Source of the DNA: Candidatus Undinarchaeota archaeon
GTDB lineage: Archaea > SpSt-1190 > JASMDC01
Direction of reading: 5' to 3'
Assembly (NCBI GenBank): GCA_964519305.1
Contig: CAZFHY010000019.1
Coordinates: forward strand, 7,351-71,350
Length of the DNA stretch: 64,000 nt
How positions within the stretch are numbered: the stretch's first letter is position 1; every line of letters starts with the position of its first letter. Positions 1-64,000 of the stretch are shown here, one piece after another. The translations under genes were made by a program, and so were the position numbers. The notes under the pieces were generated by a model that saw nothing but the letters and a program-made list of their open reading frames with translations, did no database searches and had not been told where the DNA came from.

Positions 1-67
1 CCGCGCCACCTGCGGCCTGGTCACCCGTAGATGCGGGTGCACATGTGAGACCGGAGGTGCATGAAGG

Positions 68-2899
68 GTGCGCGATGTGCTCAGGACCGGACGTGCGACA
101 GTAGCACTAATTGTCTTGCTGATAGCTCTCGCTCATGCTGGAACCCCTGTCGCGTCCGCGGTCACGGAGGACGTGGACATCTCATCGCTGGCGGTCCAGA
201 AGGCGGACGTGGTATTCTCACTGCCTCCCGAGGACGCCGCAGCCCTCGATGATGCGGACCTCGCGGCCAGGTGCATCACAGCAGTGCCATCGCTCACCTG
301 CCGTCCCGAGAGGGACGGTGCCTCAGGTCGCATCACGTTCGACGTGTCAGGAGGACCGGCCTTCGGGCTCGAGGAGCTCACTTGGCGCGATGGAACCGAC
401 GGTACCGATATTCGTCTCAAGCTCTCCTTCGAGTACCGCCCCGTCCAGTTCGCCATGGCCCCGGGGCTCCTGGCGGACCGGCGGACCCTTACCATCCGTT
501 ACCCGTCCCACCAGGCTATCGTGGATGACCTGCGGGACATGCCCACCTTCTCGACCTTCATCCTGTCCGGCCCCGAGGGGATGCTCGACCTGCCCGACGA
601 AGTAGAGGCGCGGGCACGGGACCTCGTCATCGGCGATGCTCTCCTTATCCCACAGCTCCTGGGCGACCTGTGCATCGCTGCAGTAGTTCGCGAAGGCGAG
701 TCCCGGCCATTACTGAGCGCTCTCTCGTCGGGATGTGCGCCCTTCCCCCTCACCACGACAGGGCTGATCACGGGCGATGATGTCGAGCTGATCGTGGTAT
801 CGGCCCGGACCGGCGGTGACGATATCGAGCTCACCTCGTCACGTGTCCCCCTCTCCCTCGAACAGCCGGACATCGTGGTAGCGGTTCGACCGGACGGTGA
901 TGTCGTGACCGCGCCCGCTTTCGACGTTGACGTTCGTGTCGACGGCCCCGTGGACGCGTGCGAGGTCTCGCTGGTGGACCTTGAAGGGAACAGGAGGGAG
1001 CACCTCTCGCTCACCACTTGCGGCAGGGTCAGGCTGAGCACAGCGAAGCTCGAACCGGGGCGCTACCTGGTACGCGCCAGGGCCACGCGCGGAGAGCTCG
1101 AAGGGATAGGCACAGCTGTTGTGACCTTCGTCGCCACCCGGACCGAGGGAGTAGTGTTCACGACCGACAAGGACGTGTACGCGGCAGGCGAAACCGTGTC
1201 GGTGTACCCCGAGAGGGAGGGGGACGTCTGTGAGGTGACTATCTCGGACATGGAGGGTGGCACCGTCACACGGACGAGCGCTGGCGGCTGCGCACCGGCC
1301 CAGCTCGCACTGGACGAGGCGCTCGAGCCCGGTACATACGAAGTGCGCACCGAGCTGTTCCAGGGAGGTGCAGTGGTGGCCACCGGTGTCAAGACCGTGG
1401 AGGTCGTAGACTGGCAGCCGCGACGGGGCAGCGTCCACTCCACCCTGTGCTTCGGCGGTTCACTGCCCGTCCTCGACACCAGCATCCCGTGCATCGGACC
1501 GCGTATGATGTGTCATCCGACCTCCGAATCCATCCCGCTCTGTCTGTGCTTCGATGCTGACGGACGCCCCCGTGACGTGTGCGAATACCGCGATACATGT
1601 GTCCCGGACCAGGGTGCCGACGCCAGCGTCTGCAAGCGTCCCCCGTCGACGATGTCCCCCTTCACCGTGATCCGTTCCCGTGGTAGGTGCGTGGCGAAGC
1701 GCGGTCTGGAGACGCTCTCCTGCGTCGAGGTGGGCGAACTGTGCACGGGCACGTGCGTGTGTCTGGACCCGTCGGACCGTGCACTATCTCCCTGCACCGC
1801 GGGACAGGCATGCACGCTGACAGGCTGCCGCGATCCGGCTTTCGTGTTCGAGGTCAAGGGATTCGACCCCATCCATGTGCGCACCGGAGCGGTGGCTGAG
1901 GAGATACGGCTCACATGGAAGGGGATCGTGAAGGTGGGCGAACGTCTCGATGACAGACGCGTGCGCGAGGGATTGACCGCGTCCGCTTTCCTGGGCGGCA
2001 CCGGTGGTACCGCGCCCGAGACTTCGTTCGACGCAGCACGGAACGAGTGGACCTTCACCTCTGGCTTCACGCACCACCTCGAGCCCGGGCGGTACGACGC
2101 CTTCCTCATGTTGAGCGTGGGGGATGACATGCTCCTTGTGCGCAGGCCCTTCGAGGTGTGGTACCCGCTGGAGAAGAGCGAGCTCGATATGGAGGTCGTG
2201 TCCGCGAAACCACGTCGCCTCTCCCTATCGGACGTGGAGCAGGGAGCGACCGTCCAGCTGAACGTGCGCATATCCGATGGTTCTGGGAGCCCAGTGCCCT
2301 TCGTGCCCGCGTCGGCCATGACCGTGACCGTGGGCGACGAGGGGAGCGGGGTGCGCGCGGACGTGACCTCTGCCGGGTACGACCGCCACACCGGCCTCTG
2401 GACCGTGGTTGTGTACCTCCGGGGCGTTTCGACCATGTCCGATCACCTCACCCTGTCTGTGGGCCACCTCGGCCGGACAGGCCAGGCACGGACCCGGCTC
2501 GATATACTCGAGCGCATCCCCCTCTCGATGGACATAATCCGGGTGGAACCGGGGACGCAGGAGGACCCGTTGTTCCTGCTCCTGGCAGGCCTCGGGTTCG
2601 ACATGGACGTGCTCATGGACCTGGAGGGCGGTGACCGGATATCCGCCGACAGCTTCACCGTCATGGTGGGCGACCACGACGTGAGCGAGGCGGTCTCCTA
2701 CGTCTACAGGACGAGCGTCGGCGTCCGACTCCACCTGTCCAGTGCCCGCCTCTGCCCCACGCCCGACCGGCCCATGCCACTTGACGTTGTGGTGACCGTC
2801 CGGGACGCGGCCACCGGTGAGGAAGCGTCCGCCACGTCACGCATAAGGCTCTCCGGGAATCCCGGTAACTGGCGGTCGCTGGAGGGGGTGAGCTGCTGA
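68..2899 (+). CDS. Large secreted hypothetical protein (943 aa) with repeated Ig-like/MG-like beta-sandwich units and a Cys-rich central segment
   Basis: GTG start at 68 preceded by a GGAGGTG Shine-Dalgarno at 53-59. N-terminal signal peptide (ATVALIVLLIALAHAGTPVASA). Recurring LEPG(R/T)Y...V beta-sandwich-like units. A ~250-aa stretch with about 25 Cys. No C-terminal anchor. Family not recognised. Confidence 0.6.
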   Translation: MRDVLRTGRATVALIVLLIALAHAGTPVASAVTEDVDISSLAVQKADVVFSLPPEDAAALDDADLAARCITAVPSLTCRPERDGASGRITFDVSGGPAFGLEELTWRDGTDGTDIRLKLSFEYRPVQFAMAPGLLADRRTLTIRYPSHQAIVDDLRDMPTFSTFILSGPEGMLDLPDEVEARARDLVIGDALLIPQLLGDLCIAAVVREGESRPLLSALSSGCAPFPLTTTGLITGDDVELIVVSARTGGDDIELTSSRVPLSLEQPDIVVAVRPDGDVVTAPAFDVDVRVDGPVDACEVSLVDLEGNRREHLSLTTCGRVRLSTAKLEPGRYLVRARATRGELEGIGTAVVTFVATRTEGVVFTTDKDVYAAGETVSVYPEREGDVCEVTISDMEGGTVTRTSAGGCAPAQLALDEALEPGTYEVRTELFQGGAVVATGVKTVEVVDWQPRRGSVHSTLCFGGSLPVLDTSIPCIGPRMMCHPTSESIPLCLCFDADGRPRDVCEYRDTCVPDQGADASVCKRPPSTMSPFTVIRSRGRCVAKRGLETLSCVEVGELCTGTCVCLDPSDRALSPCTAGQACTLTGCRDPAFVFEVKGFDPIHVRTGAVAEEIRLTWKGIVKVGERLDDRRVREGLTASAFLGGTGGTAPETSFDAARNEWTFTSGFTHHLEPGRYDAFLMLSVGDDMLLVRRPFEVWYPLEKSELDMEVVSAKPRRLSLSDVEQGATVQLNVRISDGSGSPVPFVPASAMTVTVGDEGSGVRADVTSAGYDRHTGLWTVVVYLRGVSTMSDHLTLSVGHLGRTGQARTRLDILERIPLSMDIIRVEPGTQEDPLFLLLAGLGFDMDVLMDLEGGDRISADSFTVMVGDHDVSEAVSYVYRTSVGVRLHLSSARLCPTPDRPMPLDVVVTVRDAATGEEASATSRIRLSGNPGNWRSLEGVSC

Positions 2900-4734
2900 T
2901 GCGCTCGCGTCCGTGGACGGGTATCGGCCGGCGACGGGGCCAGGTCAGTCATATCGCACTACTCGGCATTTCCCTGGCCGTGCTGATCATCGTGTTCCTC
3001 TTCCTCCGCTGGGGACGGGCGGAGCGCGAGGCGCGGACCATCGCCAGGGCAGGGATCGCGGCCGTTGACGATGCACGGGACCTCGCCGAGATAGTGGAGA
3101 GCGCCCTGCGCGATGCTGTGGAGGAGGCTACCTACGAGCTCGGCCGCCATGGTGGCTATACATCTGCGACCCTCCCGGGACCCGCGGTCGGTGAGCGTCC
3201 CGTGTTCTTCCTAGGTGGACGGATGATACTCTTCCCATCGGTGCGGGTCATGGAACAGCTGCTGGGCCAGGAGGCGACACGACGGTTCGGGGCACGGCTC
3301 GATGGCGTGCGCGCGGAGGCGAACGGTACCATCTCGTTCGGCGCTCCACTGGTAACTGTCAAGCTCAATGAGAACTCGGTGGAGGCGTCGCTGGAGCTGA
3401 CCTACACACTGGACGCCGAGGGGGGGACCACGCGCTCCGTGGAGGATATGAACGTCATCCTCGATCTCAGGCTGCAGGCCCTCTGGTCGCGGGCGAAGGC
3501 CTATCTCGAGGCCTATGCGCGGGAGCGTTACATGGAACGGGCACTGCTGTCAGGCATCATCAACGACGAGCGCATCCCGAGCCCGCCGGGAGGTCCGGGA
3601 GAGACCATGTCGTGCAGGAAGCGAAAGGTCCTGGCGACCTCGGGCGGGATGGCTGAACCCTTCTCGGAGAACGCCCGGCTCTCCGTGGCCCGCGAGCTCC
3701 AGCGGATACGAGAGGCGGCCGTCGACGAACGAGAGATCGAGTGGTCCATGCGCCTGGCCTCGGAACGTGTCAACATGACCTTCCTGGCCAATCCCGGTAC
3801 ACCCCTGAAGAGCAATGAATCCATCGAGTACATAGCCGTTCCCATCCCCTTCATCGACCGACGTGGCGACGTCGATCCCATGTGTCTCAGTCGCTATAAC
3901 GTGAGCTATACCGCACGGTACCCTGTGATGATGACCGTGCGCGACCTCCGACCGGCGGCAAGGGGCGCCCGGACCGGAGGGAGACCGCTGGAGTTCGTGT
4001 TCGTGCTCGAACCATTCCTGGCGGGCGTCGATCCCTTCGCCCGGCTCGGTGAGATATTCCCGCCCTCAGTGGATGACCTGTGCACACCCCACGGACAGTG
4101 CGAGATGGAGCTTGCGGTCACCGGGCCGAACGACGTGCCCGTGGACGGTCGGGCGTGGCTGGACACGTGCGTGTACGGTTTCGAGAAGGGCAAGCTCGAA
4201 CGGACACCGGTCCCCTGCGGAGAGCGGACCCTCATCGTCGAGGCATTGCTCCCGCCCGGTCTCGGTCGCTATGTCGAGCGCGTGGACGTGGACGGGCTCC
4301 TATCTCGCCGCATCCAGCTAGGCGCACGTGGAAGGGTTCACGGCCGTGTGTACGTCAACGACCGTGTATGGTGCCCCGATTCGAAACGGGTGAAGGCCGA
4401 GGGCGAGCGCTCTCTCGGATTCGTTGAGGGAGTCCCACCACGCGCCGTCCACCTCCATCTCGTCCCCCTGGACGGGACCTTGGCGCTCGAGCTGTCCGCG
4501 GTCGCTGACGAGGAGGCAAGGTACACCTTCCCCGAGGTGGACGCCGGTTCGTACATGCTGCTGGCCCTCCCCTCCACCGATGCCGCTAACAGGCCGGCGT
4601 ACAAGGTACGCTCCCGTGGCCAGGTCGTGACCGTCGGGGCCGGTGACCTCGAGGTGCCCGTTGAGATGTACCCTCTCATCCCGGTCCACACGAGCAGGGG
4701 CTACGAGTACGTCACTCGGGTCGAGGACTGCTGA
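2899..4734 (+). CDS. Membrane-anchored hypothetical protein (611 aa), C-terminal CarboxypepD_reg-like beta-sandwich
   Basis: The ATG overlaps the upstream stop (TGATG), with a GGAGGGGG SD at 2881-2890. One N-terminal TM helix (IALLGISLAVLIIVFLFL). The C-terminal ~90 aa (HLHLVPLDGTLALELSAVADEEARYTFPEVDAGSYMLLALPS) resemble a carboxypeptidase-regulatory-like fold. Co-transcribed with 68..2899. Confidence 0.55.
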   Translation: MRSRPWTGIGRRRGQVSHIALLGISLAVLIIVFLFLRWGRAEREARTIARAGIAAVDDARDLAEIVESALRDAVEEATYELGRHGGYTSATLPGPAVGERPVFFLGGRMILFPSVRVMEQLLGQEATRRFGARLDGVRAEANGTISFGAPLVTVKLNENSVEASLELTYTLDAEGGTTRSVEDMNVILDLRLQALWSRAKAYLEAYARERYMERALLSGIINDERIPSPPGGPGETMSCRKRKVLATSGGMAEPFSENARLSVARELQRIREAAVDEREIEWSMRLASERVNMTFLANPGTPLKSNESIEYIAVPIPFIDRRGDVDPMCLSRYNVSYTARYPVMMTVRDLRPAARGARTGGRPLEFVFVLEPFLAGVDPFARLGEIFPPSVDDLCTPHGQCEMELAVTGPNDVPVDGRAWLDTCVYGFEKGKLERTPVPCGERTLIVEALLPPGLGRYVERVDVDGLLSRRIQLGARGRVHGRVYVNDRVWCPDSKRVKAEGERSLGFVEGVPPRAVHLHLVPLDGTLALELSAVADEEARYTFPEVDAGSYMLLALPSTDAANRPAYKVRSRGQVVTVGAGDLEVPVEMYPLIPVHTSRGYEYVTRVEDC

Positions 4735-4740
4735 GCAGGC

Positions 4741-6138
4741 TCACAGCGCGAACCGTTCTGTGACCACCTGAACGTCAGGTACACCGAGCTCGGCCAGCGT
4801 CGTCCTGAGCGCGTCCATCATTGGCGGTGGACCGCAGATGAAGTAGGTTGCGGTTGTAAGCTCCTCGACCTCGTCCTTAAGGACGGTGACGTCGACAAAG
4901 CCGTTGCGCATCCCCTCGACCTTCTCCTGGGATAGGATGTGGACCACGCGCAGCCAGTCGGAACCACGCTCGATGGCGGCCAGTTCCCCGAGGAAGGCGA
5001 TGTCGCCCTGGCTCCGGTTGGCGTAGAGCAGCAGAGTCCGCGGTTGTGTCCTCCCTTGCTCCTGCATGGCGCGTAGCATGCTCATCAGGGGCGTGATGCC
5101 GATACCACCGGCGATGAGAACGAACGGGCCGGGCATGTCCTTGTTGGAGAACACACCGTAGGGGCCTTCGACATGGGCCGTGTCCCGTCTCCCGACCTTG
5201 CCGAGAAGGCTGGTGAAGTCGCCCGACTCCTTGATCGAGAACGAGATGGCGTCAGCGCCCGGGGCAGAGGCGATGGTGAAGGGGTGCTCCTCCACAGGGA
5301 TGTCCTCGGACGTGAACGTGAGGAAGGCGAACTGTCCCGGTTCGTGGTCGAGGACGGCACTCTCCACCGGCCGGAGGGTGATAGTGTGGACGTCATGGGT
5401 CTCGAGCTTGTTGGTGACCACCTCATACTCACTGCCCGTAAACGTCATGCGCCGGACCACGTACCGGTACACTACCGCTCCAACGGACACCGCGGTCAAG
5501 AGCAGCCACCATGTGTAGAGTGGGCGTCCGTTCTTGATGTCTGAACCGAGGACGAGGCTATGGTAGAGCCCGATTGCGGCCAGGAGATAGGTGAGGAGAT
5601 GGACGATGCGCCAGCGCTCGTACAAGAGCCCCAGCTGCTTGCGCTTGAGCACGCTGATCCAGATGATGCCTATGACCACGGCACCGATAACACCGCCCAG
5701 GATGTCGGTGCCGTACATGGTGTAAGGGGCTGTGATATCCCCCTTCAGGAGCTCCCTGATGAAGAGGAGAAGGGGGTGGACGATGACGAACAGCGCGATG
5801 AGCTTGGCGTTCACAGAATGCCAGCGCATGATGCGGTCGAGACCGATGCCCCGTTCCAGAGAACGCCAGCGGGAGGCCAGCACGAGCTGGATGGCGATGG
5901 CGGTGAGGGCAAGTGTGCCCGCTGCCTGCCCGAGGCTGTAGACGGATGGAGGAGCGGGCTGGGGCAGCACGGTAATGACCACCCCCGCTATCATGAGGCA
6001 CACATAGAGCAGCTTGAGCGTGGCCGCCTTGTGATCGTCACGGAGCATGTATAGGTCGAGGACATGAAAGCTCATATATCTGAGCAGCGTGTCAGGGCCC
6101 ATGGAGCCTGTCGTACGCCCTTTCAGAGAAGAGGACAT
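4741..6138 (-). CDS. NOX/FRE-type ferric-reductase flavocytochrome (bis-heme 6-TM domain + FAD + NAD(P)H domains)
   Basis: Two His pairs in the TM helices with spacing 13 and 12 (H-SVNAKLIALFVIV-H; H-LLTYLLAAIGLY-H), typical of bis-heme NOX/FRE domains. FAD motif HPFTIAS. NAD(P)H motifs AGGIGITP and CGPPPM. The start may lie internal (M13 or M22), because the annotated start overlaps the divergent GNAT gene. Confidence 0.8.
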   Translation of the reverse strand: MSSSLKGRTTGSMGPDTLLRYMSFHVLDLYMLRDDHKAATLKLLYVCLMIAGVVITVLPQPAPPSVYSLGQAAGTLALTAIAIQLVLASRWRSLERGIGLDRIMRWHSVNAKLIALFVIVHPLLLFIRELLKGDITAPYTMYGTDILGGVIGAVVIGIIWISVLKRKQLGLLYERWRIVHLLTYLLAAIGLYHSLVLGSDIKNGRPLYTWWLLLTAVSVGAVVYRYVVRRMTFTGSEYEVVTNKLETHDVHTITLRPVESAVLDHEPGQFAFLTFTSEDIPVEEHPFTIASAPGADAISFSIKESGDFTSLLGKVGRRDTAHVEGPYGVFSNKDMPGPFVLIAGGIGITPLMSMLRAMQEQGRTQPRTLLLYANRSQGDIAFLGELAAIERGSDWLRVVHILSQEKVEGMRNGFVDVTVLKDEVEELTTATYFICGPPPMMDALRTTLAELGVPDVQVVTERFAL

Positions 6139-6514
6139 CCCTCATCTGGTTGAGGTTCTCAAGCTCAATGGACAGTACGACTACCCTGAGGTGGATGGGC
6201 CTGAGGCCATGAGGCGAGTGGCTGCGTGCGAGGCCGCCATATTCCTGGTGGCCGAGGCCGACGGTCGGCCCTGTGGGCTCCTCCGGGCGGTGGACGACGG
6301 ATCCCGGGCACTCATCCACTTGCTTTCAATCCATCCCGAAGACCAGGGCAAAGGTATAGGGAGCGCACTCGTGGACGCGGCCGTGGCCGGACTACGGGAA
6401 GGGGGCACGCCTACGGTCAGCGTCACGGTCAGCGAGAAGAGTGCTGGATTCTGGGAGAAACAGGATTTCATGCTCCTGCCCGTGTCCCTCATGCTCAGGG
6501 AGCTGAAAGGATGA
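6089..6514 (+). CDS. GNAT family N-acetyltransferase
   Basis: GNAT acetyl-CoA binding core (QGKGIGSALVDAAV) and ~140 aa length. Confidence 0.7.
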   Translation: MSGPMEPVVRPFREEDIPHLVEVLKLNGQYDYPEVDGPEAMRRVAACEAAIFLVAEADGRPCGLLRAVDDGSRALIHLLSIHPEDQGKGIGSALVDAAVAGLREGGTPTVSVTVSEKSAGFWEKQDFMLLPVSLMLRELKG

Positions 6515-6978
6515 GGCGTGCCGACCGTGAGGTCACTGACGAGAGCGAGCTCGTGTCCATCCTTGAACGCGCGACGGTATGTCGGCTCGGGATGTGCGCG
6601 GACGGTGAACCGTACGTGGTCCCTCTGAACTTCGCTCACGTCGATGGCCGCCTCTACTTCCATTCCGCGACCGAGGGGAAGAAGCTCGATATAATCCGGA
6701 GGAACAAGAAGGTCTGCTTCGAGGTGGACGTGGACACCGAGGTGGTCCCCGCCCCGAGCCCGTGCGGGTGGGGGATGCGATACACGAGCGTCATCGGGTC
6801 CGGGGCAGCATCAATCATCGAAGATCCTGACGAGAAACGCTCGGCGCTCGATGCTATCATGGCACATTATGGCGGTCATGGGGCCGATTACCCCGAGCCC
6901 ATGCTCCGCAAGGTCGCGATCATCAGGGTGGACATCGAGCGTATGACGGGAAAAAGGTCAAAGGCAGAGGAACGCTAG
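6511..6978 (+). CDS. Pyridoxamine 5'-phosphate oxidase-like FMN-binding protein
   Basis: ATGA overlap with the GNAT stop. PNPOx-like split-barrel signatures (CRLGMC..GEPYVVPLNF..DGRLYFHS...). ~155 aa. Confidence 0.65.
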   Translation: MRRADREVTDESELVSILERATVCRLGMCADGEPYVVPLNFAHVDGRLYFHSATEGKKLDIIRRNKKVCFEVDVDTEVVPAPSPCGWGMRYTSVIGSGAASIIEDPDEKRSALDAIMAHYGGHGADYPEPMLRKVAIIRVDIERMTGKRSKAEER

Positions 6979-8076
6979 ATGGATGATCACGCTCGACTAT
7001 GGACTGTCCCGGAAATCGACCCGAAATGGTCGATGCGCTGGTACTGGTGGTTCTGGCTCGTGTTCCTGGACGATCCCATCGCCACGGACCATCCCCGCCA
7101 GCTCATGGTGCTGTGGACGCACAAGGAAACAGCGACCTTGTTCAACGACATGCTAGTCCGGACGGAGGACGGTATCACCCGGGGGCCGGGGCGCGAATCC
7201 TTTCCCGGTGTGGTCGCTGCCTGGTACTTCGACGGAGAGCGCATGGACCCCGAGCTGACCTTCGAGCGGGGGACCATTACAGCAGAGCACGAAGGTGACG
7301 ATCCTGGTAATGGACGCCTCTCCCTCGTGCCCAATGACGGTACCGAGTGTTCGTTCTCAGGACGACCGGGGGACTGGCGTGTGCGGCTCCTCAACGAGAA
7401 GGCCGACGTTGATCTGGCCATACGCCTCGACGAGCCCTCATCGTTCAATAGACCGTCCTACACCCGGAACCGGATCGTAGCAAATAGGTTCATGTACACT
7501 GCCCTGGAGCTAAATCGCTGCACGGCCGAGGGGAGCATCGACGACGAACGTGTGACGGGCACCGCGTATTTCCAGCGCATAGGTCTAAACAGTCCCATGG
7601 GACCCTGGTACTGGGGCGTGTTCCACTTTTCCGATGGCTCGGTGCTCAAGTACTTCTTCCCTCACGTTTCCACCAGCGTATTCCACCACGGTCCTGATGA
7701 GAGGTTACCATGGCATGAGAGGCGGGTGTTACCGGTAAGGCGACAGGCGGAGTTCTACCACGCACCAACGGACACCACTCACAAGTTCTCGGGCGGCACC
7801 GTGGAAAAGGGGCTGGACACTGATGGGCACCCCACATGGAAGTTGCGCGTCCATGAAGGAAAGACAAGACTCGATGTGGACCTTGCGACCTATGCTCGCG
7901 CAGTCTGGCGCTTTCGCCCCCAGCGGGCACGCACTCCGCTCAACGACATGTACTACAACGAGTACCCCACCCGCGTCACCGCTTTCTCTCTCAACGGACC
8001 AGATGGTCGGCTCACCCTGGACGACATCGGACCCGGGATAGGTAACACGGAGCACAACTGGGGCGGGCTGGTGTAA
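6979..8076 (+). CDS. Trp-rich hypothetical protein (365 aa), possibly a lipocalin-like CrtC/AttH-superfamily fold
   Basis: ATG immediately after the upstream stop, so co-operonic. Many Trp/Tyr (WYWWFW, WYWGVFHF). No TM helix. Family assignment is tentative. Confidence 0.4.
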   Translation: MDDHARLWTVPEIDPKWSMRWYWWFWLVFLDDPIATDHPRQLMVLWTHKETATLFNDMLVRTEDGITRGPGRESFPGVVAAWYFDGERMDPELTFERGTITAEHEGDDPGNGRLSLVPNDGTECSFSGRPGDWRVRLLNEKADVDLAIRLDEPSSFNRPSYTRNRIVANRFMYTALELNRCTAEGSIDDERVTGTAYFQRIGLNSPMGPWYWGVFHFSDGSVLKYFFPHVSTSVFHHGPDERLPWHERRVLPVRRQAEFYHAPTDTTHKFSGGTVEKGLDTDGHPTWKLRVHEGKTRLDVDLATYARAVWRFRPQRARTPLNDMYYNEYPTRVTAFSLNGPDGRLTLDDIGPGIGNTEHNWGGLV

Positions 8077-8133
8077 GAGTCTCACGTCCCCGGGGAAACC
8101 TTTTTATCCCACATCGGTCCCCGTCCCTTTCGG

Positions 8134-8562
8134 ATGGTGCTACGTATGCCCGCTTGGTTCACTTTTGCCCTGATAGCCATGCTACTTTGGGGGTTGTGGG
8201 GGATATTCCCCAAGCTCGCTACCAACCACATAGACCCGAGGAGCGTCCTTGTGTTCGAGGGTGTTGGCCGGTTCGTTGTGACCCTTGTGGTCCTGGCCAT
8301 GATAGGGTTCCGACCGGAAATGAAAGTTGAAGGTGTGTCGTACGCCTTTCTTGGTGGGCTGATCGGGAGCATCGGTGCCGTGTTCTTCTTCTACGCTGTC
8401 AGTCAGGGCAAGGCTTCCGTCGTCGTGACAACGACCGCGCTCTACCCGCTGATAACCATCTTGGCCTCGTACCCGCTCCTGGGCGAGGTACCGTCAACAC
8501 GACAGGGTATCGGGATGGTGTTCGCGATGATCGCCCTCGTGCTGTTCTCGGTGGAGGCCTAG
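8134..8562 (+). CDS. EamA-like (DMT superfamily) small transporter
   Basis: 142 aa with 4-5 predicted TM helices and EamA-type GxxG/Trp-rich helices (LLWGLWGIFPK). Confidence 0.65.
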   Translation: MVLRMPAWFTFALIAMLLWGLWGIFPKLATNHIDPRSVLVFEGVGRFVVTLVVLAMIGFRPEMKVEGVSYAFLGGLIGSIGAVFFFYAVSQGKASVVVTTTALYPLITILASYPLLGEVPSTRQGIGMVFAMIALVLFSVEA

Positions 8563-8571
8563 GCGTCCGGA

Positions 8572-9264
8572 TCACCAGATGCCGGGAACTAGCAGGTATG
8601 GCACCTTCCTCGTATACTCCTTGTACCCGTCAAGGTTCTCTTGGAGGAACGCGTCCTCCTTGGCCGTGCGGAGGATGATGACGGCGATGGCGAGCATGCC
8701 CGGGACGAGAGCTATCGCAGAACCAAAGAACAGGGGGACGCCGAACAGGGCAGGAAGGCTCCCGGCGTAGCCCGGATGTCGGACGTATGAATAGGGGCCC
8801 GAGTCGATGACCTGATGGTCGCGTTCCTTCTGGATGCGGACAAAGACCTCGAAGAACCGGTTCTCGCCCATGGCCCAGGTCCCGACGGCGAACCCGATGG
8901 TGTAGAGGACGAAACCGAGCGGTGCGAGGTACGGATCGAGCAGCGTCCATTGTGGCACCCAGGCGACAGTCCACCCGTAGCGCCCGATGTCCAATCCGAC
9001 GACCAGTGGCTGTAGGCGGGCCCCGAGGAGCATGAAGAGTGGCATGAGCCACCTGTCCCAGGGCTCGGACTCCTGACGGTTCCCGAACCGGTGGGTCACC
9101 ATGCCCGGATTGTGCCGGTAGAAAAACGCCATGCTGGCGAACGTGTACACGAACATTATGCCCAGGAACTGCCAACCTCTGAGGATGTCCGTGTGGCCGG
9201 CACCGACGAACAGGAGCGCTGCCGTCAGGCCCACCGAGAAGACGCTGATGGCAAGCATCTTCAT
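8572..9264 (-). CDS. ICMT/PEMT-family membrane methyltransferase
   Basis: Polytopic protein with the C-terminal motifs GPYSYVRHPGYAG...EE(D)AFL characteristic of isoprenylcysteine carboxyl / phospholipid methyltransferase families. Start chosen at the internal MKML; the long N-terminal extension in the ORF track is low-complexity. Confidence 0.65.
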   Translation of the reverse strand: MKMLAISVFSVGLTAALLFVGAGHTDILRGWQFLGIMFVYTFASMAFFYRHNPGMVTHRFGNRQESEPWDRWLMPLFMLLGARLQPLVVGLDIGRYGWTVAWVPQWTLLDPYLAPLGFVLYTIGFAVGTWAMGENRFFEVFVRIQKERDHQVIDSGPYSYVRHPGYAGSLPALFGVPLFFGSAIALVPGMLAIAVIILRTAKEDAFLQENLDGYKEYTRKVPYLLVPGIW

Positions 9265-9412
9265 CGTGGCACGGACAAGCCCTTCTTCCTTCCCTTCGTC
9301 CGAAGCACGTTCCTTCTTGCTCGTAGTAATCACCCCAGTTATGATCCCATGGCTCGGTATCCTTATTCCACTGACTGAGCTGCAATCCCCTGTTCCAGCA
9401 CCCGCTAGGTAA

Positions 9413-9673
9413 CTACTCCTCGCCGAACAAGTGCTTGAGCGGTCGGATGTAGAACACCAGCCCCAGGACGATGAACACCCACCAGTAGGGCATGATCTGG
9501 ATGTGGAAGTAGGCCCCAACCGGTAGCCCGAAGCAGAACGCCGCAGCCTTTATCAGCCGGACGTCGATGAAGTCCAGCTTTGTCACCTTGTAGTCCAGCC
9601 ACTCGTGCCATCCCATGTCCTTGGGGTTCTTCTTCGTGGGTTCGATCGTGTCCTTGATTTCTTCTTCAGCCAT
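9413..9673 (-). CDS. Small 2-TM membrane protein (paralog A of a tandem pair)
   Basis: 86 aa. Acidic N-terminus MAEEEIKD, a conserved DMGWHEWLD(Y/F)KVTKLD(F/Y)ID motif, two TM helices and a C-terminal YIRPLK. About 60% identical to its neighbour. Confidence 0.5.
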   Translation of the reverse strand: MAEEEIKDTIEPTKKNPKDMGWHEWLDYKVTKLDFIDVRLIKAAAFCFGLPVGAYFHIQIMPYWWVFIVLGLVFYIRPLKHLFGEE

Positions 9674-9684
9674 GATGTATCACC

Positions 9685-9939
9685 TTACCCGAACATGTCC
9701 TTGAGAGGCCGGATGTAGAACAGCACTGCCAGGACCACCAGTGGGATCCAGTAGGGCGTGATGTACGTGGGGAAGTGCGCCCCCACCACAAGCCCGAGGA
9801 GGAACACGGCCCACCCGATGAGCTTCATGTCGATATAGTCAAGCTTCGTCACCTTGAAGTCCAGCCACTCGTGCCAGCCCATGTCCTTGGGATCCTTCTT
9901 CGTGGATTCGATAATTTCCTTTGATTCTTCTTCTGCCAT
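9685..9939 (-). CDS. Small 2-TM membrane protein (paralog B of a tandem pair)
   Basis: 84 aa, the same architecture and motifs as 9413..9673. Confidence 0.5.
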   Translation of the reverse strand: MAEEESKEIIESTKKDPKDMGWHEWLDFKVTKLDYIDMKLIGWAVFLLGLVVGAHFPTYITPYWIPLVVLAVLFYIRPLKDMFG

Positions 9940-9959
9940 AGTGCATCATCTCCTTTTCG

Positions 9960-11147
9960 CTACTTTCTCAAGCTCTCCACGGGGTGGAGCTGGGCCGCCT
10001 GCCACGCGGGCATTACCCCCGACAGGCTGCCGGTGAGGAACGAGAAGCCAAGTGCTGTGCCGATGAGACCTGGTGTGATGTAGAGGTGGAGGATGAAGCC
10101 GGCGGCCCCGGCTCCCGCCTGGGCGAGGAGGGCGAACGAAAGCCCCACGGCCACCCCCAGAAGCCCCCCCACGAGTCCCAGAAGGCCCGACTCGATAAGG
10201 AAGATGGCGAGGATGTCGCCGTTGCGGGCGCCCACGGCCTTGAGTATACCGATCTCCCGCTGGCGCTCCATCACCGATGTGTACATGGTGTTCATGATGC
10301 CGATGCCCCCCACCACCAGGGCGATGGAGGCAACACCAACGAACAGCACCTGGATGGCGAGCATGATCCCTCCCATGAGGTCCATCATCTGGTTGGCGGT
10401 CTGGACCGAGAAGTCCGCCTGGCCCCGGAAGTCCTCCAGCTCCTCCTTGATGTCCTCGGCCACCTTGGCGGGATCGAGGCCGGGGCGGACAATGGCTATG
10501 ACATTGGACACCTCCTCGGGCTTGTCCATGAGCACCCGTGCCATGTCCTTGGTGATGTAGACCTGGGCGTCGTCCTGGGAGTTTCCCATGCTCTCGAGTA
10601 TCCCGACGACCTTGAAACGGTGGCCCTCCACAACAATGTTGGAGCGCAGGGGCACCGGTTTGTCGAAGAAGCCCTCGGCGATCCTGGAGCCTATGACTAT
10701 GTTGGAGCGGTCGGCGGGATTGAGCATCCGTCCCGCCGACACATCAAAGCCCATTCGGTGGAAGAAGAACTCTATGTCCTTTGCGTCGATACCGAGGAGG
10801 AAGGTGATGTACTTCTCCTGGCCGTGCTCGAGGTTGGCGGCGCCCGAGAGCATACCGAACGCCCGGTCCACGCCCCGGACCCGGTCCACCACCTTGATGT
10901 CGCGCTCGGTGAGCGCCCCCGCGGAGACACCGAAGCTTCCCATCCCCCCCTCACCTGTGAGGATCATCACCATGTCGGTCCCCATGCGCTCGAACTGCTC
11001 GTCCATGTAGCCCTCCAGCCCCTTGGTGATGGAGATAAGGCTCACGACTGCCGCCACGGCGATGAACACCCCCAGGACGGTCAGCCAGGAGCGAAGCCCC
11101 CGCCTAGTCAGGTTCCGTACCGCGATGATGAAGTATTCGCCAATCAT
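9960..11147 (-). CDS. ABC transporter permease, FtsX/MacB family (copy 3, most divergent)
   Basis: N-terminal TM helix, a large extracytoplasmic domain (MacB periplasmic-domain-like), and a C-terminal FtsX 3-TM bundle (GIMNTMYTSVMERQREIGILKAVGA). Confidence 0.85.
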   Translation of the reverse strand: MIGEYFIIAVRNLTRRGLRSWLTVLGVFIAVAAVVSLISITKGLEGYMDEQFERMGTDMVMILTGEGGMGSFGVSAGALTERDIKVVDRVRGVDRAFGMLSGAANLEHGQEKYITFLLGIDAKDIEFFFHRMGFDVSAGRMLNPADRSNIVIGSRIAEGFFDKPVPLRSNIVVEGHRFKVVGILESMGNSQDDAQVYITKDMARVLMDKPEEVSNVIAIVRPGLDPAKVAEDIKEELEDFRGQADFSVQTANQMMDLMGGIMLAIQVLFVGVASIALVVGGIGIMNTMYTSVMERQREIGILKAVGARNGDILAIFLIESGLLGLVGGLLGVAVGLSFALLAQAGAGAAGFILHLYITPGLIGTALGFSFLTGSLSGVMPAWQAAQLHPVESLRK

Positions 11148-11156
11148 GATTATCCC

Positions 11157-12356
11157 TCACTCGTATCTCAACGCCTCCACGGGATGGAGGTTCGCTGCTT
11201 GCATGGCCGGGAGCACCCCCGAGAGGCTCCCCACCAGGAAGGAGAACCCGATGGAGCCGATCCACAGGTGGATCCCCAGGTCCGGCTGCATGGCCGAGAT
11301 GCCCGCAGCCGTTGCCCCGATGCCCATGAGCAGACCCAGGCCCGCGCCCACCATGCATCCCAGGATGCCGCCCACGGTGCCCAGCATCCCCGACTCGATG
11401 AGGAAGATAGCAAGTATGTCGCCGTTGCGTGCGCCCACGGCCTTGAGTATGCCGATCTCCTGGGTGCGCTCCAGGACGGAGGTGTACATGGTGTTCATGA
11501 TACCGATGCCGCCCACCACCAGGGAGATGGCCGCCATCCCCACGATGAGGCCCTGCATGGCCAGCATGGCGCCGGCCACCATCTCTGCCATGCCGGCCAT
11601 GGTATTGACCGCAAAATCCTCCTTGCCCCGGTGGTCCTCCAGCTCCTCCTTGATCTTGTCGGCCACCTTCTGGGGGTCGAACCCCTTCTTGGGCCTCACG
11701 TAGATCATGGAGATCTCATCCCCCACCCCCAGGACCTCCTTGCCCTTGTCCCAGGGGACGAAGAAGTTGGAGTTGTCCTCCTTGTTCCCGAAGTCCTCCA
11801 TGACCCCCACCACGGTGAAGGTGTGGCCGCGGACGTCCACCTTGCTGCGCAGGCGGACGGGCTTGTCGAACTTGTCCAGGGTGTACTCCAGGCCCACGAC
11901 GGCCGCGTCGCGGTCCGACTTCAGAAGGTCCCTGCCCTGCTCCACCTGAAACCCGAACCCCTTCCCGATGATGCCGTCCATGAGATGGTTGGGGGTGACC
12001 ACGAAGTAGCCCCGTTCCTCCTGTCCACCATGCTCGAAGGTAACCACCGTGAATATGAAGGGCGCCGCGTAGTCCACCCCACGCACCCGCTCGATGACCT
12101 TTACGTCCTTTGAGGTCATGGGCTCGATGGCCAACCCGCCCGCGCCCATGGTGCCGCCCACGCCGGGCAGGACCATGATCAGGTCGTACCCGATCTTGGA
12201 GTAGGCCTCGTCCATGTAGTTCTGGAGCCCGGCGCCCATGGACACCAGGGATACGACCGCGGCGATGCCGATGAAGATGCCGAGCACGGTGAGGAACGAC
12301 CGGGTCCCGCGACTGCGCAGGTTCCTGAACGCGATGCGGAAGTAGTCTGCGATCAT
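11157..12356 (-). CDS. ABC transporter permease, FtsX/MacB family (copy 2)
   Basis: Same architecture as copy 3. Near-identical at the protein and DNA level to 12366..13565 (FRIAFRNLRSRGTRSFLTVLGIFIGIAAVVSL...). Confidence 0.85.
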   Translation of the reverse strand: MIADYFRIAFRNLRSRGTRSFLTVLGIFIGIAAVVSLVSMGAGLQNYMDEAYSKIGYDLIMVLPGVGGTMGAGGLAIEPMTSKDVKVIERVRGVDYAAPFIFTVVTFEHGGQEERGYFVVTPNHLMDGIIGKGFGFQVEQGRDLLKSDRDAAVVGLEYTLDKFDKPVRLRSKVDVRGHTFTVVGVMEDFGNKEDNSNFFVPWDKGKEVLGVGDEISMIYVRPKKGFDPQKVADKIKEELEDHRGKEDFAVNTMAGMAEMVAGAMLAMQGLIVGMAAISLVVGGIGIMNTMYTSVLERTQEIGILKAVGARNGDILAIFLIESGMLGTVGGILGCMVGAGLGLLMGIGATAAGISAMQPDLGIHLWIGSIGFSFLVGSLSGVLPAMQAANLHPVEALRYE

Positions 12357-12365
12357 GGTCTCACC

Positions 12366-13565
12366 TCACTCATAGCGCAGCGCCTCCACGGGATGGAGGT
12401 TCGCTGCTTGCATGGCCGGGAGCAGCCCCGACGCGCTCCCCACGATGAACGAGAACGAGATGGCGCCGATCCACAGGTGGATCCCCAGGTCGGGCTGCAT
12501 GGCCGAGATGCCCGCGGATCTGGCGCCGATGCCCATGAGCAGCCCCAGGCCAACGCCCACCATGCATCCCAGGATGCCGCCCACGGTGCCCAGAAGCCCC
12601 GATTCGATGAGAAAGATCATCATGATGTCGCCGTTGCGGGCGCCCACGGCCTTGAGTATGCCGATCTCCTGGGTTCGCTCCAGGACGGAGGTATACATGG
12701 TGTTCATGATGCCGATACCGCCCACCACCAGGGAGATGGCGGCCATGCCGATGATCAGGCCCTGGACGGCAAGCATGGCGCCCATGACCATGGCGCTCAT
12801 GGTGGCCAGCGTGTTGACCGCAAAATCCTCCTTACCCCGGTGGTCCTCCAGCTCCTCGCGGATGTCTGCGGCCACCTTGTCCACGTCGAACCCCTTCTTT
12901 GCGGTCGCGTAGATCATGGAGACCTCGTCCCCCACGCCCAGGACCTCCTTGCCCTTGTCCCAGGGGACGTAGATGGTGGAGTCCTTCTGCACGGCCCCGA
13001 TGGCCTCCAGAAGGCCCACGACCTTGAAGTCGTGACCGCGGACGGTGAGCTTGCTGTGCATGGTAACGGGCTTGTCGTACATGTCGCCCACGAACTCGGT
13101 CCCGATGATGACCACGTCCCGGTCACTGGTCCGCAAGGGGCGACCCTGGGTCACGTAGTACCCGAACATCTTGCCCACCACATCGTCCGTGATGTGGTTG
13201 GGGATGACGCCGATGAATCCCTTCCGCTCCTGGCCCGCATGCTCGATGGTCACCAGGGACATGATCATCGGCATGACCAGGTCCACGCCGCGCACCCGCT
13301 CGATGATCTTGACATCCTTGCTGGTGAACGGCTCGATGGACAACCCCCCGGCGCCCATGGTACCACCCACGCCGGGCAGGATCATGATCTTGTCGTACCC
13401 CACCTTCGAGTAGGCATCGTCCATGAAGTTCCGGAGCCCGGTGCCCATGGAGATCAGGGAGACCACGGCGGCGATACCGATGAAGATACCGAGCACTGTG
13501 AGGAACGACCGGGTCCCACGACTGCGCAGGTTCCGGAACGCTATTCGGAAGTACTCGGTGAACAC
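12366..13565 (-). CDS. ABC transporter permease, FtsX/MacB family (copy 1)
   Basis: Same architecture. Tandem paralog of 11157..12356. Confidence 0.85.
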   Translation of the reverse strand: MFTEYFRIAFRNLRSRGTRSFLTVLGIFIGIAAVVSLISMGTGLRNFMDDAYSKVGYDKIMILPGVGGTMGAGGLSIEPFTSKDVKIIERVRGVDLVMPMIMSLVTIEHAGQERKGFIGVIPNHITDDVVGKMFGYYVTQGRPLRTSDRDVVIIGTEFVGDMYDKPVTMHSKLTVRGHDFKVVGLLEAIGAVQKDSTIYVPWDKGKEVLGVGDEVSMIYATAKKGFDVDKVAADIREELEDHRGKEDFAVNTLATMSAMVMGAMLAVQGLIIGMAAISLVVGGIGIMNTMYTSVLERTQEIGILKAVGARNGDIMMIFLIESGLLGTVGGILGCMVGVGLGLLMGIGARSAGISAMQPDLGIHLWIGAISFSFIVGSASGLLPAMQAANLHPVEALRYE

Positions 13566-13610
13566 GGTATCACTTCCCTACCATGGTCCTGTGCCCTCCC
13601 GGGCAGGGGC

Positions 13611-15587
13611 TCACTTGGAGCCCCTGCGCCAGAAGAAGCGGTACGCGCCGTACAGGCCACCCACGAACACCAAAAGGCCCACTACCAGACCGACGACCAT
13701 GCCGGTCCCCATGGTGAACTCGAGCCCAAGGCGCTGGATGTCCTCCGGACCATAGATGGTCAGCTCGATATCCTCCTTCAGGGTGTAGCTCTTCCTGCTC
13801 GAATCCTGGTACTCCACGGTGACCGGGAGCGCAAGCTTCCCGGGCGCAGCATCAGCCTTGACCTTGAGCTCGAACTCCGCCGTCTCGAAGTCGTCGGAGT
13901 CCATCTTGCCCACGTAGATCCGGTCCGAGGACAGGACCTCCAGGACGTCGGTGGGGGCCACATTGACCGTCAGGAACTTGATGTTCTCAGTGCCCTTGTT
14001 CACGAAGTTCAGGGTCACGGTCCCCTTCTGGCCAGCCTTGTACAGCGGCGACTTCTCCAGGCCGATCTGGATGCGCGGCACCTCGCCGGTGAGCTCACCC
14101 ACGGGGTCGCCCGCCTTGTAGAGGCGCAGGGGCACGTGCTTCTCTTCCGTGTACTGGTGGTTCTGGGTGTCGCTGAACCTCAGCTGGAGCTTGAGGTCGG
14201 ATGTTGCTCCGGCGAACTCCTCGGGCACATGGATCGAGTAGGTGATTGTGTTCTTCGCATTGGCAGCCAGGCTCTCGATGAACGTCGTGGGCGAGGAGAG
14301 GATCTTCACGCCCGCTGGTACCAGGAGCTGGGCCACCAAGGACCGTGCCTCTTCGGCGCCGGTGTTGAGCACCTCGATGGACACGTCCTGGGTTGTTCCC
14401 TTCTTGAAAAGGTCGGGGGAGGATACCCGCAGGTCGAGCCCGGGCTTGGAGCCCACCACTACGGTGACGATCCCCATCCTGGTGAAGCGCTTGCCCAGGC
14501 TGTCCAGGTAGGCGATGCCCACGGGAATCTTGTAGATGCCCGGTGCGGCTGTCCCGGCAGCGGTGATGTCGAACTGCACGGTGCCCTCGGCACCGGGCGC
14601 GAGGCTGTCGAGCACGCGCTCCGCCGACGACTGGCTCGTGGCGAAGGGGATGGTGGTCGCCGACAGGTCGAGGCCCACGGTGATGCTGCGCAGGGGCACG
14701 TCCGAGGCGCTCTTCAGGGTGAGATAGACAGTGGCGTCCCCGCCCGGAGGGATGCGAACCGGGTCGGTGGTTGTCCCTGCAACGAGCAGGTCGCGTCCGA
14801 CCGCCTTCCGCACGTTCAATGCGAGCTCGAGGTTCTTTGTGGTCGTAGCGCCTTTGCTCTTGTAGGTGAGGGTTATCGGGAGGATATAGATGCCGTCCGC
14901 ACCATCACCGATCCCCAGGGAGAGGCGCACCTTCTTTGTGGACCGGGGGCCCATGTCCCCGAGCCATCGGTTCGTCCCTGCGTTAAGGAGATAGAAGAGG
15001 CTGGTGTCCGTGGAGCCTTTGGGCGTGGTGCTGATGTCCAGTTGCACGTCCTGGGCCTTCCCGAGACCGGTATTTTCAAGGGTAAGGGCCGCTGTGGCGG
15101 TCCCACCCGGAGCGAGTTGCTCGGGTGTGAGGGCGATCTCCTTGAGCGTGAAGTCCGCACCAGACTCCACGTCGATGCTCACCTTATGGATGGTCACTTC
15201 CTCGCCCTCGGTGCACGTGTCGGGGCACGCGGCGATCTCGAGCTCGTAGGTGTCCTCCGGTGCGTCCTCGGCCACGATGACCAGGAACTTGCGGTACACC
15301 TCTGTCTTGGGCGCGAGACTACCGATATGGAACGATTCGCTCTCACCCGGTTTCATTGTGAACGGGTACTTAGGCCGCACCTCGAGCACAAGGTTATCTG
15401 CCGTGTTCTGAGCGTAGTTGTCCACCTTGATGCTCACCTCCACCTGTCGTCCGGGCTCGGCGGGCACAGGTTCATAGCTCAATCCGAGAACGCGGATGTT
15501 CGGATCCGTCGGGAGGAAGTCGGCCCCGGCCGAAAGGGCTAGAATCAGGGCGCACACGATACCGGCTGCGATCTTTTTGTCAGTCAT
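13611..15587 (-). CDS. Secreted multi-domain CARDB/COG1361-like protein with a C-terminal TM anchor (ABC-associated)
   Basis: Signal peptide, then about 5 beta-sandwich CARDB-like domains, then a C-terminal TM helix (MVVGLVVGLLVFVGGLYGAYRFFWRRG). ATGA overlap with the ATPase gene. Confidence 0.7.
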   Translation of the reverse strand: MTDKKIAAGIVCALILALSAGADFLPTDPNIRVLGLSYEPVPAEPGRQVEVSIKVDNYAQNTADNLVLEVRPKYPFTMKPGESESFHIGSLAPKTEVYRKFLVIVAEDAPEDTYELEIAACPDTCTEGEEVTIHKVSIDVESGADFTLKEIALTPEQLAPGGTATAALTLENTGLGKAQDVQLDISTTPKGSTDTSLFYLLNAGTNRWLGDMGPRSTKKVRLSLGIGDGADGIYILPITLTYKSKGATTTKNLELALNVRKAVGRDLLVAGTTTDPVRIPPGGDATVYLTLKSASDVPLRSITVGLDLSATTIPFATSQSSAERVLDSLAPGAEGTVQFDITAAGTAAPGIYKIPVGIAYLDSLGKRFTRMGIVTVVVGSKPGLDLRVSSPDLFKKGTTQDVSIEVLNTGAEEARSLVAQLLVPAGVKILSSPTTFIESLAANAKNTITYSIHVPEEFAGATSDLKLQLRFSDTQNHQYTEEKHVPLRLYKAGDPVGELTGEVPRIQIGLEKSPLYKAGQKGTVTLNFVNKGTENIKFLTVNVAPTDVLEVLSSDRIYVGKMDSDDFETAEFELKVKADAAPGKLALPVTVEYQDSSRKSYTLKEDIELTIYGPEDIQRLGLEFTMGTGMVVGLVVGLLVFVGGLYGAYRFFWRRGSK

Positions 15588-16384
15588 GATTTCTCACCTT
15601 TCTTCGTATCTGTTTTCCTTTTCTTCTTCTTTTTCTCCTCTTTTTCTGCTATCACGTCATGGTCCTCATTGTATTTCAGACGGTCGACGATAGCGCCGTC
15701 CAGGAGATAGACGATCCGCTTCGCGTATTTCGCGAGGTGGTCGTCGTGGGTCACCATGATGATGGTCTTGCCCTCCTTGTGGAGCTTGGCGAGCATGTTC
15801 ATGATGTCCCGTCCCATCTTTGAGTCCACGTTCCCGGTGGGCTCATCAGCGAGTATGATATCTGGATCGTTGCACAGCGCACGGGCGATGGCCACGCGCT
15901 GCTGCTGGCCTCCTGACAGCTCCGATGGCAGATGGTCTACGCGGTTACCCAGTTCCATCTTCTCTAACAGTTCGGAGGCCCGCTCGAATCGTTCGTCCGA
16001 GCTGTATCCCTGGAACACCATGGGCAGCATGACGTTCTCCAGGGCGGTGAGCCCCGGGATGAGATTGAACTGCTGGAATATGAACCCGATCTTCTGCCCG
16101 CGGATCTGGGCGAGGTCGCTCTCGTCCAGCTCGGCGATGTCCTGTCCTTCCAGGAGGATGGTGCCGTCAGTGGGCACGTCAAGGCAACCCACCATGTTCA
16201 TGGCGGTGCTCTTTCCCGAACCCGAGGGCCCCATGATGGCCACGAACTCTCCCTGGTGGATGACTATGTCGATCCCGCGAAGGGCATGGACGGCAGCGTC
16301 GCCCTCACCGTAGACCTTCGTGACCCCTTTGAGGACAAGGAGTGTTGTCCCCTGGTCTCTGTTGGTTTTCTCGTCCTTGGCCAT
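15584..16384 (-). CDS. ABC transporter ATP-binding protein (MacB/LolD-type)
   Basis: Walker A GPSGSGKST, signature LSGGQQQRVAIARAL, Walker B ILADEPTGNVD, H-loop MVTHD. Unusual Lys-rich C-terminal tail (EKEEKKKKKRKTDTKKGEKS). Start set at MAKDEK, which has a GGTGA SD; an upstream ATG at 16405 is also possible. Confidence 0.9.
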   Translation of the reverse strand: MAKDEKTNRDQGTTLLVLKGVTKVYGEGDAAVHALRGIDIVIHQGEFVAIMGPSGSGKSTAMNMVGCLDVPTDGTILLEGQDIAELDESDLAQIRGQKIGFIFQQFNLIPGLTALENVMLPMVFQGYSSDERFERASELLEKMELGNRVDHLPSELSGGQQQRVAIARALCNDPDIILADEPTGNVDSKMGRDIMNMLAKLHKEGKTIIMVTHDDHLAKYAKRIVYLLDGAIVDRLKYNEDHDVIAEKEEKKKKKRKTDTKKGEKS

Positions 16385-16405
16385 GGTCTCACCTTCTTCG
16401 TTCAC

Positions 16406-16981
16406 TTATCTCCTCAGGGCCACGTAGCTCGTTTCCCTAGGGATGCCGTGCTTCTTCTCAAGGAGCTCGAAGACGTCATCGAAGATCTCGAGGGTTTTTG
16501 AATACTCCTGCTCGAGCTTGCGCAGTGCGGAGATCCGGTACTCCAGGTCGGCCAGCTCCTCGGGCGAGGCCTTCAGATTCTTCGCGTTCTCCTTCAGCAC
16601 TTCGAATTCATTGGCGGCCTTGCTCACCGTGGCCCTGAGTGCGACGCACATGACAGGTAACCTCGTCAGGAAGATGAGCATGGCCTTTCCCAGCTCGAGG
16701 GTCATCACCGAGAAGTACAGCTTCTTGCTCCCGGGTCGGGTTTCCTGGTGGACCTTGTTGAGCCCCACGAGAATCTTGAGGTTGGTGGAGAGGGAAGAGA
16801 GGCTGTAGCCCGTGCGCTCTGCAAGCTCCTGCATGGTGAGGGGTTCGGGGGAGAAGATAAGGGTGAACATGATCCTGGCAAAGATAGGGGACATTCCCAT
16901 GGGGGCCATCATCGGCGTGACTACTGCCAAGATCCCCTCCTCGATGCCCTTGATCTCCGATACGAGCGTTTTCCCTGCCAT
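16406..16981 (-). CDS. GbsR/COG1510-like winged-helix transcriptional regulator (paralog 1)
   Basis: N-terminal wHTH with an ...ELAERTGYSLSSLSTNLK...ETRPGSKKLYF motif. Abuts the ABC ATPase gene. Confidence 0.6.
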   Translation of the reverse strand: MAGKTLVSEIKGIEEGILAVVTPMMAPMGMSPIFARIMFTLIFSPEPLTMQELAERTGYSLSSLSTNLKILVGLNKVHQETRPGSKKLYFSVMTLELGKAMLIFLTRLPVMCVALRATVSKAANEFEVLKENAKNLKASPEELADLEYRISALRKLEQEYSKTLEIFDDVFELLEKKHGIPRETSYVALRR

Positions 16982-17096
16982 GACATTCCCTGGATCTTCG
17001 GATTATTTATTATTTACTGTATTTTTAGTACATTCCGAATTTAAATAATTTTAGTATATATCGAAAATACCGAATATCGCTCATTGGACACCATCA
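16982..17096. promoter_or_regulatory. AT-rich intergenic promoter region with TATA-like boxes and direct repeats
   Basis: TTTAAATAA at 17040-17048 and TATATA at 17055-17060. TTTTAGTA at 17023-17030 and 17050-17057. T(T/A)CCGAAT at 17033-17040 and 17068-17075. Confidence 0.4.
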
Positions 17097-17660
17097 TCAC
17101 GTCTCCTGCTCCGTTTCCAGCTTGAGGATGAACCTTCCCAGGAGGCCCATGAGGCGCTCCATGAGCTGATAGTCGTTCTCTAATCCCCTGACCAGGTTCA
17201 TTCGTTCCTCAAGGGCCCGACCTGTCTTGGCGGAAGCGTTAGCGTCATTGGCCATCTGGGCCGCGGCCTCGTACTCCTGCCTGATGCGGGGGAGGTGCTC
17301 GAGCATGACCTTCACCTCCCGTTCGTATCCTATCTTGAGCATGCTCATGAGGACCTCGTGGAGCTGCTTGGACCGGATAGATACGTACACCTTCTTGCTA
17401 CCCGGCCTCGTCTCGCGCCGGGCGACGCCCATCCCGTCCATGATGCGTACGTTCCTGCTGAGTGTCGGGAGGCTGTACTTCGTTCGTTCTGAGAGCTCCT
17501 GCATGGATAGTGGGCCTTCGGCAAGGAATAGCTCGGCCATGATCCTGCCGGGAGCAGCGGGGAGACCGAAGCTCATGGTGACGTCGATGAAGAGCTTCAC
17601 GAACTCCTCGTCAGCGGCACGGATATGGGTATCGATATCGGATTCTGCTGGCTCGACCAT
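17097..17660 (-). CDS. GbsR/COG1510-like winged-helix transcriptional regulator (paralog 2)
   Basis: Shares the ELSERTKYSLPTLSRNV...RETRPGSKKVYV motif with 16406..16981, followed by a C-terminal coiled-coil. Confidence 0.6.
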   Translation of the reverse strand: MVEPAESDIDTHIRAADEEFVKLFIDVTMSFGLPAAPGRIMAELFLAEGPLSMQELSERTKYSLPTLSRNVRIMDGMGVARRETRPGSKKVYVSIRSKQLHEVLMSMLKIGYEREVKVMLEHLPRIRQEYEAAAQMANDANASAKTGRALEERMNLVRGLENDYQLMERLMGLLGRFILKLETEQET

Positions 17661-17850
17661 ATTGGGTTACTTATAGGCGCCCTTACTATTTATATATTTC
17701 TTAAATATGAAAAATAAGACCTAGAAGAAATGGTATGTGATTCATCTCACTTTTGTTACAAAAAAAAATCGATAGATAGCGGCCTCGTCTGGCTGGTTTC
17801 GTAAGGTTTTTAAGCGCCACAGGATAATATAACTATCGAGTGGTAACTAG
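17661..17850. promoter_or_regulatory. AT-rich divergent promoter region
   Basis: About 190 bp at ~30% GC between divergent genes. Contains TATTTATATAT and TTAAATAT TATA-like elements and an A9 run. Confidence 0.35.
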
Positions 17851-20800
17851 GTGTTGCCACGGCAGGTGTTCATCGTGATAGGGCGAACCTCGTGGACAGT
17901 GCTATTCGCACTGACTATGCTAATGCTCCTCGTCGTGGGGAACGGAGAGGGCACAGGGTCCGGTACGGGGCAATCCCAGAACACTGCGGACAATGCAGTG
18001 GACTTCTCGCAGTTCTTCAGCGAGAGCGAACAGGAGATGCTCGAGACCAACGAGGAACTGGAGGCAGTAAGGGCCAACCTCTTGCTCGCCATTTCGGAGT
18101 GTTCTGCCAAGGAGGAGGAACGTCTCCAGGCGTGGCAGACGCTAGAGCAGAAGCGCGTGATCATGGAGCAGCGTCAGGAGGTCCTCGGTCAGCGGACGGA
18201 AGTGCGTGTCGAGAAGGAGACGGTGCGCGACGACAAGCAGACTGACTTAGATGGGAAACAGGCAGCGCTCAATGCATGTGAGGACTGCTCTTGTGGTGAG
18301 GGCGAGACCGATTGCAGCTGTGATTGTAGCAGTGAGCGGAGCGCACGTGATAATGCCCAGACGGAGCTCAACACGGCACAGACCGAGCTCGACGATGCCA
18401 TCGATCTTGAGACCACCGCCCAGGATAACTTCGACACTGCCGATACCGAGCACACGACGGCCGAGACCGAGTTCACCGCGTCTGCTGAGTGTGCCGACGG
18501 AGCCTGCCTTGTTCAGGGCGACCTCGAAGGTGTTGACCTCCGCCAGGGTGGATGCAGCGAGGGTCCTTGTGTGTCCTTCTCCACCGATGACGCAACGATC
18601 ACCAGTAGCGTCGAATCGCAAGTGGGGGAGGATCCGGAGATTATCGAGACAACGACGGATGCCGAGTTGGAGGTGGCCTTCACCGACATGGAGGTGGCCT
18701 TCACCGATATGGACGCCCCGGAAGCGATGACCACCGACTTCGACGCAGCAGCAGGCGACTTCCTGATAGACGGTGCGAACCGACTTGAAGACCTAATAAT
18801 CTACTCGGAGACCATGGCAGAGGCCTATAACGAACTGGGGATCGCCATGGGGGAGGACAACGAGGAGCTCACGGCCTATCTCGAGGGAAAGGACCCCCTG
18901 GGCCTCACTCCCGCCGAGCTCGAGGACCTGTTCACGTTCGTGATGGATACGAAGGACGAGCTCCCTGTCGACGACAACCACTTCTTCGACGCCATGCGCT
19001 ATCTCTCTAGCGAGGAGGGCGAGCTCTTCCTCGCTGACGTAGAGGAAAAATCACTGGCCGGCACGATCAGCGGTCTGAACATGGACAAGGAAACGCTCGA
19101 GAGCGTCATCGACGATCTTCAGGAGGAGAAGGAGTTCTATCAAATGCTCCTGTTCTGGGCCATGGAACCGGAGGACATCGCCTGGGTTCTGGAGGAGATC
19201 GCGCTAATAGAGGGGTTCCAGGACGCTCTCAGGAGTGAGGTCACCCGGATCGACTCGGAGATGGTGGAGCTCAACGAACAGCGCGAGAAGGCAGAGGCGG
19301 ATAGGACGGCCATCAAGGAGAGCCTCGAAGCGGCCGAGGCGAAGGCAGCAACCGCTAGGAACGCCCTCAACAAGTGTAATACGGACGGGTGTGACGAGAA
19401 CACGGTGGCCGCACTACAACTGGACCTACAGCAGGCCGAAGAGGAAAGGAACCTCTTGCAGACCCAGCTCGAGGAGACGAACACGTTGCTCGAGGAGCTG
19501 GACGCTAAAGGTGGCGCGCTCGAGGAGGAGAAAGAGAGCCTCGAGACCACCGTGAACACATTCGACGACATCATCGAGGGCGAGGATGTGGACCCCGATG
19601 CGCTCACCACTCTGGTGGACATCACAAAGAACAAGGCGACGGAGACTGTCGATACGATCGATGAACAGATCGATCTGAAGAAGGACGAGCAGGGTCAGAT
19701 CACCATCACGATCGACCAGAGCCAGAACGATCTGGAGGACAAGCAGGCCCAGACCGAGAAGGAGCGGCAGGAGCTCGCGCAGCGGCAGCTCGAAGAGGCT
19801 CAGAAGAGGGAGCAGGAGCTTAAGCAGACAAAGACCGAGCTCTCAACGGGCCTCACAGCAGCAGAGGAAAAGCTTGCTTATATCGAGGAACAGCTCAAGG
19901 CAGCGACCGAGGAGGGGGACAAGAAGACTCTGGAGGACCTCAAGCAACAGGTCATCAAGGAACGCGAGGAGCTGGAAAGCCAGCTCGGGGAGATAGCCGA
20001 CCAGATCGATCAGGCGCGGGGCCGTCGTCATGAGCTCGAGGACAAGTACGGGGTAGGCAATCCCGAACAGCGGGCCGCTGAGAGCCATATCGACGAGGTG
20101 AAGGTCCAAGAAAATCAGCTCGAAAAGAATCACGAGCGGCTCACCACCGACATCAAGGAGAAGGAGCAGGTGCTCGCGACCATCGAGGAGCAGCTCAAGG
20201 GGGCCTCCACTGACGAGGAACGGAAGCAGCTCGAGGAGCAGAAGGCGATCGTGCTCAATGAGCGCGACCAGCTGTCCACCCAGCTCGAGGACGTAAAACA
20301 GGAACTCGAACAGGCCGCAACGCAGCGTCAGGAGCTCGAGAAGAAGTACGAGGAGCAGTACGGAGCAGCTCCGCCGGAGGCCGAGCCCAAGACCGCTGAT
20401 AAAACGGAGGAGAAGCCCGGGACGGTGGAGGAGGCGACCGGTGCTTTCGAGTCGGTCATCGAGAACATCGAGCAGGCCGGCGTGGGGATCGAGGGCGAGG
20501 AAGCCGTGACCGAGGCCCCTCCCAACGCCAATCCGAACGTCGAGTTCCTCAACGCTGTTACGGAGACTCTGGAACGGGTGGGCCAGTCAGCGGCCAATGA
20601 AGAACGTGACGAGGATGAACCGGAGGGACCTCCGGAATCCAAGCCGCCGAAGAAGGAGAAAAAGAAGTCGGAACCCGTGATAATCCCTCCGCCAGTAGCC
20701 TCCTACGTGGACCCATTCCCCGCGCAGTACAGCCCTATCGGGACCATGTCCGTCATCGAGGAGCCGCTCGTTGCCGTAGCGGCCGCACAGCCCCCGTCAC

Positions 20801-21534
20801 CGCCCTCTACCTCGGCGCCCGTGACCCCTGCAGGCCCGGTCCAACCGTCGCAGCCCGGAGAGGTCGTGACGGCACCGCGCCAGCTCGATCCAGTGGATGC
20901 GGCCGACCTCGCGGCCGTGTTCGTGGACGGGGAACAGCTCGAAACGCCGGACGGCGCCACTATTCTCGTGGACTCGACGACCAACGAGGTGTACAAGGTG
21001 ACCCAGGAGGGAGTGGAGACCACGGGGACCGACCAGCTCCACATCCAGGAACGGGTGGACCCGCTCACCGGCGATACCGAGTACTATGCTGTCGTGGGCA
21101 ACGTCACCGATGAGAACTCCACCCTTGATGATATCGCAGAAGGGAACGCGACCGACATAGCCGAGGAGGCCATCATCGAGATCCGCTACCTGGACGATGC
21201 CAAGAACGTCCTGTTCATAGGTCCGCGATGCCAGATGACCAACCTCACGGACGTAGATGTGCGTGTGGTGACCCTCAACGATACTGTCATCAATGCAACC
21301 AAGAACGAGACCAATGCAACCGTGATGCTGCTGGACATCTCGTGCGTCCCCGCAGTGACCATGGACGAGGACGATCCTGAGGCGAATGTCGTCACCTTCC
21401 TTGAGGAGATGGAGTGCTTCGGTGCCGAAGTGGGGCGATGCCTGGACATCGAACTGTACATGGTGGTCATAGGTAAGGACGAGAACCTCTGGGAGGTCCA
21501 GTGCATCGAGAAGCTCTATTCAGGGATCGAATGA
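17851..21534 (+). CDS. Giant secreted/anchored coiled-coil protein (1227 aa) with a C-terminal N-glycosylation-sequon-rich globular domain
   Basis: GTG start. N-terminal hydrophobic signal/anchor. About 800 aa of acidic heptad-rich alpha-helical sequence with internal ~77-aa repeats (IEEQLK...ELE.KY..). A CxC cluster (CEDCSCGEGETDCSCDCSS). A Pro-rich linker. The C-terminal domain carries 8 N-x-S/T sequons within 80 aa. Confidence 0.7.
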   Translation: MLPRQVFIVIGRTSWTVLFALTMLMLLVVGNGEGTGSGTGQSQNTADNAVDFSQFFSESEQEMLETNEELEAVRANLLLAISECSAKEEERLQAWQTLEQKRVIMEQRQEVLGQRTEVRVEKETVRDDKQTDLDGKQAALNACEDCSCGEGETDCSCDCSSERSARDNAQTELNTAQTELDDAIDLETTAQDNFDTADTEHTTAETEFTASAECADGACLVQGDLEGVDLRQGGCSEGPCVSFSTDDATITSSVESQVGEDPEIIETTTDAELEVAFTDMEVAFTDMDAPEAMTTDFDAAAGDFLIDGANRLEDLIIYSETMAEAYNELGIAMGEDNEELTAYLEGKDPLGLTPAELEDLFTFVMDTKDELPVDDNHFFDAMRYLSSEEGELFLADVEEKSLAGTISGLNMDKETLESVIDDLQEEKEFYQMLLFWAMEPEDIAWVLEEIALIEGFQDALRSEVTRIDSEMVELNEQREKAEADRTAIKESLEAAEAKAATARNALNKCNTDGCDENTVAALQLDLQQAEEERNLLQTQLEETNTLLEELDAKGGALEEEKESLETTVNTFDDIIEGEDVDPDALTTLVDITKNKATETVDTIDEQIDLKKDEQGQITITIDQSQNDLEDKQAQTEKERQELAQRQLEEAQKREQELKQTKTELSTGLTAAEEKLAYIEEQLKAATEEGDKKTLEDLKQQVIKEREELESQLGEIADQIDQARGRRHELEDKYGVGNPEQRAAESHIDEVKVQENQLEKNHERLTTDIKEKEQVLATIEEQLKGASTDEERKQLEEQKAIVLNERDQLSTQLEDVKQELEQAATQRQELEKKYEEQYGAAPPEAEPKTADKTEEKPGTVEEATGAFESVIENIEQAGVGIEGEEAVTEAPPNANPNVEFLNAVTETLERVGQSAANEERDEDEPEGPPESKPPKKEKKKSEPVIIPPPVASYVDPFPAQYSPIGTMSVIEEPLVAVAAAQPPSPPSTSAPVTPAGPVQPSQPGEVVTAPRQLDPVDAADLAAVFVDGEQLETPDGATILVDSTTNEVYKVTQEGVETTGTDQLHIQERVDPLTGDTEYYAVVGNVTDENSTLDDIAEGNATDIAEEAIIEIRYLDDAKNVLFIGPRCQMTNLTDVDVRVVTLNDTVINATKNETNATVMLLDISCVPAVTMDEDDPEANVVTFLEEMECFGAEVGRCLDIELYMVVIGKDENLWEVQCIEKLYSGIE

Positions 21535-22115
21535 TGGTGCGGCCGATAGCGGTCATAGGTGTCCTAATAATCCTCACATCGTCACTGGTGCTCGCCGAAC
21601 CGGGCTTCGCACGGGTCAACCTCAGTCAGTCAGCGGGTAAGGTCTGTCCCGGACAAATGATATCCCTGACCGTGGACATCACTAACGAGCTCAACACGGC
21701 AGCATTGTTCACCGTAGATGTCAGGTTCTCGCTACCGGGCCGCTCGGTGCGAGTGAACGAGATGGTTAATATCGGGACGGGCGAGACCTATAATCACCCT
21801 GTGACCGCCAAGCTCCACAAGATTGATCCCGGCATCTATCCGATTACGGTGACCGTTTCCACGGACATAGCTCGGGGGACCGTGATCGTGGAAGGCGCGT
21901 TGGACGTTGTCGCCTGCACGGACGAACCGCCCGCGTCCGAGCGCCCTGCTGCCCCGGGCGCATATAGCGGAACCCTCTCGGCCAGCATTATCGGACTTTT
22001 CGTGCTCCTCATGCTGGGCGTCGTGATACGCGTACGTCGTAACGGACCACAGGCCGTCCAGCCTCCCGTCTACCAGGGCTACTACAACCAGCCGGTCTAT
22101 CGGCGGCCTTACTGA
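21531..22115 (+). CDS. Small secreted CARDB-like protein with a C-terminal TM helix and a Q/Y-rich tail
   Basis: ATGA overlap with the upstream giant gene. Signal peptide, one beta-sandwich domain, a TM helix (IIGLFVLLMLGVVI) and a cytoplasmic tail PPVYQGYYNQPVYRRPY. Confidence 0.55.
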   Translation: MMVRPIAVIGVLIILTSSLVLAEPGFARVNLSQSAGKVCPGQMISLTVDITNELNTAALFTVDVRFSLPGRSVRVNEMVNIGTGETYNHPVTAKLHKIDPGIYPITVTVSTDIARGTVIVEGALDVVACTDEPPASERPAAPGAYSGTLSASIIGLFVLLMLGVVIRVRRNGPQAVQPPVYQGYYNQPVYRRPY

Positions 22116-23114
22116 TCATGACGAGGACTGTGCATCGCTCCCTTCGAGCGATTCAACGGTCTCCTCTAGGACCTCTAGCGGATCCTTGCCCTTGATTCGC
22201 GCGACCTTATCCCTGAGAACGGCGATCCTCTTCTCGAACCTTCCATGTTCCTCGATATCGAAGGGGAATAGGTCCTCCTCTGCCTCGTCAAGGCGCGCAA
22301 GGAGACTGGGCTTAAGGGCGGGATCATGTTCCTTGATGTCCTTCTCGATGGCTTTAAGGAGCTCGGTCATGATACGCACGTTGGGCGTCTCGATATAGGT
22401 GCGTTTCTCGTGCTTTCGTTTGCGTGGCTGGTGATGTCGGTGGGCTCGTGGTGGCATGTACACCATCCTGAGGTCGTACGCGCTGGAGAGCCGGGACATG
22501 AGGCCGATGATGCGTCCCAGGCGCCGGTCCACATCCTCCACGATATGGAAACGTTTCCGATTTACGGTGAGGGTGTCAGCGATGGACCGCAGGTCATCCA
22601 CGAGGCTCTCGGCCCGTGGACGGTCCTGGCATGTGCGGACCTGACGCTCGAACTTCGCGAGGTCGCGATCGACATGCGCGAGGACAGATTCCTGGGTAGA
22701 AAGTTCGAGCGGGAGGTCTGTGGTATCGACCCCTACCGATGCCAGCATGTTCAGGAGTCCGGTATGGACCTGCATGACCTCCTTCCGTGCTTCAGCGTTC
22801 TCTTCACCGGTGAGCGAGCGCTCGATGTCGTACAGGTCGCGAAGGAGCTCCCGGGCGAGATCGACCTTCGGGATGTAACGCGCAGTGTCTATACAGCGTT
22901 CTAAACGCTGTCTGAGTTCTGGCGTGAGCACCGAGGCATCGAGCCTTGCACTGGACCGGCCCTTCTTCTCAGTGGCGTGTTCCTTGTCCGTTCCACCCTC
23001 GAGCGCCTCGACACGCGAGAGGATGGCGTCCTGCTGCGAACCCATCCGCTCGAGCTGTGAGAACATCTCCTTCTGCTGGGCGAGCAGCTTCCGGAGCAGT
23101 TCGGCCTCCTCCAT
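22116..23114 (-). CDS. Hypothetical cytoplasmic coiled-coil protein
   Basis: 332 aa, charged and helical. No recognised family. Confidence 0.45.
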   Translation of the reverse strand: MEEAELLRKLLAQQKEMFSQLERMGSQQDAILSRVEALEGGTDKEHATEKKGRSSARLDASVLTPELRQRLERCIDTARYIPKVDLARELLRDLYDIERSLTGEENAEARKEVMQVHTGLLNMLASVGVDTTDLPLELSTQESVLAHVDRDLAKFERQVRTCQDRPRAESLVDDLRSIADTLTVNRKRFHIVEDVDRRLGRIIGLMSRLSSAYDLRMVYMPPRAHRHHQPRKRKHEKRTYIETPNVRIMTELLKAIEKDIKEHDPALKPSLLARLDEAEEDLFPFDIEEHGRFEKRIAVLRDKVARIKGKDPLEVLEETVESLEGSDAQSSS

Positions 23115-23136
23115 CGCATCGAGCCTTGAAGGGTAA

Positions 23137-23147
23137 TTTTTTAAATA
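23137..23147 (+). promoter_or_regulatory. TATA box for tRNA-Trp
   Basis: TTTTTTAAATA lies about 32 nt upstream of the tRNA 5' end. Confidence 0.4.
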
Positions 23148-23178
23148 CCTCCCGCCACATCAGAAATCACATCCTTGT

Positions 23179-23272
23179 GGGGACATAGTGTAGCTAGGCA
23201 GCACGGTGGGCTCCAGAATCCATTCACGGCTGTGGAAACCCGCAAACTAGGGTTCAAATCCCTATGTCCCCA
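23179..23272 (+). tRNA. tRNA-Trp (anticodon CCA) with a 21-nt intron at the canonical 37/38 position
   Basis: Manual fold. 7-bp acceptor stem GGGGACA/TGTCCCC with discriminator A. D-arm GTGT/GCAC. Anticodon stem GTGGG/CCCGC. Loop CU-CCA-G, an intron of roughly 23217..23237, then A. T-arm TAGGG-TTCAAAT-CCCTA. No encoded CCA. Confidence 0.8.
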
Positions 23273-23331
23273 CTCCTTTATCCTTCCCTGTCCGAACACT
23301 TTTTAACGCTTCAGGCTTTCGTCCAGCGCCC

Positions 23332-23916
23332 ATGTCCATCGAGGAGGAGTTCGGTGTCAAGATAGTCGCTGAGAGCGCAATGTGCCCTATCTGCGGCAAG
23401 GATGACGTTGTGGTCTCAAAGCGCGAGCACAAGGGCGGGGACCTTGAGGGCGTGACGGAGATATTCAACCATTGTCGCTCGTGCTCGTATCGCGCCTCCG
23501 ATGTGTTCCCTTCAGCGGGAGGTGAACCCAAACGCTATACTTTCCGCGTACGTTCAAACAAGGATCTCGATGTACGTGTTGTGAAGTCCTCCACCGCGAC
23601 CGTGCACATCCCCGAGCTCGGGGTTGATATTGAGCCGGGACCCGCGTCCAAGGGGTATATCACCAACGTGGAGGGCGTGCTCGAGCGGGTGAAGGAAGCG
23701 ATACACATGGCCCGGTCCTGGGAGACGACGGACGAGGGAAGGGCGCGCTGCGACGAGAAGCTCGCCACCATCGATGCGTTGATCGATGGGAGCTCCTTCA
23801 CACCCTTCCGTCTGATCCTTGAGGATATATTCGGCAACTGCCTCATCATCTCGAAGAAGGCCAAGGCCGCGACCCTATCACCTGAAGAGATAGATCGGAT
23901 CGTCACACAGGGATGA
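23332..23916 (+). CDS. ZPR1-type zinc-finger protein (archaeal COG1779-like)
   Basis: CxxC-x24-CxxC zinc ribbon followed by the ZPR1 beta-domain motif ILEDIFGN(C) (compare ILEDPxGNS). Confidence 0.65.
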   Translation: MSIEEEFGVKIVAESAMCPICGKDDVVVSKREHKGGDLEGVTEIFNHCRSCSYRASDVFPSAGGEPKRYTFRVRSNKDLDVRVVKSSTATVHIPELGVDIEPGPASKGYITNVEGVLERVKEAIHMARSWETTDEGRARCDEKLATIDALIDGSSFTPFRLILEDIFGNCLIISKKAKAATLSPEEIDRIVTQG

Positions 23917-23967
23917 GAAAGGGGTGCGCCCGGCCCCCTGTGGACCGGGCGAGCTTAGAAGGGCGTC

Positions 23968-24543
23968 TCACCAGTTCTCGGCAAGGAGCTGGAAGTGTGC
24001 TTGCGGATGGGCGCAGGCAGGGCACTCCTCGGGAGCCTCAGGCCCCTCGTGGACGAACCCGCAGTTGTTGCACTTCCACTTCACCGGCCGGTCCTTCTTG
24101 AACACTGTGCCGTTCTCGATGTTCGCAAGGAGGCCTAGATAGCGCTTCTCATGCTGCTTCTCGGCGATAGCGATGGACCTCATGACCGTGGCGATCTCGG
24201 GGAATCCCTCCTCATCTGCGATGTCGGCGAACTCCGGGTACATGGATGTGTACTCATGGTTCTCACCGGCAGCGGATGCCTTGAGGTTCTCGGCGGTCGA
24301 GCCGATGATGCCTGCAGGGAACGCACCGGTGATCTCGACCTCGCCCCCCTTGAGGAACTTGAAGAGCTTCTTCGCATGCTCCCTCTCGTTATCGGCCGTC
24401 TCCAGGAATACGTTCTGGATCTGGACAAAGCCCTCCTTCTTGGCCTTGGAGGCAAAGAAACCGTAGCGGTTCCGTGCCTGGGACTCGCCAGCGAATGCTG
24501 TGAGTATGTTCTTTTCGGTCCTTGTTCCTTTCAGTTCAGGCAT
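23968..24543 (-). CDS. rbr: Rubrerythrin
   Basis: Diiron four-helix bundle ExxH motifs (EREH, EKQHE) plus a C-terminal rubredoxin-like CNNC...CPAC domain. Confidence 0.9.
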   Translation of the reverse strand: MPELKGTRTEKNILTAFAGESQARNRYGFFASKAKKEGFVQIQNVFLETADNEREHAKKLFKFLKGGEVEITGAFPAGIIGSTAENLKASAAGENHEYTSMYPEFADIADEEGFPEIATVMRSIAIAEKQHEKRYLGLLANIENGTVFKKDRPVKWKCNNCGFVHEGPEAPEECPACAHPQAHFQLLAENW

Positions 24544-24582
24544 TTTCTGTTCACCTTCGCATATGGGATTTTGGTCACTACC

Positions 24583-24969
24583 TCAGATCGTCGTCATCCA
24601 CAGGCCGTGGACGGTGCAGTGCTCACGCACCGCGATGATCTTCTCGCCGGTGCAGTCGCAGAACAGGGCCTCAGGTGCCTGTCCTGGCTTCAGGAACACG
24701 ATATGTGTAGCTATATCAGTGACGAGCTCGATCCACTCGATGAAGTGGTTCTCCTCCATGGGATGGGTCACCGAGCCCACGATCACCTTCAGACCGCCGT
24801 CGGTCGTCTCGATGACGGGGAGGTGCTTCTCCATGCCTTGGTCCTCTTTCTTCTCCTCGAGTAGAATCATCTTGCGGGCGCAGCACACGAGCTCTCCCCC
24901 GCTGGCGTGTACGACCTCGATGATGTTACCGCACACGTCGCATTTGTAGACTTCCAGCCTCTTGGTCAT
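24583..24969 (-). CDS. dfx: Desulfoferrodoxin (2Fe superoxide reductase)
   Basis: N-terminal desulforedoxin centre CDVC...CC. SOR domain with four His and Cys-x2-His ligands (EKHLPV, THPME, NHFIEW, EHCTVHG). Confidence 0.85.
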   Translation of the reverse strand: MTKRLEVYKCDVCGNIIEVVHASGGELVCCARKMILLEEKKEDQGMEKHLPVIETTDGGLKVIVGSVTHPMEENHFIEWIELVTDIATHIVFLKPGQAPEALFCDCTGEKIIAVREHCTVHGLWMTTI

Positions 24970-25005
24970 TTCATATCAACCTCTTGCACACTTTTCTAGG
25001 CCCGT

Positions 25006-25470
25006 TTAAGCGGTGTCCGCCGGAGGGTGGGGTGTATCACAGTGATCGCAGTCATGATCGCAGTTCGCGTGCACGGGGAGCACAGTCCCTTCTCCATTGC
25101 GTGTCCTGTAGTCCTTGATGGCCGCGTGAAGGGCATCAGCAGCGAGGTTCGAGCAGTGCATCTTCTTTGGCGGGAGCCCGTCCAGCTCGTCCGCCACGTC
25201 CTGACGCGTGATCTTCATGGCCTCTTCGATGTTCATGCCCTTGGCCAGCTCGGTGACCATGCTGCTCGTGGCGATGGCAGAACCGCACCCGAAGGTCCGG
25301 AACTTGATCTCTGTGATGATGTCGTTATTCACGGTGATGAATATCTCCATGAGGTCGCCGCAGACCGGATTACCGACCTTACCGTACCCATCGGCGTCCT
25401 CGATGACACCGACGTTGCGGGGATTCATGAAGTGCTCCATTACCTTCTTGCTGTAGCCGACTTGTGTCAT
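25006..25470 (-). CDS. iscU: IscU/NifU-type Fe-S scaffold with a Cys/His-rich C-terminal tail
   Basis: Conserved scaffold Cys residues (PVCGD, FGCGSAIA, HCSNLAADA). An extra ~25-aa tail HANCDHDCDHCDTPHPP. Confidence 0.85.
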   Translation of the reverse strand: MTQVGYSKKVMEHFMNPRNVGVIEDADGYGKVGNPVCGDLMEIFITVNNDIITEIKFRTFGCGSAIATSSMVTELAKGMNIEEAMKITRQDVADELDGLPPKKMHCSNLAADALHAAIKDYRTRNGEGTVLPVHANCDHDCDHCDTPHPPADTA

Positions 25471-25482
25471 GTGACCACGTCC

Positions 25483-26634
25483 TCATAACGGGGATAGGTT
25501 TCTTAATCTTTCGACAGTGTTCCGGGCGGAGTCGACCACCGCGGGCACCTGCTCCATGGTGTTGGACCGCCCGAGGGTGAGCACCATGGAACCATGCGCT
25601 TGCTCATGCTTGAGCCCGATGGCAAGGAGTACATGGGACGCCTCCAGAGTGCGCGAGGTACAGGCCGAACCGGTGGCCATAGCGATGCCGTACATGTCCA
25701 TGCACAGCAGGATGCTCTCGCCCTCGATCCGACCGAACCGGAAACTAGCATGATGGGGCAATCGTCTCTCGGGATGGCCGGTAAGATGGGAGTCCTCGAT
25801 GGCGAGGATGCCCTTGATGAGCGCATCCCGGACGCCCCGAAGCCGTTCGCTCTCCCCGGTCATCTCGTTCTGGATTAGGCGAGCCGCTTCGCCCATGCCC
25901 GCAATGGCGAACACGTTCTCTGTACCAGAGCGGAGACCCTCTTCCTGTCCGCCCCCGGGGAGCACCGTCTGCAGCTTCACACCAGGTGCTACATAGAGGG
26001 CACCTGCCCCCGGTGGGCCACCTAATGTGTTCCCAGAGAGCGTGAGCAGGTCGATGCCGTCCCTCTGGACGTCAATGGGGATGCGCCCCGCCGTTGCGGT
26101 GGCGTCCACATGAAGGTACCTGCCCTTCTCATGGACTATCGTGGACACCTCCTTGATGGGCTGGATAGTACCGATCTCGTTGTTGGCGTACATGACCGAT
26201 GTCACTATTGTAGCGTCGGTCAATAGACCTTCCAGCGCTCCTAGGTCGATGAGCCCGGTACCGTCCACCGGGGCGAGGGCCAGCTCGAATCCCTGCTTGG
26301 CCAGGTCCTTCATAGGATTGAGCACGGAGATGTGCTCGATAGCGCTGGCCACAACGGCCTTTCCCTTGTTCATGTTCCGGAGAGCGGTCCCCCTTATGGC
26401 GAGGTTGTTCGCCTCGGTGGCACCGCTCGTGAAGATGATCTTGCCCTTCTCATCTGCATTGATCAGGGTGGCGATCCGTTCCCGTGCGTCCTCCACCGCC
26501 TGCTTGGTACCGAGACCGTCCGAGTGCAGGGAGGATGGGTTCCCGACGTCCTCTACGAGGTATCTCTGGGCGAAGGCGAGGACCCGCGGGTCCACTGGTG
26601 TCGCCGAGCCGTTGTCCAAGTAGATACGGTCCAT
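25483..26634 (-). CDS. IscS/NifS-family protein LACKING the PLP-binding lysine (SGNT in place of SGHK)
   Basis: Aligns end-to-end with class I cysteine desulfurases. The active-site Cys loop is conserved (GSACTS) and so are the PLP-pocket His/Asp (EHISV, HVDAT), but the Schiff-base motif reads LSGNTLGG; the codons were verified on the reverse strand at 26026-26037. Start set at MDRIYLDN. Confidence 0.8.
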   Translation of the reverse strand: MDRIYLDNGSATPVDPRVLAFAQRYLVEDVGNPSSLHSDGLGTKQAVEDARERIATLINADEKGKIIFTSGATEANNLAIRGTALRNMNKGKAVVASAIEHISVLNPMKDLAKQGFELALAPVDGTGLIDLGALEGLLTDATIVTSVMYANNEIGTIQPIKEVSTIVHEKGRYLHVDATATAGRIPIDVQRDGIDLLTLSGNTLGGPPGAGALYVAPGVKLQTVLPGGGQEEGLRSGTENVFAIAGMGEAARLIQNEMTGESERLRGVRDALIKGILAIEDSHLTGHPERRLPHHASFRFGRIEGESILLCMDMYGIAMATGSACTSRTLEASHVLLAIGLKHEQAHGSMVLTLGRSNTMEQVPAVVDSARNTVERLRNLSPL

Positions 26635-26648
26635 CTCAATCCCCCCGT

Positions 26649-27011
26649 CTAGAACCACATGGTCGCGCCAGCGTCCAAGGCAAGGTCGTTGAGGGTGGCG
26701 GCCCCGACGATCTTTACACCGTCACGCAACTCCGCCTTCTCCCAGCCGAGCATCCGCTTTGACGCTTCACAGACATAGACTGTGATCCCCATCTCGATGG
26801 TCTTTGCGAGCATCTCGCCCACGCTGGGAAAGTCACCGATCTTGATCTTCTCGGCCTCACCGGGGACAAGCACCCGTAAAGACGTCCCGAGGTAGTACAC
26901 GATAGGTTCAAGGTCCATTGCCTTTGCTGTCTGTGCCAGGACCAGAGGTGAATACTGTCTCTCGGGAGCATCGCTCGTCTGGACATAGAGGATCGATTTC
27001 TCGTTCTTCAT
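26649..27011 (-). CDS. DsrE/DsrF-like sulfur-relay family protein
   Basis: ~120 aa. DsrE-like fold motifs (ILYVQTS...VYVCEAS). ATG start with a GGAG SD; the ORF track's TTG-extended start was rejected. Confidence 0.6.
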   Translation of the reverse strand: MKNEKSILYVQTSDAPERQYSPLVLAQTAKAMDLEPIVYYLGTSLRVLVPGEAEKIKIGDFPSVGEMLAKTIEMGITVYVCEASKRMLGWEKAELRDGVKIVGAATLNDLALDAGATMWF

Positions 27012-27078
27012 CGTTCCGGTCTCCTTGGTGGTCCGATCCACCAACAGTATTATATACGCGAAAACTATAAATACTTTA

Positions 27079-27093
27079 TTGTACTAATTACAA
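27079..27093. promoter_or_regulatory. 7-1-7 imperfect palindrome TTGTACT-A-ATTACAA (candidate Fur/PerR box) in the divergent promoter
   Basis: Sits between the TATA-like CTATAAATA (27065-27073, plus direction) and TATATAATA (27047-27055, minus direction). Overlaps the expected plus-strand transcription start of the perR-led operon. Confidence 0.4.
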
Positions 27094-27136
27094 TGTAGGA
27101 ATCAGAACAAATCCTGTTATTGGAGGACACGGTATA

Positions 27137-27571
27137 ATGACCGATGATGCGATAGAACGTGGTGTGAGACTTCTCAGGGACCATGGATTGAAGGTGACAC
27201 CACAGAGGCTCGAGATACTTCGCTACCTTGAGGAACATTGCATTCATCCTACTGCGGACGAGATCTACAATGCCCTGAAGGAACGCAATCCTTCTCTCTC
27301 GAAGACGACCGTTTACAATACACTTGAGACTATGCACAAGCAGAAGCTCGTCGATGTGCTGATGATATCGGAGTCCGAACGCCGATACGACCTCGCACAT
27401 GGCTCACACCATCATTTCATGTGCCATGTGTGCGGTAGGATCCTCGACATCGATATCGCATGCCCACACTGCAACCGGATCATCAACGGTGAGCACCAGG
27501 TCGACGAGGTCCACGGTTACTTCAAAGGTGTCTGCAGCGAGTGCTTGACCAAGGAAGAAAAAAGACAATAA
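27137..27571 (+). CDS. Fur-family regulator, PerR-like
   Basis: DNA-binding wHTH. HHHF regulatory His cluster. Structural Zn site CHVCG...CPHCN. GGAGG SD. Confidence 0.8.
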   Translation: MTDDAIERGVRLLRDHGLKVTPQRLEILRYLEEHCIHPTADEIYNALKERNPSLSKTTVYNTLETMHKQKLVDVLMISESERRYDLAHGSHHHFMCHVCGRILDIDIACPHCNRIINGEHQVDEVHGYFKGVCSECLTKEEKRQ

Positions 27572-27585
27572 AGGGGAAATGAACC

Positions 27586-28764
27586 ATGGAGACCACCGAG
27601 ATCAAACCAGGAGTATACTGGGTCGGCGCCATCGACTGGGACATCAGGAACTTCCACGGATACCTGACCCAGCGGGGGACCACCTACAACGCTTACCTAA
27701 TCATTGACGAGAAGGTCGTGCTGGTCGACACGGTCAAGGCCCACCTGGCCGATGAGATGCTCGCGCGTATCCGTGCGATCATCGATCCGACCAAAATCGA
27801 CTACATAGTATCCAATCACGTAGAGATGGACCACTCCGGCTCCATCTCGGCCGTACTGGAGCACGCTCCGGGCGCGAAGGTCATCACCTCGGTCATGGGT
27901 GCCAAAGGCCTCAAGCGACACTATAAGACCGACTGGGACCTCAAGGTCGTCAAGAGCGGCGACACCCTTTCTATCGGGAAGCGGACCCTCGCCTTCGTCC
28001 ACGTCCCCATGGTCCACTGGCCGGACTCCATGGTCACCTACATCCCCGAGGACCGTCTCCTGCTCCCCAACGACGGGTTCGGTCAGCATATCGCCTCGAG
28101 TGAAAGGTTCGATGACGAGCTCGACTGGGGTATCCTGCAGGAAGAGGCGGCCAAGTACTACGCGAACATCGTCCTTCTCTTCGGCGCCAACGTCCAGAAG
28201 GCCATGGAGGCCCTTGGCGGGCTCGATATCGACATGATAGCACCGAGCCATGGTATAATCTGGCGCTCACACATTCCCGACATCCTCGCAGAGTACCAGA
28301 AATGGTCGACCCATGTCACTGAAGAATGCGCGGTCGTCGTGTACGACTCAATGTGGGGCTCGACCCAGAGGATGGCGCACGCTCTCGGGGACGGGCTTCG
28401 CGAGACAGGAGTACATGTCCACCTCCACAATCTCAAACACACCCACATATCCGATGTGATGACCAATGTCCTCACCGCAAAGTTGGTCTGCATCGGCTCA
28501 CCCACGCTCAACAATGGCATACTCCCTACAGTGGGGGCGTTCCTCACCTATGTGAAGGGTCTTCGTCCTGAGAAACGGTTAGGGTTCGCCTTCGGCTCCT
28601 ATGGCTGGGGCGGTCAGGCCGTCAAGGAGATCGAGTCCATCATGGACGGGCTCAAATGGGAGCGGCCCGAGAACGGGATCCGTATCGCGTACATCCCTGA
28701 CGAGGATGAGCTGGACGCGGTGCGGGAGACCGGCCGAGCCCTCGGAAAACAGCTAAGAAAATGA
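27586..28764 (+). CDS. Flavodiiron protein (FprA-type O2/NO reductase)
   Basis: Metallo-beta-lactamase-like diiron domain (HVEMDHSG) plus a C-terminal flavodoxin domain. Confidence 0.9.
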   Translation: METTEIKPGVYWVGAIDWDIRNFHGYLTQRGTTYNAYLIIDEKVVLVDTVKAHLADEMLARIRAIIDPTKIDYIVSNHVEMDHSGSISAVLEHAPGAKVITSVMGAKGLKRHYKTDWDLKVVKSGDTLSIGKRTLAFVHVPMVHWPDSMVTYIPEDRLLLPNDGFGQHIASSERFDDELDWGILQEEAAKYYANIVLLFGANVQKAMEALGGLDIDMIAPSHGIIWRSHIPDILAEYQKWSTHVTEECAVVVYDSMWGSTQRMAHALGDGLRETGVHVHLHNLKHTHISDVMTNVLTAKLVCIGSPTLNNGILPTVGAFLTYVKGLRPEKRLGFAFGSYGWGGQAVKEIESIMDGLKWERPENGIRIAYIPDEDELDAVRETGRALGKQLRK

Positions 28765-28792
28765 TGTAAGATAATGTTTAGGAGGAATCGAT

Positions 28793-29029
28793 ATGACTGA
28801 CATAACCGTGTACTCAACGCCGACCTGCCCCTATTGCAAGATGGTCAAGGAGTTCCTGAACGAGAAAGGGGTAGAGTTCAAGGAGATCGATGTATCGACC
28901 GATCGCGATGCTGTCAAGACGATGGTCGAGAAGTCAGGCCAGATGGGAGTACCCCAGATCGAGATCAACGACAAGATCATCGTGGGATTCAACAAAGAAG
29001 CACTAGAGAGGGAACTTGAGAGTGAATGA
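28793..29029 (+). CDS. Glutaredoxin-like protein
   Basis: 78 aa. CPYC active site and a thioredoxin fold. Confidence 0.8.
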   Translation: MTDITVYSTPTCPYCKMVKEFLNEKGVEFKEIDVSTDRDAVKTMVEKSGQMGVPQIEINDKIIVGFNKEALERELESE

Positions 29030-29942
29030 CGTAATCATCGTGGGCGCTGGTCCCGCCGGGATAACCGCGGCCGTGTACGCCGCTCGGAAGAGGATGAGAA
29101 CGCTGGTCCTCACCAAGAACATCGGTGGACAAGCAGCCCTCTCAGGAGAGGTCGAGAACTACACCGGCTTCCAGTTGATCACCGGGATGGAGCTGGCCCA
29201 GAAGTTCGAGGAGCAGCTCAAGGGCTTCGATGTCGAGGTCCGGACCGACGTGGAAGCGTCATGCATCACGAAGAAGGGCGACCATCTCCTGGTCAATACG
29301 CCCTCCGGCGAGCTTGCGGCCCGTACCGTGATCCTCGCCACGGGGCGCCGTCCCCGGGAGCTCAATGTACCAGGCGAGCAGGAGTTCCGCAACCGGGGCG
29401 TGACCTGGTGCGCCACATGCGATGCGCCCCTGTTCAGTGGCATGGACGTCGCGGTCATCGGTGGAGGGAACTCCGCCATGGATGCTGCGCTCCAGCTGGA
29501 CGCGATCGCGAACAAGGTATACCTGGTCAACAAGAACGACGACCTTGCGGGTGACGAGATCATGAAGGAGAAGCTATTAGCCTCCGAGAAGGTCGAGCTC
29601 ATCAATCTGGCTGAGACGAAGGAGATCATCGGTGATACCTTCGTGACCAATCTCAGGATCCTCGTGGACGGCGAGGAGCGCCTGTTGGCGGTCGGGGGCG
29701 TGTTCATCGAGATCGGCTCCGTGCCCGTCAACGCTCCGGCCTGCGAAGCCGAGAAGAACGAGTGGGGTGAGGTCATCGTCAACGAGCGGTGCGAGACCAA
29801 CGTCCCCGGACTGTTCGCCGCAGGTGATGTCACGAACATACCGGAGAAACAGATAATCGCGGCCGCCGGTCAGGGATGTATCGCTCTACTGTCCGCGTTC
29901 AAGTACCTATCGACGCATCAATTCGAAAACGGAAAGAAATGA
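29022..29942 (+). CDS. trxB: Thioredoxin-disulfide reductase
   Basis: FAD motif GAGPAG. Redox CATCDAP. NADPH motif GGGNSAMD. Start ambiguous (TTG at 29016 or GTG at 29022); overlaps the glutaredoxin stop. Confidence 0.85.
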   Translation: MNDVIIVGAGPAGITAAVYAARKRMRTLVLTKNIGGQAALSGEVENYTGFQLITGMELAQKFEEQLKGFDVEVRTDVEASCITKKGDHLLVNTPSGELAARTVILATGRRPRELNVPGEQEFRNRGVTWCATCDAPLFSGMDVAVIGGGNSAMDAALQLDAIANKVYLVNKNDDLAGDEIMKEKLLASEKVELINLAETKEIIGDTFVTNLRILVDGEERLLAVGGVFIEIGSVPVNAPACEAEKNEWGEVIVNERCETNVPGLFAAGDVTNIPEKQIIAAAGQGCIALLSAFKYLSTHQFENGKK

Positions 29943-29966
29943 GATATGAATGACGGAGTGCTCAAA

Positions 29967-30476
29967 ATGTTATCAGAAAGGATGCAAGAGGCCTTGAATA
30001 AGCAGGTGAACGCAGAGCTATACTCCTCGTACCTGTACCTGTCCATGTCGGCCTACTTCTCAGCCAAGAACCTACCGGGATTCGCCAGCTGGATGAAATG
30101 TCAGGCACAGGAAGAGGTCGTGCATGCCATGAAGATACACAAGCATGTGCTCGGGCGGGGCGGGAGAGCGATCCTTTTACCAATCGAAGGACCACCCACT
30201 GAGTGGGAATCACCTCGTGCCGTGTTCGAAGCGACCTATTCACACGAGCAGAAGGTCACGGGGCTCATCAACGGTCTCGTCGACCGGGCAAAAGAGGAAA
30301 ATGATCCCACAACGGTGGACTTTCTCCAGTGGTTCGTCGAGGAACAGGAAGAGGAAGAGGAATCCGCCAGTGGGGTGCTCGAGAAGGTTAAGCTCGCAGG
30401 GGACGATGCAGGCCTGCTCATGCTCGACCAGGAGTTGGCCAAGCGGGGTTTCACGCTCCCAGCGACCAAGGACTAG
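29967..30476 (+). CDS. Ferritin (non-heme, Ftn-type)
   Basis: Ferroxidase-centre Glu/His pattern (ELYSSYLY, QEEVVHAMK, EQK). Start at MLSERM with a GGAG SD; the upstream in-frame ATG is less likely. Confidence 0.85.
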   Translation: MLSERMQEALNKQVNAELYSSYLYLSMSAYFSAKNLPGFASWMKCQAQEEVVHAMKIHKHVLGRGGRAILLPIEGPPTEWESPRAVFEATYSHEQKVTGLINGLVDRAKEENDPTTVDFLQWFVEEQEEEEESASGVLEKVKLAGDDAGLLMLDQELAKRGFTLPATKD

Positions 30477-30493
30477 AAATGAGGTGAGTTACC

Positions 30494-30928
30494 ATGAATG
30501 ACGAAATTGCCATTTGGGAAATGATGACCAAGGACCATGCCATGATCGAGGGGCTCCTCAACGGCTTGAGAGTGTCCTTCGGGAAGGGTCCTGAGGAGAT
30601 CAAGGAAGCGTTCGAGAGGTTCCAGTGGAAGCTAGAGCTGCACTTCTTCACAGAGGAGCGTGCAATATTCACGATCCTCAGGAAAAAGGGTGACAAGACC
30701 TCGGAAATGCTCGACGACATACTCCAGGAGCACGAGGTCATCCTCGGGATGCTCGGGGATCTGGGTGCGGACATCGCCGCGGACAATCCCGTGGACATCT
30801 CGCAGTTCGTGGCCAAGCTGGTCAAGCACCGGACGTTCGAGGACGATGTGCTCTACCCCGCGCTGGATAAGGAGCTTTCGAGCACGCAGAAGGAGTTCAT
30901 AGCCCGTCGCATCAGAACCCTCCCGTGA
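30494..30928 (+). CDS. Hemerythrin HHE cation-binding domain protein
   Basis: 144 aa. A His/Glu/Asp ladder typical of hemerythrin-like four-helix bundles (HAMIEG, HFFTEE, HEVILG, HRTFEDD). Confidence 0.7.
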   Translation: MNDEIAIWEMMTKDHAMIEGLLNGLRVSFGKGPEEIKEAFERFQWKLELHFFTEERAIFTILRKKGDKTSEMLDDILQEHEVILGMLGDLGADIAADNPVDISQFVAKLVKHRTFEDDVLYPALDKELSSTQKEFIARRIRTLP

Positions 30929-30934
30929 ACGGAG

Positions 30935-31249
30935 ATGAGCAACTTGGACGACCCTGATGAAGAGCATCCGAAGGAAGAAGAGGGGCCGGCTAACAGTCCC
31001 CAGGTAGTGCTATCTGACGATGCACCTACCTGTGCTACTCCCAGTTGTCCCCTCTGTCGTCGGGACACCTTGTTCTTCATAATCCTTGGTTTCGCTCTCG
31101 TGATGACCGGCCAGAAGGACCTTATGCTAGCGGGGTATGTGATCATACTGGCAGCATATGCTCTGGCGTTCCTGGGCATCAATCTTCCCGATCCATTCCG
31201 GGCACAGACGCAGGTCGCTACTTCGGATGGACCGGAGGCGGATGAATGA
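30935..31249 (+). CDS. Small membrane protein with an N-terminal acidic region and a CxxxxC-x2-C motif
   Basis: 104 aa. CATPSCPLC followed by two TM helices. Embedded in the redox operon. Confidence 0.45.
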   Translation: MSNLDDPDEEHPKEEEGPANSPQVVLSDDAPTCATPSCPLCRRDTLFFIILGFALVMTGQKDLMLAGYVIILAAYALAFLGINLPDPFRAQTQVATSDGPEADE

Positions 31250-31329
31250 CCAAGGACGTGTTCACGTTCCTCGTCGGTGGAAAGATGAGCGAGTACAAGT
31301 AAAGACATTTAGAACTCACAGGAGATGAA

Positions 31330-31494
31330 ATGACCATGCAGAAGTTCCAGTGTACAGTGTGCGGTTATGTATACGATCCCGAGCAGGGCGATCCGGAGAA
31401 CGACGTAGAGCCGGGAACGGTCTTTGAGGACCTCCCCAACGACTGGGTGTGCCCCGTTTGTGGTGTGGAGAAGGACCAGTTCGAGCCGTTATAG
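31330..31494 (+). CDS. Rubredoxin
   Basis: 54 aa, [20 protein letters not shown]...[14 protein letters not shown]. Two CxxCG knuckles. GGAG SD. Not in the ORF track because it is shorter than 60 aa. Confidence 0.85.
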
Positions 31495-31517
31495 GCTCCG
31501 GTCTAAGGAGCGTTCCC

Positions 31518-31763
31518 ATGACGGACGACGAAATAACTCCTGCCAAGGAGCTGGACTGCGTGGGGCTCTATTGTCCTATGCCCATCGCCCAGACAAAGGA
31601 GGCCATAGAGACCGTCGGAGTTGGCGAAGTGCTGATGGTGGAGGCCGACGATCCAGCTGCAGAGGAGGACATCACACGCTGGGCGAAACGTACCGGTCAC
31701 GAACTGTTGAAGTTCGAGCGTGCTGGCTCGATAATGACCTTCTACATCAAGCGTACGAAGTGA
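31518..31763 (+). CDS. TusA-like sulfurtransferase
   Basis: 81 aa. CPxP active-site motif (LDCVGLYCPMPI). AGGAG SD. The ORF-track N-terminal extension was rejected. Confidence 0.75.
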   Translation: MTDDEITPAKELDCVGLYCPMPIAQTKEAIETVGVGEVLMVEADDPAAEEDITRWAKRTGHELLKFERAGSIMTFYIKRTK

Positions 31764-31824
31764 CCGGAGGACACAGCTTACGCTAGGACCGGTGATTCGC
31801 CGGAAGAGGGAGTCTTATCTACTC

Positions 31825-32289
31825 CTATTCCCAGGTCATGACGCGTTCATAGTGGTTGTAGTACCCGTTATGGGTTTCCTCGAGTTCTATGAGCTCTGCT
31901 TTGACCTTGTGTTCCTTGATAACTCCCTTGGTCGCGAAGTACGACTTCGTGGACTCGATAGGGTGGAGGATGGAACCGAAGTGCGTCTTGTCCGGAGTGC
32001 CATAGCCCATGTCCTTGATGGCCACGATGCACTCTTCCAGAGCTTCCTTGTCTCCGCCGAACTGAACGCGAGCTCCCTCGGTGAAGGTGCGGAGGTTGTA
32101 GACGCCGCCGTGTTCGCCGTAGTGCTCCAATGATGCGTTCCACTCGGGGTGGTCCGAGAAGAGTCCCGCAACGTCGGCCTCGAAGGTGTCCTCGGGCCGC
32201 TTGTCGTACACGGTGTTGTAGTCGTACAGGCCGACCATGGTGTACCCGCGGTCATGCTCCCTCTCGATATAGTCGAACTCGATATCCAT
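31825..32289 (-). CDS. Hypothetical protein (154 aa)
   Basis: Start chosen at the internal MDIEFDYIE, upstream of which lies an AT-rich promoter. No family recognised. Confidence 0.4.
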   Translation of the reverse strand: MDIEFDYIEREHDRGYTMVGLYDYNTVYDKRPEDTFEADVAGLFSDHPEWNASLEHYGEHGGVYNLRTFTEGARVQFGGDKEALEECIVAIKDMGYGTPDKTHFGSILHPIESTKSYFATKGVIKEHKVKAELIELEETHNGYYNHYERVMTWE

Positions 32290-32479
32290 GATTATTACCA
32301 AGCCGGCATGCCTGTTATGGAGTATAAATACGTTTCGTATATATTTTCTGGACAGGGTCAATATTCCAGGTGACCGGATGCTGACATCCCAGGATGGTCG
32401 ATTCGTGGATTGTCCGAAATTTTCTTGGCGAGCGTCATGATTAGGTTTATAATTCTTGTACAAGGGATGTCTGATAGAG

Positions 32480-32722
32480 GTGGAAACCATCGACGAGTAC
32501 GAGCTCCTCAAACGGATGCATAACTACGGAGTGGTCAGCAGGCATAATGCCAAGACGGTGCAGGAACTCGTCGGTATGATGAACCTAGATGAGGAGGAGA
32601 TCAAGGGACTTCTCGAGCGACTCATCGAATTCAGCTACGTCCATACCATATCCTCTGATGACGTAGCACGGTATTACGTGACAGGTCCGGGAATCATCAC
32701 CGTGTGTTCATTCTTTACCTGA
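32480..32722 (+). CDS. Small hypothetical protein, possible winged-helix
   Basis: Start uncertain (TTG 32456, GTG 32480 or ATG 32516). Helical ~80 aa. Low confidence. Confidence 0.3.
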   Translation: METIDEYELLKRMHNYGVVSRHNAKTVQELVGMMNLDEEEIKGLLERLIEFSYVHTISSDDVARYYVTGPGIITVCSFFT

Positions 32723-32735
32723 GGGCGGAGAGACC

Positions 32736-33371
32736 ATGCAGACGAACATCGAACGTGCGCTCGTGCTCACCTGGGAGTACCCTCCCAAAGTCGTCGGTTC
32801 CATCGCCCCACATTGCGAATCGCTAGCCCGGGGTCTGGCCAGGAAGAAGGTGGCCGTTGACGTGGTGACCTTTGATCACTGGGCAGAGGGTATCACCAAG
32901 GGAACGGGTAAGGACCGGGGTATCACAGTCCATCGCGCAGCCAATCCCATCTCACCATGTACCAGTACGCTCACATGGGCGCTCACCGCGGGCGTCGAGC
33001 TCGAACGACTCGCAGCCGACGTGATCCACTCCGTCAAGGGCAAGGTGGACATAATCCATGCTCACGACTGGGCGTCCATCCCCGCAGCTGTGGCCTTACG
33101 CCACGAGTTCGAGGTCCCGATGGTGCTCACGCTTCATTCCACAGAGACGCATCGCAGCGGGAAGGTGTTCACTCCGTACCTCGACGCGATCCGTAAGATC
33201 GAGTGGCAGGGGACCTTCGAGGCCGAGACGGTCATCGTCGACACCGAGCAGATGCGCGAGGAAGTGGTCGAGGAGTACCAGATACCCGAACGCAAGGTGC
33301 ACGTTGTCGAGCCGGGGAAGCGTGGTTGGATCAATGTCCTACTGAAGCAGTACCGGGAGGCCATGCCATGA
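32736..33371 (+). CDS. Standalone GT4 glycosyltransferase N-terminal domain (no catalytic C-domain)
   Basis: Paralogous to the N-half of the downstream GT4 (WEYPPKVVGSIAPH / VDIIHAHDW / LTLHSTE). Ends at 211 aa without the E-x7-E domain. ATGA overlap with the next gene. Confidence 0.65.
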   Translation: MQTNIERALVLTWEYPPKVVGSIAPHCESLARGLARKKVAVDVVTFDHWAEGITKGTGKDRGITVHRAANPISPCTSTLTWALTAGVELERLAADVIHSVKGKVDIIHAHDWASIPAAVALRHEFEVPMVLTLHSTETHRSGKVFTPYLDAIRKIEWQGTFEAETVIVDTEQMREEVVEEYQIPERKVHVVEPGKRGWINVLLKQYREAMP

Positions 33372-34648
33372 GCCCTGCGAAGAAGGCCGCGCCCAAGCAG
33401 CAGAAGACGGCGAAGAAGCGGGACCGGCCTCTTACTGTGCTCCATCTCTGCTGGGAGTACCCTCCCCGGAGCGTTGGCGGGCTCGCGGCCCACGTGCACG
33501 ATCTTTCACGTGCACTGGTAAAGAAGGACATCGAGGTCCATGTGGTCACCTGCGGATTCCCCGGGACTAAGGACTACGAGCATTACGAGAACGTCCACGT
33601 TCACCGGTTCGATGCTTACACAATCCCGTCCGAGGACTTCCTTGGGTGGGCCTTACAGATGAACCTCTACAAGCGGATGAAGGCGGCCGATGTCATCCAT
33701 AACCTCGATGGCGAGGTGGATATCATCCACGCGCATGACTGGCTCTCAGGACCCGCTGCCATCGCGCTCAAGAACGCCTTCCGCATCCCCCTTGTATCGA
33801 CCATCCACGCCACCGAGCACGGCCGGCGGCAGGGGATCCATGATCCCTTCCAGCAGATGATTCACGACATCGAGGGCTGGCTCTCATACAACTCCTGGCG
33901 CGTCATCGTGTGCTCGAAGTACATGGAGGACGAAGTATCTACGGTGTTCGGTCAGCCTCGTGAGAAGCTCGACATAATCCCCAACGGCGTTGACTACAAG
34001 AAGTTCGACCTTGAGTTCGACGCCCACGCCATCAAATCCCAGTTCGCTATGCCCCATGAGCGTATCGTGCTCTATGTGGGACGCATGGTGCACGAGAAGG
34101 GTCTCGGCGTGCTCGTTGGATCGATCCCGCGGGTGCTTGAGTCCTGCCCTGACGCGAAGTTCGTGCTAGTGGGCAGCGGTTACATGAAGAGCCGTGTCAA
34201 ACAGCTCGCCTGGGACATGGGCGTGGGTGATAAGACCCTCATCCCCGGCTATCTGGACGAGGAGGTCCTACTAGGCCTGTACAATATCGCTGACGTGGCG
34301 GTGTTCCCGTCCTTGTACGAACCTTTCGGTATCGTGGCCTTGGAAGGAATGGCGGCTAGGACCCCGACCGTGGTGACCGACACCGGCGGGCTCGGGGAGA
34401 TAGTCGATCACGACGAGACGGGCGTGAAGGTCTGGGTTGACAACTCGGAATCCCTGGCCTGGGGCATCTCTCACGTGCTCAATGATTCGGCGCTCTCCAA
34501 GAAGCTCGGAAAGCAAGGGCGTCACAAGGTAGAGACTGTCTACAACTGGGAGGTCATCGCCGACCAGACAATCGACGTGTACCGTCGGGTTATGGCCGAT
34601 TACACGAAGGGGCGCTGGAAACCCGGGTTCAAGCCGGGTGTACGGTAA
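33368..34648 (+). CDS. GT4-family glycosyltransferase (full length)
   Basis: N-domain WEYPP...HAHDW. C-domain EPFGIVALEGMA (E-x7-E). Confidence 0.85.
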   Translation: MSPAKKAAPKQQKTAKKRDRPLTVLHLCWEYPPRSVGGLAAHVHDLSRALVKKDIEVHVVTCGFPGTKDYEHYENVHVHRFDAYTIPSEDFLGWALQMNLYKRMKAADVIHNLDGEVDIIHAHDWLSGPAAIALKNAFRIPLVSTIHATEHGRRQGIHDPFQQMIHDIEGWLSYNSWRVIVCSKYMEDEVSTVFGQPREKLDIIPNGVDYKKFDLEFDAHAIKSQFAMPHERIVLYVGRMVHEKGLGVLVGSIPRVLESCPDAKFVLVGSGYMKSRVKQLAWDMGVGDKTLIPGYLDEEVLLGLYNIADVAVFPSLYEPFGIVALEGMAARTPTVVTDTGGLGEIVDHDETGVKVWVDNSESLAWGISHVLNDSALSKKLGKQGRHKVETVYNWEVIADQTIDVYRRVMADYTKGRWKPGFKPGVR

Positions 34649-34748
34649 GGCCTAGACCTTAGTACAATAATCCTTGAACTTAGTTCGAACTCTGTCGGAT
34701 AAAAAGGGAGGGGCGCCCGAAGGCGCCCCCGGTATTCTATCGACGACC

Positions 34749-37700
34749 CTAGACCGGACCTGAGCCGCACGTGTACTCGTTGGGGAAACAACTGTGGGGC
34801 GCAGAGTCGCCCTCACACCACTTGCAGTCAGCCAGCTCCATGCAGGTTGCATCAGTGATGGCATTATAGCAATCGGGGTGGTCGTCGCCCCCCGTGTCAT
34901 CCATAAGGCACTCACCGGTGTCGTCCTTGCAGTAGTTACCGTCAGGACATCCGCAATCCATACAGCAGCCGAACTGGTCCTCCCAGGGATCGCAGCTGTT
35001 ATTCTTATTGCAGCTGCAGTCGTCGTGGCAGTTATCTTTGTTCTCGCCCGTGTCGTAGTCGCAGATACCGTCGCCGCAGTGGTCGTCGGTGTGATCTCCA
35101 CCCGAGCTCATGTCACACCAGGGCGGATCCGTCATGCCGGGGCCGGGACTGATGCAGTTGGCGGGTGCGTTGGGGTCCACCCACTCGTCCGGCAGGTCCT
35201 GGTACATGTCAGGGCACGGCTGGTCGAGGTCGACGCGGCATGCGTCCATACCCTCTGAGGACTGGCAGCACTTGTAGCCGCTCGGGCCGCCTTGGTCGTC
35301 ACCGCTGTCGGACCGACACATATCGTAGTCGCAGAACTGTTCGGACGGACAACCACAGTCCTGTTGGCAGGAACCGCAGTTCTCGCCTTCATGGCCGCGG
35401 CAGTCGCCGTCACCGCAGTGACCCTGTTGGCTCCCGCTATCCTCGGGCTTGCAGATGTTCGATCCTTGGTCGCACCAGTGGTCCGCAGGGCAGCCGCAGT
35501 CCTTGCAGCAGTCGGAGGAGCCCTCCTGTCCGTTGCACATACCATCGCCGCAGTAAGGATCGTACCCGCCGCTGCTGCCGCCACAGTCGTACTCGCAGAA
35601 GCCCTCGCACTCTGAGTAGCTCCGACCCATCTCGTTGATGCACTTATTCTTGCACTGCTCGCACTGGTCGCCCGAGGGCTGCTCAGTGCCGCCGCTACCA
35701 TCGCTGTTGGACTGCCAGTAGCGCTCGGACATCTCGTTGAACCTCTGTTCGAGGTCCCGCTGGAGCCTGTCCCAATCGCGACCGTCGGACTCGAGCGCCT
35801 TCATGCGCATCTCCTCGTAGTACAGCTCGAGCTGCTTGAGGAGGGCCTGATCGTGGTACCGCACGTCCTCGCGCATTTGGGTGAGGTCCCTGGACTTCCA
35901 CAGGAGCCACTGCATTCGCCAGAACTGGAAGCGGTAGCCCTCCCAATCGCGCTCGAAGCGTTCCATAACGCGACCGGGATCGTAAGCACCGTCGAGCTCG
36001 CCGCGGAACTCTTCGGCGCGAGCCTTCATATCGAGCAGGATGCGGTTCAGCTCCTGGGTACCGGGCACGTTCTCGTACTCCATCCGGTCGACCTCGTCCT
36101 CGAATCCTTGGAGCTCGTTCTTGAGGCCGCTGAGGCGCTCGAGCATCCATAGGCTCTCCTGGAACTGGTCGAACTCGCGCTGGAACGGCTCGAAGTGGCG
36201 CCAGATATCCCTGACACCGTCCATATCGCTCGCAAGTGCGTCCAGCTTGTGCTGAAGCTCGCGGAACTTCGTCTTGGCACTGCTCACGTCCACGCCATCG
36301 TACTCCATACGCTCGAGCTGGTCCTGGATGTCCTGGAAGCGGCGCTTGTAGTCATTGGTCATTCGCTGTGCCTCAAGCCCCTGGAACACGGAGTTCTCGA
36401 ATTCACTGACGCGGCGGTTGAACAGTTCCTGCTCACGCCAGATGCGGTCCATCTGCTCCGTGGCCCTCAACTTGTTCTTGAACTCGTCAAGCTCGTACCA
36501 GAGGCTCTTGAGCCCACGACGGGCCTCGGATGTATCGATTTCGTCGTACTCCATGTCCTCAAGGCGCTGTTCCATGTCCCTGAACCTGCGCTCGAACTCG
36601 CGGGGGATGGTTGCGATGGCACGGCGCTGTTCGAGGGCGTTGATCTTGCGCTCGAACTGGTGGATGATCGTGTCCCATCTACCGCCTTCCATCTCCTGCA
36701 CCTCGCGAACGACGTTCCGCAGCTCGGCCCGAAGGTCGGCGAGCTCCTCATATAGGTCGTCCACGCGGATACCGTTGTACTCATCGTCACGGAGCTGGTC
36801 CTCCATATTGCGCAGGCGGTCCTCGAGGCCGCCAAGCCATCGGCGGGACTCGAACTCGCGCTCGAGTCTGTCGATTTCACGGTGGAACCGCTCGAGGGCG
36901 CGACCGAGCCGGTGGCCCTGGATGCCTGCGTTGCGCATTTCGTCAATACCCTCGCGGATATCCTCGATAGCATAGCGGTACGGCTTGGTGTCGACACCGT
37001 CATACTCGGCCTCCTCAAGGCGCTGTTCGACATTGTTGAGCCGGTTCTCGAGATCTATGAAGGCGCCGCTCATATCGATCTGTTCTCTGATGTACCAGAG
37101 CTTCTCGAACATCCGCTCAGCACGGCGGAAATCGCCCTGCTTGGCAAGACCCTCGATGGTGCGGAGCACCTCCTCGTAATCCCTGCGGAGGTCCTCGACG
37201 AAGTCGGGGACCTTGAAGCCGCTGTAGCTGGCGTCCTCGAAGCGCCTGTCGAGATCTTCCAGGAACCGGTAGGCGTCCTCGATCTGCTCGTTGAAATGGC
37301 GCCATTGCATGAACGACTCGAACTCGCGGTGGAGCCGTTCCATCCTGTGGCGGCACTTACCCATGATGCGGTCGAACTCGTGCGGATTGCGCACATTGCG
37401 CATCTCGTCCATGGCATTGTCGAAGCACAGAGCGACGTCCTTGAGCTTGGTCTCCATATCAGAGACGTCGAAGCCCTCGTAGGCCATCATGTCAAGTTCT
37501 TCGAACATGCGGTACAAGTTATCCTCGATCATGGTACGCTCGTAGAAGAAGTGCACAAGGGGCATCTTCTCCATAGCGTTGCGGAAGACCTTCTCGGCCG
37601 CTCTGGCCTTACCGTTCATAGCGAGCTCGATGGCCTTGTCGATACCACCTTCGATCTCGTCCAGAAGAGCGTTTAAGCGCCCTCCCTCCTCGCCGGGGAG

Positions 37701-40613
37701 CTCTTCAGCACGGATGCGCATATCCTCGAGCTCATACCGGATGTGCTCCTGCTCACGCAGGAAGTCAAAGTACATTCGCACCTCGTCAAGGGCGCGGTGG
37801 AGGCCGCCGAAGCGCTTCTCGATCTTGCCCAGGAGCTTACCTGCCGACTTGAACTTGCCGGCCTCGATATCGTCCTGTGCCTCTATGATCATGTCCTCGA
37901 TCTCGTTGAAGATGGACAGAGCGGGGCCTATGTCGATACCGTTGGCCACCATCTCCTCGACCTCCCATGAGACATCCTGGTAGTGTCGGATGATGCCCTC
38001 CAGGTGACCGCGGATATGGATCTCCTCGATAACAGCCCAGGCATTTCCCATCTCCTTCCAGGCATTATCAATGTCGCCGCTCGCAGCGGCACTGTACGAC
38101 TGGTAGAGATAGTCTTCTGCCAAGCTTATGAGATAGAGCATCTCCTCGATGTCCGCTCCCATCATCTCCATCTCGAAGAGACGTTCCTGTGCCTCCTCGA
38201 GCTGGTCGTAGGCGTTCTCGAGCTCGTCCTCGAAAGCAAAGCCTTCGGGTTCCAAGGCTCGCTGGAACGCGCGATTGATGAATTTGTGCACTCTGCGGGT
38301 GAATCCCTCGAAGCGGTGCTGGATGTCCATTATATGACCGATATCGCCGCTGTCCTCAGCTTCAGCGAGCTCGTTCTGGATGTCCTGGAGCTCCTCAAGG
38401 AGACGGGAGAGCTCGATGCGGAACCTGCCCACATCTGTGCCACCCTCCTCCAGCTCGTTCAGAGACTCGTCGAAATCGGTGATATCAAGATCGAGCTCCA
38501 TGATGCCGAGCGAGGTCTCCAGACGCGATACGAGCATGTTGGCCTCCTCAGCGAGGTAGTCGACCTCTTCGAGCTTACCCTCGAGGATGAGCTTCTGTGC
38601 ATCGTCGATGAGGAGGCGTAGTTCCTCGATGATCGCCTCCTCGACGGAGAGATCGTAGCCCGCACCCTTGAGCTCATCGACCTTCTCAGCAAGACCTTCG
38701 ATGTATTGCTTACCATCGTTCAGGTCGTCCTGATAGCGCTGGTTGTCCTTCTTACGGTCCAGTTGCTCTCGGATCTCCAATACCTGCTCCCAACCCTCAG
38801 GACCGCTACCTGCCTCCTTGAGCGCACCGAGCAGGTCCTGTAGGTCACCGAGGTCGACGTTCTCGTCCTCGGCCTCTTCGAACTCGTACTGAAGACTCTT
38901 GAGAGCGGAGTCGAACTGATGGTTCTCCACCTCGGAGGACACATCCTGCTCATCGCTACCGAGCTGGGCCCTACCGATGAGCTTCTCGATCTCGCCCACC
39001 TTGAGCTTGATCTCCTTACCCGCGTGCTTGAAGGCGTCGATGTCCTTCCCTTCTAGGGCGTAGAACTCAGCGTCCCTCCCTAACCGCTGGACGGCCTTGA
39101 GGAGGTAGCGCATTTTCTTGTCCTCGCCAAACTCCTTCTCGAAGGACTCGGCCTTCTCTTCAAGAGCGCTAATGAGGTTCTTAATATCCCCAAGTTCCTT
39201 ACGGACGTCGTTCTTCTCGGAACCCACCAGCTCTTCGATGCGTTCGGCCCGGCGGTCCTTGTCAAGGCTGGAGACGATCGCCCACTCGCCCTGTGAAGCG
39301 AGGTCCTGGGCCAGACGTGCCTGGCGGAAGCCCTCTACATACTTCTCGCCCTCCAGTGCTTCCTGGGCTCTGGTCAGAGCAGCGTCTGCCTTGTCGATGA
39401 AATCGAGGGCCTTCTTTAGAACGCCCGCCTCGATTGTGATATCGTCCTTGTAATTAGCGATGAGCACCCGCATCTCGCCGATAACGACCTCGGCACGGCC
39501 AGCCTCATCGAGAGCCTTCTTGGCTAGCTGGAGTCGTTCAAGCTCTCTCTCAAGAGCGCTGATCTTGGAAGCGAGGTCCTTGGCCTTCTTAGCGTACTTG
39601 TCCTTGGCCTTGCGGACCTGTTCTGCCACGGCAGCTACGGGGTCCTCTTCCTCCACATGCTGGATGGCGTCCTCGGTGACGTTCTGCTCCTTGAAGCGCT
39701 CCACGAGCTCTTCTGAGAGACCGCTGTCACCGACAACGATGATATCGGTGATGTTGTAGTTGCGGACGAAGTCGGCCAGTTCCTTGGCCTTGCTGGTGTC
39801 AGAGATAACGAACACGACCGTGTCCTCAGCGTCCGCGGGCATCTTGAGGATGTCCGCATAGTTATCCTCTGTGACGATGATGCGTGCCGTAGTGATGCCT
39901 TCGATCTCGGTAAGCTTGCTCTTGATATGACCGAGGATGCGGTCGAGGGTCTTATCGATGGAGGATCCGGTCACCTTCGTCAAGCTAGGACCGATGGATT
40001 CCACAGCGGAGGTGAGGTTCTCGGAAGGATTGGTACCGACAAGCACCACGTTCGAGACATTGAGGTCGGTGAGGAGCGATGCCGCATCGACGGATAGCGC
40101 GTCGCAGGGTGTGAGCAGGATAGGGGCTCCATACATCCGTGCGAGGGACAACGATGCAGCCAGCTGCTTGTATTCCTCACCTACGGAGTATATGTTATCA
40201 CAAACTAGAACAGCATCGTTTGTACCTGTGGAGAACCAGAAGTACATACCGATGCTCGCGGCCGTACCATAGCGGGTCATGTCCCAGATACGCTCGGTGG
40301 TGAAGCCGATCTCAGTAAGTTTCTTCTCGACGTCCTCACTGATGACGGCGGGTCCACCTATGATATAGACCGTCTTGGGAGCGAGGTCCCGCAACGTGGC
40401 CTCCACCGCTTCAGAGAGCTCGTTCTCGTCAGTGACGATTACCGGCGCTCCGATCTTGTTCGCAGCGGCCGCTGCAACAACGGAATCAGGGTAGTTCACC
40501 GTGGTGGTGAGGAACACCGCGTCCACGGACTCTTCTGCCATGGCCAAGCTGGCCATGAGCACAGTCAATATCAGTACAAAACGCAATCCTCTATACATAG
40601 CCTTCGCCTCCAA
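34749..40613 (-). CDS. Giant secreted modular protein (1954 aa): signal peptide, 3x CWB2-like repeats, about 7 or more degenerate ~100-aa helical repeats, and a C-terminal tandem Cys-rich CGDGxC...DCGCP module
   Basis: Signal peptide MYRGLRFVLILTVLMASLAMA. Three repeats with the CWB2-like pattern (RIwdmtRYGTAASIG...GAPILLT...VVLVG). A long acidic helical region with recurring (L/M)E+.EY(D/E)G(V/I)D(V/T) units. The last ~330 aa hold about 60 Cys, with three or more copies of H-CGDG-x-C-x3-8-(E/T)GE(N/S)-x-C-x2-3-DCGCP. Confidence 0.75.
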   Translation of the reverse strand: MEAKAMYRGLRFVLILTVLMASLAMAEESVDAVFLTTTVNYPDSVVAAAAANKIGAPVIVTDENELSEAVEATLRDLAPKTVYIIGGPAVISEDVEKKLTEIGFTTERIWDMTRYGTAASIGMYFWFSTGTNDAVLVCDNIYSVGEEYKQLAASLSLARMYGAPILLTPCDALSVDAASLLTDLNVSNVVLVGTNPSENLTSAVESIGPSLTKVTGSSIDKTLDRILGHIKSKLTEIEGITTARIIVTEDNYADILKMPADAEDTVVFVISDTSKAKELADFVRNYNITDIIVVGDSGLSEELVERFKEQNVTEDAIQHVEEEDPVAAVAEQVRKAKDKYAKKAKDLASKISALERELERLQLAKKALDEAGRAEVVIGEMRVLIANYKDDITIEAGVLKKALDFIDKADAALTRAQEALEGEKYVEGFRQARLAQDLASQGEWAIVSSLDKDRRAERIEELVGSEKNDVRKELGDIKNLISALEEKAESFEKEFGEDKKMRYLLKAVQRLGRDAEFYALEGKDIDAFKHAGKEIKLKVGEIEKLIGRAQLGSDEQDVSSEVENHQFDSALKSLQYEFEEAEDENVDLGDLQDLLGALKEAGSGPEGWEQVLEIREQLDRKKDNQRYQDDLNDGKQYIEGLAEKVDELKGAGYDLSVEEAIIEELRLLIDDAQKLILEGKLEEVDYLAEEANMLVSRLETSLGIMELDLDITDFDESLNELEEGGTDVGRFRIELSRLLEELQDIQNELAEAEDSGDIGHIMDIQHRFEGFTRRVHKFINRAFQRALEPEGFAFEDELENAYDQLEEAQERLFEMEMMGADIEEMLYLISLAEDYLYQSYSAAASGDIDNAWKEMGNAWAVIEEIHIRGHLEGIIRHYQDVSWEVEEMVANGIDIGPALSIFNEIEDMIIEAQDDIEAGKFKSAGKLLGKIEKRFGGLHRALDEVRMYFDFLREQEHIRYELEDMRIRAEELPGEEGGRLNALLDEIEGGIDKAIELAMNGKARAAEKVFRNAMEKMPLVHFFYERTMIEDNLYRMFEELDMMAYEGFDVSDMETKLKDVALCFDNAMDEMRNVRNPHEFDRIMGKCRHRMERLHREFESFMQWRHFNEQIEDAYRFLEDLDRRFEDASYSGFKVPDFVEDLRRDYEEVLRTIEGLAKQGDFRRAERMFEKLWYIREQIDMSGAFIDLENRLNNVEQRLEEAEYDGVDTKPYRYAIEDIREGIDEMRNAGIQGHRLGRALERFHREIDRLEREFESRRWLGGLEDRLRNMEDQLRDDEYNGIRVDDLYEELADLRAELRNVVREVQEMEGGRWDTIIHQFERKINALEQRRAIATIPREFERRFRDMEQRLEDMEYDEIDTSEARRGLKSLWYELDEFKNKLRATEQMDRIWREQELFNRRVSEFENSVFQGLEAQRMTNDYKRRFQDIQDQLERMEYDGVDVSSAKTKFRELQHKLDALASDMDGVRDIWRHFEPFQREFDQFQESLWMLERLSGLKNELQGFEDEVDRMEYENVPGTQELNRILLDMKARAEEFRGELDGAYDPGRVMERFERDWEGYRFQFWRMQWLLWKSRDLTQMREDVRYHDQALLKQLELYYEEMRMKALESDGRDWDRLQRDLEQRFNEMSERYWQSNSDGSGGTEQPSGDQCEQCKNKCINEMGRSYSECEGFCEYDCGGSSGGYDPYCGDGMCNGQEGSSDCCKDCGCPADHWCDQGSNICKPEDSGSQQGHCGDGDCRGHEGENCGSCQQDCGCPSEQFCDYDMCRSDSGDDQGGPSGYKCCQSSEGMDACRVDLDQPCPDMYQDLPDEWVDPNAPANCISPGPGMTDPPWCDMSSGGDHTDDHCGDGICDYDTGENKDNCHDDCSCNKNNSCDPWEDQFGCCMDCGCPDGNYCKDDTGECLMDDTGGDDHPDCYNAITDATCMELADCKWCEGDSAPHSCFPNEYTCGSGPV

Positions 40614-40745
40614 TTAACTTGACTTCCCGGTTTAGAACTCATTCGGTATGACATTTATAGGTTTCGTTCTCCTTTTGAAGGATATAGACAATCTATACAC
40701 GTCGATATTTCTTCTGGAACGTGACAAGGGGATGAGGTTATCTGA

Positions 40746-41882
40746 ATGGATAGAATGGGACCGAGCGTGGATGATGTGATGTCCCATCTAGAGGAATACG
40801 AGTTCTCCACCTTTCAACTCGGCACGACCAGCCTCCATGACAAGGACTCATTTGTACAAGCTATCACTGAGAGGTTCGGTGCCACCTTCGCCGAGAAGCA
40901 CCCCGATCTCACGATCGTGCTTGGATCAGGTACCATGGAGATTATGACACGTCCACTGTTCGTGTACGGGCGGTACTTCAAGACCTCACGAGAGATCCCA
41001 CAGACGAGATGGCCTTGTCGCGTATGTAAGGGCGCTGGTTGTCCACGCTGCGATGGTACGGGAAAAATGTATCAGGAGAGCGTCGAGGAGATACTGGGCG
41101 CCCCCCTCCTGACAGCTACCGGCGGGACGGGAACCCGGCTCCACGGTTGTGGTCGTGAGGACATCGACGCGCGGATGCTCGGGTCAGGAAGGCCATTCGT
41201 AATAGAGGTGCTCAATCCGCGCTGCCGCACAATCGACCTGCCAGAGATTACGCACGAGAAGGCGGGTTTCATGTTCCTCAGTTTCTGCGAAAAGGGCGTT
41301 TCAAGGATGCTGAAATCTTGTGCAGCGTTCAAACGTTATAGGGCGAAGGTAACACTTGAGAGCGAGGTGGACGATCTGCACCTCAAGAGGGTACATGATC
41401 TATGTGGCGTCCGGATCGACCAACGGACGCCGAACCGTGTTCTCCACCGTCGAAAGGACTTGAAGCGTGGTCGAGCGATAGCGGGTATAGTATGTCGTCG
41501 CAGTGGGCCTATGGAGCTGGAGCTCGAGCTCGTTGTTGCTTCGGGTTTCTATGTAAAGGAATTCGTTTCCGGCGATGGGGGGAGGAGCACGCCATCCCTT
41601 GCAGAGGTCTTGGACGTCGGGTGTACATGTACACGCCTCGATGTATTGGCCGTGTTCGATCCCACGCTGCTCGATCTCATTAGAGAGACGGGTATGTCGG
41701 GTAGCGATCCTCATGAAGGTGCTCAAATGGTGGGTATGACGCTGTCGTGCGGCTGTGATCCTAAGATCCAGCTTGAGCGCATGTTCACTGTTGATGAGCT
41801 TCCCACGGTAATGGATGCGCTCTCATATGGCGCCACCGCGGACGCCTCCTTGACGCTCACCTGCACTGACGATGACTTTTAA
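40746..41882 (+). CDS. pus10: tRNA pseudouridine synthase Pus10
   Basis: N-terminal Zn ribbon CRVCKGAGCPRCDGTG. The Pus10-typical YVKEFVSGDGGR motif. ~380 aa. Confidence 0.7.
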   Translation: MDRMGPSVDDVMSHLEEYEFSTFQLGTTSLHDKDSFVQAITERFGATFAEKHPDLTIVLGSGTMEIMTRPLFVYGRYFKTSREIPQTRWPCRVCKGAGCPRCDGTGKMYQESVEEILGAPLLTATGGTGTRLHGCGREDIDARMLGSGRPFVIEVLNPRCRTIDLPEITHEKAGFMFLSFCEKGVSRMLKSCAAFKRYRAKVTLESEVDDLHLKRVHDLCGVRIDQRTPNRVLHRRKDLKRGRAIAGIVCRRSGPMELELELVVASGFYVKEFVSGDGGRSTPSLAEVLDVGCTCTRLDVLAVFDPTLLDLIRETGMSGSDPHEGAQMVGMTLSCGCDPKIQLERMFTVDELPTVMDALSYGATADASLTLTCTDDDF

Positions 41883-41886
41883 TTAG

Positions 41887-43029
41887 ATGAGAGCTACTGC
41901 TCAGGCTATGGATGAGGCTCACGAGTCACTCGAGGACATCCTCAATAAGCGTCGCAAGATGGCAAATCGTCTACAGGACGCCATAGCTGGCAGGGAGGAT
42001 CCAGGGCTCCACCCCGGTGGTCCAGCTCCTGATGAGGAGGATGAACCCACTCCTCAGGCTACGAGCGACCTACATCCCCCCTCTGCAACTCCGTTATCAT
42101 CACCCTCACGTACCACTGGCCCTGCGATCTTTGACGAGGGTCTTCCGAGCATGAAGCGGGCCCCGAAGGGTGACGACACCTTCCCTGAGCCAGTAGATCC
42201 TTCCAAGGGTGATGATAGCTTCCCTGAAGGCCCGGGCTCCGTAAAGGGTGACGATAGCTTCCCTGATGTTTCCGGTCCGATAAAGGGTGACGACCTTTTT
42301 CCCGAACCGACCTCAGTACCCACTGACGACGGATTCCTCCCTGAGGCGGAGCCAGATTCATCCGCTACCGACGACGGATTCCTCCCTGAGGCGGAGCCAG
42401 ATTCATCCGCTACCGACGATGGATTCCTCCCTGAGGCGGAGGAAGAGCCCGAGCCCTTAGAGGAAGAGCCCGAGCCCGTAGAGGAAGAGCCTGAGCCTGT
42501 AGAGGAAGAGCCCGAGCCCGTAGAGGAAGAGCCTGAGCCCGTAGAGGAAGAGCCTGAGCCTCTCCCTATCCTCGGACCGGAGCCTGTAGAGGAAGAGCCC
42601 GAGCCTCTCCCTATCCTCGGACCGGAGCCTGCAGAGGAAGAGCCCGAGCCTCTCCCCGTCCTCGGACCGGAGCCTGTAGAGGAAGAGCCCGAGCCCATCA
42701 CTCTGCCCTTTCATGATGATGAGGAACGTGTTATTCCCTCACGTGAGCCTGTAGAGGCACCTTCCGAGGAGGAACCGGTTTCCGAGCCAAGTGAACCATC
42801 TCTGCGTGCAGTCCCTCTTGAGGAACCGCCAACTCGTTTCGAGCCTGAGACTATACCTGAGCCAGTGCACACGGGGGTCTCGAACTTGGAGAAGGAGGTC
42901 CGTTCTTTGAGCGAAAGTCTTGACGGTCTCCTTCGCGACCGCCAACGGTTCCCTAACAGCGAGGTATTCTATAACGTCCTTAACGAGGCGTCTAACGGTC
43001 TGAAGGACTCACTTGACCTGTTACGCTGA
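41887..43029 (+). CDS. Acidic low-complexity repeat protein
   Basis: Three nested repeat families: KGDD(T/S)FPE x4, TDDGFLPEAEPDSSA x3, and EEEPEPV / EEEPEPLPILGPEPV about 11 times. Confidence 0.55.
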   Translation: MRATAQAMDEAHESLEDILNKRRKMANRLQDAIAGREDPGLHPGGPAPDEEDEPTPQATSDLHPPSATPLSSPSRTTGPAIFDEGLPSMKRAPKGDDTFPEPVDPSKGDDSFPEGPGSVKGDDSFPDVSGPIKGDDLFPEPTSVPTDDGFLPEAEPDSSATDDGFLPEAEPDSSATDDGFLPEAEEEPEPLEEEPEPVEEEPEPVEEEPEPVEEEPEPVEEEPEPLPILGPEPVEEEPEPLPILGPEPAEEEPEPLPVLGPEPVEEEPEPITLPFHDDEERVIPSREPVEAPSEEEPVSEPSEPSLRAVPLEEPPTRFEPETIPEPVHTGVSNLEKEVRSLSESLDGLLRDRQRFPNSEVFYNVLNEASNGLKDSLDLLR

Positions 43030-43045
43030 TCACGAGAGTCTGCGG

Positions 43046-43606
43046 TCATGACTCGCTGAGGACCTCGTAGAGCTCTCGGTTCAGAACGACACGGTTGACC
43101 TTACCGAGCCGCTCTTTTGCGATGATGCCCTTGTTCTCGAGGTTCTTGAGGATACGGTGGGTCTTGACCTTGTTTAGGTTAGGGAGATGAGATAGCTCAT
43201 ACTGTTGGACCTTTCCTCCGTTCTCGAGGATCGTGTCCACTACCTTGCGCTCAAGGGGATTGAGGAACTTGAGGATGATACGTGTGTTCTTCTGAAGGAC
43301 TGTTTCCTTGTGAACAATCCGGTCGGCCATGATGTAATAGACCACGGTCCCTACGAAGAGCCCGATAAATGCGAAGAAAGGAATCAAATAATAACCGTGG
43401 AGCCATGGTTGAGCTCCGAACCGTTCCTCGAGATACTCCTTGATTTCATCTTTCGACATGCGGTCGATGGCATCCGGAGTGAGACGGGCCGCGGTCCGTT
43501 CCTGATGCTGGAGATTGAAGTAGAAACTTACCGATATGACGAGGAGGGCAAAGGAGACTATAAGGCCGATGGCCAGTACCTTGTTCTTGTTACCCTCGGA
43601 ATCCAC
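43046..43606 (-). CDS. Membrane-tethered winged-helix (MarR/ArsR-like) transcriptional regulator
   Basis: Two N-terminal TM helices and a C-terminal wHTH (QQYELSHLPNLNKVKTHRILKNLENKGIIAKER). Confidence 0.55.
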   Translation of the reverse strand: MDSEGNKNKVLAIGLIVSFALLVISVSFYFNLQHQERTAARLTPDAIDRMSKDEIKEYLEERFGAQPWLHGYYLIPFFAFIGLFVGTVVYYIMADRIVHKETVLQKNTRIILKFLNPLERKVVDTILENGGKVQQYELSHLPNLNKVKTHRILKNLENKGIIAKERLGKVNRVVLNRELYEVLSES

Positions 43607-43632
43607 ATACCTCAGAAAGGGCGACAGGTTTT

Positions 43633-43663
43633 TAACCGTTTCTTGGACGTTCTAGTCAACGGT
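43633..43663. promoter_or_regulatory. Inverted repeat AACCGTT-N17-AACGGTT in the divergent promoter
   Basis: AACCGTT at 43633-43639 and its reverse complement AACGGTT at 43657-43663. They lie immediately upstream of the membrane-wHTH regulator start, with ATATAT TATA-like boxes downstream. Confidence 0.3.
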
Positions 43664-43766
43664 TTCGTGCTCCTGAAACCAATATATACCCGATAATCGA
43701 TAGTTTCAATAACTTGGATATATAGTTTCATCATGAGGATTTTATTGTGATCAGCGAGAACCGAGG

Positions 43767-44528
43767 ATGAGAGACATGAAAGAAGTGATCGCACTATTAT
43801 TGGTAGTAGCGCTAACGGGCACGTTCCTCATGGCCATCGCGCCGGACGCTCCTTCTCCGGTATTAGTCCCAGACAAGGCCCCACCAGCATCCCCCTTGGA
43901 GTTGGAGGGTCCGCCGGTGCCTGTGGAGCGAACAGCAATCGAGCCTGGTGTTAGAACGCTCGGGTGTACCGGAGATTGTGCGAGCTGTCCATTTGCCGAT
44001 GGGGATGGCGGTTGTCCTCACGAAAAAGAAGATACTGGATGCAAACATGAGGACGCGGGGGAAGAGCACGTAGTAGAGATCCGCGGTCGTGATATGAAGT
44101 CGATGACCGTTCGTGAGATTGCGGTGCTCTGGGGCATCGATCCGAAAAAGCTGTTGGATGCCACAGTACAGCGGTTCGGGCTCCTCGGCGACCACTCTAC
44201 CGAAAGTACATTGGATGATCTTCGGGCAGAACGGCGGTTCCCTCCTGCGGACGTGAAGACGATCGCAGATGGAATAGCGTGGGAAGCCCCGGCCCCAGAG
44301 GTCATAACAGAGCCCGCCGTGCCCCATAACTGCGGTGGCTGCCCCTACGCATCAGCGGGAGGGGGCTGCGCGCTCGCTAGAGATGAACCCCCTGAAGATG
44401 TAGAACCCAAAGACCAGTACGGGGGTTGTCCTATAGGGATGGTCAACGACCCGTACCCCGGCGACTGTGGTCAATACGTGGATTCCGACCGGAACGGGTA
44501 TTGTGATTTAAGCGAATATGCCATATAG
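43767..44528 (+). CDS. Secreted Cys-rich hypothetical protein
   Basis: Signal peptide and a Pro-rich linker. Cys clusters (CTGDCASCPFADGDGGCPHEKEDTGCKHE; NCGGCPYASAGGGCA; GGCPIG...GDCGQ...YCD), possibly metal-binding. Confidence 0.5.
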   Translation: MRDMKEVIALLLVVALTGTFLMAIAPDAPSPVLVPDKAPPASPLELEGPPVPVERTAIEPGVRTLGCTGDCASCPFADGDGGCPHEKEDTGCKHEDAGEEHVVEIRGRDMKSMTVREIAVLWGIDPKKLLDATVQRFGLLGDHSTESTLDDLRAERRFPPADVKTIADGIAWEAPAPEVITEPAVPHNCGGCPYASAGGGCALARDEPPEDVEPKDQYGGCPIGMVNDPYPGDCGQYVDSDRNGYCDLSEYAI

Positions 44529-44566
44529 GAGGTGGGGATGACCACCGTCCCTTCCACTGTACAGGT

Positions 44567-44851
44567 GTGAAGCTTATGAATCGGACCGACATCAACTACA
44601 TAGTCGACGTTACCATGGCGGTGTTCTTCCTCCTGAGCTTCACCACCGGTCTCATCAAGTTCCCTGCCATCCTCGTTTACGTACTGCAGGTGTATGGTAC
44701 CCTCCCCATGTACAAGATAACCTGGGTGCACGACTACAGCGGGCTCGCTTTCGGCACCCTCGGTGTGATCCATCTGCTACTGCATTGGGATTGGCTCGTA
44801 GCGATGACGCGACGAAAGCTGGGTACAACGAAACGGGAGACTAAAGAGTAA
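44567..44851 (+). CDS. Small 2-TM membrane protein (DUF4405-like)
   Basis: 94 aa. Conserved His in the TM helices (IHLLLHW). Co-oriented 38 bp downstream of the Cys-rich protein. Confidence 0.4.
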   Translation: MKLMNRTDINYIVDVTMAVFFLLSFTTGLIKFPAILVYVLQVYGTLPMYKITWVHDYSGLAFGTLGVIHLLLHWDWLVAMTRRKLGTTKRETKE

Positions 44852-44921
44852 AGCGATCGATGGGCCTGAGAAGGACGCACCACGAGAAAGCTTTTAATAT
44901 CCGCTTAATCTCCCAGCCGCC

Positions 44922-45746
44922 ATGGCCCATTGTGCCGAGTGCGGCAAGGATGTCACCATGCCTTACCGGTGCAAGTTCTGCGGCCAGCATTTCTGCGATG
45001 ACCATCGACTACCCGAGAACCATGGCTGTACTGGTCTGGAGGAGTACAAACGCAAACGTCGTGAGGGTCGCACAGATCCCGTAAAGGCCCGAAAGAAAGG
45101 AGAGAAGCACGACTCGCATATCATCTACACACCCTCACAGGTGCGACATGAGGTCGTGATGGGGTCACTGGATGCCTTCCGTGTAACTAACCGGGCCCTT
45201 GTCCCAAAGATAGTCGGACTGTGCGTTGCCGTGTTCGCACTTCAGATCCTGCTCGGTGCATGGTTCACCCGAGCCTTCATGCTCTATCCCATATACGCGT
45301 TCTCGCAGCCCTGGACACTTTTCACACATATGCTCCTCCACGCGAGCATCGGTCACATATTCTTCAACATGTGGATCCTGTACATATTCGGGACTCGTCT
45401 TGAACAGGATATCGGAAGCGAGACATTCATCACGATCTTCCTTCTTGCAGGTCTCTCTGGAGGACTGGCCTATGTCGTATTGAATCCCGGCTCAGCAGTC
45501 CCTGCCCTGGGCGCGAGCGGTGCGATCTATGGTGTGTTCGGTTGTCTTGCGATCCTGCGACCGAACCTTACAGTGCTCATCCAGTTCCTCATACCCATGC
45601 GGCTCATCCATGCTGCCATTCTCTACGCGGCCATCGACCTGATGCAGTTCGGGTCCGCTGACAACGTGGGCCATGCAGCTCATCTGGCGGGCATCCTGGT
45701 GGGCTTCGCGGCGGGCAAGTACCTGCGCGACCACGGTGTGCACTGA
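44922..45746 (+). CDS. Rhomboid-family intramembrane serine protease with an N-terminal AN1-type zinc finger
   Basis: AN1-like C/H pattern (CAECGK...CKFCGQHFCDDHRLPENHGC). Rhomboid catalytic Ser in GASGAIYG and His in AAHLAGILVG. Six TM helices. Confidence 0.8.
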   Translation: MAHCAECGKDVTMPYRCKFCGQHFCDDHRLPENHGCTGLEEYKRKRREGRTDPVKARKKGEKHDSHIIYTPSQVRHEVVMGSLDAFRVTNRALVPKIVGLCVAVFALQILLGAWFTRAFMLYPIYAFSQPWTLFTHMLLHASIGHIFFNMWILYIFGTRLEQDIGSETFITIFLLAGLSGGLAYVVLNPGSAVPALGASGAIYGVFGCLAILRPNLTVLIQFLIPMRLIHAAILYAAIDLMQFGSADNVGHAAHLAGILVGFAAGKYLRDHGVH

Positions 45747-45833
45747 CCTTTCGGCCTTTTACAAAGTTGGGTATCGACCCTAAGAAAATCCTTTCTTATT
45801 TAAACCGGGAAAACAAAGAGAGTAGTGGGCATA

Positions 45834-46904
45834 ATGGCCAAGGACATTGTGGGGGAGGACACGTCATCTGATGTGCCGAAGGACGATTCCGTCCAGAAGG
45901 ATGAGGTCCCCACCAAGAAGCCGGACAGGGAGGAACCCTCATCCAAAAAGGACGCGCCAGCCCCCAAGGACGAGGGCCGCGGACCTGAGGACGAAGGCCA
46001 CGGTCCCGAAGGAGAACTTCCCGTCCCACCTCCGAAGACCTGGGGCCAGTGGTTCCACGCCGAGCTCCTAGACCTGGAAAAGACAGTTGCTGCGCTCCTG
46101 GTGACCGCTCTCGTGGTCGTTGCGTTCAATGGTCTAACTGGTATGTCGAAATCATCTTCCGAAGTTATGATGACGGACCGTGCGAGGTCCGACTATGTCG
46201 CCGAACCGCCCCCGCCTCCTGCGCCGACGGCTGACCCTAACACTAAGGGTCTAAAGGGACCCGCTCCGACGATGGAAGTGCAAGGGGGTGGGGGGGAGAC
46301 AGCTGATACCGGTTCCGAGATGGCAGAACCCGATCCATCTCTCGACATGGGCCTTGAGGGACGCGAAACAGATCCGGCGCCGGTCAAAGTCGAGGGCGCC
46401 GACGATTATGAAGGTGCGGTAGGTGCTTCTGGTGGCGGGAGTAACACCGAGGGTTCTGCCACAGGACCCGCATTAGACCGAGCTGACGCAGCTCCTCCAT
46501 CTCTTCAGGAGCCGGATGAGGATCAGGAGGGACCGGACTCCATACCACAATCCCAGGACAAGCCCGCCGCAGCAGCACCGGACAAAGGAGAAAAGAGCAG
46601 CGTTTCGAACACCCTCCGTAACATGCTCGACCTAAAGGACATAGCAGAGATATTCATAATCGTGCGTGCATTCTTCCTCCTGAACGTCCGACGTCTCTTG
46701 GGGGCACAGCCCGCCTCGCCCTATCCCGCGTCCAATGTCGGAGCTCAGGGGTATCCCCAACAAGGATACGGCTACCAGCAGTACGGTGCACAGGGGGGCT
46801 ACCAGGGTCAAGCGGGCATGTACAAGGGACAAGGCTACGGACAGCAACAGGTGTACCAGGGGCAGCAGTACCCCGCCCAGCAGCGCCCCTATCGCCAGTA
46901 CTGA
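45834..46904 (+). CDS. Intrinsically disordered membrane protein with a Q/Y/G-rich prion-like C-terminus
   Basis: Acidic Pro/Lys-rich N-terminus, one TM helix (AALLVTALVVVAFNGL), a long disordered acidic middle and a second hydrophobic segment. The C-terminus is YPQQGYGYQQYGAQGGYQGQAGMYKGQGYGQQQVYQGQQYP. Confidence 0.5.
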   Translation: MAKDIVGEDTSSDVPKDDSVQKDEVPTKKPDREEPSSKKDAPAPKDEGRGPEDEGHGPEGELPVPPPKTWGQWFHAELLDLEKTVAALLVTALVVVAFNGLTGMSKSSSEVMMTDRARSDYVAEPPPPPAPTADPNTKGLKGPAPTMEVQGGGGETADTGSEMAEPDPSLDMGLEGRETDPAPVKVEGADDYEGAVGASGGGSNTEGSATGPALDRADAAPPSLQEPDEDQEGPDSIPQSQDKPAAAAPDKGEKSSVSNTLRNMLDLKDIAEIFIIVRAFFLLNVRRLLGAQPASPYPASNVGAQGYPQQGYGYQQYGAQGGYQGQAGMYKGQGYGQQQVYQGQQYPAQQRPYRQY

Positions 46905-46950
46905 TCCTTGAGGGATAGGTACTTAAACGGCGGCCGGTATCCTCTTTCCG

Positions 46951-47376
46951 ATGGAGGTCGCCCTCTCGGCCATGGATGTCGCCCGGGCGTTCCACGTGCT
47001 ATTCCTGGCAGGAGTCGCCGTGGGGCTCGTGGCCGTGCTCGTTGCAGAGCTTATCCCGTCCGTGTACGATCCCGTCGTATCCCCTGCCTTATTCGTCCTG
47101 GGTGTAATAGTCCTCTCGTTCCCTCCCCTGCTGATCTACTTCCTCATGCGGGGGCTCGCACGGAACCTATTGGTCGTGAACACCTACGTTCTAATATCGT
47201 TCTTCTTCTCACGGCTACGTCTATCCATCGCGTTCATGGTAGGGACGACCGTAGCGACCATCGTGCTCTGTGTCCTCTACCCCCAGCAGGGATTACCCTA
47301 TGCGCTCTTCGGTGCGGGAGTGGGGATCATTGGTACACTGACGCTCCTCTGGAACGAGATGGTCTCTCCGGAATGA
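46951..47376 (+). CDS. Hypothetical polytopic membrane protein
   Basis: 141 aa with 4 predicted TM helices. Confidence 0.4.
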   Translation: MEVALSAMDVARAFHVLFLAGVAVGLVAVLVAELIPSVYDPVVSPALFVLGVIVLSFPPLLIYFLMRGLARNLLVVNTYVLISFFFSRLRLSIAFMVGTTVATIVLCVLYPQQGLPYALFGAGVGIIGTLTLLWNEMVSPE

Positions 47377-47384
47377 GCCTGTGG

Positions 47385-48281
47385 TCACTCATCCCGGTCG
47401 AGGACGTAGTGTGTGAACACGCGCTCGAGAGACGGGTAGAGCAGACGGGTCTCCACGATCTGGGCCTTCGCCTTCTTCACGGCCTTGCGTACGTCCTCCT
47501 CCTCTCCACGGGGTACACGTACGGCGAAGTCTCGGGGACCGACCCGACGAGCGTCCTTCAGGCTAGGGACCTCGCCGCGATAGGTCACCTCCACTCGCTG
47601 GTCCTTCTCGATGCGACGCTTGAGCTCGCCCGGAGCCCCTGTCACGAGCACGCGACCGCGGTCGATGATGGCCACCCGGTCGCACAGCTTGTCCGCTTCC
47701 GTGAGGTCGTGTGTGCACAGGAGGATGGTCTTCCCTTCTGACTGCAGGTCCACGACCAGCTCATGCATGGTGGCGCGGGTGAGGGGATCGAGACCGGATG
47801 TGGGCTCGTCCAGGAAAAGGATATGGGGATCATTTATCACGGCTCGCGCGAGGGCGACACGTCGGGCCATGCCCTTGGACAGGGTCGAGATCCGACTGTC
47901 CATGAGCTCTTCCAGCCTGAAGCGCTCGGAGAGCACCTCCAGACGAGCTTCGACATCGATGGGATAGAAACCGCCCATGAACCGCAGGAACTCGCCGGCG
48001 GTCATGGCGCCGTACATAGCTGTCACCTCGGGAAGATAACCGATGCGCTCCTTTACCCGGATAGGTTCATCCGTCACGTCGATGCCGTCAACGAACGCAC
48101 CCCCGGATGTGGGCATGATGAGGCCGGTGAGCACCTTGATGAGGGTCGTCTTGCCAGCACCATTCGGTCCCAGGAGCCCCACGACCTCTCCCTTCTCCAC
48201 CGACAGGGATACGCCTCGGAGCGCAGTTGTCGCTCCGTACGTCCTCACAAGCTCCGTGGTCTCGATCGCAGGTGCCGCCAT
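47385..48281 (-). CDS. ABC transporter ATP-binding protein (ABC-2 type)
   Basis: Walker A GPNGAGKTT, signature LSKGMARRVALARAV, Walker B ILFLDEPTSGLD, H-loop LLCTHD. Start at MAAPAIETTE; the ORF-track N-terminal extension was rejected. Confidence 0.9.
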   Translation of the reverse strand: MAAPAIETTELVRTYGATTALRGVSLSVEKGEVVGLLGPNGAGKTTLIKVLTGLIMPTSGGAFVDGIDVTDEPIRVKERIGYLPEVTAMYGAMTAGEFLRFMGGFYPIDVEARLEVLSERFRLEELMDSRISTLSKGMARRVALARAVINDPHILFLDEPTSGLDPLTRATMHELVVDLQSEGKTILLCTHDLTEADKLCDRVAIIDRGRVLVTGAPGELKRRIEKDQRVEVTYRGEVPSLKDARRVGPRDFAVRVPRGEEEDVRKAVKKAKAQIVETRLLYPSLERVFTHYVLDRDE

Positions 48282-48359
48282 CCTGAGCCGCTCCTTAGTT
48301 GAACATTTATATCGCTTTTGCCCCGAAAGCCCTGTGTGAGAGCTCGACATGTGGCACGC

Positions 48360-50147
48360 ATGGAGTTCTCCCTCCTTCGGGGAGAGGGTCCGCTCTTCAT
48401 CAGCGTGATCGTGCTCCCGCTGGCCGCTTTTATGTTGTACTCCGCGTTCCAGACGGTGCTCCTCTCGGAGGAACATCTCCAGGTCTCGGCAGCCTTCAAG
48501 GGATTCATCCCCGTGGCGGTGTACTCGAACAACGATAATATCGTAATTCAAGCGCTCACGAACTTCACACGGTTCGAACTGGTCCACGCTCGCGATCCGG
48601 AGCATGCACTTGCCATGGTAACACGTCGTCAGGTATGCATGGCCGTTGTGTTAAAGGATTTCTACGTGGCCGTCAACCACACAGGGACCGTCCTGATATT
48701 TCCCGACATGACCAATCCCAAGACAAAGCTGGCATTACGTGACCTCATTGATATAGTGAGGACCATCGCTCGTCCGGTGGTCAGGGAGAACCTGAGGTTC
48801 GCAGTAGAAGTGGAGGCACCCATCGCCATCGAGACAGTCTACCCTGATGATTATGCGGATGCCCGGAACCGCCCGCTCACTGCCGGGGACACAACTGAGG
48901 AGCAAGGACCGACCGATACAGGGACGGGAGCAGAGGCGGCCGAGAGCGATGGCAGGCTCGCTGAGGAGTCCATCCCTCTCAATGTAATCTTTGTGATCTC
49001 CGCGTTCCTTGTCGGTGCTTTCCTAATCAGCGGTATGTGCGCTATGTCCTTGGCCAACGAACGTGTGCGACGCCAGGGGGAGTTCCTTTTCTCAGCCCCT
49101 CTAGAAGCAAGTGATGTGCTTTTGGGAAAGGTAGCTCCCTATGCCGGGCTCATTATCTACATGATGGTCGCTGTATCCGGCTACCTGGCATGGTCCGGTC
49201 TGATATCCAATCCCGTTCTCTCATTTGCGTTTCTGGGTGTGGTCGGTGCGTTACCGCTGGCCATCGCCTGTCTCATCGGGACCGTGGCCGCTTCGTTCCA
49301 CCAGCTGACATTCCTCCTGACATTCTCGTACTTCCTTCTGTTCCTGGTGTTCGTGCTCCCAGCATTGCTGGTTAAGCTCACACTGGCATCCTTCATTTCC
49401 CCTGTGACCGTGCTAATCCTTCTTGCCCTAAAGGCCCCCTTGATCCCGATGCGGGTGGCGATCTCTTTAGCGCCTTCCCTCGTCACCATTTTTGTCACCA
49501 TGGCGGCCACCAAGGTGCTCTTCACGGCCGAGCACCTTCTGTATGAAGCGCCATCCCTCTTGACCGTCGTCCTCTCCCTGGCCGACGCCGCCCTTGCCCG
49601 TTTCAGGGGATGGGTCGGAGAGGTGATAGTGTTCCCCTTCATTGTCGCGGTGGCCGTGTTCCCTCTGGTTTTCATCATCGAGCTAGTTACCCTTTTCATC
49701 CTCTTCTCGCTCTTTTCATCCCTTACGATGTTCACTCTCTTCCTTACCGTACCCATATGGGCACTTGCCGAAGAGGTGGCCAAGTCAGCAGGCGTGTTCA
49801 TTCTGGCCTACAGGAGGTCCGAGATACGTTCACCCCTTGCCTTCGCAGCGATGGGTGCTGCCGCAGGACTGGGCTTCTTCGCGGCGGAGAAGACACTGAA
49901 CCTCCTCCTATTGGCCAATGCCGTCACCCTGGACCGCTACTTGTTGGGGATTGTGCTAGTCGCAACGACCATATCCGCGGCCATACAGGCCGGCTGTTCG
50001 GCCATCTACGGGCTCGGGATCTACTTCCTCGTACGAAGACGTAACGCGATTGCGTTCGCAGCGTTCTTCTTCCTTGCAGTCGCAATCCATCTAGTTGCTG
50101 ACGTGATCATAATCTCACGCTCGCTGGGGGTGATGGGATGGGGCTGA
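48360..50147 (+). CDS. ABC-2 family permease fused to an extra C-terminal polytopic domain (PrsW-like EExxK / HxxxD motifs)
   Basis: N-terminal TM helix, a ~200-aa extracytoplasmic domain and a 6-TM ABC-2 core. About 165 additional residues with 4-5 TM helices contain AEEVAK and AIHLVAD. Confidence 0.6.
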   Translation: MEFSLLRGEGPLFISVIVLPLAAFMLYSAFQTVLLSEEHLQVSAAFKGFIPVAVYSNNDNIVIQALTNFTRFELVHARDPEHALAMVTRRQVCMAVVLKDFYVAVNHTGTVLIFPDMTNPKTKLALRDLIDIVRTIARPVVRENLRFAVEVEAPIAIETVYPDDYADARNRPLTAGDTTEEQGPTDTGTGAEAAESDGRLAEESIPLNVIFVISAFLVGAFLISGMCAMSLANERVRRQGEFLFSAPLEASDVLLGKVAPYAGLIIYMMVAVSGYLAWSGLISNPVLSFAFLGVVGALPLAIACLIGTVAASFHQLTFLLTFSYFLLFLVFVLPALLVKLTLASFISPVTVLILLALKAPLIPMRVAISLAPSLVTIFVTMAATKVLFTAEHLLYEAPSLLTVVLSLADAALARFRGWVGEVIVFPFIVAVAVFPLVFIIELVTLFILFSLFSSLTMFTLFLTVPIWALAEEVAKSAGVFILAYRRSEIRSPLAFAAMGAAAGLGFFAAEKTLNLLLLANAVTLDRYLLGIVLVATTISAAIQAGCSAIYGLGIYFLVRRRNAIAFAAFFFLAVAIHLVADVIIISRSLGVMGWG

Positions 50148-51310
50148 CGTTGCGTCATACCGGCCGCATGGTCAGACGTGAGCTATACGCCCTCCTCGGG
50201 GAGCGCACATACGTGCTAATGGTGCTGGTCCAGCTGCTAATGGTGTGCTCGGCACTGTTCTTTGCTGTCGGGTACTCGGTCATATTCTCTTCGTTAACAG
50301 GCCAGTCACATGTCTTTCCCGACCGAACCCTGGCCATCGGCTTCTATACTACCGATTTCTATAACGAGATCCTCGATGTGCTCAGCGCACGGAAGGAGTT
50401 GAGGGTCATAAAGATGCCGAGCGAAGCGGTCACCCTTGAGGCCGTGCGGGACGGTACCCTCGTGGGCGCCGTCATCGTACGCGACGAGTTCCGCTATGCA
50501 TACCAGAGCGGCGACCGGATGCGTATATTCTGGGTGACGGAGCCAGGGAACCTACTTGGTGCCTATGCCTCACGCTCTGTGGCAGATGTACTGACCGAGT
50601 ACGGACGGACGATTGGTAGGGACAGAGCGCGGAAGCAAGGGCTCGTGTACGATCCCATCCTGGTCGCAGAAATGGAGGACAGTATTCACGTGAAGCCAGA
50701 TGCCATCTACCCGAATCCTGCGCTCGTCTCCGGCGGGGTTATGCAGGGGGCGTTCGAGATAACCTATACTCTGGTAATCCCTCTCCTCCTTCTCTTCTCC
50801 CTGATGATCGCCACATCGGTCGTCATGGACTCCATCACCGAGGAGCTTGAGGGCGGTACACTAGCCAACGTTCTAGTGAGCCCGGTGTCAACCCACGCCA
50901 TCGTGCTGGCAAAGACGATGCCCATCATCATCCTCACACTCTTCCAGATATTGGTCTGGACCGCGATCCTCCGTCTCCAGGGCATCATGGTGGAGAACGT
51001 GTCAGTAGTCTTCCTTTACCTTGTCCTTGTGCTGCTCGTGTTCACGGGGATGGGCGTCGTGGCCGCGGCCGTTACCAAGCGACGTCGCTCATCCCACGCG
51101 CTCTATTCGCTCTTCCTCTTGGTGTTCGTGTACTTCACCTTCGTTGGAGGGAGCTATGCCGAGTACTCTCCGGCCAACGTCATCACCGCGATAATATCAA
51201 ATCCCGTGGTGCTCCCAGCGGTATGGGGGCGTATCACACTCATGGCCGCGCTCGCAGTGGTCGTGTACGGGGGGAGCTTTACTGTGTTCCGGCGGTCGGT
51301 GATAGACTAG
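50138..51310 (+). CDS. ABC-2 family permease
   Basis: N-terminal TM helix, a large extracytoplasmic domain and a 6-TM core. Overlaps the upstream permease stop. Confidence 0.7.
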   Translation: MGLTLRHTGRMVRRELYALLGERTYVLMVLVQLLMVCSALFFAVGYSVIFSSLTGQSHVFPDRTLAIGFYTTDFYNEILDVLSARKELRVIKMPSEAVTLEAVRDGTLVGAVIVRDEFRYAYQSGDRMRIFWVTEPGNLLGAYASRSVADVLTEYGRTIGRDRARKQGLVYDPILVAEMEDSIHVKPDAIYPNPALVSGGVMQGAFEITYTLVIPLLLLFSLMIATSVVMDSITEELEGGTLANVLVSPVSTHAIVLAKTMPIIILTLFQILVWTAILRLQGIMVENVSVVFLYLVLVLLVFTGMGVVAAAVTKRRRSSHALYSLFLLVFVYFTFVGGSYAEYSPANVITAIISNPVVLPAVWGRITLMAALAVVVYGGSFTVFRRSVID

Positions 51311-51312
51311 AC

Positions 51313-51555
51313 CTAGTTCTTGCGCTGCATGTCCGGGTCCCCGGCCTCTTCGGCCGCGGCCACGACCCGGTCCTGGTAGGCCTTGACAAGCAGGAGGGCC
51401 ATCCCCAGCATCATGGCCCCGTAGCCCAGCCCGATGCCCAGTGGCACCTCCTTGTCCTCGTCCTTATCCTCGAACATCATGAACATCGGACCCACGGTGA
51501 GCACCACAAGCCCGATGAGGAACAGCCCGATACCTAGAGTTTTCAGTATGTCCAT
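51313..51555 (-). CDS. Small 2-TM membrane protein (tandem paralog)
   Basis: MDILKTLGIGLFLIGLVVL...LLLVKAYQDRVVAAAEEAGDPDMQRKN. Start at the internal Met. Confidence 0.5.
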   Translation of the reverse strand: MDILKTLGIGLFLIGLVVLTVGPMFMMFEDKDEDKEVPLGIGLGYGAMMLGMALLLVKAYQDRVVAAAEEAGDPDMQRKN

Positions 51556-51577
51556 GAGATCAGTCTCCAGTCCTCTG

Positions 51578-51808
51578 TTAATTCTTACGCTGCATATCCT
51601 CGTCGCCGGCTTCCTCGGCGTCGGCCACAAGTCGGTCCTGGTAAGCTTTGACGAGCAGGAGAGCCATCCCGCTCACGATGGCGAGATTGCCGAGGCTGAT
51701 GCCCACATGCTTATCAGAATCCTGGAAATTCAGGTACGTCGGGAGGATGATGAGCACCACTAACCCTATGAGGAACAGCCCGGTCCCTAGCGCCTGCAGT
51801 GTGTCCAT
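51578..51808 (-). CDS. Small 2-TM membrane protein (tandem paralog)
   Basis: MDTLQALGTGLFLIGLVVL...LLLVKAYQDRLVADAEEAGDEDMQRKN. About 65% identical to its neighbour. Confidence 0.5.
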   Translation of the reverse strand: MDTLQALGTGLFLIGLVVLIILPTYLNFQDSDKHVGISLGNLAIVSGMALLLVKAYQDRLVADAEEAGDEDMQRKN

Positions 51809-51829
51809 GATGGCTCCCTCCGTTCAGGT

Positions 51830-52159
51830 CTATCTGACCGTCACTGCGGTGCCGTATGCCAGCATCTCGGCGGCGCCTGCGGCGACCATGCTGGTAGTGA
51901 AGCGCACGTTCACCACAGCGTTGGCGCCCAGTCGATCTGCGTCCTCGAGCATGCGCTTGAGGGCTTGTTCCCGCGTTTCGGCCAGCATCTCCGTGTACTC
52001 GGTCATCTCCCCGCCCACGAGATTGCGCAGGCCGGCCATGATGTCCTTACCGATCCACTTGGCCCTAATGGTCGATCCACGCACGAGGCCAAGTACCTCG
52101 GTGATCTCCTTTCCGGGTATAGTCTCAGTATTTACGACTTGTATCTTCATCGTTATCAT
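51830..52159 (-). CDS. YbjQ/UPF0145-family protein
   Basis: ~105 aa. YbjQ-like pattern (GLVRGSTIRA...GANAVVNVRF). Confidence 0.7.
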   Translation of the reverse strand: MITMKIQVVNTETIPGKEITEVLGLVRGSTIRAKWIGKDIMAGLRNLVGGEMTEYTEMLAETREQALKRMLEDADRLGANAVVNVRFTTSMVAAGAAEMLAYGTAVTVR

Positions 52160-52664
52160 CCTCCTCCTCAGCGTTCTTACGGTCCCTCATCGCCGCAGTG
52201 AGCATTACTATCAGGCCCAAGACCAGCGCCGTGAGCCCGAGGCCGATGGCCGCCGGAGTGTCATCCGCGAACAGAGCGACCGTGAGGAACATGTAAAGCG
52301 GATAGGCAAGAAGCATGAGCATCCCTCCACCGAACAGCACCAGCCCTGCTCGTTGGATGGGATCGTCCGGGGGTGAAATACGCCCTCCAGATGTCGCGCT
52401 CGTGACTGTGAGCCGCTTCCCCGTGTCCAAGTAGGCGAGCACGTTGGTGGCCCTCACACCCTCGTCAGTCAGATCATATCGTTTCTGATCGTCCTGATCA
52501 AGGAGTTTCCGCATCTTTCCCAGGTGGAACGAGAGCTTCGAGGTCTCGATGTCAGCATGGCGCACCAGTGTGGAGAACGACACAGGACCATGCTCCGCAA
52601 TGAACCGTAGTAGCTTACATCGAAGTGGATTGTCCAGCGCCGCGAGCACCTCGTCGGTTCCCAT
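52125..52664 (-). CDS. ArsR-like winged-helix regulator fused to a C-terminal 2-TM membrane domain
   Basis: N-terminal wHTH (LDNPLRCKLLRFIAEHGPVSFSTLVRHADIETSKLSFHLGKMRKL), then two TM helices and an acidic tail. Overlaps the downstream gene, so the start is uncertain. Confidence 0.55.
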   Translation of the reverse strand: MGTDEVLAALDNPLRCKLLRFIAEHGPVSFSTLVRHADIETSKLSFHLGKMRKLLDQDDQKRYDLTDEGVRATNVLAYLDTGKRLTVTSATSGGRISPPDDPIQRAGLVLFGGGMLMLLAYPLYMFLTVALFADDTPAAIGLGLTALVLGLIVMLTAAMRDRKNAEEEDDNDEDTSRKY

Positions 52665-52776
52665 GCAATTATCCTAAGGTCGTCCCGGTTTAAATCAACA
52701 TATGCATGGGAAACTCGACCCTACCCGGTCAATTATAGTTGACGAAGGGCTTTCAGTACAACGTTATCCAAGTCAA

Positions 52777-54222
52777 TTACGATAGGACTGATTCTCCTGC
52801 GCGACGTAAGCGCTCAGCACCGAGGAGCTTCTCAAGAGCGTCGCGAGTGAGCTTGGGATCCGACTTACCACCGGAAGCCTTCATGACCATTCCGACCAGG
52901 AAGTTCAGGGAGTTGACCTTACCCTCAAGGTAGTCGTCAACGGCTTTCGGTTGCTCCTCGATGGCCTGCCGGGCCATCCGGGTGAGCTGGTCCTCGCCAG
53001 CGATACGCCCGAGGCCCAATCGGCCGATGAGCTGGCGGATGGAGCGTGGTTCAGCTGCCAGCCACTCAAAGAGCCGGCGAGCGGTGAGGTCGGTGATCGT
53101 GCCGTCGCGAAAGAGCTCGAGCACCTCCACTATCTCGTCCGCTGTTATGGTAGTCTCGCTCAGACGCATGTTGTTATAGTTAAGCACGCGCCGCAACTCG
53201 TCCTTGAGCCAGGCCGCGGCAGTGACCGGATCCGTGCGCTTAGCGACCTTCTCGAACAGGTCCGCGACCTCCAGATCGAGGACCAGGACCGAGGCGGTGT
53301 ACGGATCCAGACCGTACCGCTTGACGAAACGTGACTCCTTCTCGGTGGGGCGCTCGGGAAGACCTTCCTCTAACCGTGTTACGAGGGCGTTGTCGATGAC
53401 CAACGGTGGGACATCAGGATCGGGTATGAAGCGGTAATCGGCGGCCCCCTCCTTCTTACGTAGAGGAATGGTGATCATCTTTGCTTCGTCCCAGTGACGG
53501 GTCTCTCGCACGATGCGTTTACCGAACCGCTGGAACCTGCGATGACGCCGGATCTCGCTATCCAGGGCGCGGTACACACCTTTGAAGGAGTTTATGTTCT
53601 TCACCTCGACGCGGGTCCCATCGCCAACGGAGACGTTCGCGTCACAGCGCATGCTCCCTGGCTCATCACGGGCCACTCCCAGGTAGCTCAGTGCCAGTGA
53701 TAGGGCTCGGAGGAAATCACGGGCCTCCTGTGGTGTGCTCATGTCCGGATCGGTGACGATCTCCACAAGCGGTATGCCAGAGCGGTTATAATCCACCTGA
53801 CCGTCCCGAAGCTCGTACCGGCCAGGGTCCTCCTCTAGGTGGACCTCACGGATGCGAACCGAGGCGAACCTGCCGTTCTCCCCCACGGGGAGGGATGTGC
53901 GCTGGTAATTAGAGGGGAGATCGGGATAGAAGTAATGTTTGCGCAACACCCGGATATCCTCGCCCTTGATCACCCTGCAGCCTATGAAGAGGGCGATACG
54001 GACGATCGAGTCCAGCGCCGTGGCGTTGAGGCCGTTCGGCTTTGATCCGGGTTGTGCCGTGCATACAGGGCAGATGTTGGAATTGGATTCGGCATCCCGA
54101 TAGTCCGTGGGGCAAGAACAGAATAGCTTGGTATTGGTCTTGAGCTGCACGTGGACCTCCAGGCCGATGCGAACCCGCTCCTGCGGTTCCTTTTTCGCAT
54201 CCTTGCCCTTCTTGTCGCTCAT
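52777..54222 (-). CDS. gatB: Asp-tRNA(Asn)/Glu-tRNA(Gln) amidotransferase subunit B
   Basis: GatB N-terminal cradle (IGLEVHVQL...KLFCSCP) and a C-terminal YqeY-like tail. Overlaps gatA. Confidence 0.9.
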   Translation of the reverse strand: MSDKKGKDAKKEPQERVRIGLEVHVQLKTNTKLFCSCPTDYRDAESNSNICPVCTAQPGSKPNGLNATALDSIVRIALFIGCRVIKGEDIRVLRKHYFYPDLPSNYQRTSLPVGENGRFASVRIREVHLEEDPGRYELRDGQVDYNRSGIPLVEIVTDPDMSTPQEARDFLRALSLALSYLGVARDEPGSMRCDANVSVGDGTRVEVKNINSFKGVYRALDSEIRRHRRFQRFGKRIVRETRHWDEAKMITIPLRKKEGAADYRFIPDPDVPPLVIDNALVTRLEEGLPERPTEKESRFVKRYGLDPYTASVLVLDLEVADLFEKVAKRTDPVTAAAWLKDELRRVLNYNNMRLSETTITADEIVEVLELFRDGTITDLTARRLFEWLAAEPRSIRQLIGRLGLGRIAGEDQLTRMARQAIEEQPKAVDDYLEGKVNSLNFLVGMVMKASGGKSDPKLTRDALEKLLGAERLRRAGESVLS

Positions 54223-55631
54223 CGACCACCCTCCAGCGCCGACATGGCACGCACGAGCGTACCTTCGTCGAAGGGTCTACCATGGAGCTGTACTGCCGTA
54301 GGGAGGCCCTTATGTTCGCCCACGGGCACCGTTCCAGCGCATACTCCGGCAAGATTCGCAGAAACGGTCATGATGTCCATGAGGTACATGGCAACGGGGT
54401 CGTCCACGAGTTCGCCGAGCTTCCATGGGAGGCAGGGCATTACGGCCCCAAGGAGCACGTCCGTCTTCTCTAGCCTGTCGAGGAACTCCTGACGGAGGAC
54501 CGACCGTGCTCGCAGCGCTCGCGTGTACCAGGCGTCCCGGTGCTCGCGCATGGTGACGTAGGTCCCGAGCAGGACACGACGCTTCACCTCTCTGCCGAAG
54601 GCCTGGGAGCGCGTGCAGCTCACTGAGGCCTCCAAGCCATCAAGGTCGGCATCCCCGCGATGGCCGTATCGGAAACCATCGAACTTGGCCATTGCCGAAG
54701 AGAACTCGGAGAACATGACGATGTAGTACATGGGCACAGCGTACCGGACCGATGGGATAGTGAGCTCAACGAGCTCGGCACCTTTCTTCTCAAGACGACG
54801 GCCGGCATCCTTGATAGCCCGTGCTACTGGGGCGTCCACACCATCGATGAACTCCTTAACCAATCCCACACGGAGGCCATCGGCATCCCCTGTGGCCGCG
54901 GCAGTGTAGTCAGCTCCGGGCTCGCTCGTTACACAGTCCGCAGGATCGGCACCGGACAGTACCGAGAGGAGCAGAGCGGCCCCGAACACATCGGGGGCCA
55001 CGGGGCCGGGGCCTTCCAGGCTCATGGCCATGTCGCTCATACCATATCGCGAGACCAATCCGTATGTGGGCTTGATACCTACAGCACCGCAGAATGCGGC
55101 AGGGCAACGAATGGACCCGCCCGTGTCCGTTCCAACGGAGAGGTCCGCAAGACCGCCCCCGACAGAGGCGCAGGAGCCCGAGGACGAACCGCCCGGAACA
55201 CGCTTCGGATCACGAGGATTGAGTGTGGGGCCGAAGGCAGACGTCTCCCCTGAGGAGCCGCAGGCGAACTCGTCCATGTTCGCCTTGCCCAGGATTATGG
55301 CCCCCGCGTCACGGATTAGCTTAGTAGCAGTGGCATCGTAAGGTGCCACGTAGTCGGCGAGCATGCGCGAGGCGCAGGTCATCTGCAGTCCGCGGACGGC
55401 AATGTTATCCTTCAGCGAGATACCGAGACCTGCCATTAGGCCGGGATCGCGTCCTGCCGTGATGGTTTTATCGATAGCGGCGGCAGCAGCGCGTGCGCCC
55501 CGCTCGTCCACAGTTATGTAGGCGTTGAGCTCACTCGCCTTGATGGCTTCCAAAAGCCCCTCGACACGTTCCACTGCGGTGACGGAACCATTGCGTACTG
55601 CCTCTAGCCGCTCACGCGTCCCATCGACCAC
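54219..55631 (-). CDS. gatA: Asp-tRNA(Asn)/Glu-tRNA(Gln) amidotransferase subunit A
   Basis: Amidase signature GGSSSGS...GTDTGGSIRCPAAFCG and the catalytic Lys in GKANMDEF. Confidence 0.9.
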   Translation of the reverse strand: MVDGTRERLEAVRNGSVTAVERVEGLLEAIKASELNAYITVDERGARAAAAAIDKTITAGRDPGLMAGLGISLKDNIAVRGLQMTCASRMLADYVAPYDATATKLIRDAGAIILGKANMDEFACGSSGETSAFGPTLNPRDPKRVPGGSSSGSCASVGGGLADLSVGTDTGGSIRCPAAFCGAVGIKPTYGLVSRYGMSDMAMSLEGPGPVAPDVFGAALLLSVLSGADPADCVTSEPGADYTAAATGDADGLRVGLVKEFIDGVDAPVARAIKDAGRRLEKKGAELVELTIPSVRYAVPMYYIVMFSEFSSAMAKFDGFRYGHRGDADLDGLEASVSCTRSQAFGREVKRRVLLGTYVTMREHRDAWYTRALRARSVLRQEFLDRLEKTDVLLGAVMPCLPWKLGELVDDPVAMYLMDIMTVSANLAGVCAGTVPVGEHKGLPTAVQLHGRPFDEGTLVRAMSALEGGR

Positions 55632-55642
55632 TGTACAGCCCT

Positions 55643-55969
55643 CTAAAGGTTCTTGGGGACAACGACGTGTCCGGCGGTGAACCGCGGGACCTGACCCCGG
55701 ATGTCCTCTACACCCTTGAAACGGTTCGGTTCGCCATCATCACGGATGGCATTGCGACGCCCGCTCACCTCGTGAGTCTCCTTGGTGACGTCCTCCCCGA
55801 TCCCCTCTAGTGTGGAGAACTGACTAAGGATGGCCAGGAGGTCCCGTTGAATGGTGGCACGCTCCTCGTCATCGAGAGCTAGACGTGAAAGGGTTGCGAT
55901 TTTGTCCAGGTCAAGCTCGATGTCGGGCGCGGGCACGGCGGGGCGCACGATGGCATCACTTAAAAACAT
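55643..55969 (-). CDS. gatC: Amidotransferase subunit C-like protein
   Basis: ~109 aa, acidic and helical (IATLSRLALDDEERATIQRDLLAILSQF). Immediately upstream of gatA. Start at the internal MFLSD. Confidence 0.55.
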   Translation of the reverse strand: MFLSDAIVRPAVPAPDIELDLDKIATLSRLALDDEERATIQRDLLAILSQFSTLEGIGEDVTKETHEVSGRRNAIRDDGEPNRFKGVEDIRGQVPRFTAGHVVVPKNL

Positions 55970-56393
55970 TCCGGCGCCCTTTGGGATCGTGACACCGCTC
56001 GAGTACGTGGCGCTTGGTCTCTTCTTATTGGACCTCGTGCTCGATGGGCTTACCACCAAGGTAGTGTTCATTCTAGGACGGGAGCGACTTGAGGGTGATG
56101 AGAGCGGACTTCTCCATCTCGAACGGAATCCTATCGCGCGTAGACTCATGGGTCTGGCGGGTGTGGACCGCATGCTAGTGGCCTCCCGTGTGCTGGGCGC
56201 AGTGGCCGCAGTGGCGCTCGTTTCATTGAACGAGTCCACGTTCCTGCTAGGTCTGGCAGCAGCATATGCAATAGTGCCGGTATGGAACCTCACGGTCATC
56301 CTCCATTATCTGGACGAACCGGAGTACCTCAAGACGCGTGTGCCGCTCGGAGTACACATACGCTGGTGCATACGATGCGCTGCGGGCGATTAA
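55950..56393 (+). CDS. Small membrane protein (DUF5658-like, ERNP motif)
   Basis: Start at MASLKN. Three TM helices and an HLERNPIARR motif. The divergent start overlaps gatC by ~20 bp, so this call is uncertain. Confidence 0.35.
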   Translation: MASLKNIPAPFGIVTPLEYVALGLFLLDLVLDGLTTKVVFILGRERLEGDESGLLHLERNPIARRLMGLAGVDRMLVASRVLGAVAAVALVSLNESTFLLGLAAAYAIVPVWNLTVILHYLDEPEYLKTRVPLGVHIRWCIRCAAGD

Positions 56394-56426
56394 AACGGTA
56401 CGTTTAAATGCCCTCGTGTCATACAT

Positions 56427-56594
56427 CCACATTCAATGGGGCAGAAAGGGGTCGCCATCGGTTTCATCGACCGCCTGAACAAGAAGGTGCGAAAGACTAA
56501 GGACTATCGCGAAGGAATGATCGAGAACAAGAAGTCAGCTGAGGACACGGCCGCGTTGCTGAACGTCCTCCGAGAGCTTGACGAGGACGAGTGA
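56427..56594 (+). CDS. Possible small basic/acidic protein (55 aa)
   Basis: MGQKGVAIGFIDRLNKKVRKTKDYREGMIENKK...ELDEDE. No family recognised. Low confidence. Confidence 0.25.
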   Translation, partial: PHSMGQKGVAIGFIDRLNKKVRKTKDYREGMIENKKSAEDTAALLNVLRELDEDE

Positions 56595-56618
56595 GCACTC
56601 CGAGGCGGGGAGTCCATC

Positions 56619-57056
56619 GTGGTGCTCGACGAGACCACTCTGCGCGCACGTGCCCATGCATACTTCGTTGCATGTGCCATGAGCCCAAAGAACGAAGGTC
56701 TGTGCACATCTACCTTCGATGCCCTTCTTAGGTCCTTCCTACAGAGCGAGGAGCGCGATGAGATCTTGCGGGCGGTCATTGTCACCATCAACACCTACGT
56801 GGACAGTGCTTCTGAGCATGACTCGATTACATCCAATCTACCACCACGCGAGCTTCTGCACGACCATCTCCAGGAAGCACTTGAGGTCCATGAGCGGGAG
56901 ATTCTGGACGATGATGACTGGGACAACCTGCTCCTCTTTCTCGAAGCGAAGCTCTTCCATGCTAACATACCTATGAGCCCAGCTCTCCAGTCCCATTCTA
57001 ACCTTGACCTGATGCAGATCGACCCTCTGATGTTCGAGCTCGAACATCTATTCTAG
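56619..57056 (+). CDS. Hypothetical acidic protein
   Basis: GTG start with a GGGGAG SD. 145 aa. No family recognised. Confidence 0.4.
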   Translation: MVLDETTLRARAHAYFVACAMSPKNEGLCTSTFDALLRSFLQSEERDEILRAVIVTINTYVDSASEHDSITSNLPPRELLHDHLQEALEVHEREILDDDDWDNLLLFLEAKLFHANIPMSPALQSHSNLDLMQIDPLMFELEHLF

Positions 57057-57186
57057 TAGGCCTCTCCCGACACCACGAAATCACTATCAGCTAGTACCGA
57101 GCAGTCCTTACAGAGATTGGGGCGGGCGGCCCGTTGCGCAACAGGAATAAAAAACTGAGGGCAACAGGGTACAGTAAGGAAGGTGG

Positions 57187-58155
57187 ATGACCGTGAGGGA
57201 TCTGGACCGGCCGTTCGAAAACACGCTCGAGCTCATAGGGGCCACACCGATGGTGAGGCTGAAGAACGTATCTAAGGACATAAAAGCCGAGATTTGGGCT
57301 AAGCTGGAGTTCTTCAATCCTAGTGGGAGCATCAAGGACAGGATCGCTTTGAGGATGCTCGAAGATGCCGAGAATACCGGACGGATATCGCCCGGCGACA
57401 CGATCGTTGAACCCACGTCAGGAAACACGGGGATATCTCTTGCCTTCGTGTGTGCGTTGAAGGGCTATAACATGGTCGCTGTGATGCCTGATGCCGTTAG
57501 CATGGAGCGGAGGACGATAGTCGGGCTCTTCGGTGGTTCGGTCGAGCTCGTAACCTGCTTGAACAGGGAGAAGGGTGTCACAAAAGAGGACATGGAAGAG
57601 GTCGTTAGGCGGGCCCATGAACTCGCAGAGAGCCTTCCCAATGCCGTCATGCTCGACCAGTTCACGAACGCAAACAATCCTCACGCGCACGCTGACACGA
57701 CCGCTTCCGAGATAGTGCTCCAGACTAAAGGTCGTTTCAGCTCGTTCGTCGCTGCATGCGGGACCGGTGGGACGTTCTCGGGTGTAGCACGGTCGCTCAA
57801 AGAAAATTATCCCGATGTCCGTTGTGTGGTGGTTGAGCCCCATGGTTCGGCCGTCCTGTCGGGCTGCGAGCCCGGGCACCACCTGATCCAGGGTATTGGT
57901 GAAGGTTTCATCCCAGCGGTCATGGACATGGACCTTGTCGATGATATCGTGCAAGTAAGTGATAAGGATGCGATAGCGACCATGCGTCGCCTATGGAGGG
58001 AAGAGGGCATCATGGCGGGTATATCTGCAGGTGCCAACGTGTTCGCCTCGTTAAAGATAGGAGAGCATCTGAGCGAGGGCGACATCATCGTGACAGTCAT
58101 ACCCGACAACGGTATGAGATACCTCTCGACGACCGAGGTCCTTGAGGGTTGCTGA
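57187..58155 (+). CDS. cysK: Cysteine synthase / O-acetylserine sulfhydrylase family PLP enzyme
   Basis: PLP-Lys motif PSGSIKDR. Gly-rich loop GTGGT. GISAGA loop. Confidence 0.85.
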   Translation: MTVRDLDRPFENTLELIGATPMVRLKNVSKDIKAEIWAKLEFFNPSGSIKDRIALRMLEDAENTGRISPGDTIVEPTSGNTGISLAFVCALKGYNMVAVMPDAVSMERRTIVGLFGGSVELVTCLNREKGVTKEDMEEVVRRAHELAESLPNAVMLDQFTNANNPHAHADTTASEIVLQTKGRFSSFVAACGTGGTFSGVARSLKENYPDVRCVVVEPHGSAVLSGCEPGHHLIQGIGEGFIPAVMDMDLVDDIVQVSDKDAIATMRRLWREEGIMAGISAGANVFASLKIGEHLSEGDIIVTVIPDNGMRYLSTTEVLEGC

Positions 58156-58194
58156 TACCGCTGGGCGGATTGATTGGGACCGCGGCTTGTTTGC

Positions 58195-59862
58195 TTAGGC
58201 GGTCCTGACGTTCGCCGCGTCCTCAAGCTTCAGTTCCTTGACGACCCATTCACGCAGCTTGAACTTCTGCACCTTACCCGATGCGGTCATGGGATACTCC
58301 TTCACGAAGAAGAAGTACTTGGGTACCTTATGGCGGGCGATGCGGTCCATAGAGTACTCTCGCAGCTCGGCCTCGGTCACTTCCTGACCATCGGCGGTCA
58401 TTATGGCGCAGGCCACCTGTTCACCGTACTTGACGTCCGGTACACCGAACACCTGTACATCCTTGACCTTGTCGTGAGTGTGGTAGAACTCCTCGATCTC
58501 CCGGGGGAAGATGTTCTCACCGCCACGGATTATCATGTTCTTGATCCGGCCTGTGATCTTGCAGTAACCTGCATCGTCCATGGTGGCGAGGTCGCCCGTG
58601 TGGAGCCAACCTTCAGCGTCAATAGCTTTAGCCGTAGCCTCCTCCATGTTGTAGTACCCTTTCATGACCAGATATCCCCGCGTGCACAGTTCGCCCTGGA
58701 CACCACAGGGGACGTTCATACCGCTCTCCGGGTCCACTATCTTGACGTCCACGTCCGGAAGGGCCCGTCCGACCGTCTCCACGCGCAATTCGACAGGGTC
58801 CTTAGTGCGCGTCTGTGTGATGACAGGTGACGCCTCGGTCTGACCGTAGGCGATGGTTATCTCGGTCATGTTCATCTCATCCATGACGCGCTTCATGACC
58901 TCGATGGGGCAGGGTGCCCCGGCCATGATGCCCGTCCGTAATGATGAGACGTCGTACTTGGTGAAGTCCGGGTGGTTGAGCTCCATGATGAACATGGTAG
59001 GTACACCAAGCAGGATGGTGCATCGCCCCTTGGACACGGCCTCGAGCACCTCCTTGGGATTGAAAGCAATGATGGGCACCATCGTGGCGGCATAGCATAC
59101 GCAGTTGAGCGTGGCCAGCACGCACCCGAAACAGTGGAAGAACGGGACAGGGATGCACATGCGCTCCTGTCCCTCCTTGAGGTCCATGCAGGCGCCCACG
59201 TTGTAGGCATTGTTGACGATGTTGAAGTGGGTGAGCATCACGCCCTTGGGGAATCCCGTGGTGCCTGACGTGTACTGCATGTTGATGGTCTCGTCCGGAT
59301 CGCAGCTGGACTGGACAGCGGACAGTTCCTCGTCAGTGACCTCCTTCCCGAGCTCCTCGAGGATTGAGAAGTTGAACATGCCGTCCGGAGTCCCATCGCC
59401 GATGTACAGGACGTTCTTGAGGTGCGGGAGCTTGCTGCAGGAGAGCCCCCCGGGCTCAGAGCCTTTCAGCTCCGGGGTCACCATGTAGGCGGTCTCGATG
59501 TAGTCGCAGTCACGGAATCTGTCTATAAGGAAGAGGGTGGTCGCATCGGACTGCTTGAGGATGTACTCGAGCTCGTGTGCCTTATAGTTCGTGTTGACCG
59601 TGACCAGGACAGCCCCGATCTTACCGGTCGCGAACTGGAGGATGACCCACTCCGGTACGTTCGTGGCCCAGATTGCCACATGGTCACCTTTCTTTATACC
59701 CAGTCGCAGCAGGCCTTTGGCCACAGCGTTACACTTCTCGCGGAACTGGGCGTACGTGTAGCTCAGGTCCCGGTCCACGTAGAACAAGGCTTCTGTGTCC
59801 GGGAAATTAGCGGCGGTCCTGTCCAGCAGGTCACCAACGGTGATCTTCATTTGTTCGGTCAT
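58195..59862 (-). CDS. AMP-dependent acyl-CoA synthetase/ligase
   Basis: AMP-binding motif TSGTTGFPKGV and a C-terminal GEIxxRG-like region. Start at MTEQMKI; the ORF-track extension was rejected. Confidence 0.85.
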   Translation of the reverse strand: MTEQMKITVGDLLDRTAANFPDTEALFYVDRDLSYTYAQFREKCNAVAKGLLRLGIKKGDHVAIWATNVPEWVILQFATGKIGAVLVTVNTNYKAHELEYILKQSDATTLFLIDRFRDCDYIETAYMVTPELKGSEPGGLSCSKLPHLKNVLYIGDGTPDGMFNFSILEELGKEVTDEELSAVQSSCDPDETINMQYTSGTTGFPKGVMLTHFNIVNNAYNVGACMDLKEGQERMCIPVPFFHCFGCVLATLNCVCYAATMVPIIAFNPKEVLEAVSKGRCTILLGVPTMFIMELNHPDFTKYDVSSLRTGIMAGAPCPIEVMKRVMDEMNMTEITIAYGQTEASPVITQTRTKDPVELRVETVGRALPDVDVKIVDPESGMNVPCGVQGELCTRGYLVMKGYYNMEEATAKAIDAEGWLHTGDLATMDDAGYCKITGRIKNMIIRGGENIFPREIEEFYHTHDKVKDVQVFGVPDVKYGEQVACAIMTADGQEVTEAELREYSMDRIARHKVPKYFFFVKEYPMTASGKVQKFKLREWVVKELKLEDAANVRTA

Positions 59863-60001
59863 GATACGTCCCCTCTCTGACGGGCGGCGAGGACGTGAGA
59901 ACACTTTTAAAATTCCCCCGCGGGCCGCGCCATGCGGTCCCACGGCAGCCCTGCAAAACCTTTTTAACCATCGCCCTGGCAGCTCGCTACAGGTGAAATA
60001 C

Positions 60002-60655
60002 ATGCGCATCATCATGCTCGGCCCCCCCGGGGCAGGAAAAGGTACCTATGCCAAGCGGCTCGTCAAGAGGTTCGGCATCCCCCAGATATCCACGGGCGAT
60101 ATCCTCCGCGCTGCGGTTAAGGAGGGTTCGGAACTTGGGAAGAAGGCCAAGTCATTCATGGACTCGGGTTCTCTTGTCCCTGACGACCTCGTCATGGACA
60201 TAATCCGTGACAGGATATCTCAGGACGACTGCAGGCCAGGCTTCATCTTCGATGGCTTCCCCCGCACCATCCCTCAGGCTGAGTCGCTCAGTGTGCTCCT
60301 GAAGGAGCTGAACATCGGGCTCGACGCAGTGGTCAATGTGGACCTTGCTGATGAGATCCTTGTCCGGAGGCTTACCAGCCGCAGGACATGCGCCAAGTGC
60401 GGTGAGATCTTCAACGTGCTATCCATGCCCCCCAAGGTCGAGGGAGTGTGTGACAAGTGCGATGGAGAGCTGATGCAGCGGGACGATGAGAAGGAGGATA
60501 CTATCCGACACCGACTCGAGGTGTATAAGGAGGAGACGTACCCTCTTATTGCCTTTTACAAGGATTCCGGATTGCTCAAGAGCATCGCACCTGAGGCTGA
60601 CGGATCGGTCGAGGCCAACGTGGCCGCGATCCTTAAAGCACTCGGTATTGAGTGA
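60002..60655 (+). CDS. adk: Adenylate kinase (long, Zn-lid type)
   Basis: P-loop GPPGAGKGT. Lid CAKCG...CDKCDG. Confidence 0.9.
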   Translation: MRIIMLGPPGAGKGTYAKRLVKRFGIPQISTGDILRAAVKEGSELGKKAKSFMDSGSLVPDDLVMDIIRDRISQDDCRPGFIFDGFPRTIPQAESLSVLLKELNIGLDAVVNVDLADEILVRRLTSRRTCAKCGEIFNVLSMPPKVEGVCDKCDGELMQRDDEKEDTIRHRLEVYKEETYPLIAFYKDSGLLKSIAPEADGSVEANVAAILKALGIE

Positions 60656-60665
60656 ACAATGGGAG

Positions 60666-60692
60666 CCGCGTCCCCCGTTATGGGGGGCGCGG
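60666..60692 (+). terminator. Stable GC hairpin (11-bp stem, GUUAU loop) followed by a T-rich tract
   Basis: CCGCGUCCCCC-GUUAU-GGGGGGCGCGG, then a second small hairpin and AATCTTTAAAAA. Lies 10 nt after the adk stop. Confidence 0.4.
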
Positions 60693-60765
60693 GACCGACA
60701 TCTGTCGGACGAATCTTTAAAAACGATCAGCGTTCCTTACTCATCCACCCCCCCCGGTGGTTTCA

Positions 60766-62826
60766 ATGGAACGATTCAACGAGCTATACCTCCGTTTCAA
60801 GCCCGAGATAACACTTGCGGCCGTTGTCCTTGTGTTCAGTACACTGCTATCCCTTTCCTTCCATATGGGCACGGATGTCGCTGCCCTGGAGACGGGAATG
60901 GTGGCGCATGCCCCCCCCGAAATACAGGAGCAGCCCCCTGCGGCCCCTGCCCCCGTGGTCCAGACACCGACCGATCCGGTCATCATCGAGCCGGCCCCGC
61001 CTACGGAGCAACCGGTCGAGGAACTGACCGAACCTGTCGAGGATGCTGTGCCAGTAGATGAGGTCGCTGCGGCCACACCTGCCCCGGATATCGACACCGA
61101 TGCCGAGGACGCCGACGTGCTCGTCACCGAGGCCGTGTACGGCACCATCGATGGTGACTCGATAACCGTCGACCGAAGTGATGGTAAGGTGCGTATCAGG
61201 AACGATGGTACCCGTGACCGCATCTGGGACATCAATCTCTACATAGAGGACCAGGATAAGACGTCGTTCGAGGTAGATGTCATGCACGTACCCGAGCTCA
61301 AGCCCGGGGCGCAGGAGGAGCTTCCCTACGATGTGACCCTCGATAAGAGCCCAATCCTCGTAACGGAGACATACGACGCGGACGCCGACATGAAGGGCAC
61401 ACAGGCCTACATGGTGTATGGTGACGATACGACCTTCGAGCTCACCATAACTCTCACGAATCCCCAGGAGTTCTCCCTGGAGGTCGACCTAACCAAGCCC
61501 GCTCCGGAGGGTATGACCTCGGTGCGGCTCGACGCCTCGTCTGGTGAAGCTCAATACGACGAAGAGACACACCTGTTCACATGGAAAGGATCACTTGAGC
61601 CCGCTGAGACCGTCGAGCTCATCCTGGCCGGGAAGGTCAGCGTTGACAATGAGGAAGTGTTCACCATGGAACCCGGCACACTGTCGGTCACGGCGGACGA
61701 CCTTTTCTCCCACATGAAGCTTGTCCGGAGCGAGGGGATGTCCTCCAACCGGTTCGCCATCGACAAGAGACAGGATGCCAAGAACTCCGACAAGTGGTAC
61801 GTTACCGTATTCCTCAAGAACCTCTCCGAGTTCGACTGCCGAGTGAACCAGGTGGACATCCACGAGAACGGGATGGAGGCCGGTCTCCTCGAGCGGTTCA
61901 TGCCTGACGAGCTCCTTGAGCCCGGGGCTACGTGGGAGGCGGACTTCGTCGTCCAGTCGGCGGATGTCCCTGCTCTCGGTCACAGGACCAGTATCACGAT
62001 GCTCCCGGGCATTGTTACGCGCCAGAAGGGCGAGTTCAAGTTCGGCGGGCTCGAGGTCGATGTAGCACGTGCTGCCATCAGCAAGGAGATCGATCGCGCT
62101 GTCCTCAAGCTCGGTGAAAAGGAGAAAGTAGGCGTTGTCATATTCGTTGAGAGCCTGGGGCCAGCACCCATCCACTCGATAACCGTGGAGGACGAGGTCC
62201 CCGCCGGGTTCGACATCCGTGATATCAAGGTGGAGTTCGAGGACCACACGATCCGCAAGGACATAACCTCGGACACGACACGAAAGAAGGGGGACGGTAC
62301 GATAACCTTCATCGTGGACGACATCGCCGATGCCTTCGGTAAGGACATGGAGCGTGGTGATTTCTTCGAGATCACTTACGAGCTAGTCTCTACGGAGGCC
62401 ATCGAGGGTACGTACGAGACCGATGTCTGGGGCCACGCGAACACTGATCCCGCCGGCACGCCCATCCCCCTGGAAGCGGTGGAGGACGTACCGCTCATGA
62501 AGGTCACCAAGGGCCTTCAGGGCATCTTCATGAGCAAGGACCTTGTCTCCACGCTGCGGGACGATGAGATCAAGTTCGTCATCTACATGAAGAACAAGGG
62601 TCACGTCCCGATGGAGGATCTTGTCGTCCGGGACCTGTTCCCTGATGGATTCGATCTTGTCAGCTCTTCCGAGGAGTACGAGATAGTCCACACGACGGAG
62701 AAGGGAGTGGTCGCACAGTGGACCGTGGACCGGCTTGAGGTGGACGCTGAGCACGAGCTCACGTACGTCCTCCGAGGTTCGGGGGACTACAGTATCTCTG
62801 ATGCTGTGGTCATGATCGGGGGATAG
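60766..62826 (+). CDS. Secreted/anchored hypothetical surface protein with CARDB/DUF11-like beta-sandwich domains
   Basis: N-terminal TM/signal (TLAAVVLVFSTLLSLSF), a Pro-rich linker, and several predicted beta-sandwich units. Confidence 0.55.
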   Translation: MERFNELYLRFKPEITLAAVVLVFSTLLSLSFHMGTDVAALETGMVAHAPPEIQEQPPAAPAPVVQTPTDPVIIEPAPPTEQPVEELTEPVEDAVPVDEVAAATPAPDIDTDAEDADVLVTEAVYGTIDGDSITVDRSDGKVRIRNDGTRDRIWDINLYIEDQDKTSFEVDVMHVPELKPGAQEELPYDVTLDKSPILVTETYDADADMKGTQAYMVYGDDTTFELTITLTNPQEFSLEVDLTKPAPEGMTSVRLDASSGEAQYDEETHLFTWKGSLEPAETVELILAGKVSVDNEEVFTMEPGTLSVTADDLFSHMKLVRSEGMSSNRFAIDKRQDAKNSDKWYVTVFLKNLSEFDCRVNQVDIHENGMEAGLLERFMPDELLEPGATWEADFVVQSADVPALGHRTSITMLPGIVTRQKGEFKFGGLEVDVARAAISKEIDRAVLKLGEKEKVGVVIFVESLGPAPIHSITVEDEVPAGFDIRDIKVEFEDHTIRKDITSDTTRKKGDGTITFIVDDIADAFGKDMERGDFFEITYELVSTEAIEGTYETDVWGHANTDPAGTPIPLEAVEDVPLMKVTKGLQGIFMSKDLVSTLRDDEIKFVIYMKNKGHVPMEDLVVRDLFPDGFDLVSSSEEYEIVHTTEKGVVAQWTVDRLEVDAEHELTYVLRGSGDYSISDAVVMIGG

Positions 62827-62829
62827 GGC

Positions 62830-63141
62830 CTAGCCCTTTCCCCCCTTTCCCTTCTTCTTCTTCTTCTTCCCCCCTTTCTTCAGCAGCTCCTCTACCCGCT
62901 TCTTGGTACCTTCGTTAAGGGTAGCTGGCTTGATGAGCTCCTCAGCAGGCTTTACCTCGAAGGGTGACTTAGGTTTAGTACCGTACTTCTTGAGGAAGTC
63001 AGCGATGCTCACGGTTATGTCCTGAGCGCATACCTCGCACAACTTCGCTATCCTGTTATCGTGAGCGATGATGCGCACCTGCTTCCGCTTCTTGCATACA
63101 GAGCAAATGCCTTCCTCGAATTGGAGGGATATCCCGGCCAT
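62830..63141 (-). CDS. Small zinc-ribbon protein with a poly-Lys C-terminal tail
   Basis: CSVCKK-x18-CEVC. Tail KKGGKKKKKKGKGGKG. Confidence 0.5.
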   Translation of the reverse strand: MAGISLQFEEGICSVCKKRKQVRIIAHDNRIAKLCEVCAQDITVSIADFLKKYGTKPKSPFEVKPAEELIKPATLNEGTKKRVEELLKKGGKKKKKKGKGGKG

Positions 63142-63199
63142 AGTAACTCACCGCCTTCAGTGAAAAGCTTAAGTGTTTATCAGCCGGTCCCGTTCATCA

Positions 63200-63730
63200 A
63201 TGGGCGCAGGCTTTATCGAGGTGTCACTCAAGCCCAAGAGCGAGAGCCGGTTCTTCCAGGACTTCCGGTCACGTGTTAAGAACCTATTCTTCGTTGCGGG
63301 AAAGTACGACCTGTTCGTGGAGGTGAACATCCGGGACATGTCAGAGCTCCTCGACTTCCTTCATGAGGTCCAGCATCAGGAGTACGTGATACGTTCACGA
63401 GTGTCCTTGGTGCTCAAGGTGCTCAAGGATGAGGAACAGATCCTCCAGGACCTTTCCGAGGAGGAGAAGGACGGTCAGTTCAACGACTCGATCCACGCGT
63501 TCATCGGTATCCATTCAAAGGACGGTGGTGCGGCCGAGACCGTCAAGGACCTTCCCGGCATCAAGCGCTTATTCACCATCCGCGGCCATCATGAGATGCT
63601 CGCCTACCTCAAGTGCGCGAACATGTCGGACGTGCTGCATAACCTAATGGAGATACGTACCAAGCACGCGGTTCGCGATACGCAGACGTATTTCATACTT
63701 CGAGCAGAGCGGGCACCGCAATTCGTCTAG
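63200..63730 (+). CDS. Tandem RAM (Lrp/AsnC ligand-binding-like) domain protein without an HTH
   Basis: Two ~80-aa beta-alpha-beta-beta-alpha-beta units (GKYDLFVEVNIRD...; ...RGHHEMLAYLKCAN...). Start at MGAGFIEV. Confidence 0.4.
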   Translation: MGAGFIEVSLKPKSESRFFQDFRSRVKNLFFVAGKYDLFVEVNIRDMSELLDFLHEVQHQEYVIRSRVSLVLKVLKDEEQILQDLSEEEKDGQFNDSIHAFIGIHSKDGGAAETVKDLPGIKRLFTIRGHHEMLAYLKCANMSDVLHNLMEIRTKHAVRDTQTYFILRAERAPQFV

Positions 63731-63739
63731 TCGGACCGC

Positions 63740-63964
63740 TCACCGGCGGTACATGACCGTGTATGTGAATTCTGCCTTGCCACGGTTTGGGACATGAACT
63801 GAGAACTCTACTGATGTCGGCTTCTTATCGTAGGATGCGTCCGATGTGACCACGGACCAGTCGCCGCTGTGGTGCTCCACGACGCTCACTTCGACCTCAG
63901 TGTGCTTCTGGTTTGTGAACTTGATACGATAGCTCTCGCGGTAAGCAGTGTCGGTGAGGTTCAT
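63740..63964 (-). CDS. C-terminal part of a hypothetical protein (may extend beyond the window)
   Basis: The ORF runs to near the window edge. Beta-rich sequence. No family recognised. Confidence 0.3.
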   Translation of the reverse strand: MNLTDTAYRESYRIKFTNQKHTEVEVSVVEHHSGDWSVVTSDASYDKKPTSVEFSVHVPNRGKAEFTYTVMYRR

Positions 63965-64000
63965 GTGCTCCAGAACAGTGCGCTCAACTCTGATATCGGG

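Follow-up and report, generated by a model that had tools for sequence, protein, structure and literature searches.

The minus-strand transporter operon described here, from an uncultured marine archaeon, is best explained as a lineage-specific expansion of a conserved archaeal ABC module of type VII (MacB fold), a reading to which we assign a probability of about 55%. It lies within a window of 64,000 nt, the whole stretch of DNA analysed, and belongs to a marine clade that carries the NCBI submitters' label Undinarchaeales. Judged from the sequence, its likeliest function is that of a ligand-induced type VII exporter, which would serve in export or detoxification. The parts listed in an earlier, sequence-only reading were all recovered, i.e. 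a type VII/MacB-type ABC system with a single ATPase, a multi-CARDB partner and a pair of GbsR-like regulators, the assignment of the last being weak.

Gene content and regulation of the locus

The features of the locus are given in Table 1. Full-length ORFs with both MacB_PCD and FtsX domains occupy all three permease positions in tandem, as previously described, and there is only one ABC ATPase in the operon. Beyond permease 1, the operon extends into two small paralogous genes for 2-TM proteins. Every internal gene of the operon is preceded by an SD-like site, and leaderless-type AT-rich promoters precede reg2 and reg1. The gene spacing (gaps of -4 to 45 nt) suggests that the operon is co-transcribed.

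Table 1. Features of the transporter locus (positions counted from the first nucleotide of the window)
Feature	Position	Strand	Description
reg2	17097..17660	-	187-aa GbsR/MarR-like winged-helix regulator
Promoter/operator-like region between reg2 and reg1	16982..17096	none	Conserved, AT-rich, 115 bp
reg1	16406..16981	-	191-aa wHTH regulator, paralog of reg2; first in transporter operon
ABC ATPase	15584..16384	-	LolD/MacB/MJ0796 type, 266 aa, Lys-rich C-terminal tail
Envelope partner	13611..15587	-	658 aa, CARDB/NEW3 Ig-like domains
Permease paralog 3	12366..13565	-	399 aa, GTG start; MacB-type 4-TM, Porter+Sabre; MacB_PCD + FtsX
Permease paralog 2	11157..12356	-	399 aa; MacB_PCD + FtsX
Permease paralog 1	9960..11147	-	395 aa; MacB_PCD + FtsX
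Small 2-TM protein	9685..9939	-	84 aa, 20 nt downstream of permease 1
Second small 2-TM protein	9413..9673	-	86 aa, 65% identical to 84-aa paralog

All three permeases score well above the Pfam gathering thresholds for MacB_PCD (PF12704; 102-107 bits, cut-off 27) and FtsX (PF02687; 65-73 bits, cut-off 25.5). Permease 2 aligns over its full length with MacB in the PDB (E=1.5e-36), and its AF2 model (pLDDT 82.5) has a TM-score of 0.77 to A. baumannii MacB (5GKO), the modelled periplasmic domain reaching 0.81 to both the MacB domain 3FTJ and the YknZ ECD. Hydropathy, the AF2 model and the MacB alignment agree on four TM helices (19-55, 253-296, 311-350 and 362-379 in the model), the first two of which are separated by a large extracytoplasmic domain (alpha/beta, 60-252). 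Together with an NBD of the LolD/MacB/FtsE subfamily, these are the features of a type VII ABC system.

The ATPase matches ABC_tran (E=6e-35), has intact Walker A (GPSGSGKS), signature (LSGGQQQR), Walker B (ILADEPT) and H-loop (VTHD) motifs, and finds its best PDB matches in 5XU1_A (1e-77), MJ0796 (2e-74) and the MacB NBD. Translation most likely begins at ATG 16384, giving the 266-aa protein; a GGTGA ribosome-binding site, kept in three species, lies 5 nt upstream. The alternative start, GTG 16405, is disfavoured by this site and by database gene calls. The unusual poly-Lys tail reported earlier is present as a Lys-rich C-terminus, which is conserved in the sister species L086 and L090 and, being absent in distant homologs, is clade-specific.

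The envelope partner fits its earlier description as a secreted multi-CARDB protein of 658 aa, with an N-terminal signal-like segment, NEW3/CARDB matches (NPCBM_assoc 64.3 bits, cut-off 24.4; CARDB 43.2 bits, cut-off 22.7) and, at the C-terminus, a TM helix and then a basic tail. The AF2 model (pLDDT 79) has five beta-sandwich domains, so that the order is signal peptide, five Ig-like domains, juxtamembrane helix, TM helix and basic tail. Across the partner family a common plan is kept, with a signal peptide at the start, Ig domains in the middle, and a TM helix and basic tail at the end. Domains D2 and D3, and likewise D4 and D5, are internal duplications, and D5 is the most conserved domain across the family. 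Foldseek searches with the partner returned only generic Ig/MG arrays and no MFP fold, and an MFP domain was found in none of the operon proteins.

The gene for the 84-aa protein, which has two predicted TM segments, is preceded by an SD-like GGAGA and is probably co-transcribed with permease 1; its product may be an accessory subunit. Few proteins belong to this family, which has 9 representatives in a set of 1.84 billion. L086, L090 and L096 all carry it, with a copy number that differs by species (2 here, 3 in L086), and it is absent from all modules examined outside this clade.

The two wHTH regulators are paralogs (33% identical) and flank, as had been noted, a 115-bp AT-rich spacer containing short repeats. 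Their GbsR/MarR-type assignment is weak. On MarR_2 (cut-off 27), reg1 scores 27.7 bits and reg2 24.1 bits, the latter being under the cut-off, and on CudC (NF047500, cut-off 218) the scores are 25 and 35 bits, respectively. The Pfam HTH matches of reg2 also lie near or under their cut-offs. The best PDB match of reg2 is MJ223 (1KU9), at a weak E=2.5e-4, and that of reg1 reaches only E=0.43. A gap of 21 nt separates reg1 from the ATPase, and reg1 orthologs are 70-73% identical (dN/dS 0.26-0.35). There are orthologs of reg2 in L086 and L090, and four loci (L006, L013, L094 and L095) have a homolog upstream of the ATPase. With an AT-rich promoter to itself and no SD, reg2 is probably monocistronic.

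Within the spacer, an ATTCgGAAT palindrome (17032-17040) has weaker copies about 35 bp on either side, and a TATA-like AAATAATAAATAA precedes the reg1 ATG by about 22-35 nt. Taken one by one, the short repeats do not exceed chance expectation, with ATTCGGAAT occurring 10 times in the window at one mismatch or fewer (10.5 expected), and the spacer motif shows no window-wide enrichment. The 95-bp spacer core that contains the repeats is 80-91% identical in three species, in which a 33-nt block is invariant at 32 of its 33 positions. It is this conservation, rather than the short repeats, that provides real evidence for a candidate regulatory site.

The archaeal module and its expansion in one clade

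The operon belongs to a module conserved in archaea, mostly in DPANN-like genomes, and composed of a wHTH regulator, a LolD/MacB-type ATPase, a single-pass multi-Ig partner and one or more MacB-fold permeases. Partner and ATPase genes are adjacent in 43 complete modules, and partner homologs hold the same gene position in 41 other modules. Regulator homologs occur in 9 of the 43, two from this clade included. At many DPANN loci the search for a regulator found none, and housekeeping genes surround the module (ribosomal and RNA polymerase genes in L092, for example); this context would suit a constitutive role in the envelope no less than inducible efflux.

Complete modules have one permease (20 of 43) or two (21 of 43), and three or four are found in this clade only. 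The sequence-only reading was therefore right to regard three tandem permeases as unusual (0 of 80 genome loci, and 0 of 41 complete partner-containing modules outside the clade). It had named as a ground for refutation the finding that related genomes routinely carry the triple arrangement with a known function. This holds in part: close relatives do carry it, and one has four permeases, but no function is known. Gene order in L086/L087 is the same as in the window, and the four permeases of L090 are seen again in a second, independent sample (L096). Duplication in this clade has affected the regulators (2), the Ig domains of the partner (5 vs 3), the permeases (3-4) and the small 2-TM proteins (2-3), the ATPase being the sole part not duplicated.

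Permeases 2 and 3 had been described as near-identical even in their DNA and as recently duplicated, neither of which holds. They are 75.4% identical in protein (301/399) and about 83% in DNA (986/1182 aligned), with a longest exact DNA run of 44 nt. Permease 1, the earliest-branching copy, is 52-53% identical to both. Because each copy has a 1:1 ortholog in two other species (89-96% aa identity, dN/dS 0.07-0.21), the permease duplication is old, and that of permeases 2 and 3 precedes the split of at least three species. Orthologs are 93-96% identical for permease 1 (dN/dS 0.11-0.16), 89-93% for permease 2 and 94-96% for permease 3 (dN/dS 0.07-0.13), and the paralogs keep 86-91 of 98 family-conserved positions. 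These data indicate that all permease copies are functional and under purifying selection.

In NJ trees, which are distance-based and leave deep nodes without resolution, the window-clade permeases form a monophyletic group (100% bootstrap), which has a single-permease module as its sister (94%). The paralogs of this clade are accordingly placed as having arisen independently, from a single-permease ancestor. Where a module has two permeases, these are paralogs of long standing, the first and the second each having followed its own line of evolution.

The paralogs differ from one another mostly in the Sabre subdomain and hardly at all in TM1/TM2 or the coupling helix. Identity between permeases 2 and 3 is 53% in Sabre vs 85-90% in the TM and coupling regions, and dN is 0.40-0.43 vs 0.05-0.10. 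This pattern is consistent with the earlier suggestion of combinatorial heterodimers with different extracytoplasmic domains; homodimers of each paralog would match the data equally well, and the conserved TM interface would permit any pairing.

Proposed mechanism and competing explanations

In the proposed exporter, an ATPase dimer would drive a permease dimer by mechanotransmission, as in MacB, and substrates would not cross the bilayer but be expelled from the membrane's outer face or from the pseudo-periplasm. The Ig-domain partner may substitute for the bacterial MacA-type adaptor, a role assigned by analogy only, since it bears no similarity to MFP adaptors; contact with the permease would be made by its TM helix and by its membrane-proximal domain, the most conserved one. 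Alternative permease homo- or heterodimers would share one ATPase, to which all three paralogs could dock because their TM helices and coupling helix are near-identical. As the Sabre subdomains have diverged, such alternative dimers would give different extracytoplasmic specificities. Expression would probably be ligand-controlled by both wHTH proteins, acting via the palindrome-bearing region near the reg1 TATA box.

An unlikely, though by no means negligible, alternative is that nothing is transported and that the system is an FtsEX-like mechanotransducer, ATP-driven movements of the permease periplasmic domains being conveyed to the Ig-domain partner itself or, by way of it, to the S-layer or cell surface. 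The outcome would be envelope remodelling, or control of host-cell attachment in a DPANN-type symbiont, with each permease paralog coupled to surface targets of its own. FtsEX itself is a precedent for a non-transporting member of the family (PMC5985334), and the partner is as conserved as the permease, is membrane-anchored beside it and has, in its exposed middle domains, the kind of mosaic pattern that surface proteins typically show. There is no evident substrate gene, and the housekeeping surroundings of DPANN modules, together with the lack of a detected regulator at most loci, are also in its favour. However, the permeases have the full Sabre subdomain that is missing in FtsX (PMC5985334) and reach only 31-43 bits on NCBIfam FtsX models (cut-offs 225-255), the partner has no coiled-coil or hydrolase-activator features, and the MarR/GbsR-type regulators of the clade suggest a response to a ligand.

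It is rather improbable that the system is a Lol-like extractor, in which heterodimeric permeases would pull lipid-anchored proteins or lipids from the outer leaflet and pass them to the Ig-domain partner. MacB is a far better match than LolC/E, on whose models the permeases score 27-77 bits (cut-offs 362-540), no LolA-like carrier is present in the locus, and the window clade derives from a single-permease form. In a DPANN archaeon auxotrophic for lipids, such an extractor could handle the trafficking of membrane lipids or lipoproteins, with extra paralogs widening the cargo range, and several observations recall it: the old, separately evolving paralogs of two-permease modules resemble LolC/LolE, LolCDE chains are among the structural matches, and the ATPase scores 236 bits on the NCBIfam LolD model. 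In addition, permease 3 has lost the family-conserved N191 and D194, and permease 1 retains the GNxxDD family motif, which hints at asymmetric roles.

More doubtful still is a peptide/bacteriocin export-and-immunity locus, modelled on the YknWXYZ and AS-48EFGH systems, in which the 2-TM proteins would either confer immunity or be exported themselves, and the producer would be shielded by the MacB-type pump. The genes for the small membrane proteins come immediately after those of the pump and change in number along with the permease genes, and the ATPase also matches bacteriocin-export ABC models; yet the small proteins have two TM helices without a leader or cleavage motif, are confined to this clade among the modules examined, and have no biosynthetic or modification genes nearby. 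Small membrane proteins, YknW included, do modulate MacB-like pumps (PMC5985334).

Assembly artefact, a worry raised at the outset as assemblers can create or collapse tandem paralogs, and decaying duplicates have virtually no chance of explaining the locus and are regarded as refuted, because copies only 75% and about 52% identical cannot be mis-collapsed repeats, one and the same gene order was assembled independently in 24 or more metagenome contigs, drawn from ENA, JGI and Logan, and is seen in two further species, and every ORF is intact with dN/dS of 0.21 or less.

Relation to known transporter classes

The best match in both sequence and structure is MacB of MacAB-TolC (E. coli, A. actinomycetemcomitans, A. 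baumannii; 5NIK, 5LIL, 5GKO), which shares with the window permeases the 4-TM fold, Porter and Sabre subdomains and coupling helix, and has an NBD of the same subfamily. Unlike MacB, the NBD is here a separate polypeptide, the host is archaeal, and three or four permease paralogs replace one homodimeric protein. There is neither a MacA-type MFP adaptor nor TolC, and an Ig-repeat single-pass protein stands in the adaptor's gene position. A tripartite pump of the MacAB-TolC type was rejected on NF007826 scores (124-138 bits for the permeases and 263 for the ATPase, cut-off 966), the lack of an MFP and the unfused NBD.

The MacAB-like pumps of Gram-positive bacteria (S. pneumoniae Spr0693-0695, 5XU1; B. 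subtilis/B. amyloliquefaciens YknWXYZ) are similar in having a separate ATPase and permease in a single-membrane cell, and they provide the top ATPase match (5XU1_A) and the YknZ ECD match given above; Spr0694 stands with MJ0796 and MacB among the nearest relatives of the ATPase. They have an HlyD/MFP adaptor and one permease gene, whereas the partner here is built of five beta-sandwiches. The Ykn system also includes an extra small membrane protein, YknW (PMC5985334).

In LolCDE, as here, paralogous permeases share one ATPase, and it offers a precedent for heterodimers in which the periplasmic domains differ in function, but it has two paralogs rather than three or four, and its LolA partner is missing here. 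Identity with LolCDE was rejected (TIGR02212 57-77 bits vs 362; LolC and LolE models 27-55 bits vs 439-540), as was identity with FtsEX, on the Sabre subdomain and model scores given above.

With the other archaeal modules (L006-L013, L049, L091-L095, L097-L175) the locus shares gene order, partner family and topology, the permease family (38-47% identical) and, in part of the loci, the regulator family. In those modules the partner measures 269-466 aa and is accompanied by one or two permeases. In this clade it reaches 658 aa, the permeases number three or four, two regulators and small 2-TM proteins are present, and the ATPase bears N- and C-terminal extensions. The M. jannaschii ATPase MJ0796 is a member of the NBD group of these modules, and its gene neighbours are presumably a CARDB-like protein and an FtsX permease. 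The locus thus appears to be not a new kind of system but a widespread, unstudied archaeal pump that has been elaborated in one lineage.

Gene order, neighbourhood and regulatory sequences

In this locus a widespread, uncharacterised archaeal MacB-type module has undergone a lineage-specific expansion of several components; in the module, a LolD/MacB-type ATPase, sometimes with a regulator, accompanies a multi-Ig partner protein and one or more MacB-fold permeases. In Pfam, each permease matches MacB_PCD and FtsX well over threshold, the ATPase matches ABC_tran, the partner matches NPCBM_assoc (NEW3) and CARDB, and the two regulators (reg1 and reg2) give weak MarR-type wHTH matches. The nearest NCBIfam models of the ATPase and permeases are MacB and LolD, with scores far under all equivalog cut-offs. 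Pus10, ZPR1 and GatAB mark the window as archaeal, and cluster members are labelled 'Candidatus Undinarchaeales archaeon' (DPANN) or 'Methanopyri archaeon', which are NCBI submitter names only.

Positions of the cluster genes and of neighbouring features in the window
Feature	Position	Strand	Length
reg2	17097-17660	minus	187 aa
AT-rich spacer reg2/reg1	16982-17096		115 bp
reg1	16406-16981	minus	191 aa
ABC ATPase	15584-16384	minus	266 aa
Partner protein	13611-15587	minus	658 aa
Permease 3	12366-13565	minus	399 aa
Permease 2	11157-12356	minus	399 aa
Permease 1	9960-11147	minus	395 aa
Small gene 1	9685-9939	minus	84 aa
Small gene 2	9413-9673	minus	86 aa
Conserved non-coding block	17740-17850
Large acidic protein	17851-21534	plus	1205-1227 aa
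tRNA	23179-23273	plus	95 nt (ARAGORN)
CWB2 ORF	34749-40613	minus	1954 aa
ORF and ABC-2-family protein	48318-51310	plus	609 aa, 390 aa
DUF11 ORF	60757-62826	plus	689 aa
Flavoprotein-to-aminotransferase genes	4741-6138; 23968-26658	minus (first interval)

Intergenic gaps in the cluster range from -4 to 45 nt, and a GGTGA-like Shine-Dalgarno (SD) site precedes every internal gene. Upstream of reg2 and of reg1 there is AT-rich, TATA-like sequence and no SD site, as is usual for a leaderless first gene in archaea. Because of this spacing and these signals, reg2 would form a separate unit, and reg1 through to the second small gene a single operon. A scan of the window for sigma-70 promoters and intrinsic terminators is uninformative for an archaeon. 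The ATPase, previously given a GTG start, most likely begins at ATG 16384, as the upstream GGTGAGACC is conserved in three species and database gene calls concur. Its Lys-rich C-terminal tail is conserved within the clade formed by the window species and two sister species carrying the cluster, and is absent from homologues elsewhere. The two small proteins, 65% identical, each have two TM helices after an acidic/Lys N-terminus and belong to a very rare family (motif KLDxxDxKLI...IRP) with 9 representatives among 1.84 billion proteins. An 882-aa repetitive match to the 84-aa protein, obtained in an exhaustive search, was low-complexity noise.

The best solved relative of reg2 is MJ223 (1KU9, E=2.5e-4), which serves as the GbsR archetype, and the match of reg1 is weaker. 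The GbsR-like label attached to both regulators in the sequence-only reading is reasonable but not established. The direct repeats it saw in the reg2/reg1 spacer are present, but as short words they are within chance (10 counted vs 10.5 expected window-wide). The telling feature is conservation: the three species are 80-91% identical over a 95-bp core of the spacer, whereas the flanking regulator genes have a synonymous dS of 0.4-1.5. Within it the block ATTCGGAATGTWCTAAAAATACAGTAAATAATA, invariant at 32/33 positions, includes an ATTC-G-GAAT palindrome, closely followed by a TATA-like element that lies 22-35 nt ahead of the reg1 start, and a weaker copy of the palindrome lies between that element and the start. 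This is a plausible repressor/operator layout, through which reg1 would be autoregulated, and ATTCGGAAT is a candidate regulator-binding element of the reg2/reg1 promoter region. A strongly conserved non-coding block between reg2 and the large divergent gene (CTAGTTACCACTCGATAGTTATATTATCC...GCTTAAAAACCTTACGAAACC) is also common to the three species; it had no match in Rfam, and may encode a small RNA or serve the large gene as promoter or leader.

The large gene, which adjoins the operon in all three species, encodes a highly acidic, Glu/Lys-rich and possibly coiled-coil protein with no Pfam match. Further away, an ORF with only an N-terminal CWB2 cell-wall-binding match and another with a C-terminal DUF11 Ig-like domain may specify further large surface proteins; many ORFs in this part of the genome match no family. 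A 609-aa ORF lacking a Pfam match overlaps the start of an ABC-2-family membrane protein; the pair is a second transporter candidate, unrelated to the MacB-type operon. Gene tables of matching contigs list a ferric-reductase/NOX-like flavoprotein, desulfoferrodoxin, rubrerythrin, NifU and a class-V aminotransferase, which by annotation would be a set of oxidative-stress and Fe-S genes of the kind that anaerobes or microaerophiles typically have. The sole tRNA of the window received an odd four-base anticodon call from ARAGORN and a full Rfam match over 94 nt to the 71-position tRNA model, and possibly contains an intron.

Age and divergence of the permease copies

Permeases 2 and 3 had been taken as near-identical in DNA and recently duplicated, with a concern about assembly. 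The near-identity is wrong, and the sequence-only reading as a whole is confirmed in part as an observation and supported in part as an interpretation. The two permeases share 83% of aligned bases and 75.4% of residues (longest exact DNA run, 44 nt), while permease 1 is 52-53% identical to either; divergence of this size cannot come from expansion or collapse during assembly. At least 24 contigs in ENA, JGI and Logan assemblies encode exactly this partner protein, with identical gene order on all. Oxygen-deficient marine samples, such as the sources of L001-L005, contain the organism. In one sister species (loci L086/L087; partner 82% identical) the order reg2-reg1-ATPase-partner-three permeases is kept, with three small genes. 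In the other (L090; partner 88% identical) a fourth permease, confirmed by the independent sample L096, is located after the small genes, which vary from two to three between sister species.

Neighbour-joining unites the ten permeases of the three species in a single clade (bootstrap 100%), divided into permease 1 plus the fourth copy of L090 on one side and permeases 2 and 3 on the other, and each paralogue has 1:1 orthologues that are 89-96% identical. In a larger tree (neighbour-joining, 75 sequences), the sister group of this clade is the single-permease module of a hydrothermal-vent archaeon (support 94%). The duplications are therefore lineage-specific and predate the split of the three species. 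Between orthologues, dN/dS is 0.07-0.21 in the permeases, 0.11-0.20 in the ATPase and 0.15-0.27 in the partner. Of 98 positions with at least 90% conservation among 42 distant homologues, the three paralogues keep 86-91; judged by these values, all permease copies are maintained genes. Gene conversion between permeases 2 and 3 was suspected from a TM-region paralogue dS (0.31-0.51) near that of orthologues (0.20-0.36), but a recent event is ruled out because paralogue pairs within a genome are no closer than pairs between genomes.

To transfer subdomain limits, permease 2 was aligned to A. actinomycetemcomitans MacB, in which the extracytoplasmic Porter subdomain comprises 306-346 and 466-503 and the Sabre subdomain 347-465 (PMC5985334); this places Sabre at residues about 80-195 of permease 2. 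Permeases 2 and 3 are 53% identical in Sabre compared with 82-90% in TM1, Porter-N, TM2 and the coupling helix through TM4, and dN between them rises from 0.05-0.10 in the TM and C-terminal part to 0.40-0.43 across residues 91-200. Between orthologues the Sabre region is well conserved (dN 0.02-0.09). Since the coupling-helix segment YTSV(L/M)ER(T/Q)(Q/R)EIGILKAVGARNGDI is nearly invariant across the three permeases and Sabre has diverged, all three could plausibly engage the single ATPase and form pairs among themselves, yet present different outward surfaces. Permease 3 lacks N191 and D194 of the family-wide GNxxDD motif, both retained in permease 1, which hints at asymmetric roles. Modelled with AF2 (pLDDT 82.5), permease 2 has a TM-score of 0.77 to A. 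baumannii MacB, and its periplasmic domain scores 0.81 to the MacB and YknZ domains.

The partner protein and related archaeal modules

The partner has a signal-peptide-like N-terminus and a C-terminal TM helix followed by a basic tail. Its AF2 model (pLDDT 79) contains five beta-sandwiches (D1-D5: 31-140, 146-259, 267-378, 384-490 and 506-612), then a short juxtamembrane helix and the TM helix. Foldseek searches with this model returned only generic Ig/MG-domain arrays at low TM-scores, with no MFP-adaptor-like match and no functional lead. Homologues at the same gene position have three domains in common, relative to which the partner of the window clade carries two insertions of ~115 aa each. 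The insertions are internal duplications, as seen from the likeness of D2 to D3 (z 10.6) and of D4 to D5 (z 13.2). The membrane-proximal D5 is the most conserved domain family-wide, with an invariant Y-x-G...DD motif, and is where we would expect contact with the permeases.

The middle Ig domains, D3-D4 (residues 263-493), are mosaic. Between the window gene and that of L086 (10001-11977), their dN is about 0.28 and dS about 1.0, two to three times the values in D1, D2 and D5 (dS 0.3-0.5), and here the window and L090 remain close. Positive selection was rejected because dS is raised along with dN in L086, which suggests that this surface-exposed segment recombined with a divergent allele.

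The partner family evolves too fast for word-index searches, which recovered 4 proteins from the single sequence and 7 from a 10-sequence profile. Profile HMMs applied to genome and metagenome loci found 43 complete modules with a partner homologue. One permease is present in 20 of them (median partner length 300 aa) and two in 21 (median 423 aa); three or more occur only in this clade, in L086 (three) and L090 (four), each with a 658-aa partner. Three tandem permeases were found in 0/80 loci (one genome per species), and two in 11/80. A regulator like reg1/reg2 was detected in 9/43 modules, including both from this clade. Among the matches listed, the nearest permeases outside the clade are 38-47% identical, and the labelled relatives are mostly DPANN (Nanohaloarchaea, Woese-, Pace- and Nanoarchaeota), with some Methanosarcinales and Thorarchaeota. 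The first and second genes of two-permease modules are old paralogues in separate clades (neighbour-joining, 75 sequences), reminiscent of LolC/LolE.

Across the 41 outside modules, which come from among loci L006-L013, L049, L091-L095 and L097-L175, plus L086 and L090, partner length tracks permease number, and all partners under 320 aa (n=12) are paired with a single permease. This trend may be a lineage effect, because the loci are phylogenetically non-independent and one clade of 11 has most of the short partners.

No description of this module was found in the literature on archaeal CARDB/FtsX/MacB-type systems, and in its general form it is known from annotation only. The neighbours of the ATPase MJ0796 in M. 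jannaschii presumably form such a module. In reviews, type VII ABC systems are treated as bacterial, both where MJ0796 is the sole archaeal mention (PMC8277102) and where archaea are not mentioned (PMC5985334). The TFB-RF1/PF1011-1012 system is unrelated, being an ABC-2 transporter (PMC5937170).

Mode of action and comparison with known systems

The best-supported reading, at a probability of about 0.55 overall, is a MacB-type mechanotransmission exporter in which one ATPase would serve alternative permease dimers and the Ig-repeat partner would, by analogy, take an adaptor-like role. The architecture is far more certain than this, and export or detoxification less so. A doubtful alternative is an FtsEX-like transducer acting on the partner or the surface, which would suit the housekeeping gene context in DPANN genomes but not the full Sabre subdomain or the presence of regulators. 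The old paralogue pairs of other modules would fit a Lol-like extractor of lipid-anchored cargo, made improbable by model scores against it and by the absence of a carrier protein. That the locus serves peptide export or immunity through the small 2-TM proteins is very improbable: these are co-encoded, but leader motif and biosynthetic genes are lacking. An assembly artefact or decaying duplicates, with nothing in favour except the initial concern, is excluded for practical purposes by low copy identity, the at least 24 contigs, L086/L087 synteny and low dN/dS.

There is a slim chance that the partner is a scaffold whose domain number scales with the permease species served (about 290 aa for one, about 420 aa for two, 658 aa for three or four), several distinct MacB-type dimers sharing an ATPase pool and the elongated partner. 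If so, this would be an archaeal adaptor-free way to move different cargos across a DPANN-type pseudo-periplasm, and these might be lipids or surface proteins that are exchanged with a host.

The purpose of Sabre was left open by a review of MacB (PMC5985334). The three or four paralogues, with the same motor interface and differing Sabre, are a natural experiment that isolates this subdomain as the variable element; if they differ in substrates or partners, they would give direct evidence of what it does. Purifying selection on three or four permeases in a small-genome marine archaeon suggests importance for the envelope or for interactions, and the locus should interest those studying type VII ABC transporters and DPANN envelopes. 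To our knowledge, type VII ABC transporter studies have been almost all bacterial. On present evidence the locus is a gene-family expansion within a known transporter class with no new mechanism, and nothing in it contradicts current understanding; it points to a widespread archaeal form of these systems, with an Ig-repeat single-pass protein in place of the MFP adaptor.

Follow-up and report, generated by a model that had tools for sequence, protein, structure and literature searches.

A lysine-less IscS homolog encoded with IscU, DsrE-like and TusA proteins in an archaeal oxidative-stress island: a candidate persulfide-fed platform for Fe-S cluster assembly

The building of iron-sulfur (Fe-S) clusters is thought to start with a pyridoxal phosphate (PLP)-dependent cysteine desulfurase. 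In some archaea the protein has been kept and its chemistry has not, as is the case for the IscS of Archaeoglobus fulgidus. This protein (IscS2, encoded with IscU as AF0564/AF0565; structures 4EB5, 4EB7, 4HVK and 4R5F) displays no desulfurase activity, holds non-covalent pyridoxamine phosphate (PMP) instead of lysine-linked PLP, is still inactive as a D199K variant, and contributes its loop cysteine to the [2Fe-2S] cluster carried by IscU, as the fourth ligand (PMC8918507; PMC7585200). The IscS-IscU complex and its cluster were obtained without TusA or DsrE, and it was proposed by the authors that the sulfur comes from free sulfide; a 2022 review treats the sulfur source of A. fulgidus-type IscS-IscU pairs as an open question (PMC8918507). 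A comparable IscS/IscU-like pair of archaea and anaerobes, MisS-MisU, constitutes the minimal iron-sulfur (MIS) system (Garcia et al. 2022), which occurs in anaerobic archaea and has been described as able to use sulfide; the review covering it does not mention DsrE (0 occurrences; PMC13066941). In Escherichia coli, IscS binds TusA and feeds the DsrEFH-like TusBCD proteins (PMC13066941; PDB 3LVJ). Furthermore, sulfur transfer from DsrE3 to TusA and the role of the CPxP cysteine of TusA have been established in other systems, among them DsrE3A-TusA of Metallosphaera cuprina and DsrE3B,C-TusA of sulfur oxidisers; the DsrE3-to-TusA transfer is unidirectional in vitro (PMC11094781).

Here we describe a lysine-less IscS/MisS-type protein of 383 aa, encoded on the minus strand at 25483..26634 of a 64-kb stretch of archaeal DNA (hereafter, the window). 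An earlier note on this DNA had aligned the protein along its whole length with class I cysteine desulfurases, and this was borne out by Pfam, with Aminotran_5 (PF00266) covering residues 4-365 (E = 5e-72), and by a PDB search, in which solved IscS/NFS1 chains aligned with it over the full length. A Shine-Dalgarno-like run, GGGGGGA, lies 5-12 nt upstream of the ATG; an alternative GTG start at 26658 would overlap the stop codon of the preceding DsrE gene. Using as alignment reference the E. coli IscS sequence, verified as identical to PDB 1P3W, residues N202 and T203 (codons aac aca, 26026..26031, minus strand) were found at the positions of His205 and of the Schiff-base lysine, Lys206, the T203 codon being 26026..26028. 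Direct reading of the minus strand gives ctc tct ggg aac aca, that is, L S G N T, which confirms the codons reported earlier: SGNT stands in place of the canonical S-x-H-K motif, and the Schiff-base lysine is absent. A third loss from the pocket, overlooked by the earlier note, is that of E. coli Gln183, replaced by Ala180 (DATAT vs DATQS). Other residues of the PLP pocket are kept, namely T73, H101, D177, S200 and T238 (E. coli T76, H104, D180, S203 and T243), as is R356 (E. coli R354), and the motifs quoted previously, EHISV (H101), HVDAT (D177) and GSACTS (C325), are all present. The cysteine of the GSACTS loop, Cys325 (codon 25660..25662, minus strand; C328 in E. coli and C321 in A. fulgidus), is the residue expected to carry a persulfide or to ligate a cluster; the loop matches the pattern G[ST]AC[ST]S in 75 of 82 related loci, and its cysteine is found in 149/150 family representatives. 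The protein scores under every NCBIfam desulfurase cut-off (TIGR03402, 424.1 vs 530.75; NF010611, 366.6 vs 548; TIGR02006, 366.2 vs 643.2). Within the 64-kb window we found no second intact desulfurase, a possibility raised beforehand: a phmmer search of the six-frame translation with IscS matched only its own gene, and no SufS, SufB or SufC was detected by Pfam in 40 translated ORFs of the window, 30 of which were among the larger ORFs outside the island.

The closest solved relative, and ortholog, of the window protein is A. fulgidus IscS2 (4EB5/4EB7/4HVK; E = 4e-126, 53% identity). Both proteins are devoid of the Schiff-base lysine, have Asn for the preceding His and Ala for E. coli Gln183, and keep the cysteine loop; in both loci the IscU gene adjoins and a DsrE-family gene lies directly upstream. 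The precedent cited in the earlier note, an Archaeoglobus IscS with Asp at the lysine position, corresponds to this solved and inactive protein, and the homology lends support to the view that the window IscS is a scaffold partner rather than a desulfurase, since the reading rests on an experimentally characterised relative. The note had also stated that no internal aldimine could form; this does not mean that no cofactor is bound, given that the A. fulgidus protein binds PMP. The two proteins differ at the lysine position itself, which is Asp in A. fulgidus (SSND, D199) and in about 94% of the clade, whereas it is Thr in the window (SGNT); in the same loop of the window protein a Ser and a Tyr have each given way to Gly, and the window IscU bears a Cys/His-rich tail. 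Since the Asp itself has been replaced and these two loop changes have occurred, the remnant cofactor site is further remodelled. Another lysine-less lineage is represented by Methanosarcina acetivorans IscS1-IscU1 (MA0808/MA0807), in which the His is kept, Thr occupies the lysine site and IscU1 is much longer than the window IscU; a metagenomic locus with the same loop (L166; STGSACFS, as in Methanosarcina IscS1, and SAHT at the lysine site) has the gene order TusA-DsrE-IscS-IscU.

No lysine was present at the motif in any of the 202 nearest natural homologs of the window IscS that were checked, almost all of which read SSND. No natural lysine was found when the window IscS and A. fulgidus IscS2 were each compared with their 120 nearest homologs, or in the 82 related loci, the sole lysine in the homolog lists being an engineered D199K entry (P0272); by pattern, SSND occurs in 76/82 related loci and 114/120 A. 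fulgidus IscS2 homologs. Across two domains of life, the clade of lysine-less proteins shows 66-93% identity, and the window IscS is nested within its SSND members in a neighbour-joining tree that carries no support values. In a wider sample of the 150 nearest representatives at 50% identity, 127 carry K at the motif, and the remaining 23 have D, T, S, Q, A, P, G, M, R or L instead; the idea that Thr at this site is unique to the window was rejected, as four of these 23 have it. In the three closest relatives (87-93% identical, separately assembled) the Thr codon of the window corresponds to Ala (GCG or GCA), and other relatives have Asp (GAC), so that the codon can be traced from GAC through GCN to ACA. 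Read from these codons, the window lineage replaced the Asp of the clade stepwise, from Asp to Ala to Thr, and the loop of this lineage has acquired four further substitutions, the Asp loss among them. As to the question, raised earlier, of whether orthologs share the substitution, the loss of lysine is common to all 202 homologs, and the Thr corresponds to Ala or Asp in relatives. The genome record nearest to the window carries the label Candidatus Undinarchaeales, and a 90%-identical protein is labelled as from a Methanopyri archaeon. Comparison of the window IscS with its counterpart in the related locus L003 yielded a dN/dS of 0.08, indicating strong purifying selection. A sequencing error or a pseudogene was rejected on the basis of the clade-wide lysine-less state, the traceable codon path and this dN/dS value; an error is particularly difficult to reconcile with three independently assembled relatives reading Ala and 202 homologs without lysine. 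On this comparative evidence, the lysine-less IscS is not an oddity of one genome.

The IscU/NifU-type scaffold protein (154 aa; 25006..25470, minus strand; Pfam NifU_N, 6.7e-50) starts 12 nt past the IscS stop. Its cluster ligands Cys37, Asp39, Cys62, His105 and Cys106 are all present and are 99-100% conserved across related loci; the protein passes the NCBIfam model TIGR03419 (209.5 > 187.9), its core is 69% identical to A. fulgidus IscU, and its dN/dS against L003 is 0.16. The Cys/His-rich tail pointed out earlier (NCDHDCDHCD) is real, occupying residues 136-145 within a C-terminal extension, HANCDHDCDHCDTPHPP (25009..25092, minus strand), that is without counterpart in most relatives. This tail is common to L003, and similar ones arose separately in L062/L065/L073 and in L082; as a general partner trait of lysine-less IscS it was rejected, given its sporadic recurrence and the fact that 47 of 78 relatives have tails of fewer than 10 residues. 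As in MIS, the window has an IscS/IscU-type pair without HscAB, ferredoxin, IscA or IscX, and no genes for HscAB, Fdx, IscA or IscX were found in the annotated window or in related loci. In current nomenclature, the pair would be MisS/MisU. MIS has been described with a cysteine desulfurase, whereas in the window the desulfurase homolog is predicted to be catalytically dead and two sulfur carriers belong to the conserved cluster.

Both carriers named in the earlier note, a DsrE-like and a TusA-like protein in the same island, were recovered by Pfam. The DsrE3-like protein (120 aa from its ATG; 26649..27011, minus strand; Pfam DsrE, PF02635, 3.4e-12) ends 14 nt ahead of the IscS start and has a single cysteine (Cys92, YVCEAS) that is 100% conserved in 75 loci. 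Its best PDB match is 3MC3 (SSO1125, a DsrE3A), a weak one (2e-9) in which the cysteine is aligned; its NCBIfam DsrE2 score is 27.6 vs a cut-off of 210, and its dN/dS against L003 is 0.10. The TusA-family carrier (31518..31763, plus strand; Pfam TusA, PF01206, 1e-23; 83.4 bits vs a cut-off of 28.6) harbors a CxxxxCPMP motif whose two cysteines are 100% conserved in 72 loci, the CPMP being invariant, and it falls under the NCBIfam cut-off for the E. coli-type equivalog (50.8 vs 78). In the window lineage the TusA gene is displaced by about 4.5 kb and does not adjoin the operon, whereas most relatives have TusA directly upstream of DsrE. These are the protein families of the E. coli relay (IscS, TusA, DsrE/TusD), in which persulfide is also transferred from cysteine to cysteine; there, an active IscS supplies the sulfur, which travels by way of TusA to TusD and ends in tRNA thiolation, whereas here the carriers share one cassette with IscU, IscS is predicted not to be the source, and the proposed flow is reversed. 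The likeness to DsrE3A-TusA systems lies in SSO1125 being the closest solved relative of the DsrE-like protein, weak as that match is (2e-9), with the active cysteine aligned; in sulfur oxidisers, DsrE3-TusA systems feed dissimilatory sulfur oxidation (sHdr), whereas the window has no shdr genes.

Of 82 lysine-less loci, archaeal and bacterial, about 90% carry a TusA-DsrE-IscS-IscU cassette, nearly all with the genes in that order; the groups represented are Thermoplasmatota, Methanosarcinales, ANME, Methanothrix, Bathyarchaeia, Zixibacteria, WOR-3, Ignavibacteria and Desulfobacterales. Counting genes up to 2 kb from the lysine-less IscS, DsrE was present in 75/82 loci, TusA in 72/82 and IscU in 78/82; A. 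fulgidus itself has DsrE-IscS2-IscU, and a Hadesarchaea contig carries the full cassette. The lysine-less loci L093 (Bathyarchaeia), P0141 and L154 have no adjoining TusA or DsrE. Further loci display the same pattern of lysine loss and carrier genes. Among lysine-containing IscS control loci, neither DsrE nor TusA was found nearby in any of 76, whereas three of the four independently lysine-less loci in the same control sample have DsrE/TusA (Fisher p = 4.9e-5; the independence of the losses is argued from the same neighbour-joining tree without support values), with the orders IscS-IscU-DsrE-TusA, TusA-DsrE-IscS-IscU and IscS-TusA-TusA. Pooled, DsrE/TusA adjacency amounts to 78/86 lysine-less vs 0/76 lysine-containing loci, a comparison in which the controls come from other taxa than the lysine-less clade and phylogenetic confounding is possible. 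Lysine loss is thus strongly associated with TusA/DsrE gene adjacency in a lineage-independent manner, and in several lineages, with varied gene orders, it goes together with TusA and DsrE genes having been acquired or retained. The earlier suggestion that these proteins deliver sulfur by another route is strengthened by the adjacency statistics, while the delivery itself is something we infer. The non-enzymatic, lysine-less type of IscS was already known from Archaeoglobus, and what is new is the comparative association with the TusA/DsrE cassette; no description of a TusA-DsrE-IscS-IscU cassette was found in the searchable literature, to which subscription reviews on TusA do not belong.

Around the window operon lies an oxidative-stress island with a PerR-like regulator; in A. 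fulgidus, an Fe_dep_repr_C-family gene is found upstream instead. Downstream of IscU, on the minus strand, are genes for desulfoferrodoxin (24583..24969) and rubrerythrin (23968..24543), both identified by Pfam; desulfoferrodoxin follows IscU in many related loci. Divergently from DsrE, a Fur-family regulator (27137..27571, plus strand; Pfam FUR, 8e-27) is encoded, most similar to PerR, which is its best NCBIfam model (103.9 bits, below the cut-off of 180). A rightward arm (27586..31494, plus strand) comprises an FprA flavodiiron protein, glutaredoxin-like and thioredoxin reductase-like proteins, ferritin, hemerythrin and rubredoxin, assigned by Pfam for FprA and hemerythrin and, for the others, from Pfam families precomputed for their syntenic counterparts in locus L001; in many loci the cassette is flanked by this set of genes. 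The divergent DsrE/Fur promoter contains a candidate PerR/Fur-type operator, the 7-1-7 palindrome TTGTACTAATTACAA (27079..27093), adjoined by a TATA-like TTTATAG. This palindrome is unique in the window, where 0.04 matches were expected, and it belongs to a 35-nt block that is invariant in the window, L001 and L003 despite a dS of 0.5-0.75. Another 22 loci have the same box at their Fur gene, and 26 of the 34 box matches across 765 kb of related loci sit at a Fur gene. A scan of the island for bacterial sigma-70 promoters and terminators gave counts at or below shuffle expectation. The palindrome is a probable Fur/PerR-type operator. The cassette is usually part of an oxidative-stress operon that has a PerR-like regulator at its head, together with a conserved palindromic box, and the module is probably co-regulated with O2/peroxide-defence genes under a PerR-like repressor.

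We regard it as fairly probable that the window encodes a non-catalytic IscS-IscU platform on which clusters are assembled with sulfur from a persulfide relay, in a PerR-like stress context. By homology with A. fulgidus, IscS and the adjacent IscU would form an (IscS-IscU)2 complex. The IscS is predicted to be unable to make a persulfide from cysteine, because the Schiff-base lysine, the neighbouring His and the cofactor-contacting Gln are all lost. Sulfane sulfur would first be picked up on the invariant cysteine of the DsrE-like protein and would then pass to the CPxP cysteine of TusA, to Cys325 of IscS and to IscU, a direction of flow that we infer; the mobile Cys325 loop would take or hand over the sulfur and complete, as fourth ligand, the [2Fe-2S] cluster forming on IscU, and free sulfide may be an alternative or additional source. 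Given the O2/peroxide-defence genes around it under a PerR-like repressor, the module may rebuild the Fe-S clusters of strict anaerobes during or after oxidative stress. A broader formulation, which we advance tentatively and would not yet bet on, is that the lysine-less IscS, rather than being an orphan scaffold, is the hub of a four-protein Fe-S module widespread in anaerobic archaea and bacteria and PerR-switched along with O2/ROS defences, in which a cysteine-to-cysteine persulfide relay replaces PLP-dependent desulfuration, and that the window version, with the conserved Asp lost as well and the loop remodelled, may be wholly cofactor-free.

Alternatively, the IscS may act solely as a structural partner and cysteine ligand for clusters built from sulfide, with TusA and DsrE serving sulfane detoxification or sequestration, or some other thiolation. 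This was the source proposed by the A. fulgidus authors (PMC8918507), and both MIS and SMS have been described as sulfide-capable (PMC13066941); some lysine-less IscS-IscU pairs lack TusA/DsrE neighbours, and an oxidative-stress context suits detoxification, a function in which DsrE4 has been proposed to act on reactive sulfur species (PMC11094781). However, such a scaffold leaves unexplained why lysine loss and carrier adjacency track each other so tightly (0/76 vs 78/86) and recur in different gene orders, why the IscS cysteine loop is so conserved if it is a mere ligand, and why the DsrE-IscS-IscU junctions measure only 12-14 nt; we deem it unlikely, if a serious contender. A desulfurase or another reaction run on non-covalent PLP or PMP, without an internal aldimine, would fit with the retained pocket residues (T73, H101, D177, S200, T238) and with the pyridoxamine phosphate bound by the A. 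fulgidus protein (PMC8918507), but that protein is inactive and D199K does not rescue it (PMC8918507; PMC7585200), K, H and Q are lost jointly in the lysine-less lineages seen (His being kept in the type of L166 and Methanosarcina IscS1), and the window lineage adds four further loop substitutions and scores under all NCBIfam desulfurase cut-offs, making residual pyridoxal chemistry very improbable.

A similarly poor fit, and one to which we give hardly any weight, is a docking hub on which TusA and DsrE serve primarily tRNA or cofactor thiolation rather than Fe-S assembly. It draws on the E. coli IscS, which docks TusA and feeds TusBCD (PMC13066941; PDB 3LVJ), and on a ThiS-ThiF-TusA-DsrE-TusA cluster that A. 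fulgidus has 6 kb upstream of its IscS2 gene; yet an IscU with complete ligands lies beside the lysine-less IscS in 78/82 loci, no MnmA/NcsA, ThiI or MoaD/MoeB is encoded within the conserved cassette, and an IscS deprived of desulfurase chemistry would offer thiolation no sulfur source. Finally, that the Thr codon is an error, or the gene a desulfurase on its way to loss, is practically negligible: only the missing catalytic residues speak for it, against a lysine-less state found in independent assemblies, a dN/dS of 0.08, an intact reading frame, the operon structure and a clade spanning two domains.

Lysine-less IscS proteins are routinely labelled 'cysteine desulfurase' in genome annotation, and this label is probably wrong for the whole clade. 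The comparative result names the proteins and cysteines involved, making the sulfur-source question directly testable; if true, the relay module answers where the sulfur of A. fulgidus-type IscS-IscU pairs comes from. Furthermore, it hints at a stress-inducible module for Fe-S assembly or repair in strict anaerobes, under PerR-like control and with a role like that of SUF in E. coli.

The lysine-less IscS homolog of the window (25483..26634, minus strand; hereafter the window IscS) starts at an ATG that follows a GGGGGGA run and comprises 383 aa, with Pfam Aminotran_5 covering residues 4-365 (E = 5e-72); an alternative GTG start at 26658 would give a longer ORF overlapping the stop of the upstream gene. 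The earlier note had read SGNT (codons AAC ACA) in place of SGHK, and this was confirmed by a direct minus-strand read of ctc tct ggg aac aca (26040..26026; L-S-G-N-T) and by alignment to E. coli IscS, the reference being identical to PDB 1P3W. T203 corresponds to the Schiff-base Lys206 and N202 to His205, and a third pocket change places Ala180 at E. coli Gln183; Thr76, His104, Asp180, Ser203, Thr243, Cys328 and Arg354 (E. coli numbering) are kept, and the motifs EHISV, HVDAT and GSACTS named in that note were all found. The protein scores under every NCBIfam desulfurase cut-off (NifS model, 424 vs 530.75). At the level of sequence, the missing lysine and the scores under the curated cut-offs place it outside the catalytic desulfurases; the rest of the pocket is mixed, with His and Gln replaced and most other residues kept. 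No second Aminotran_5 gene was found in the 64-kb window (phmmer against the six-frame translation; Pfam scans of ORFs), nor SufBC in the window ORFs scanned with Pfam. Apart from the window IscS, a single pyridoxal-type enzyme was detected in the window, a PALP-family protein (57187-58155, plus strand; cysteine synthase/threonine dehydratase fold) whose gene adjoins an AMP-binding acyl-CoA synthetase-like gene.

Among all solved structures, the top match is A. fulgidus IscS2 (AfIscS2; E = 4e-126, 53% identity), represented by 4EB5/4EB7/4HVK with the natural motif SSND and by the D199K mutant 4R5F. AfIscS has no desulfurase activity, carries PMP and not Lys-bound PLP, stays inactive as D199K, and provides through its loop Cys the fourth ligand of the IscU [2Fe-2S] cluster (PMC8918507; PMC7585200); the scaffold-partner role proposed beforehand for the window protein fits this closest solved relative. 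M. acetivorans IscS1 has likewise been reported without the lysine. The A. fulgidus and window IscU cores are 69% identical, and a DsrE-family gene lies directly upstream of IscS2-IscU, as in the arrangement described below. The window IscS is a new member of the known A. fulgidus-type lysine-less kind, the odd residue being its Thr in place of the Asp of the clade.

Lys is absent from all 120 nearest homologs of the window IscS (69-100% identical), nearly all of which read SSND, and the sole Lys among the 120 nearest AfIscS2 homologs is the engineered D199K entry, the natural proteins there being SSND (114/120 by pattern). Across 185,579 species genomes, 80 loci with 66-93% identity were recovered, none with Lys, from archaea (Thermoplasmatota, Methanosarcinales, ANME, Syntrophoarchaeum, Methanothrix, Methanocellales, Bathyarchaeia) and bacteria (Zixibacteria, WOR-3, Ignavibacteria, Aminicenantes, Desulfobacterales, Cloacimonadota). 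Among the nearest homologs, the two closest read SGNA. Single-base steps could account for the codon series from GAC (Asp) through GCG/GCA (Ala; the relatives L001, 87% identical, and L003, 93%) to ACA (Thr) in the window. At 50% clustering the entire clade collapses into one representative, and the next score falls sharply from 567 to 409 bits; Lys is absent in 23 of the 150 nearest representatives, replaced by ten different residues, with Ala at the Gln183 position in 16, and Gln183 is gone from every lysine-less protein seen in these representatives and the control loci. In a neighbour-joining tree without support values, the SSND-type proteins form a single clade within which the window lineage (window, L001, L003) is nested, and other lysine-less proteins (SAHT, AGNQ, SAQG, TAHM, SSHT) fall elsewhere. 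Source databases uniformly name proteins of this clade 'cysteine desulfurase (family protein)' or 'NifS'. Several archaeal-type loci occur in MAGs labelled bacterial (Ignavibacteria, Zixibacteria, WOR-3), 68-71% identical to archaeal copies, which points to inter-domain transfer or binning errors.

The neighbours proposed in the earlier note were recovered by Pfam: IscU (25006..25470, minus strand; NifU_N, passing TIGR03419), which has the noted NCDHDCDHCD tail, a DsrE-family protein (26649..27011, minus strand) and, ~4.5 kb away, a TusA-family protein (31518..31763, plus strand). When 82 lysine-less loci were searched with the window proteins and then with profiles from the cassette alignments, DsrE, TusA and IscU lay within 2 kb of IscS in 75, 72 and 78, respectively, nearly always on one strand in the order TusA-DsrE-IscS-IscU. 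The DsrE-like protein has one Cys (YVCEAS), which is invariant, as are the two Cys of TusA (CxxxxCPMP); the nearest solved relative of the former, with its active Cys aligned, is SSO1125 (3MC3), a DsrE3A (PMC11094781). The full cassette is present on a Hadesarchaea contig, and a Bathyarchaeia contig carries IscS-IscU alone. In the window lineage the cassette is split into a leftward arm (DsrE-IscS-IscU-Dfx-Rbr) and a rightward arm (Fur-FprA-Grx-TrxR-ferritin-hemerythrin-…-rubredoxin-TusA) sharing a promoter region.

Several local variations accompany this arrangement. In L001 (ENA NODE_2599), a phage-integrase-family gene (11152-12375) occupies the expected place of IscU, ~0.9 kb before the contig end with its helix-turn-helix-like ORF, so that IscU appears displaced or lost through mobile-element insertion. 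On three Thermoplasmata/Thermoplasmatota MAG contigs (L062, L065, L073) the locus reads TusA-IscS-IscU, DsrE being absent, and IscU has a Cys/His-rich tail (HTCEHNHNHCDTC) similar to that of the window; tail and DsrE may be linked by compensation, yet the window has both. In A. fulgidus, the DsrE just upstream of IscS2 is short at its N-terminus (94 aa), and a further cluster of sulfur-carrier genes (ThiS-ThiF-TusA-DsrE-TusA-pyridine nucleotide-disulfide oxidoreductase; L083:45-3241) lies ~6 kb upstream. Between hemerythrin and rubredoxin, the window encodes a 104-aa ORF (30935-31249, plus strand) whose core is hydrophobic and which carries a CPLC motif, and L001 has pyruvate:ferredoxin oxidoreductase subunit genes instead.

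As a control, 80 metagenomic loci were fetched with an alignment of lysine-containing IscS proteins. Lys was present in 76, none with DsrE or TusA within 2 kb, and absent in four, three of which carried them in distinct arrangements: IscS-IscU-DsrE-TusA (AGNQ), TusA-DsrE-IscS-IscU (SAHT, with STGSACFS, the loop that M. acetivorans IscS1 is reported to have) and IscS-TusA-TusA (AAHQ). The association was significant within this set (Fisher's exact p = 4.9e-5) and with all lysine-less loci pooled (p = 1.8e-37); the two groups differ in taxonomic make-up, so some phylogenetic confounding is possible. Single look-ups gave TusA-DsrE-IscS-IscU (P0126) and IscS-TusA (P0127) for lysine-less proteins, and neither carrier for the lysine-containing P0123, P0130 and P0131. 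That the carriers recur in differing gene orders argues for functional coupling.

A 7-1-7 palindrome, TTGTACTAATTACAA (27079..27093), lies in the 92 nt that separate the DsrE and Fur genes; it occurs once in the window (0.04 matches expected), adjoins a TATA-like element and falls within a 35-nt block invariant across the window lineage at a synonymous divergence of 0.5-0.75. Allowing up to two mismatches, TTGTAATnATTACAA has 34 sites in 765 kb of other related loci, 26 of them at or just upstream of a Fur-family gene (22 loci, in five of which the box recurs 17 bp downstream); in box-bearing loci Fur heads same-strand arrays such as Fur-Rd-FprA-Rbr-TusA-DsrE-IscS-IscU-Dfx. PerR is the top NCBIfam model for the window regulator, under cut-off, and the box resembles the B. 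subtilis PerR box TTATAATnATTATAA, which makes control of the module by a peroxide- or metal-sensing repressor plausible. The cassette, its link to Lys loss and the PerR-like box were not found in the searchable literature; subscription papers lay outside the search, so a prior description is possible. DsrE goes unmentioned in a 2026 review of Fe-S systems (PMC13066941).

Elsewhere in the window, an ORF at 4741-6138 (minus strand) joins FAD_binding_8 and NAD_binding_1 domains to a ferric-reductase transmembrane domain, a NOX/FRE-type architecture unusual for an archaeon. Of several very large ORFs (611-1954 aa; 68-4734, 9984-15542, 17851-21534, 34749-40613), the four scanned gave no Pfam match; another, of 1227 aa, is extremely acidic and Glu/Gln/Leu-rich and looks like a coiled coil. 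Of 30 additional ORFs scanned, about half matched no Pfam family, a hint that the lineage has been poorly sampled.

Against L003, dN/dS is 0.08 for IscS, 0.16 for IscU and 0.10 for DsrE, and the DsrE/IscS and IscS/IscU gaps in the window are 14 and 12 nt; the gene is functional and under purifying selection, and an artefact or pseudogene is scarcely credible. Of the columns whose conservation reaches 90% or more in the remaining 80 loci, the window lineage departs from eight. Four of these (A181T, S201G, D203T/A, Y205G) fall in what was the cofactor loop, residues 181-205 (binomial probability ~1e-3), so the remnant cofactor site was specifically remodelled in a protein otherwise still under constraint. 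Residual pyridoxal chemistry, considered with the pocket residues that are kept and the catalytic residues that are gone, is quite improbable. With its Cys loop retained, its orthology to an inactive scaffold and a complete IscU beside it, the window IscS would form dimers that bind IscU, like 4EB5. TusA, whose Cys are invariant like that of the co-encoded DsrE-like carrier, would hand persulfide sulfur to Cys325, and the DsrE3-like protein would load TusA, the direction found in other systems (PMC11094781); free sulfide would be an alternative input. A scaffold fed by sulfide only, with TusA and DsrE doing something else, is possible but rather unlikely, set beside their recurrence at lysine-less loci, and a thiolation relay, for which the same carriers and the adjacent IscU have to be considered, is very improbable.

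In the favoured TusA-to-IscS relay, Cys325 would pass sulfur to IscU and also ligate the nascent cluster. Through the conserved putative operator, the module would be induced together with the O2/ROS defences, and Fe-S clusters would be rebuilt.

What the first reader, a model, noticed from the sequence alone, without database searches (positions are those of the whole stretch)
34749..40613. Giant 1954-aa secreted protein: CWB2-like anchor, ~100-aa helical repeats and a tandem CGDGxC...DCGCP Cys-rich tip
One ORF combines three elements. (i) A signal peptide followed by three repeats matching the cell-wall-binding-2 pattern (RYGTAASIG...GAPILLT...VVLVG); these are known from Firmicute S-layer proteins and are unexpected in an archaeal context. 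(ii) About 1300 aa of acidic alpha-helix made of degenerate ~100-aa repeats with the recurring signature (L/M)E+.EY(D/E)G(V/I)D(V/T). (iii) A ~330-aa C-terminal region of 34752..35741 with about 60 Cys, organised as three or more copies of H-CGDG-x-C-x(3-8)-(E/T)GE(N/S)-x-C-x(2-3)-DCGCP. The architecture suggests an envelope-anchored fibrillar stalk that presents a disulfide- or metal-stabilised tip, such as an adhesin or sheath component. I do not recognise the Cys module as a named family.
Basis: seen in the sequence. Interest (0 to 1): 0.75.

Follow-up and report, generated by a model that had tools for sequence, protein, structure and literature searches.

The report
Giant CWB2-anchored surface fibril, DPANN archaeon
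A tiny symbiotic-type archaeon (Undinarchaeales) encodes a 221-kDa secreted protein that joins a bacterial-style cell-wall-binding anchor, a long rod of about 76-residue three-helix bundles and a fast-evolving cysteine-rich end, and it is most likely a surface fibril for attaching to a partner or a particle.

Summary
The ORF is real and the three-part architecture is confirmed, with corrections. The true start is probably the ATG at 40598, giving 1949 aa. A cleavable signal peptide is followed by a triple CWB2 module: Pfam gives 47.8 bits against a cut-off of 24.9, and the best fold matches are C. difficile Cwp6 and SLPH. The rod (aa ~326-1640) has a ~76-78-aa repeat rather than ~100, with 12-13 copies in register, and it models confidently as tandem antiparallel three-helix bundles. 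The tail has 46 Cys rather than ~60. It is a mosaic of a Cys-stapled hairpin, three CGDGxC...DCGC modules, a conserved core and a cap.

The host is a Candidatus Undinarchaeales (DPANN) archaeon, and only about six orthologs exist in public data. CWB2 is not unique here among archaea, because the closest non-orthologous anchors are 440-530-aa Aenigmarchaeota proteins with the same layout of signal peptide, CWB2x3 and a helical tail.

The Cys module has no Pfam, NCBIfam or PDB match. It nevertheless occurs in at least 1353 protein clusters of secreted bacterial and archaeal proteins.

Conservation is polarised, with dN/dS of 0.07 for the anchor, 0.11-0.16 for the rod and 0.28 plus module gain and loss for the tail. 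The best reading is a self-anchored fibrillar adhesin with a variable tip. Its function and the anchor's ligand are untested.

The parts
34749..40598 (-). Coding sequence of the giant surface protein. It is 1949 aa from the ATG at 40598 and includes the stop codon at 34749-34751. The mechanical ORF from the TTG at 40613 is 1954 aa, and the residue numbers used in this report count from that TTG.
   Evidence: ORF list. The homolog consensus starts at MYRGL. A GGAGG lies 8 nt upstream of the ATG. Purifying selection acts along the whole gene.
40607..40659 (-). Upstream signals: a TATA-like TATAAAT at 40653-40659 and a GGAGG Shine-Dalgarno at 40607-40611.
   Evidence: Read directly from the sequence. 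Their function is inferred.
40533..40598 (-). Signal peptide, aa 6-27: MYRGLRFVLILTVLMASLAMA, followed by EES.
   Evidence: It is the only Kyte-Doolittle window above 1.6 in the protein and has an A-x-A cleavage-type site. It is conserved in the close homologs.
40239..40532 (-). CWB2 repeat 1 (aa 28-125), with a PVIV motif at aa 57.
   Evidence: Pfam PF04122 scores 43.7 bits on this repeat alone. P[ILV][ILV][LV] is present. It aligns to Cwp8.
39930..40238 (-). CWB2 repeat 2 (aa 126-228), with a PILL motif at aa 164.
   Evidence: Pfam scores 19.4 bits, E 1.6e-3, which is below the cut-off on its own. BLASTP against repeat 1 gives E 2e-4. The PILL motif is present.
39639..39929 (-). Divergent third CWB2-like repeat (aa 229-325). 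It has TVVFV where the PILL motif would be.
   Evidence: No sequence signal was found. The model shows beta-alpha alternation. Foldseek alignments of 294-340 columns to triple-CWB2 Cwp6 (E 2.2e-5) and SLPH span this region. The region is also covered by the Aenigmarchaeota homologs.
35694..39638 (-). Acidic all-helical rod (aa 326-1640).
35940..38915 (-). Well-defined ~76-aa rod repeats (aa 567-1558), 12 copies in register. The best eight lie in aa 1029-1558.
   Evidence: Iterated HMM with domain E-values from 1e-10 to 1e-28. Period peaks fall at 152 and 234. DNA-level repeat families D5, D7, D8 and D9 were also seen.
34752..35693 (-). Cys-rich, fast-evolving C-terminal tail (aa 1641-1954) with 46 Cys.
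   Evidence: Cys positions. Identity to the close homologs is 53-67%, with many indels, against 85-96% for the rest of the protein. dN/dS is 0.28. Nucleotide identity to L001 drops to 76% here and the alignment is patchy.
35583..35663 (-). C-x2-C-x3-C-x10-C-x3-C-x3-C element (aa 1651-1677), probably a Cys-stapled helical hairpin that caps the rod.
   Evidence: Sequence pattern. AF2 places two short helices here at low confidence. The pattern is shared with P0004 but replaced in P0001-P0003.
35451..35552 (-). Cys module 1 (aa 1688-1721): CGDGMCNGQEGSSDCCKDCGCPADHWCDQGSNIC.
   Evidence: It matches the module profile that hits 1353 protein clusters.
35316..35417 (-). Cys module 2 (aa 1733-1766): CGDGDCRGHEGENCGSCQQDCGCPSEQFCDYDMC.
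35094..35288 (-). Conserved tail core (aa 1776-1840): GGPSGYKCCQS...PPWCDMSSGGD. It is retained almost unchanged in the three close homologs while the flanking modules vary.
   Evidence: Alignment of the tails.
34908..35078 (-). Cys module 3, split (aa 1846-1902). The N-half is CGDGICDYDTGENKDNCHDDCSC and the C-half is CCMDCGCPDGNYCKDDTGEC. It is absent in P0002.
34752..34871 (-). C-terminal 6-Cys cap (aa 1915-1954). It has no TM helix or sorting signal.
   Evidence: Conserved in P0001-P0003. There is no hydrophobic segment.

Best explanation
The protein is a secreted, non-covalently anchored cell-surface fibril of a Candidatus Undinarchaeales (DPANN) archaeon.

Proposed mechanism:
1. Sec export and signal-peptide cleavage release a ~221-kDa acidic protein (inferred from the sequence).
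2. The N-terminal triple CWB2 module folds into the pseudo-trimeric unit known from C. difficile cell-wall proteins. It holds the protein on the producer's own envelope by binding a conserved, still unknown envelope glycan or polymer. The fold is supported. The ligand and the choice of self over partner are inferred.
3. About 17 tandem antiparallel three-helix bundles of ~76 aa are joined through continuous long helices, as in spectrin. They form a semi-rigid stalk that I estimate at 50-70 nm. The topology is supported by the model, and the length is an estimate.
4. The stalk presents a disulfide-rich modular tail made of CGDGxC...DCGC modules around a conserved core and cap. Module number and sequence change quickly between relatives, as expected for the distal, partner- or environment-facing end of an adhesin. 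The variability is shown. The adhesive function is inferred.
For: - Organism: the window is collinear with a Candidatus Undinarchaeales MAG at 83-88% nucleotide identity, and it carries an intron-containing tRNA.
- Real gene: five full-length orthologs exist (P0001-P0004 and the L001 gene) plus one partial (L003), and dN/dS is 0.07-0.28.
- Anchor, family level: CWB2 is above the Pfam cut-off. PDB sequence hits are to Cwp8 (7.5e-12), Cwp6 and the SlpA HMW subunit. Foldseek's top two matches are Cwp6 (2.2e-5) and SLPH.
- Anchor, motif level: the P[ILV][ILV][LV] motif required for anchoring in C. difficile (PMC4973711) occurs exactly twice in 1954 aa, at the equivalent position of repeats 1 and 2.
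- No alternative anchor: the signal peptide is the only hydrophobic segment.
- Polarity: anchor identity is 94-96%, rod 85-92% and tail 53-67% with module gain and loss. The tail is the one divergence hotspot in 25 kb of otherwise collinear DNA.
- Extracellular module: the Cys module occurs in 1353 clusters, mostly proteins with an N-terminal hydrophobic leader. It sits next to PKD, NosD/beta-helix, subtilase, beta-propeller and M23 domains, and in another Undinarchaeales giant protein.
- Cys count: each full module has an even count of 8 Cys.
Against: - No CWB2 ligand is known in any archaeon.
- The window holds no polymer-synthesis cluster. It has only two adjacent GT4 glycosyltransferase genes.
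- CWB2 repeat 3 has no sequence signal and lacks the Pro of the PILL motif.
- The CWB2 part of the model is only moderately confident, at pLDDT 30-80.
- The tail model is unusable, at pLDDT 30-50, so nothing is known about a binding surface.
- The tail's dN/dS of 0.28 shows relaxed constraint and not proven positive selection.
- The organism lives in oxygen-deficient water, where extracellular disulfide formation is less obvious.
- Expression and localisation are untested.
Confidence: 0.55

Rival explanations
1. Reverse polarity. The CWB2 module is the business end and binds the secondary cell-wall polymer of a bacterial partner or prey. The protein would then be a tether or grappling line to a monoderm bacterium, or a released factor.
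For: - CWB2 is otherwise a Firmicutes wall-polymer binder (PMC4973711).
- Archaeal proteins carrying bacterial wall-binding domains have been shown to target bacteria (PMC12352652).
- DPANN archaea are ectosymbionts, and a possible Undinarchaeota-Chloroflexi link was discussed but left unresolved (PMC7414124).
- No archaeal CWB2 ligand is known.
Against: - The protein has no other means of staying on its producer. It has no TM helix and no C-terminal sorting signal.
- The end that would have to hold it on the producer, the tail, is the least conserved part.
- The CWB2 clade is DPANN-specific at 28-35% identity over the whole triple module and is much closer within DPANN than to Clostridia, which argues against recent capture of a host-matched domain.
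Confidence: 0.13
2. Structural envelope component. The protein would be an S-layer-associated spacer or canopy protein, comparable to the long-stalked tetrabrachion of Staphylothermus marinus or to the SlpA HMW subunit. It would set envelope spacing rather than mediate adhesion.
For: - The triple CWB2 is the anchor of the C. difficile S-layer protein, and there is a weak NCBIfam SlpA hit through the CWB2 region.
- The short Aenigmarchaeota homologs have the same head plus a short helical tail, which suggests a generic envelope role.
- The rod is well conserved, with dN/dS of 0.11-0.16.
Against: - No lattice-forming beta-rich domain is present.
- The rod models as an intramolecular three-helix-bundle chain, not an oligomeric coiled coil.
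- Variable module number at the tip is not expected for a lattice component.
- The family is rare in metagenomes.
Confidence: 0.15
3. The Cys-rich tail is a metal-binding or redox module, for example for Zn, Fe or Cu capture in anoxic water, and not a disulfide-knotted adhesive tip.
For: - The tail has 46 Cys together with many Asp, Glu and His.
- The habitat is an oxygen-deficient zone: the closest MAG is from the ETNP oxygen-deficient zone.
- NosD-type copper-related proteins are among the carriers of the module.
Against: - The conserved even count of 8 Cys per module and the C-x4-C...C-x2-C-x-C spacing are typical of small disulfide-rich extracellular modules.
- The same module sits in secreted enzymes of Planctomycetota and in other bacterial secreted proteins.
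- A few carrier proteins give weak FOLN or EB (EGF-like) hits.
Confidence: 0.08

Closest known systems
Clostridioides difficile cell-wall protein (CWP) family: SlpA HMW subunit, Cwp6, Cwp8, Cwp66, CwpV
   Same: - A signal peptide is followed by three tandem CWB2 repeats that act as a non-covalent anchor.
- Pfam PF04122 is matched.
- The P[ILV][ILV][LV] motif is present in repeats 1 and 2.
- These proteins are the best sequence and fold matches.
- The logic is the same: a conserved anchor carrying a variable functional part.
   Different: - The host is an archaeon with no known peptidoglycan or PSII polymer.
- The third repeat is highly divergent.
- The passenger is a 1300-aa three-helix-bundle rod plus Cys modules, which I did not find in any Firmicutes relative. 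The full-length search returned only CWB2-level hits outside the family.
Aenigmarchaeota 'cell wall-binding repeat-containing proteins' (e.g. MBN1896653.1; P0165-P0182)
   Same: - They are the closest non-orthologous relatives of the anchor, at 28-35% identity over ~95% of the triple module, and share the VYIIGGPAVIS...RIWGMTRYGTA...YFW motifs.
- The order of parts is the same: signal peptide, CWB2x3, then a C-terminal helical extension.
- They are also from DPANN archaea.
   Different: - They are only 440-530 aa long.
- Their helical tail is 120-200 aa and shows no detectable sequence similarity to the rod repeat.
- They have no Cys-rich tail.
Spectrin-like and three-helix-bundle rods (spectrin and plectin repeats, EzrA, and the helical stalks of the bacterial adhesins Fap1 NR-alpha and BibA)
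   Same: - The rod is made of tandem antiparallel three-helix bundles in which a long helix runs from one bundle into the next.
- The rod would serve as a spacer or stalk.
   Different: - The repeat is ~76 aa, whereas I recall ~106 aa for spectrin (from memory, not checked here).
- Identity is 3-13%, there is no Pfam spectrin or FIVAR hit, and no significant Foldseek hit. This is analogy, not demonstrated homology.
Giant surface proteins of other DPANN archaea (the nanohaloarchaeal 'SPEARE' proteins of 8880-9409 aa)
   Same: - Both are very large, acidic, Sec-exported surface proteins encoded in reduced DPANN genomes and proposed to mediate host contact (PMC10266531).
   Different: - No domains are shared. 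Those proteins use Ig-like/fibronectin-like domains and a VirB4-like ATPase domain and are described as membrane-anchored.
- This protein is CWB2-anchored, helical and Cys-tipped.
Small disulfide-rich extracellular repeats: the Myxococcus cysteine-rich repeat (PF13948 / TIGR02232) and the EGF-like FOLN and EB modules
   Same: - The repeats are short, with 4-8 Cys and a C-G-D-G-x-C start, and occur in tandem in secreted proteins.
- A few proteins that carry the module also give DUF4215, FOLN or EB hits.
   Different: - The tail of this protein gives no hit to any of these models even at E<=10.
- The module found here, C-G-D-[GN]-x-C-x3-E-x2-4-C-x2-D-C-G-C-x5-C-x3-6-C, is not covered by Pfam or NCBIfam.

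Membership tests
CWB2 / C. difficile-type cell-wall-protein anchor (PF04122) | Match to the Pfam CW_binding_2 model above the gathering score | tested here: met
   The whole protein scores 47.8 bits against a cut-off of 24.9. Repeat 1 alone scores 43.7 bits.
CWB2 / C. difficile-type cell-wall-protein anchor (PF04122) | Three tandem CWB2 repeats, all of which are required for anchoring (PMC4973711) | tested here: inconclusive
   Repeat 1 is clear. Repeat 2 is weak, at 19.4 bits with BLASTP against repeat 1 at E 2e-4. Repeat 3 has no sequence signal. Foldseek alignments of 294-340 columns to the triple modules of Cwp6 and SLPH cover all three, but model confidence there is moderate.
CWB2 / C. 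difficile-type cell-wall-protein anchor (PF04122) | A P[ILV][ILV][LV] ('PILL') motif in each repeat | tested here: inconclusive
   The motif is present in repeat 1 (PVIV, aa 57) and repeat 2 (PILL, aa 164), and these are its only two occurrences in the protein. Repeat 3 has TVVFV without the Pro. In C. difficile the Pro itself is dispensable but the hydrophobic triplet is not.
CWB2 / C. difficile-type cell-wall-protein anchor (PF04122) | Binding to an anionic wall polymer (PSII in C. difficile) | not testable with these tools
   No archaeal ligand is known. The window contains only two GT4 glycosyltransferase genes next to the gene.
Spectrin repeat family | Sequence match to a spectrin-type repeat model | tested here: not met
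   The rod gave no Pfam hit at E<=1 other than chance-level coiled-coil matches. Only the fold topology resembles spectrin.
Myxococcus cysteine-rich repeat (PF13948 / TIGR02232) and the EGF-like FOLN and EB modules | HMM match of the Cys tail | tested here: not met
   The tail and isolated modules gave zero families at E<=10 in Pfam and NCBIfam.
Uncurated 'CGDGxC...E...C..DC(GC...C...C)' extracellular Cys module (defined here) | Match to a profile built from 11 family modules, recurring in tandem in unrelated secreted proteins | tested here: met
   1353 representative proteins match at E<=1e-3 and 320 at E<=1e-10, with up to 23 copies per protein. In the top 149 proteins there are 279 full and 582 N-half instances.
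Archaeal covalently or membrane-anchored surface proteins (C-terminal TM helix or PGF-CTERM) | A C-terminal hydrophobic helix or sorting signal | tested here: not met
   No hydrophobic window exists outside the signal peptide, and the C-terminus reads ...CFPNEYTCGSGPV.
Diversity-generating retroelement (DGR) target protein | A template repeat matching the variable 3' end of the gene, with a reverse transcriptase nearby | tested here: not met
   No direct repeat of the tail was found in window 30000-46000. None of the roughly 30 larger window ORFs scanned against Pfam carried a reverse transcriptase domain. The window was not scanned exhaustively.

The most novel reading that the evidence does not exclude
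DPANN archaea of at least two phyla (Undinarchaeota and Aenigmarchaeota) run a CWB2-based surface-display system. One reading is that these supposedly wall-less archaea carry an undescribed anionic envelope glycan equivalent to a bacterial secondary cell-wall polymer. The other is that they use CWB2 to latch onto such a polymer on a bacterial partner, which would point to a bacterial host for a DPANN lineage. In either case the giant Undinarchaeales protein would be the long-reach member of that system, and its CGDGxC module would define a new, widespread extracellular domain family.
Probability: 0.2. Interest if true: 0.8.

Novelty: new variant of a known kind. Interest (0 to 1): 0.52.

Why it matters
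How uncultured DPANN archaea attach to partners, and what their envelopes are made of, is largely unknown. The Undinarchaeota description lists only LamG-type candidates for cell contact (PMC7414124).

This protein gives three concrete handles on the problem:
- A conserved triple-CWB2 domain could be expressed and used as a probe to fish for its ligand, whether on the archaeon's own envelope or on a partner's wall.
- A predicted stalk of tens of nanometres could be looked for by cryo-ET.
- A variable tip could be tracked in populations.

Separately, the Cys module is a widespread uncurated extracellular repeat, found in at least 1353 clusters at 50% identity, and it merits a family definition and a structure.

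Tried and rejected
- A profile search of the word-indexed protein database with the 43-aa module alignment found no candidates, because the query was too short for the word filter. The exhaustive HMMER search replaced it.
- The AlphaFold model of the Cys tail has pLDDT 30-50, so I drew no fold conclusion from it.
- I tested whether the giant rod is an expansion of the short helical tail of the Aenigmarchaeota homologs. The rod-repeat HMM and BLASTP found no significant similarity, so I claim only a resemblance in architecture.
- DGR-type hypervariation was considered. No template repeat lies near the gene, and no reverse transcriptase was seen among the scanned ORFs.
- Recent horizontal transfer from Clostridia was considered. 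The gene's GC content matches the window, and the anchor groups with other DPANN proteins rather than with Clostridia.
- The metagenome scan added only one partial ortholog.
- Literature searches for the motif and for CWB2 in DPANN found no prior description.
- I found no operon partners. The neighbours are Pus10, GT4 glycosyltransferases, a rhomboid protease, an ABC-2 transporter and similar genes. The 57%-identical ortholog sits in a different neighbourhood, next to PAS/HisKA sensor genes.
Full report
**1. The observation**

The ORF at 34749..40613 on the minus strand exists and is 1954 aa from a TTG. The sequence upstream reads TATAAAT (40653-40659) ... TTGGAGGCGAAGGCTATG. The TTG therefore overlaps a GGAGG that lies 8 nt before the ATG at 40598. 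The consensus of the homologs begins at that Met, MYRGL. The likely CDS is 34749..40598, or 1949 aa. Residue numbers below keep the TTG numbering.

The mature protein is about 221 kDa with pI 4.5. It is 22% Asp+Glu. Its only hydrophobic segment is the N-terminal signal sequence, which ends in AMA|EES, and it has no C-terminal TM helix or sorting signal.

**2. Organism and distribution**

The window carries an intron-containing tRNA. It is collinear, at 83-88% nucleotide identity over ~25 kb, with contig JASMDC010000012.1 of a Candidatus Undinarchaeales MAG from the Eastern Tropical North Pacific oxygen-deficient zone. A 176-aa fragment that is 90% identical comes from a TARA mesopelagic sample.

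Among 5.8 billion proteins only four full-length relatives were found, at 86, 82, 83 and 57% identity. The MAG adds one full-length ortholog and a metagenome scan added one partial ortholog. The family is real but narrow. The two Undinarchaeota papers I read do not mention it.

**3. The anchor**

- CW_binding_2 (PF04122) scores 47.8 bits against a gathering score of 24.9.
- Taken one at a time, repeat 1 scores 43.7 bits, repeat 2 scores 19.4 bits (E 1.6e-3), and repeat 3 scores nothing.
- Repeat 1 against repeat 2 gives BLASTP E 2e-4. Repeat 1 against repeat 3 is not significant.
- The best PDB sequence hits are Cwp8 (7.5e-12), Cwp6 and SlpA HMW subunits.
- The AlphaFold model of aa 6-1000 shows regular beta-alpha alternation over aa ~30-320 at moderate confidence. 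Its two best Foldseek matches are the triple-CWB2 proteins Cwp6 (E 2.2e-5, 294 columns) and SLPH (340 columns).
- In C. difficile all three repeats, and a P[ILV][ILV][LV] motif in each, are needed for anchoring to the PSII polymer (PMC4973711). Here the motif occurs exactly twice in the whole protein, at equivalent positions of repeats 1 and 2 (aa 57 PVIV, aa 164 PILL). Repeat 3 has TVVFV.

The triple module is therefore well supported, with a divergent third repeat.

**4. CWB2 in archaea**

A search with the anchor alone found 72 proteins. After the orthologous fragment, the best hits (E 1e-39 to 1e-21, 28-35% identity over ~95% of the module) are 440-530-aa proteins. Those whose clusters carry a source name are from Candidatus Aenigmarchaeota. 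Clostridial proteins follow at E 1e-12 and weaker, with partial coverage.

The Aenigmarchaeota proteins have the same order of parts: a signal peptide, CWB2x3 with shared VYIIGGPAVIS / RIWGMTRYGTA / YFW motifs, and a 120-200-aa helical C-terminal extension. The anchor therefore belongs to a DPANN clade and is not a recent Clostridial import. JGI and NCBI already label such proteins automatically as cell wall-binding. The stalks themselves show no detectable sequence similarity.

**5. The rod**

BLOSUM autocorrelation over aa 330-1620 shows a heptad signal (z=10). In aa 1000-1620 it peaks at 152 and 234, which are 2x and 3x ~77. An iterated HMM finds 12-13 copies in register between aa 567 and 1639, spaced 72-81 aa apart where contiguous, with consensus L......L...EY.G.D. 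The period is ~76-78 aa, not ~100.

The AlphaFold model of aa 1400-1954 is confident in the rod (pLDDT 80-93). Long helices of 41-44 aa alternate with short helices of 19-24 aa, and the loops fall at the EYDGVD signature and at a second xDGxxD turn. That is the pattern of three-helix bundles in which the last helix of one bundle continues as the first helix of the next.

- the myosin VI lever-arm extension
- a designed single-chain antiparallel three-helix bundle
- EzrA and plectin spectrin-like repeats
- the helical regions of the adhesins Fap1 and BibA

Identities are 3-13%. Foldseek found nothing significant, and no Pfam helical-repeat family matches. This is topology, not homology. With ~17 repeats of ~3.5 nm each, I estimate a stalk of roughly 50-70 nm.

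**6. The tail**

Residues 1651-1954 hold 46 Cys. The tail is a mosaic of five elements:
- a C-x2-C-x3-C-x10-C-x3-C-x3-C element (1651-1677), probably a stapled helical hairpin
- two full 34-aa modules with 8 Cys each (1688-1721 and 1733-1766)
- a core (1776-1840) that is nearly invariant among the three close homologs
- a third, split module (1846-1902)
- a 6-Cys cap (1915-1954)

Pfam, NCBIfam and PDB sequences give no hit even at E<=10. A profile of 11 modules, searched exhaustively against 1.84 billion cluster representatives, hit 1353 proteins at E<=1e-3 and 320 at E<=1e-10, with up to 23 copies per protein.

In the top 149 hits there are 934 module instances, 279 full-length and 582 covering the N-terminal half only. 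Of the 136 that start with Met, 110 have an N-terminal hydrophobic leader. Named examples include a Planctomycetota S8 peptidase and another Undinarchaeales giant protein of 2391-3243 aa. Accompanying domains are PKD, NosD/beta-helix, subtilase, beta-propeller, M23 and LTD. The module is a widespread, uncurated extracellular repeat. Its conserved even Cys count points to disulfides.

**7. Evolutionary polarity**

| Region | Identity to the three close homologs | Identity to the 57% homolog | dN/dS against the MAG ortholog |
|---|---|---|---|
| Anchor | 94-96% | 75% | 0.07 |
| Rod | 85-92% | 57-68% | 0.11-0.16 |
| Tail | 53-67% | 25% | 0.28 (alignable part) |

The identities are and the dN/dS values. 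Modules are gained, lost or replaced in the tail. In P0004 much of the tail is replaced by DDGRYDDGG-type repeats. At the DNA level the tail is the one stretch that falls to ~76% identity and aligns in fragments, within an otherwise 83-88% identical, collinear 25 kb. No template-like repeat or tandem DNA duplication explains this.

**8. Context**

The neighbours are a convergent pair of GT4 glycosyltransferase genes, Pus10, an acidic repeat protein, a rhomboid protease and an ABC-2 transporter. There is no evident operon. The 57% ortholog sits next to PAS/HisKA sensor genes instead.

**9. Interpretation**

The most economical model is a self-anchored fibrillar surface protein. The conserved CWB2 head sits on the producer's envelope, a semi-rigid three-helix-bundle stalk extends from it, and a modular disulfide-rich distal end evolves quickly, as in many adhesins.

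Three rivals remain open:
- CWB2 may bind a bacterial partner's wall polymer. The concept is supported by PMC12352652, but the protein would then have no other self-anchor.
- The protein may be a structural canopy or S-layer-associated component.
- The tail may bind metal.

None can be settled without experiments. Functional analogues are the giant surface proteins of nanohaloarchaea (PMC10266531), which share no domains with this one.

**10. Verdict**

The architecture is a new variant of a known kind, a CWB2-anchored surface protein, in an unexpected lineage. It raises a specific and testable question: what does CWB2 bind in DPANN archaea? Interest is moderate.

Noticed in passing
window 23179-23273 (+): A 95-nt tRNA gene that ARAGORN reports as 'tRNA-???' with a four-base anticodon call. 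Rfam scores it as tRNA at 51.3 bits. It is most likely an intron-containing archaeal tRNA.
   Followed up: partly
window 41887-43029 (+), repeats at 42322-42768: A 380-aa ORF with 28% Asp+Glu, no Cys and no Pfam hit. It contains 21-nt and 45-nt tandem DNA repeats that encode EEEPEPV-type units. It lies immediately after the Pus10 gene, which sits next to the giant gene.
   Followed up: no
window 17851-21534 (+): A second large ORF of 1227 aa with an N-terminal hydrophobic segment, 24% Asp+Glu, 18 Cys and no Pfam family. It may be another secreted acidic surface protein.
   Followed up: no
window 32736-34648 (+): Two GT4-type glycosyltransferase ORFs lie convergent with the giant gene. The first (32736-33371) has only the N-terminal GT4 domain and overlaps the long N-terminal extension of the second (33203-34648). 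They share a repeated LTWEYPP-coding stretch. This may be a truncated paralog or a frameshifted duplicate.
   Followed up: no
window 27586-30476 (+): A cluster of oxygen- and iron-stress genes: a flavodiiron-like protein (ODP metallo-beta-lactamase plus flavodoxin), a pyridine nucleotide-disulfide oxidoreductase and a ferritin. This is notable for an organism from oxygen-deficient water.
   Followed up: no
window 13611-15587 (-) and 60757-62826 (+): Further surface-type proteins with CARDB/NPCBM_assoc and DUF11 domains. ORFs 68-2899 and 2899-4734 have N-terminal hydrophobic segments and no Pfam hit. A large share of this window seems devoted to envelope proteins.
   Followed up: no
L001 19063-21517, against window 31284-31301: The Undinarchaeales MAG has ~2.45 kb with no counterpart in the window at this point of an otherwise collinear region. 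It is an insertion or deletion of unknown content.
   Followed up: no
P0020 / P0156 (MDP7080200.1), not in the window: Another Undinarchaeales giant protein of 2391-3243 aa alternates half and full copies of the same Cys module. Unlike the protein studied here, it ends with a hydrophobic transmembrane-like segment. The lineage therefore reuses the module in differently anchored surface proteins.
   Followed up: partly
L002 1-9400: The 57%-identical ortholog (P0004) sits next to several large PAS/GAF/HisKA sensor kinase genes. That is unexpected for a reduced DPANN genome and suggests a more distant or larger-genome relative.
   Followed up: no
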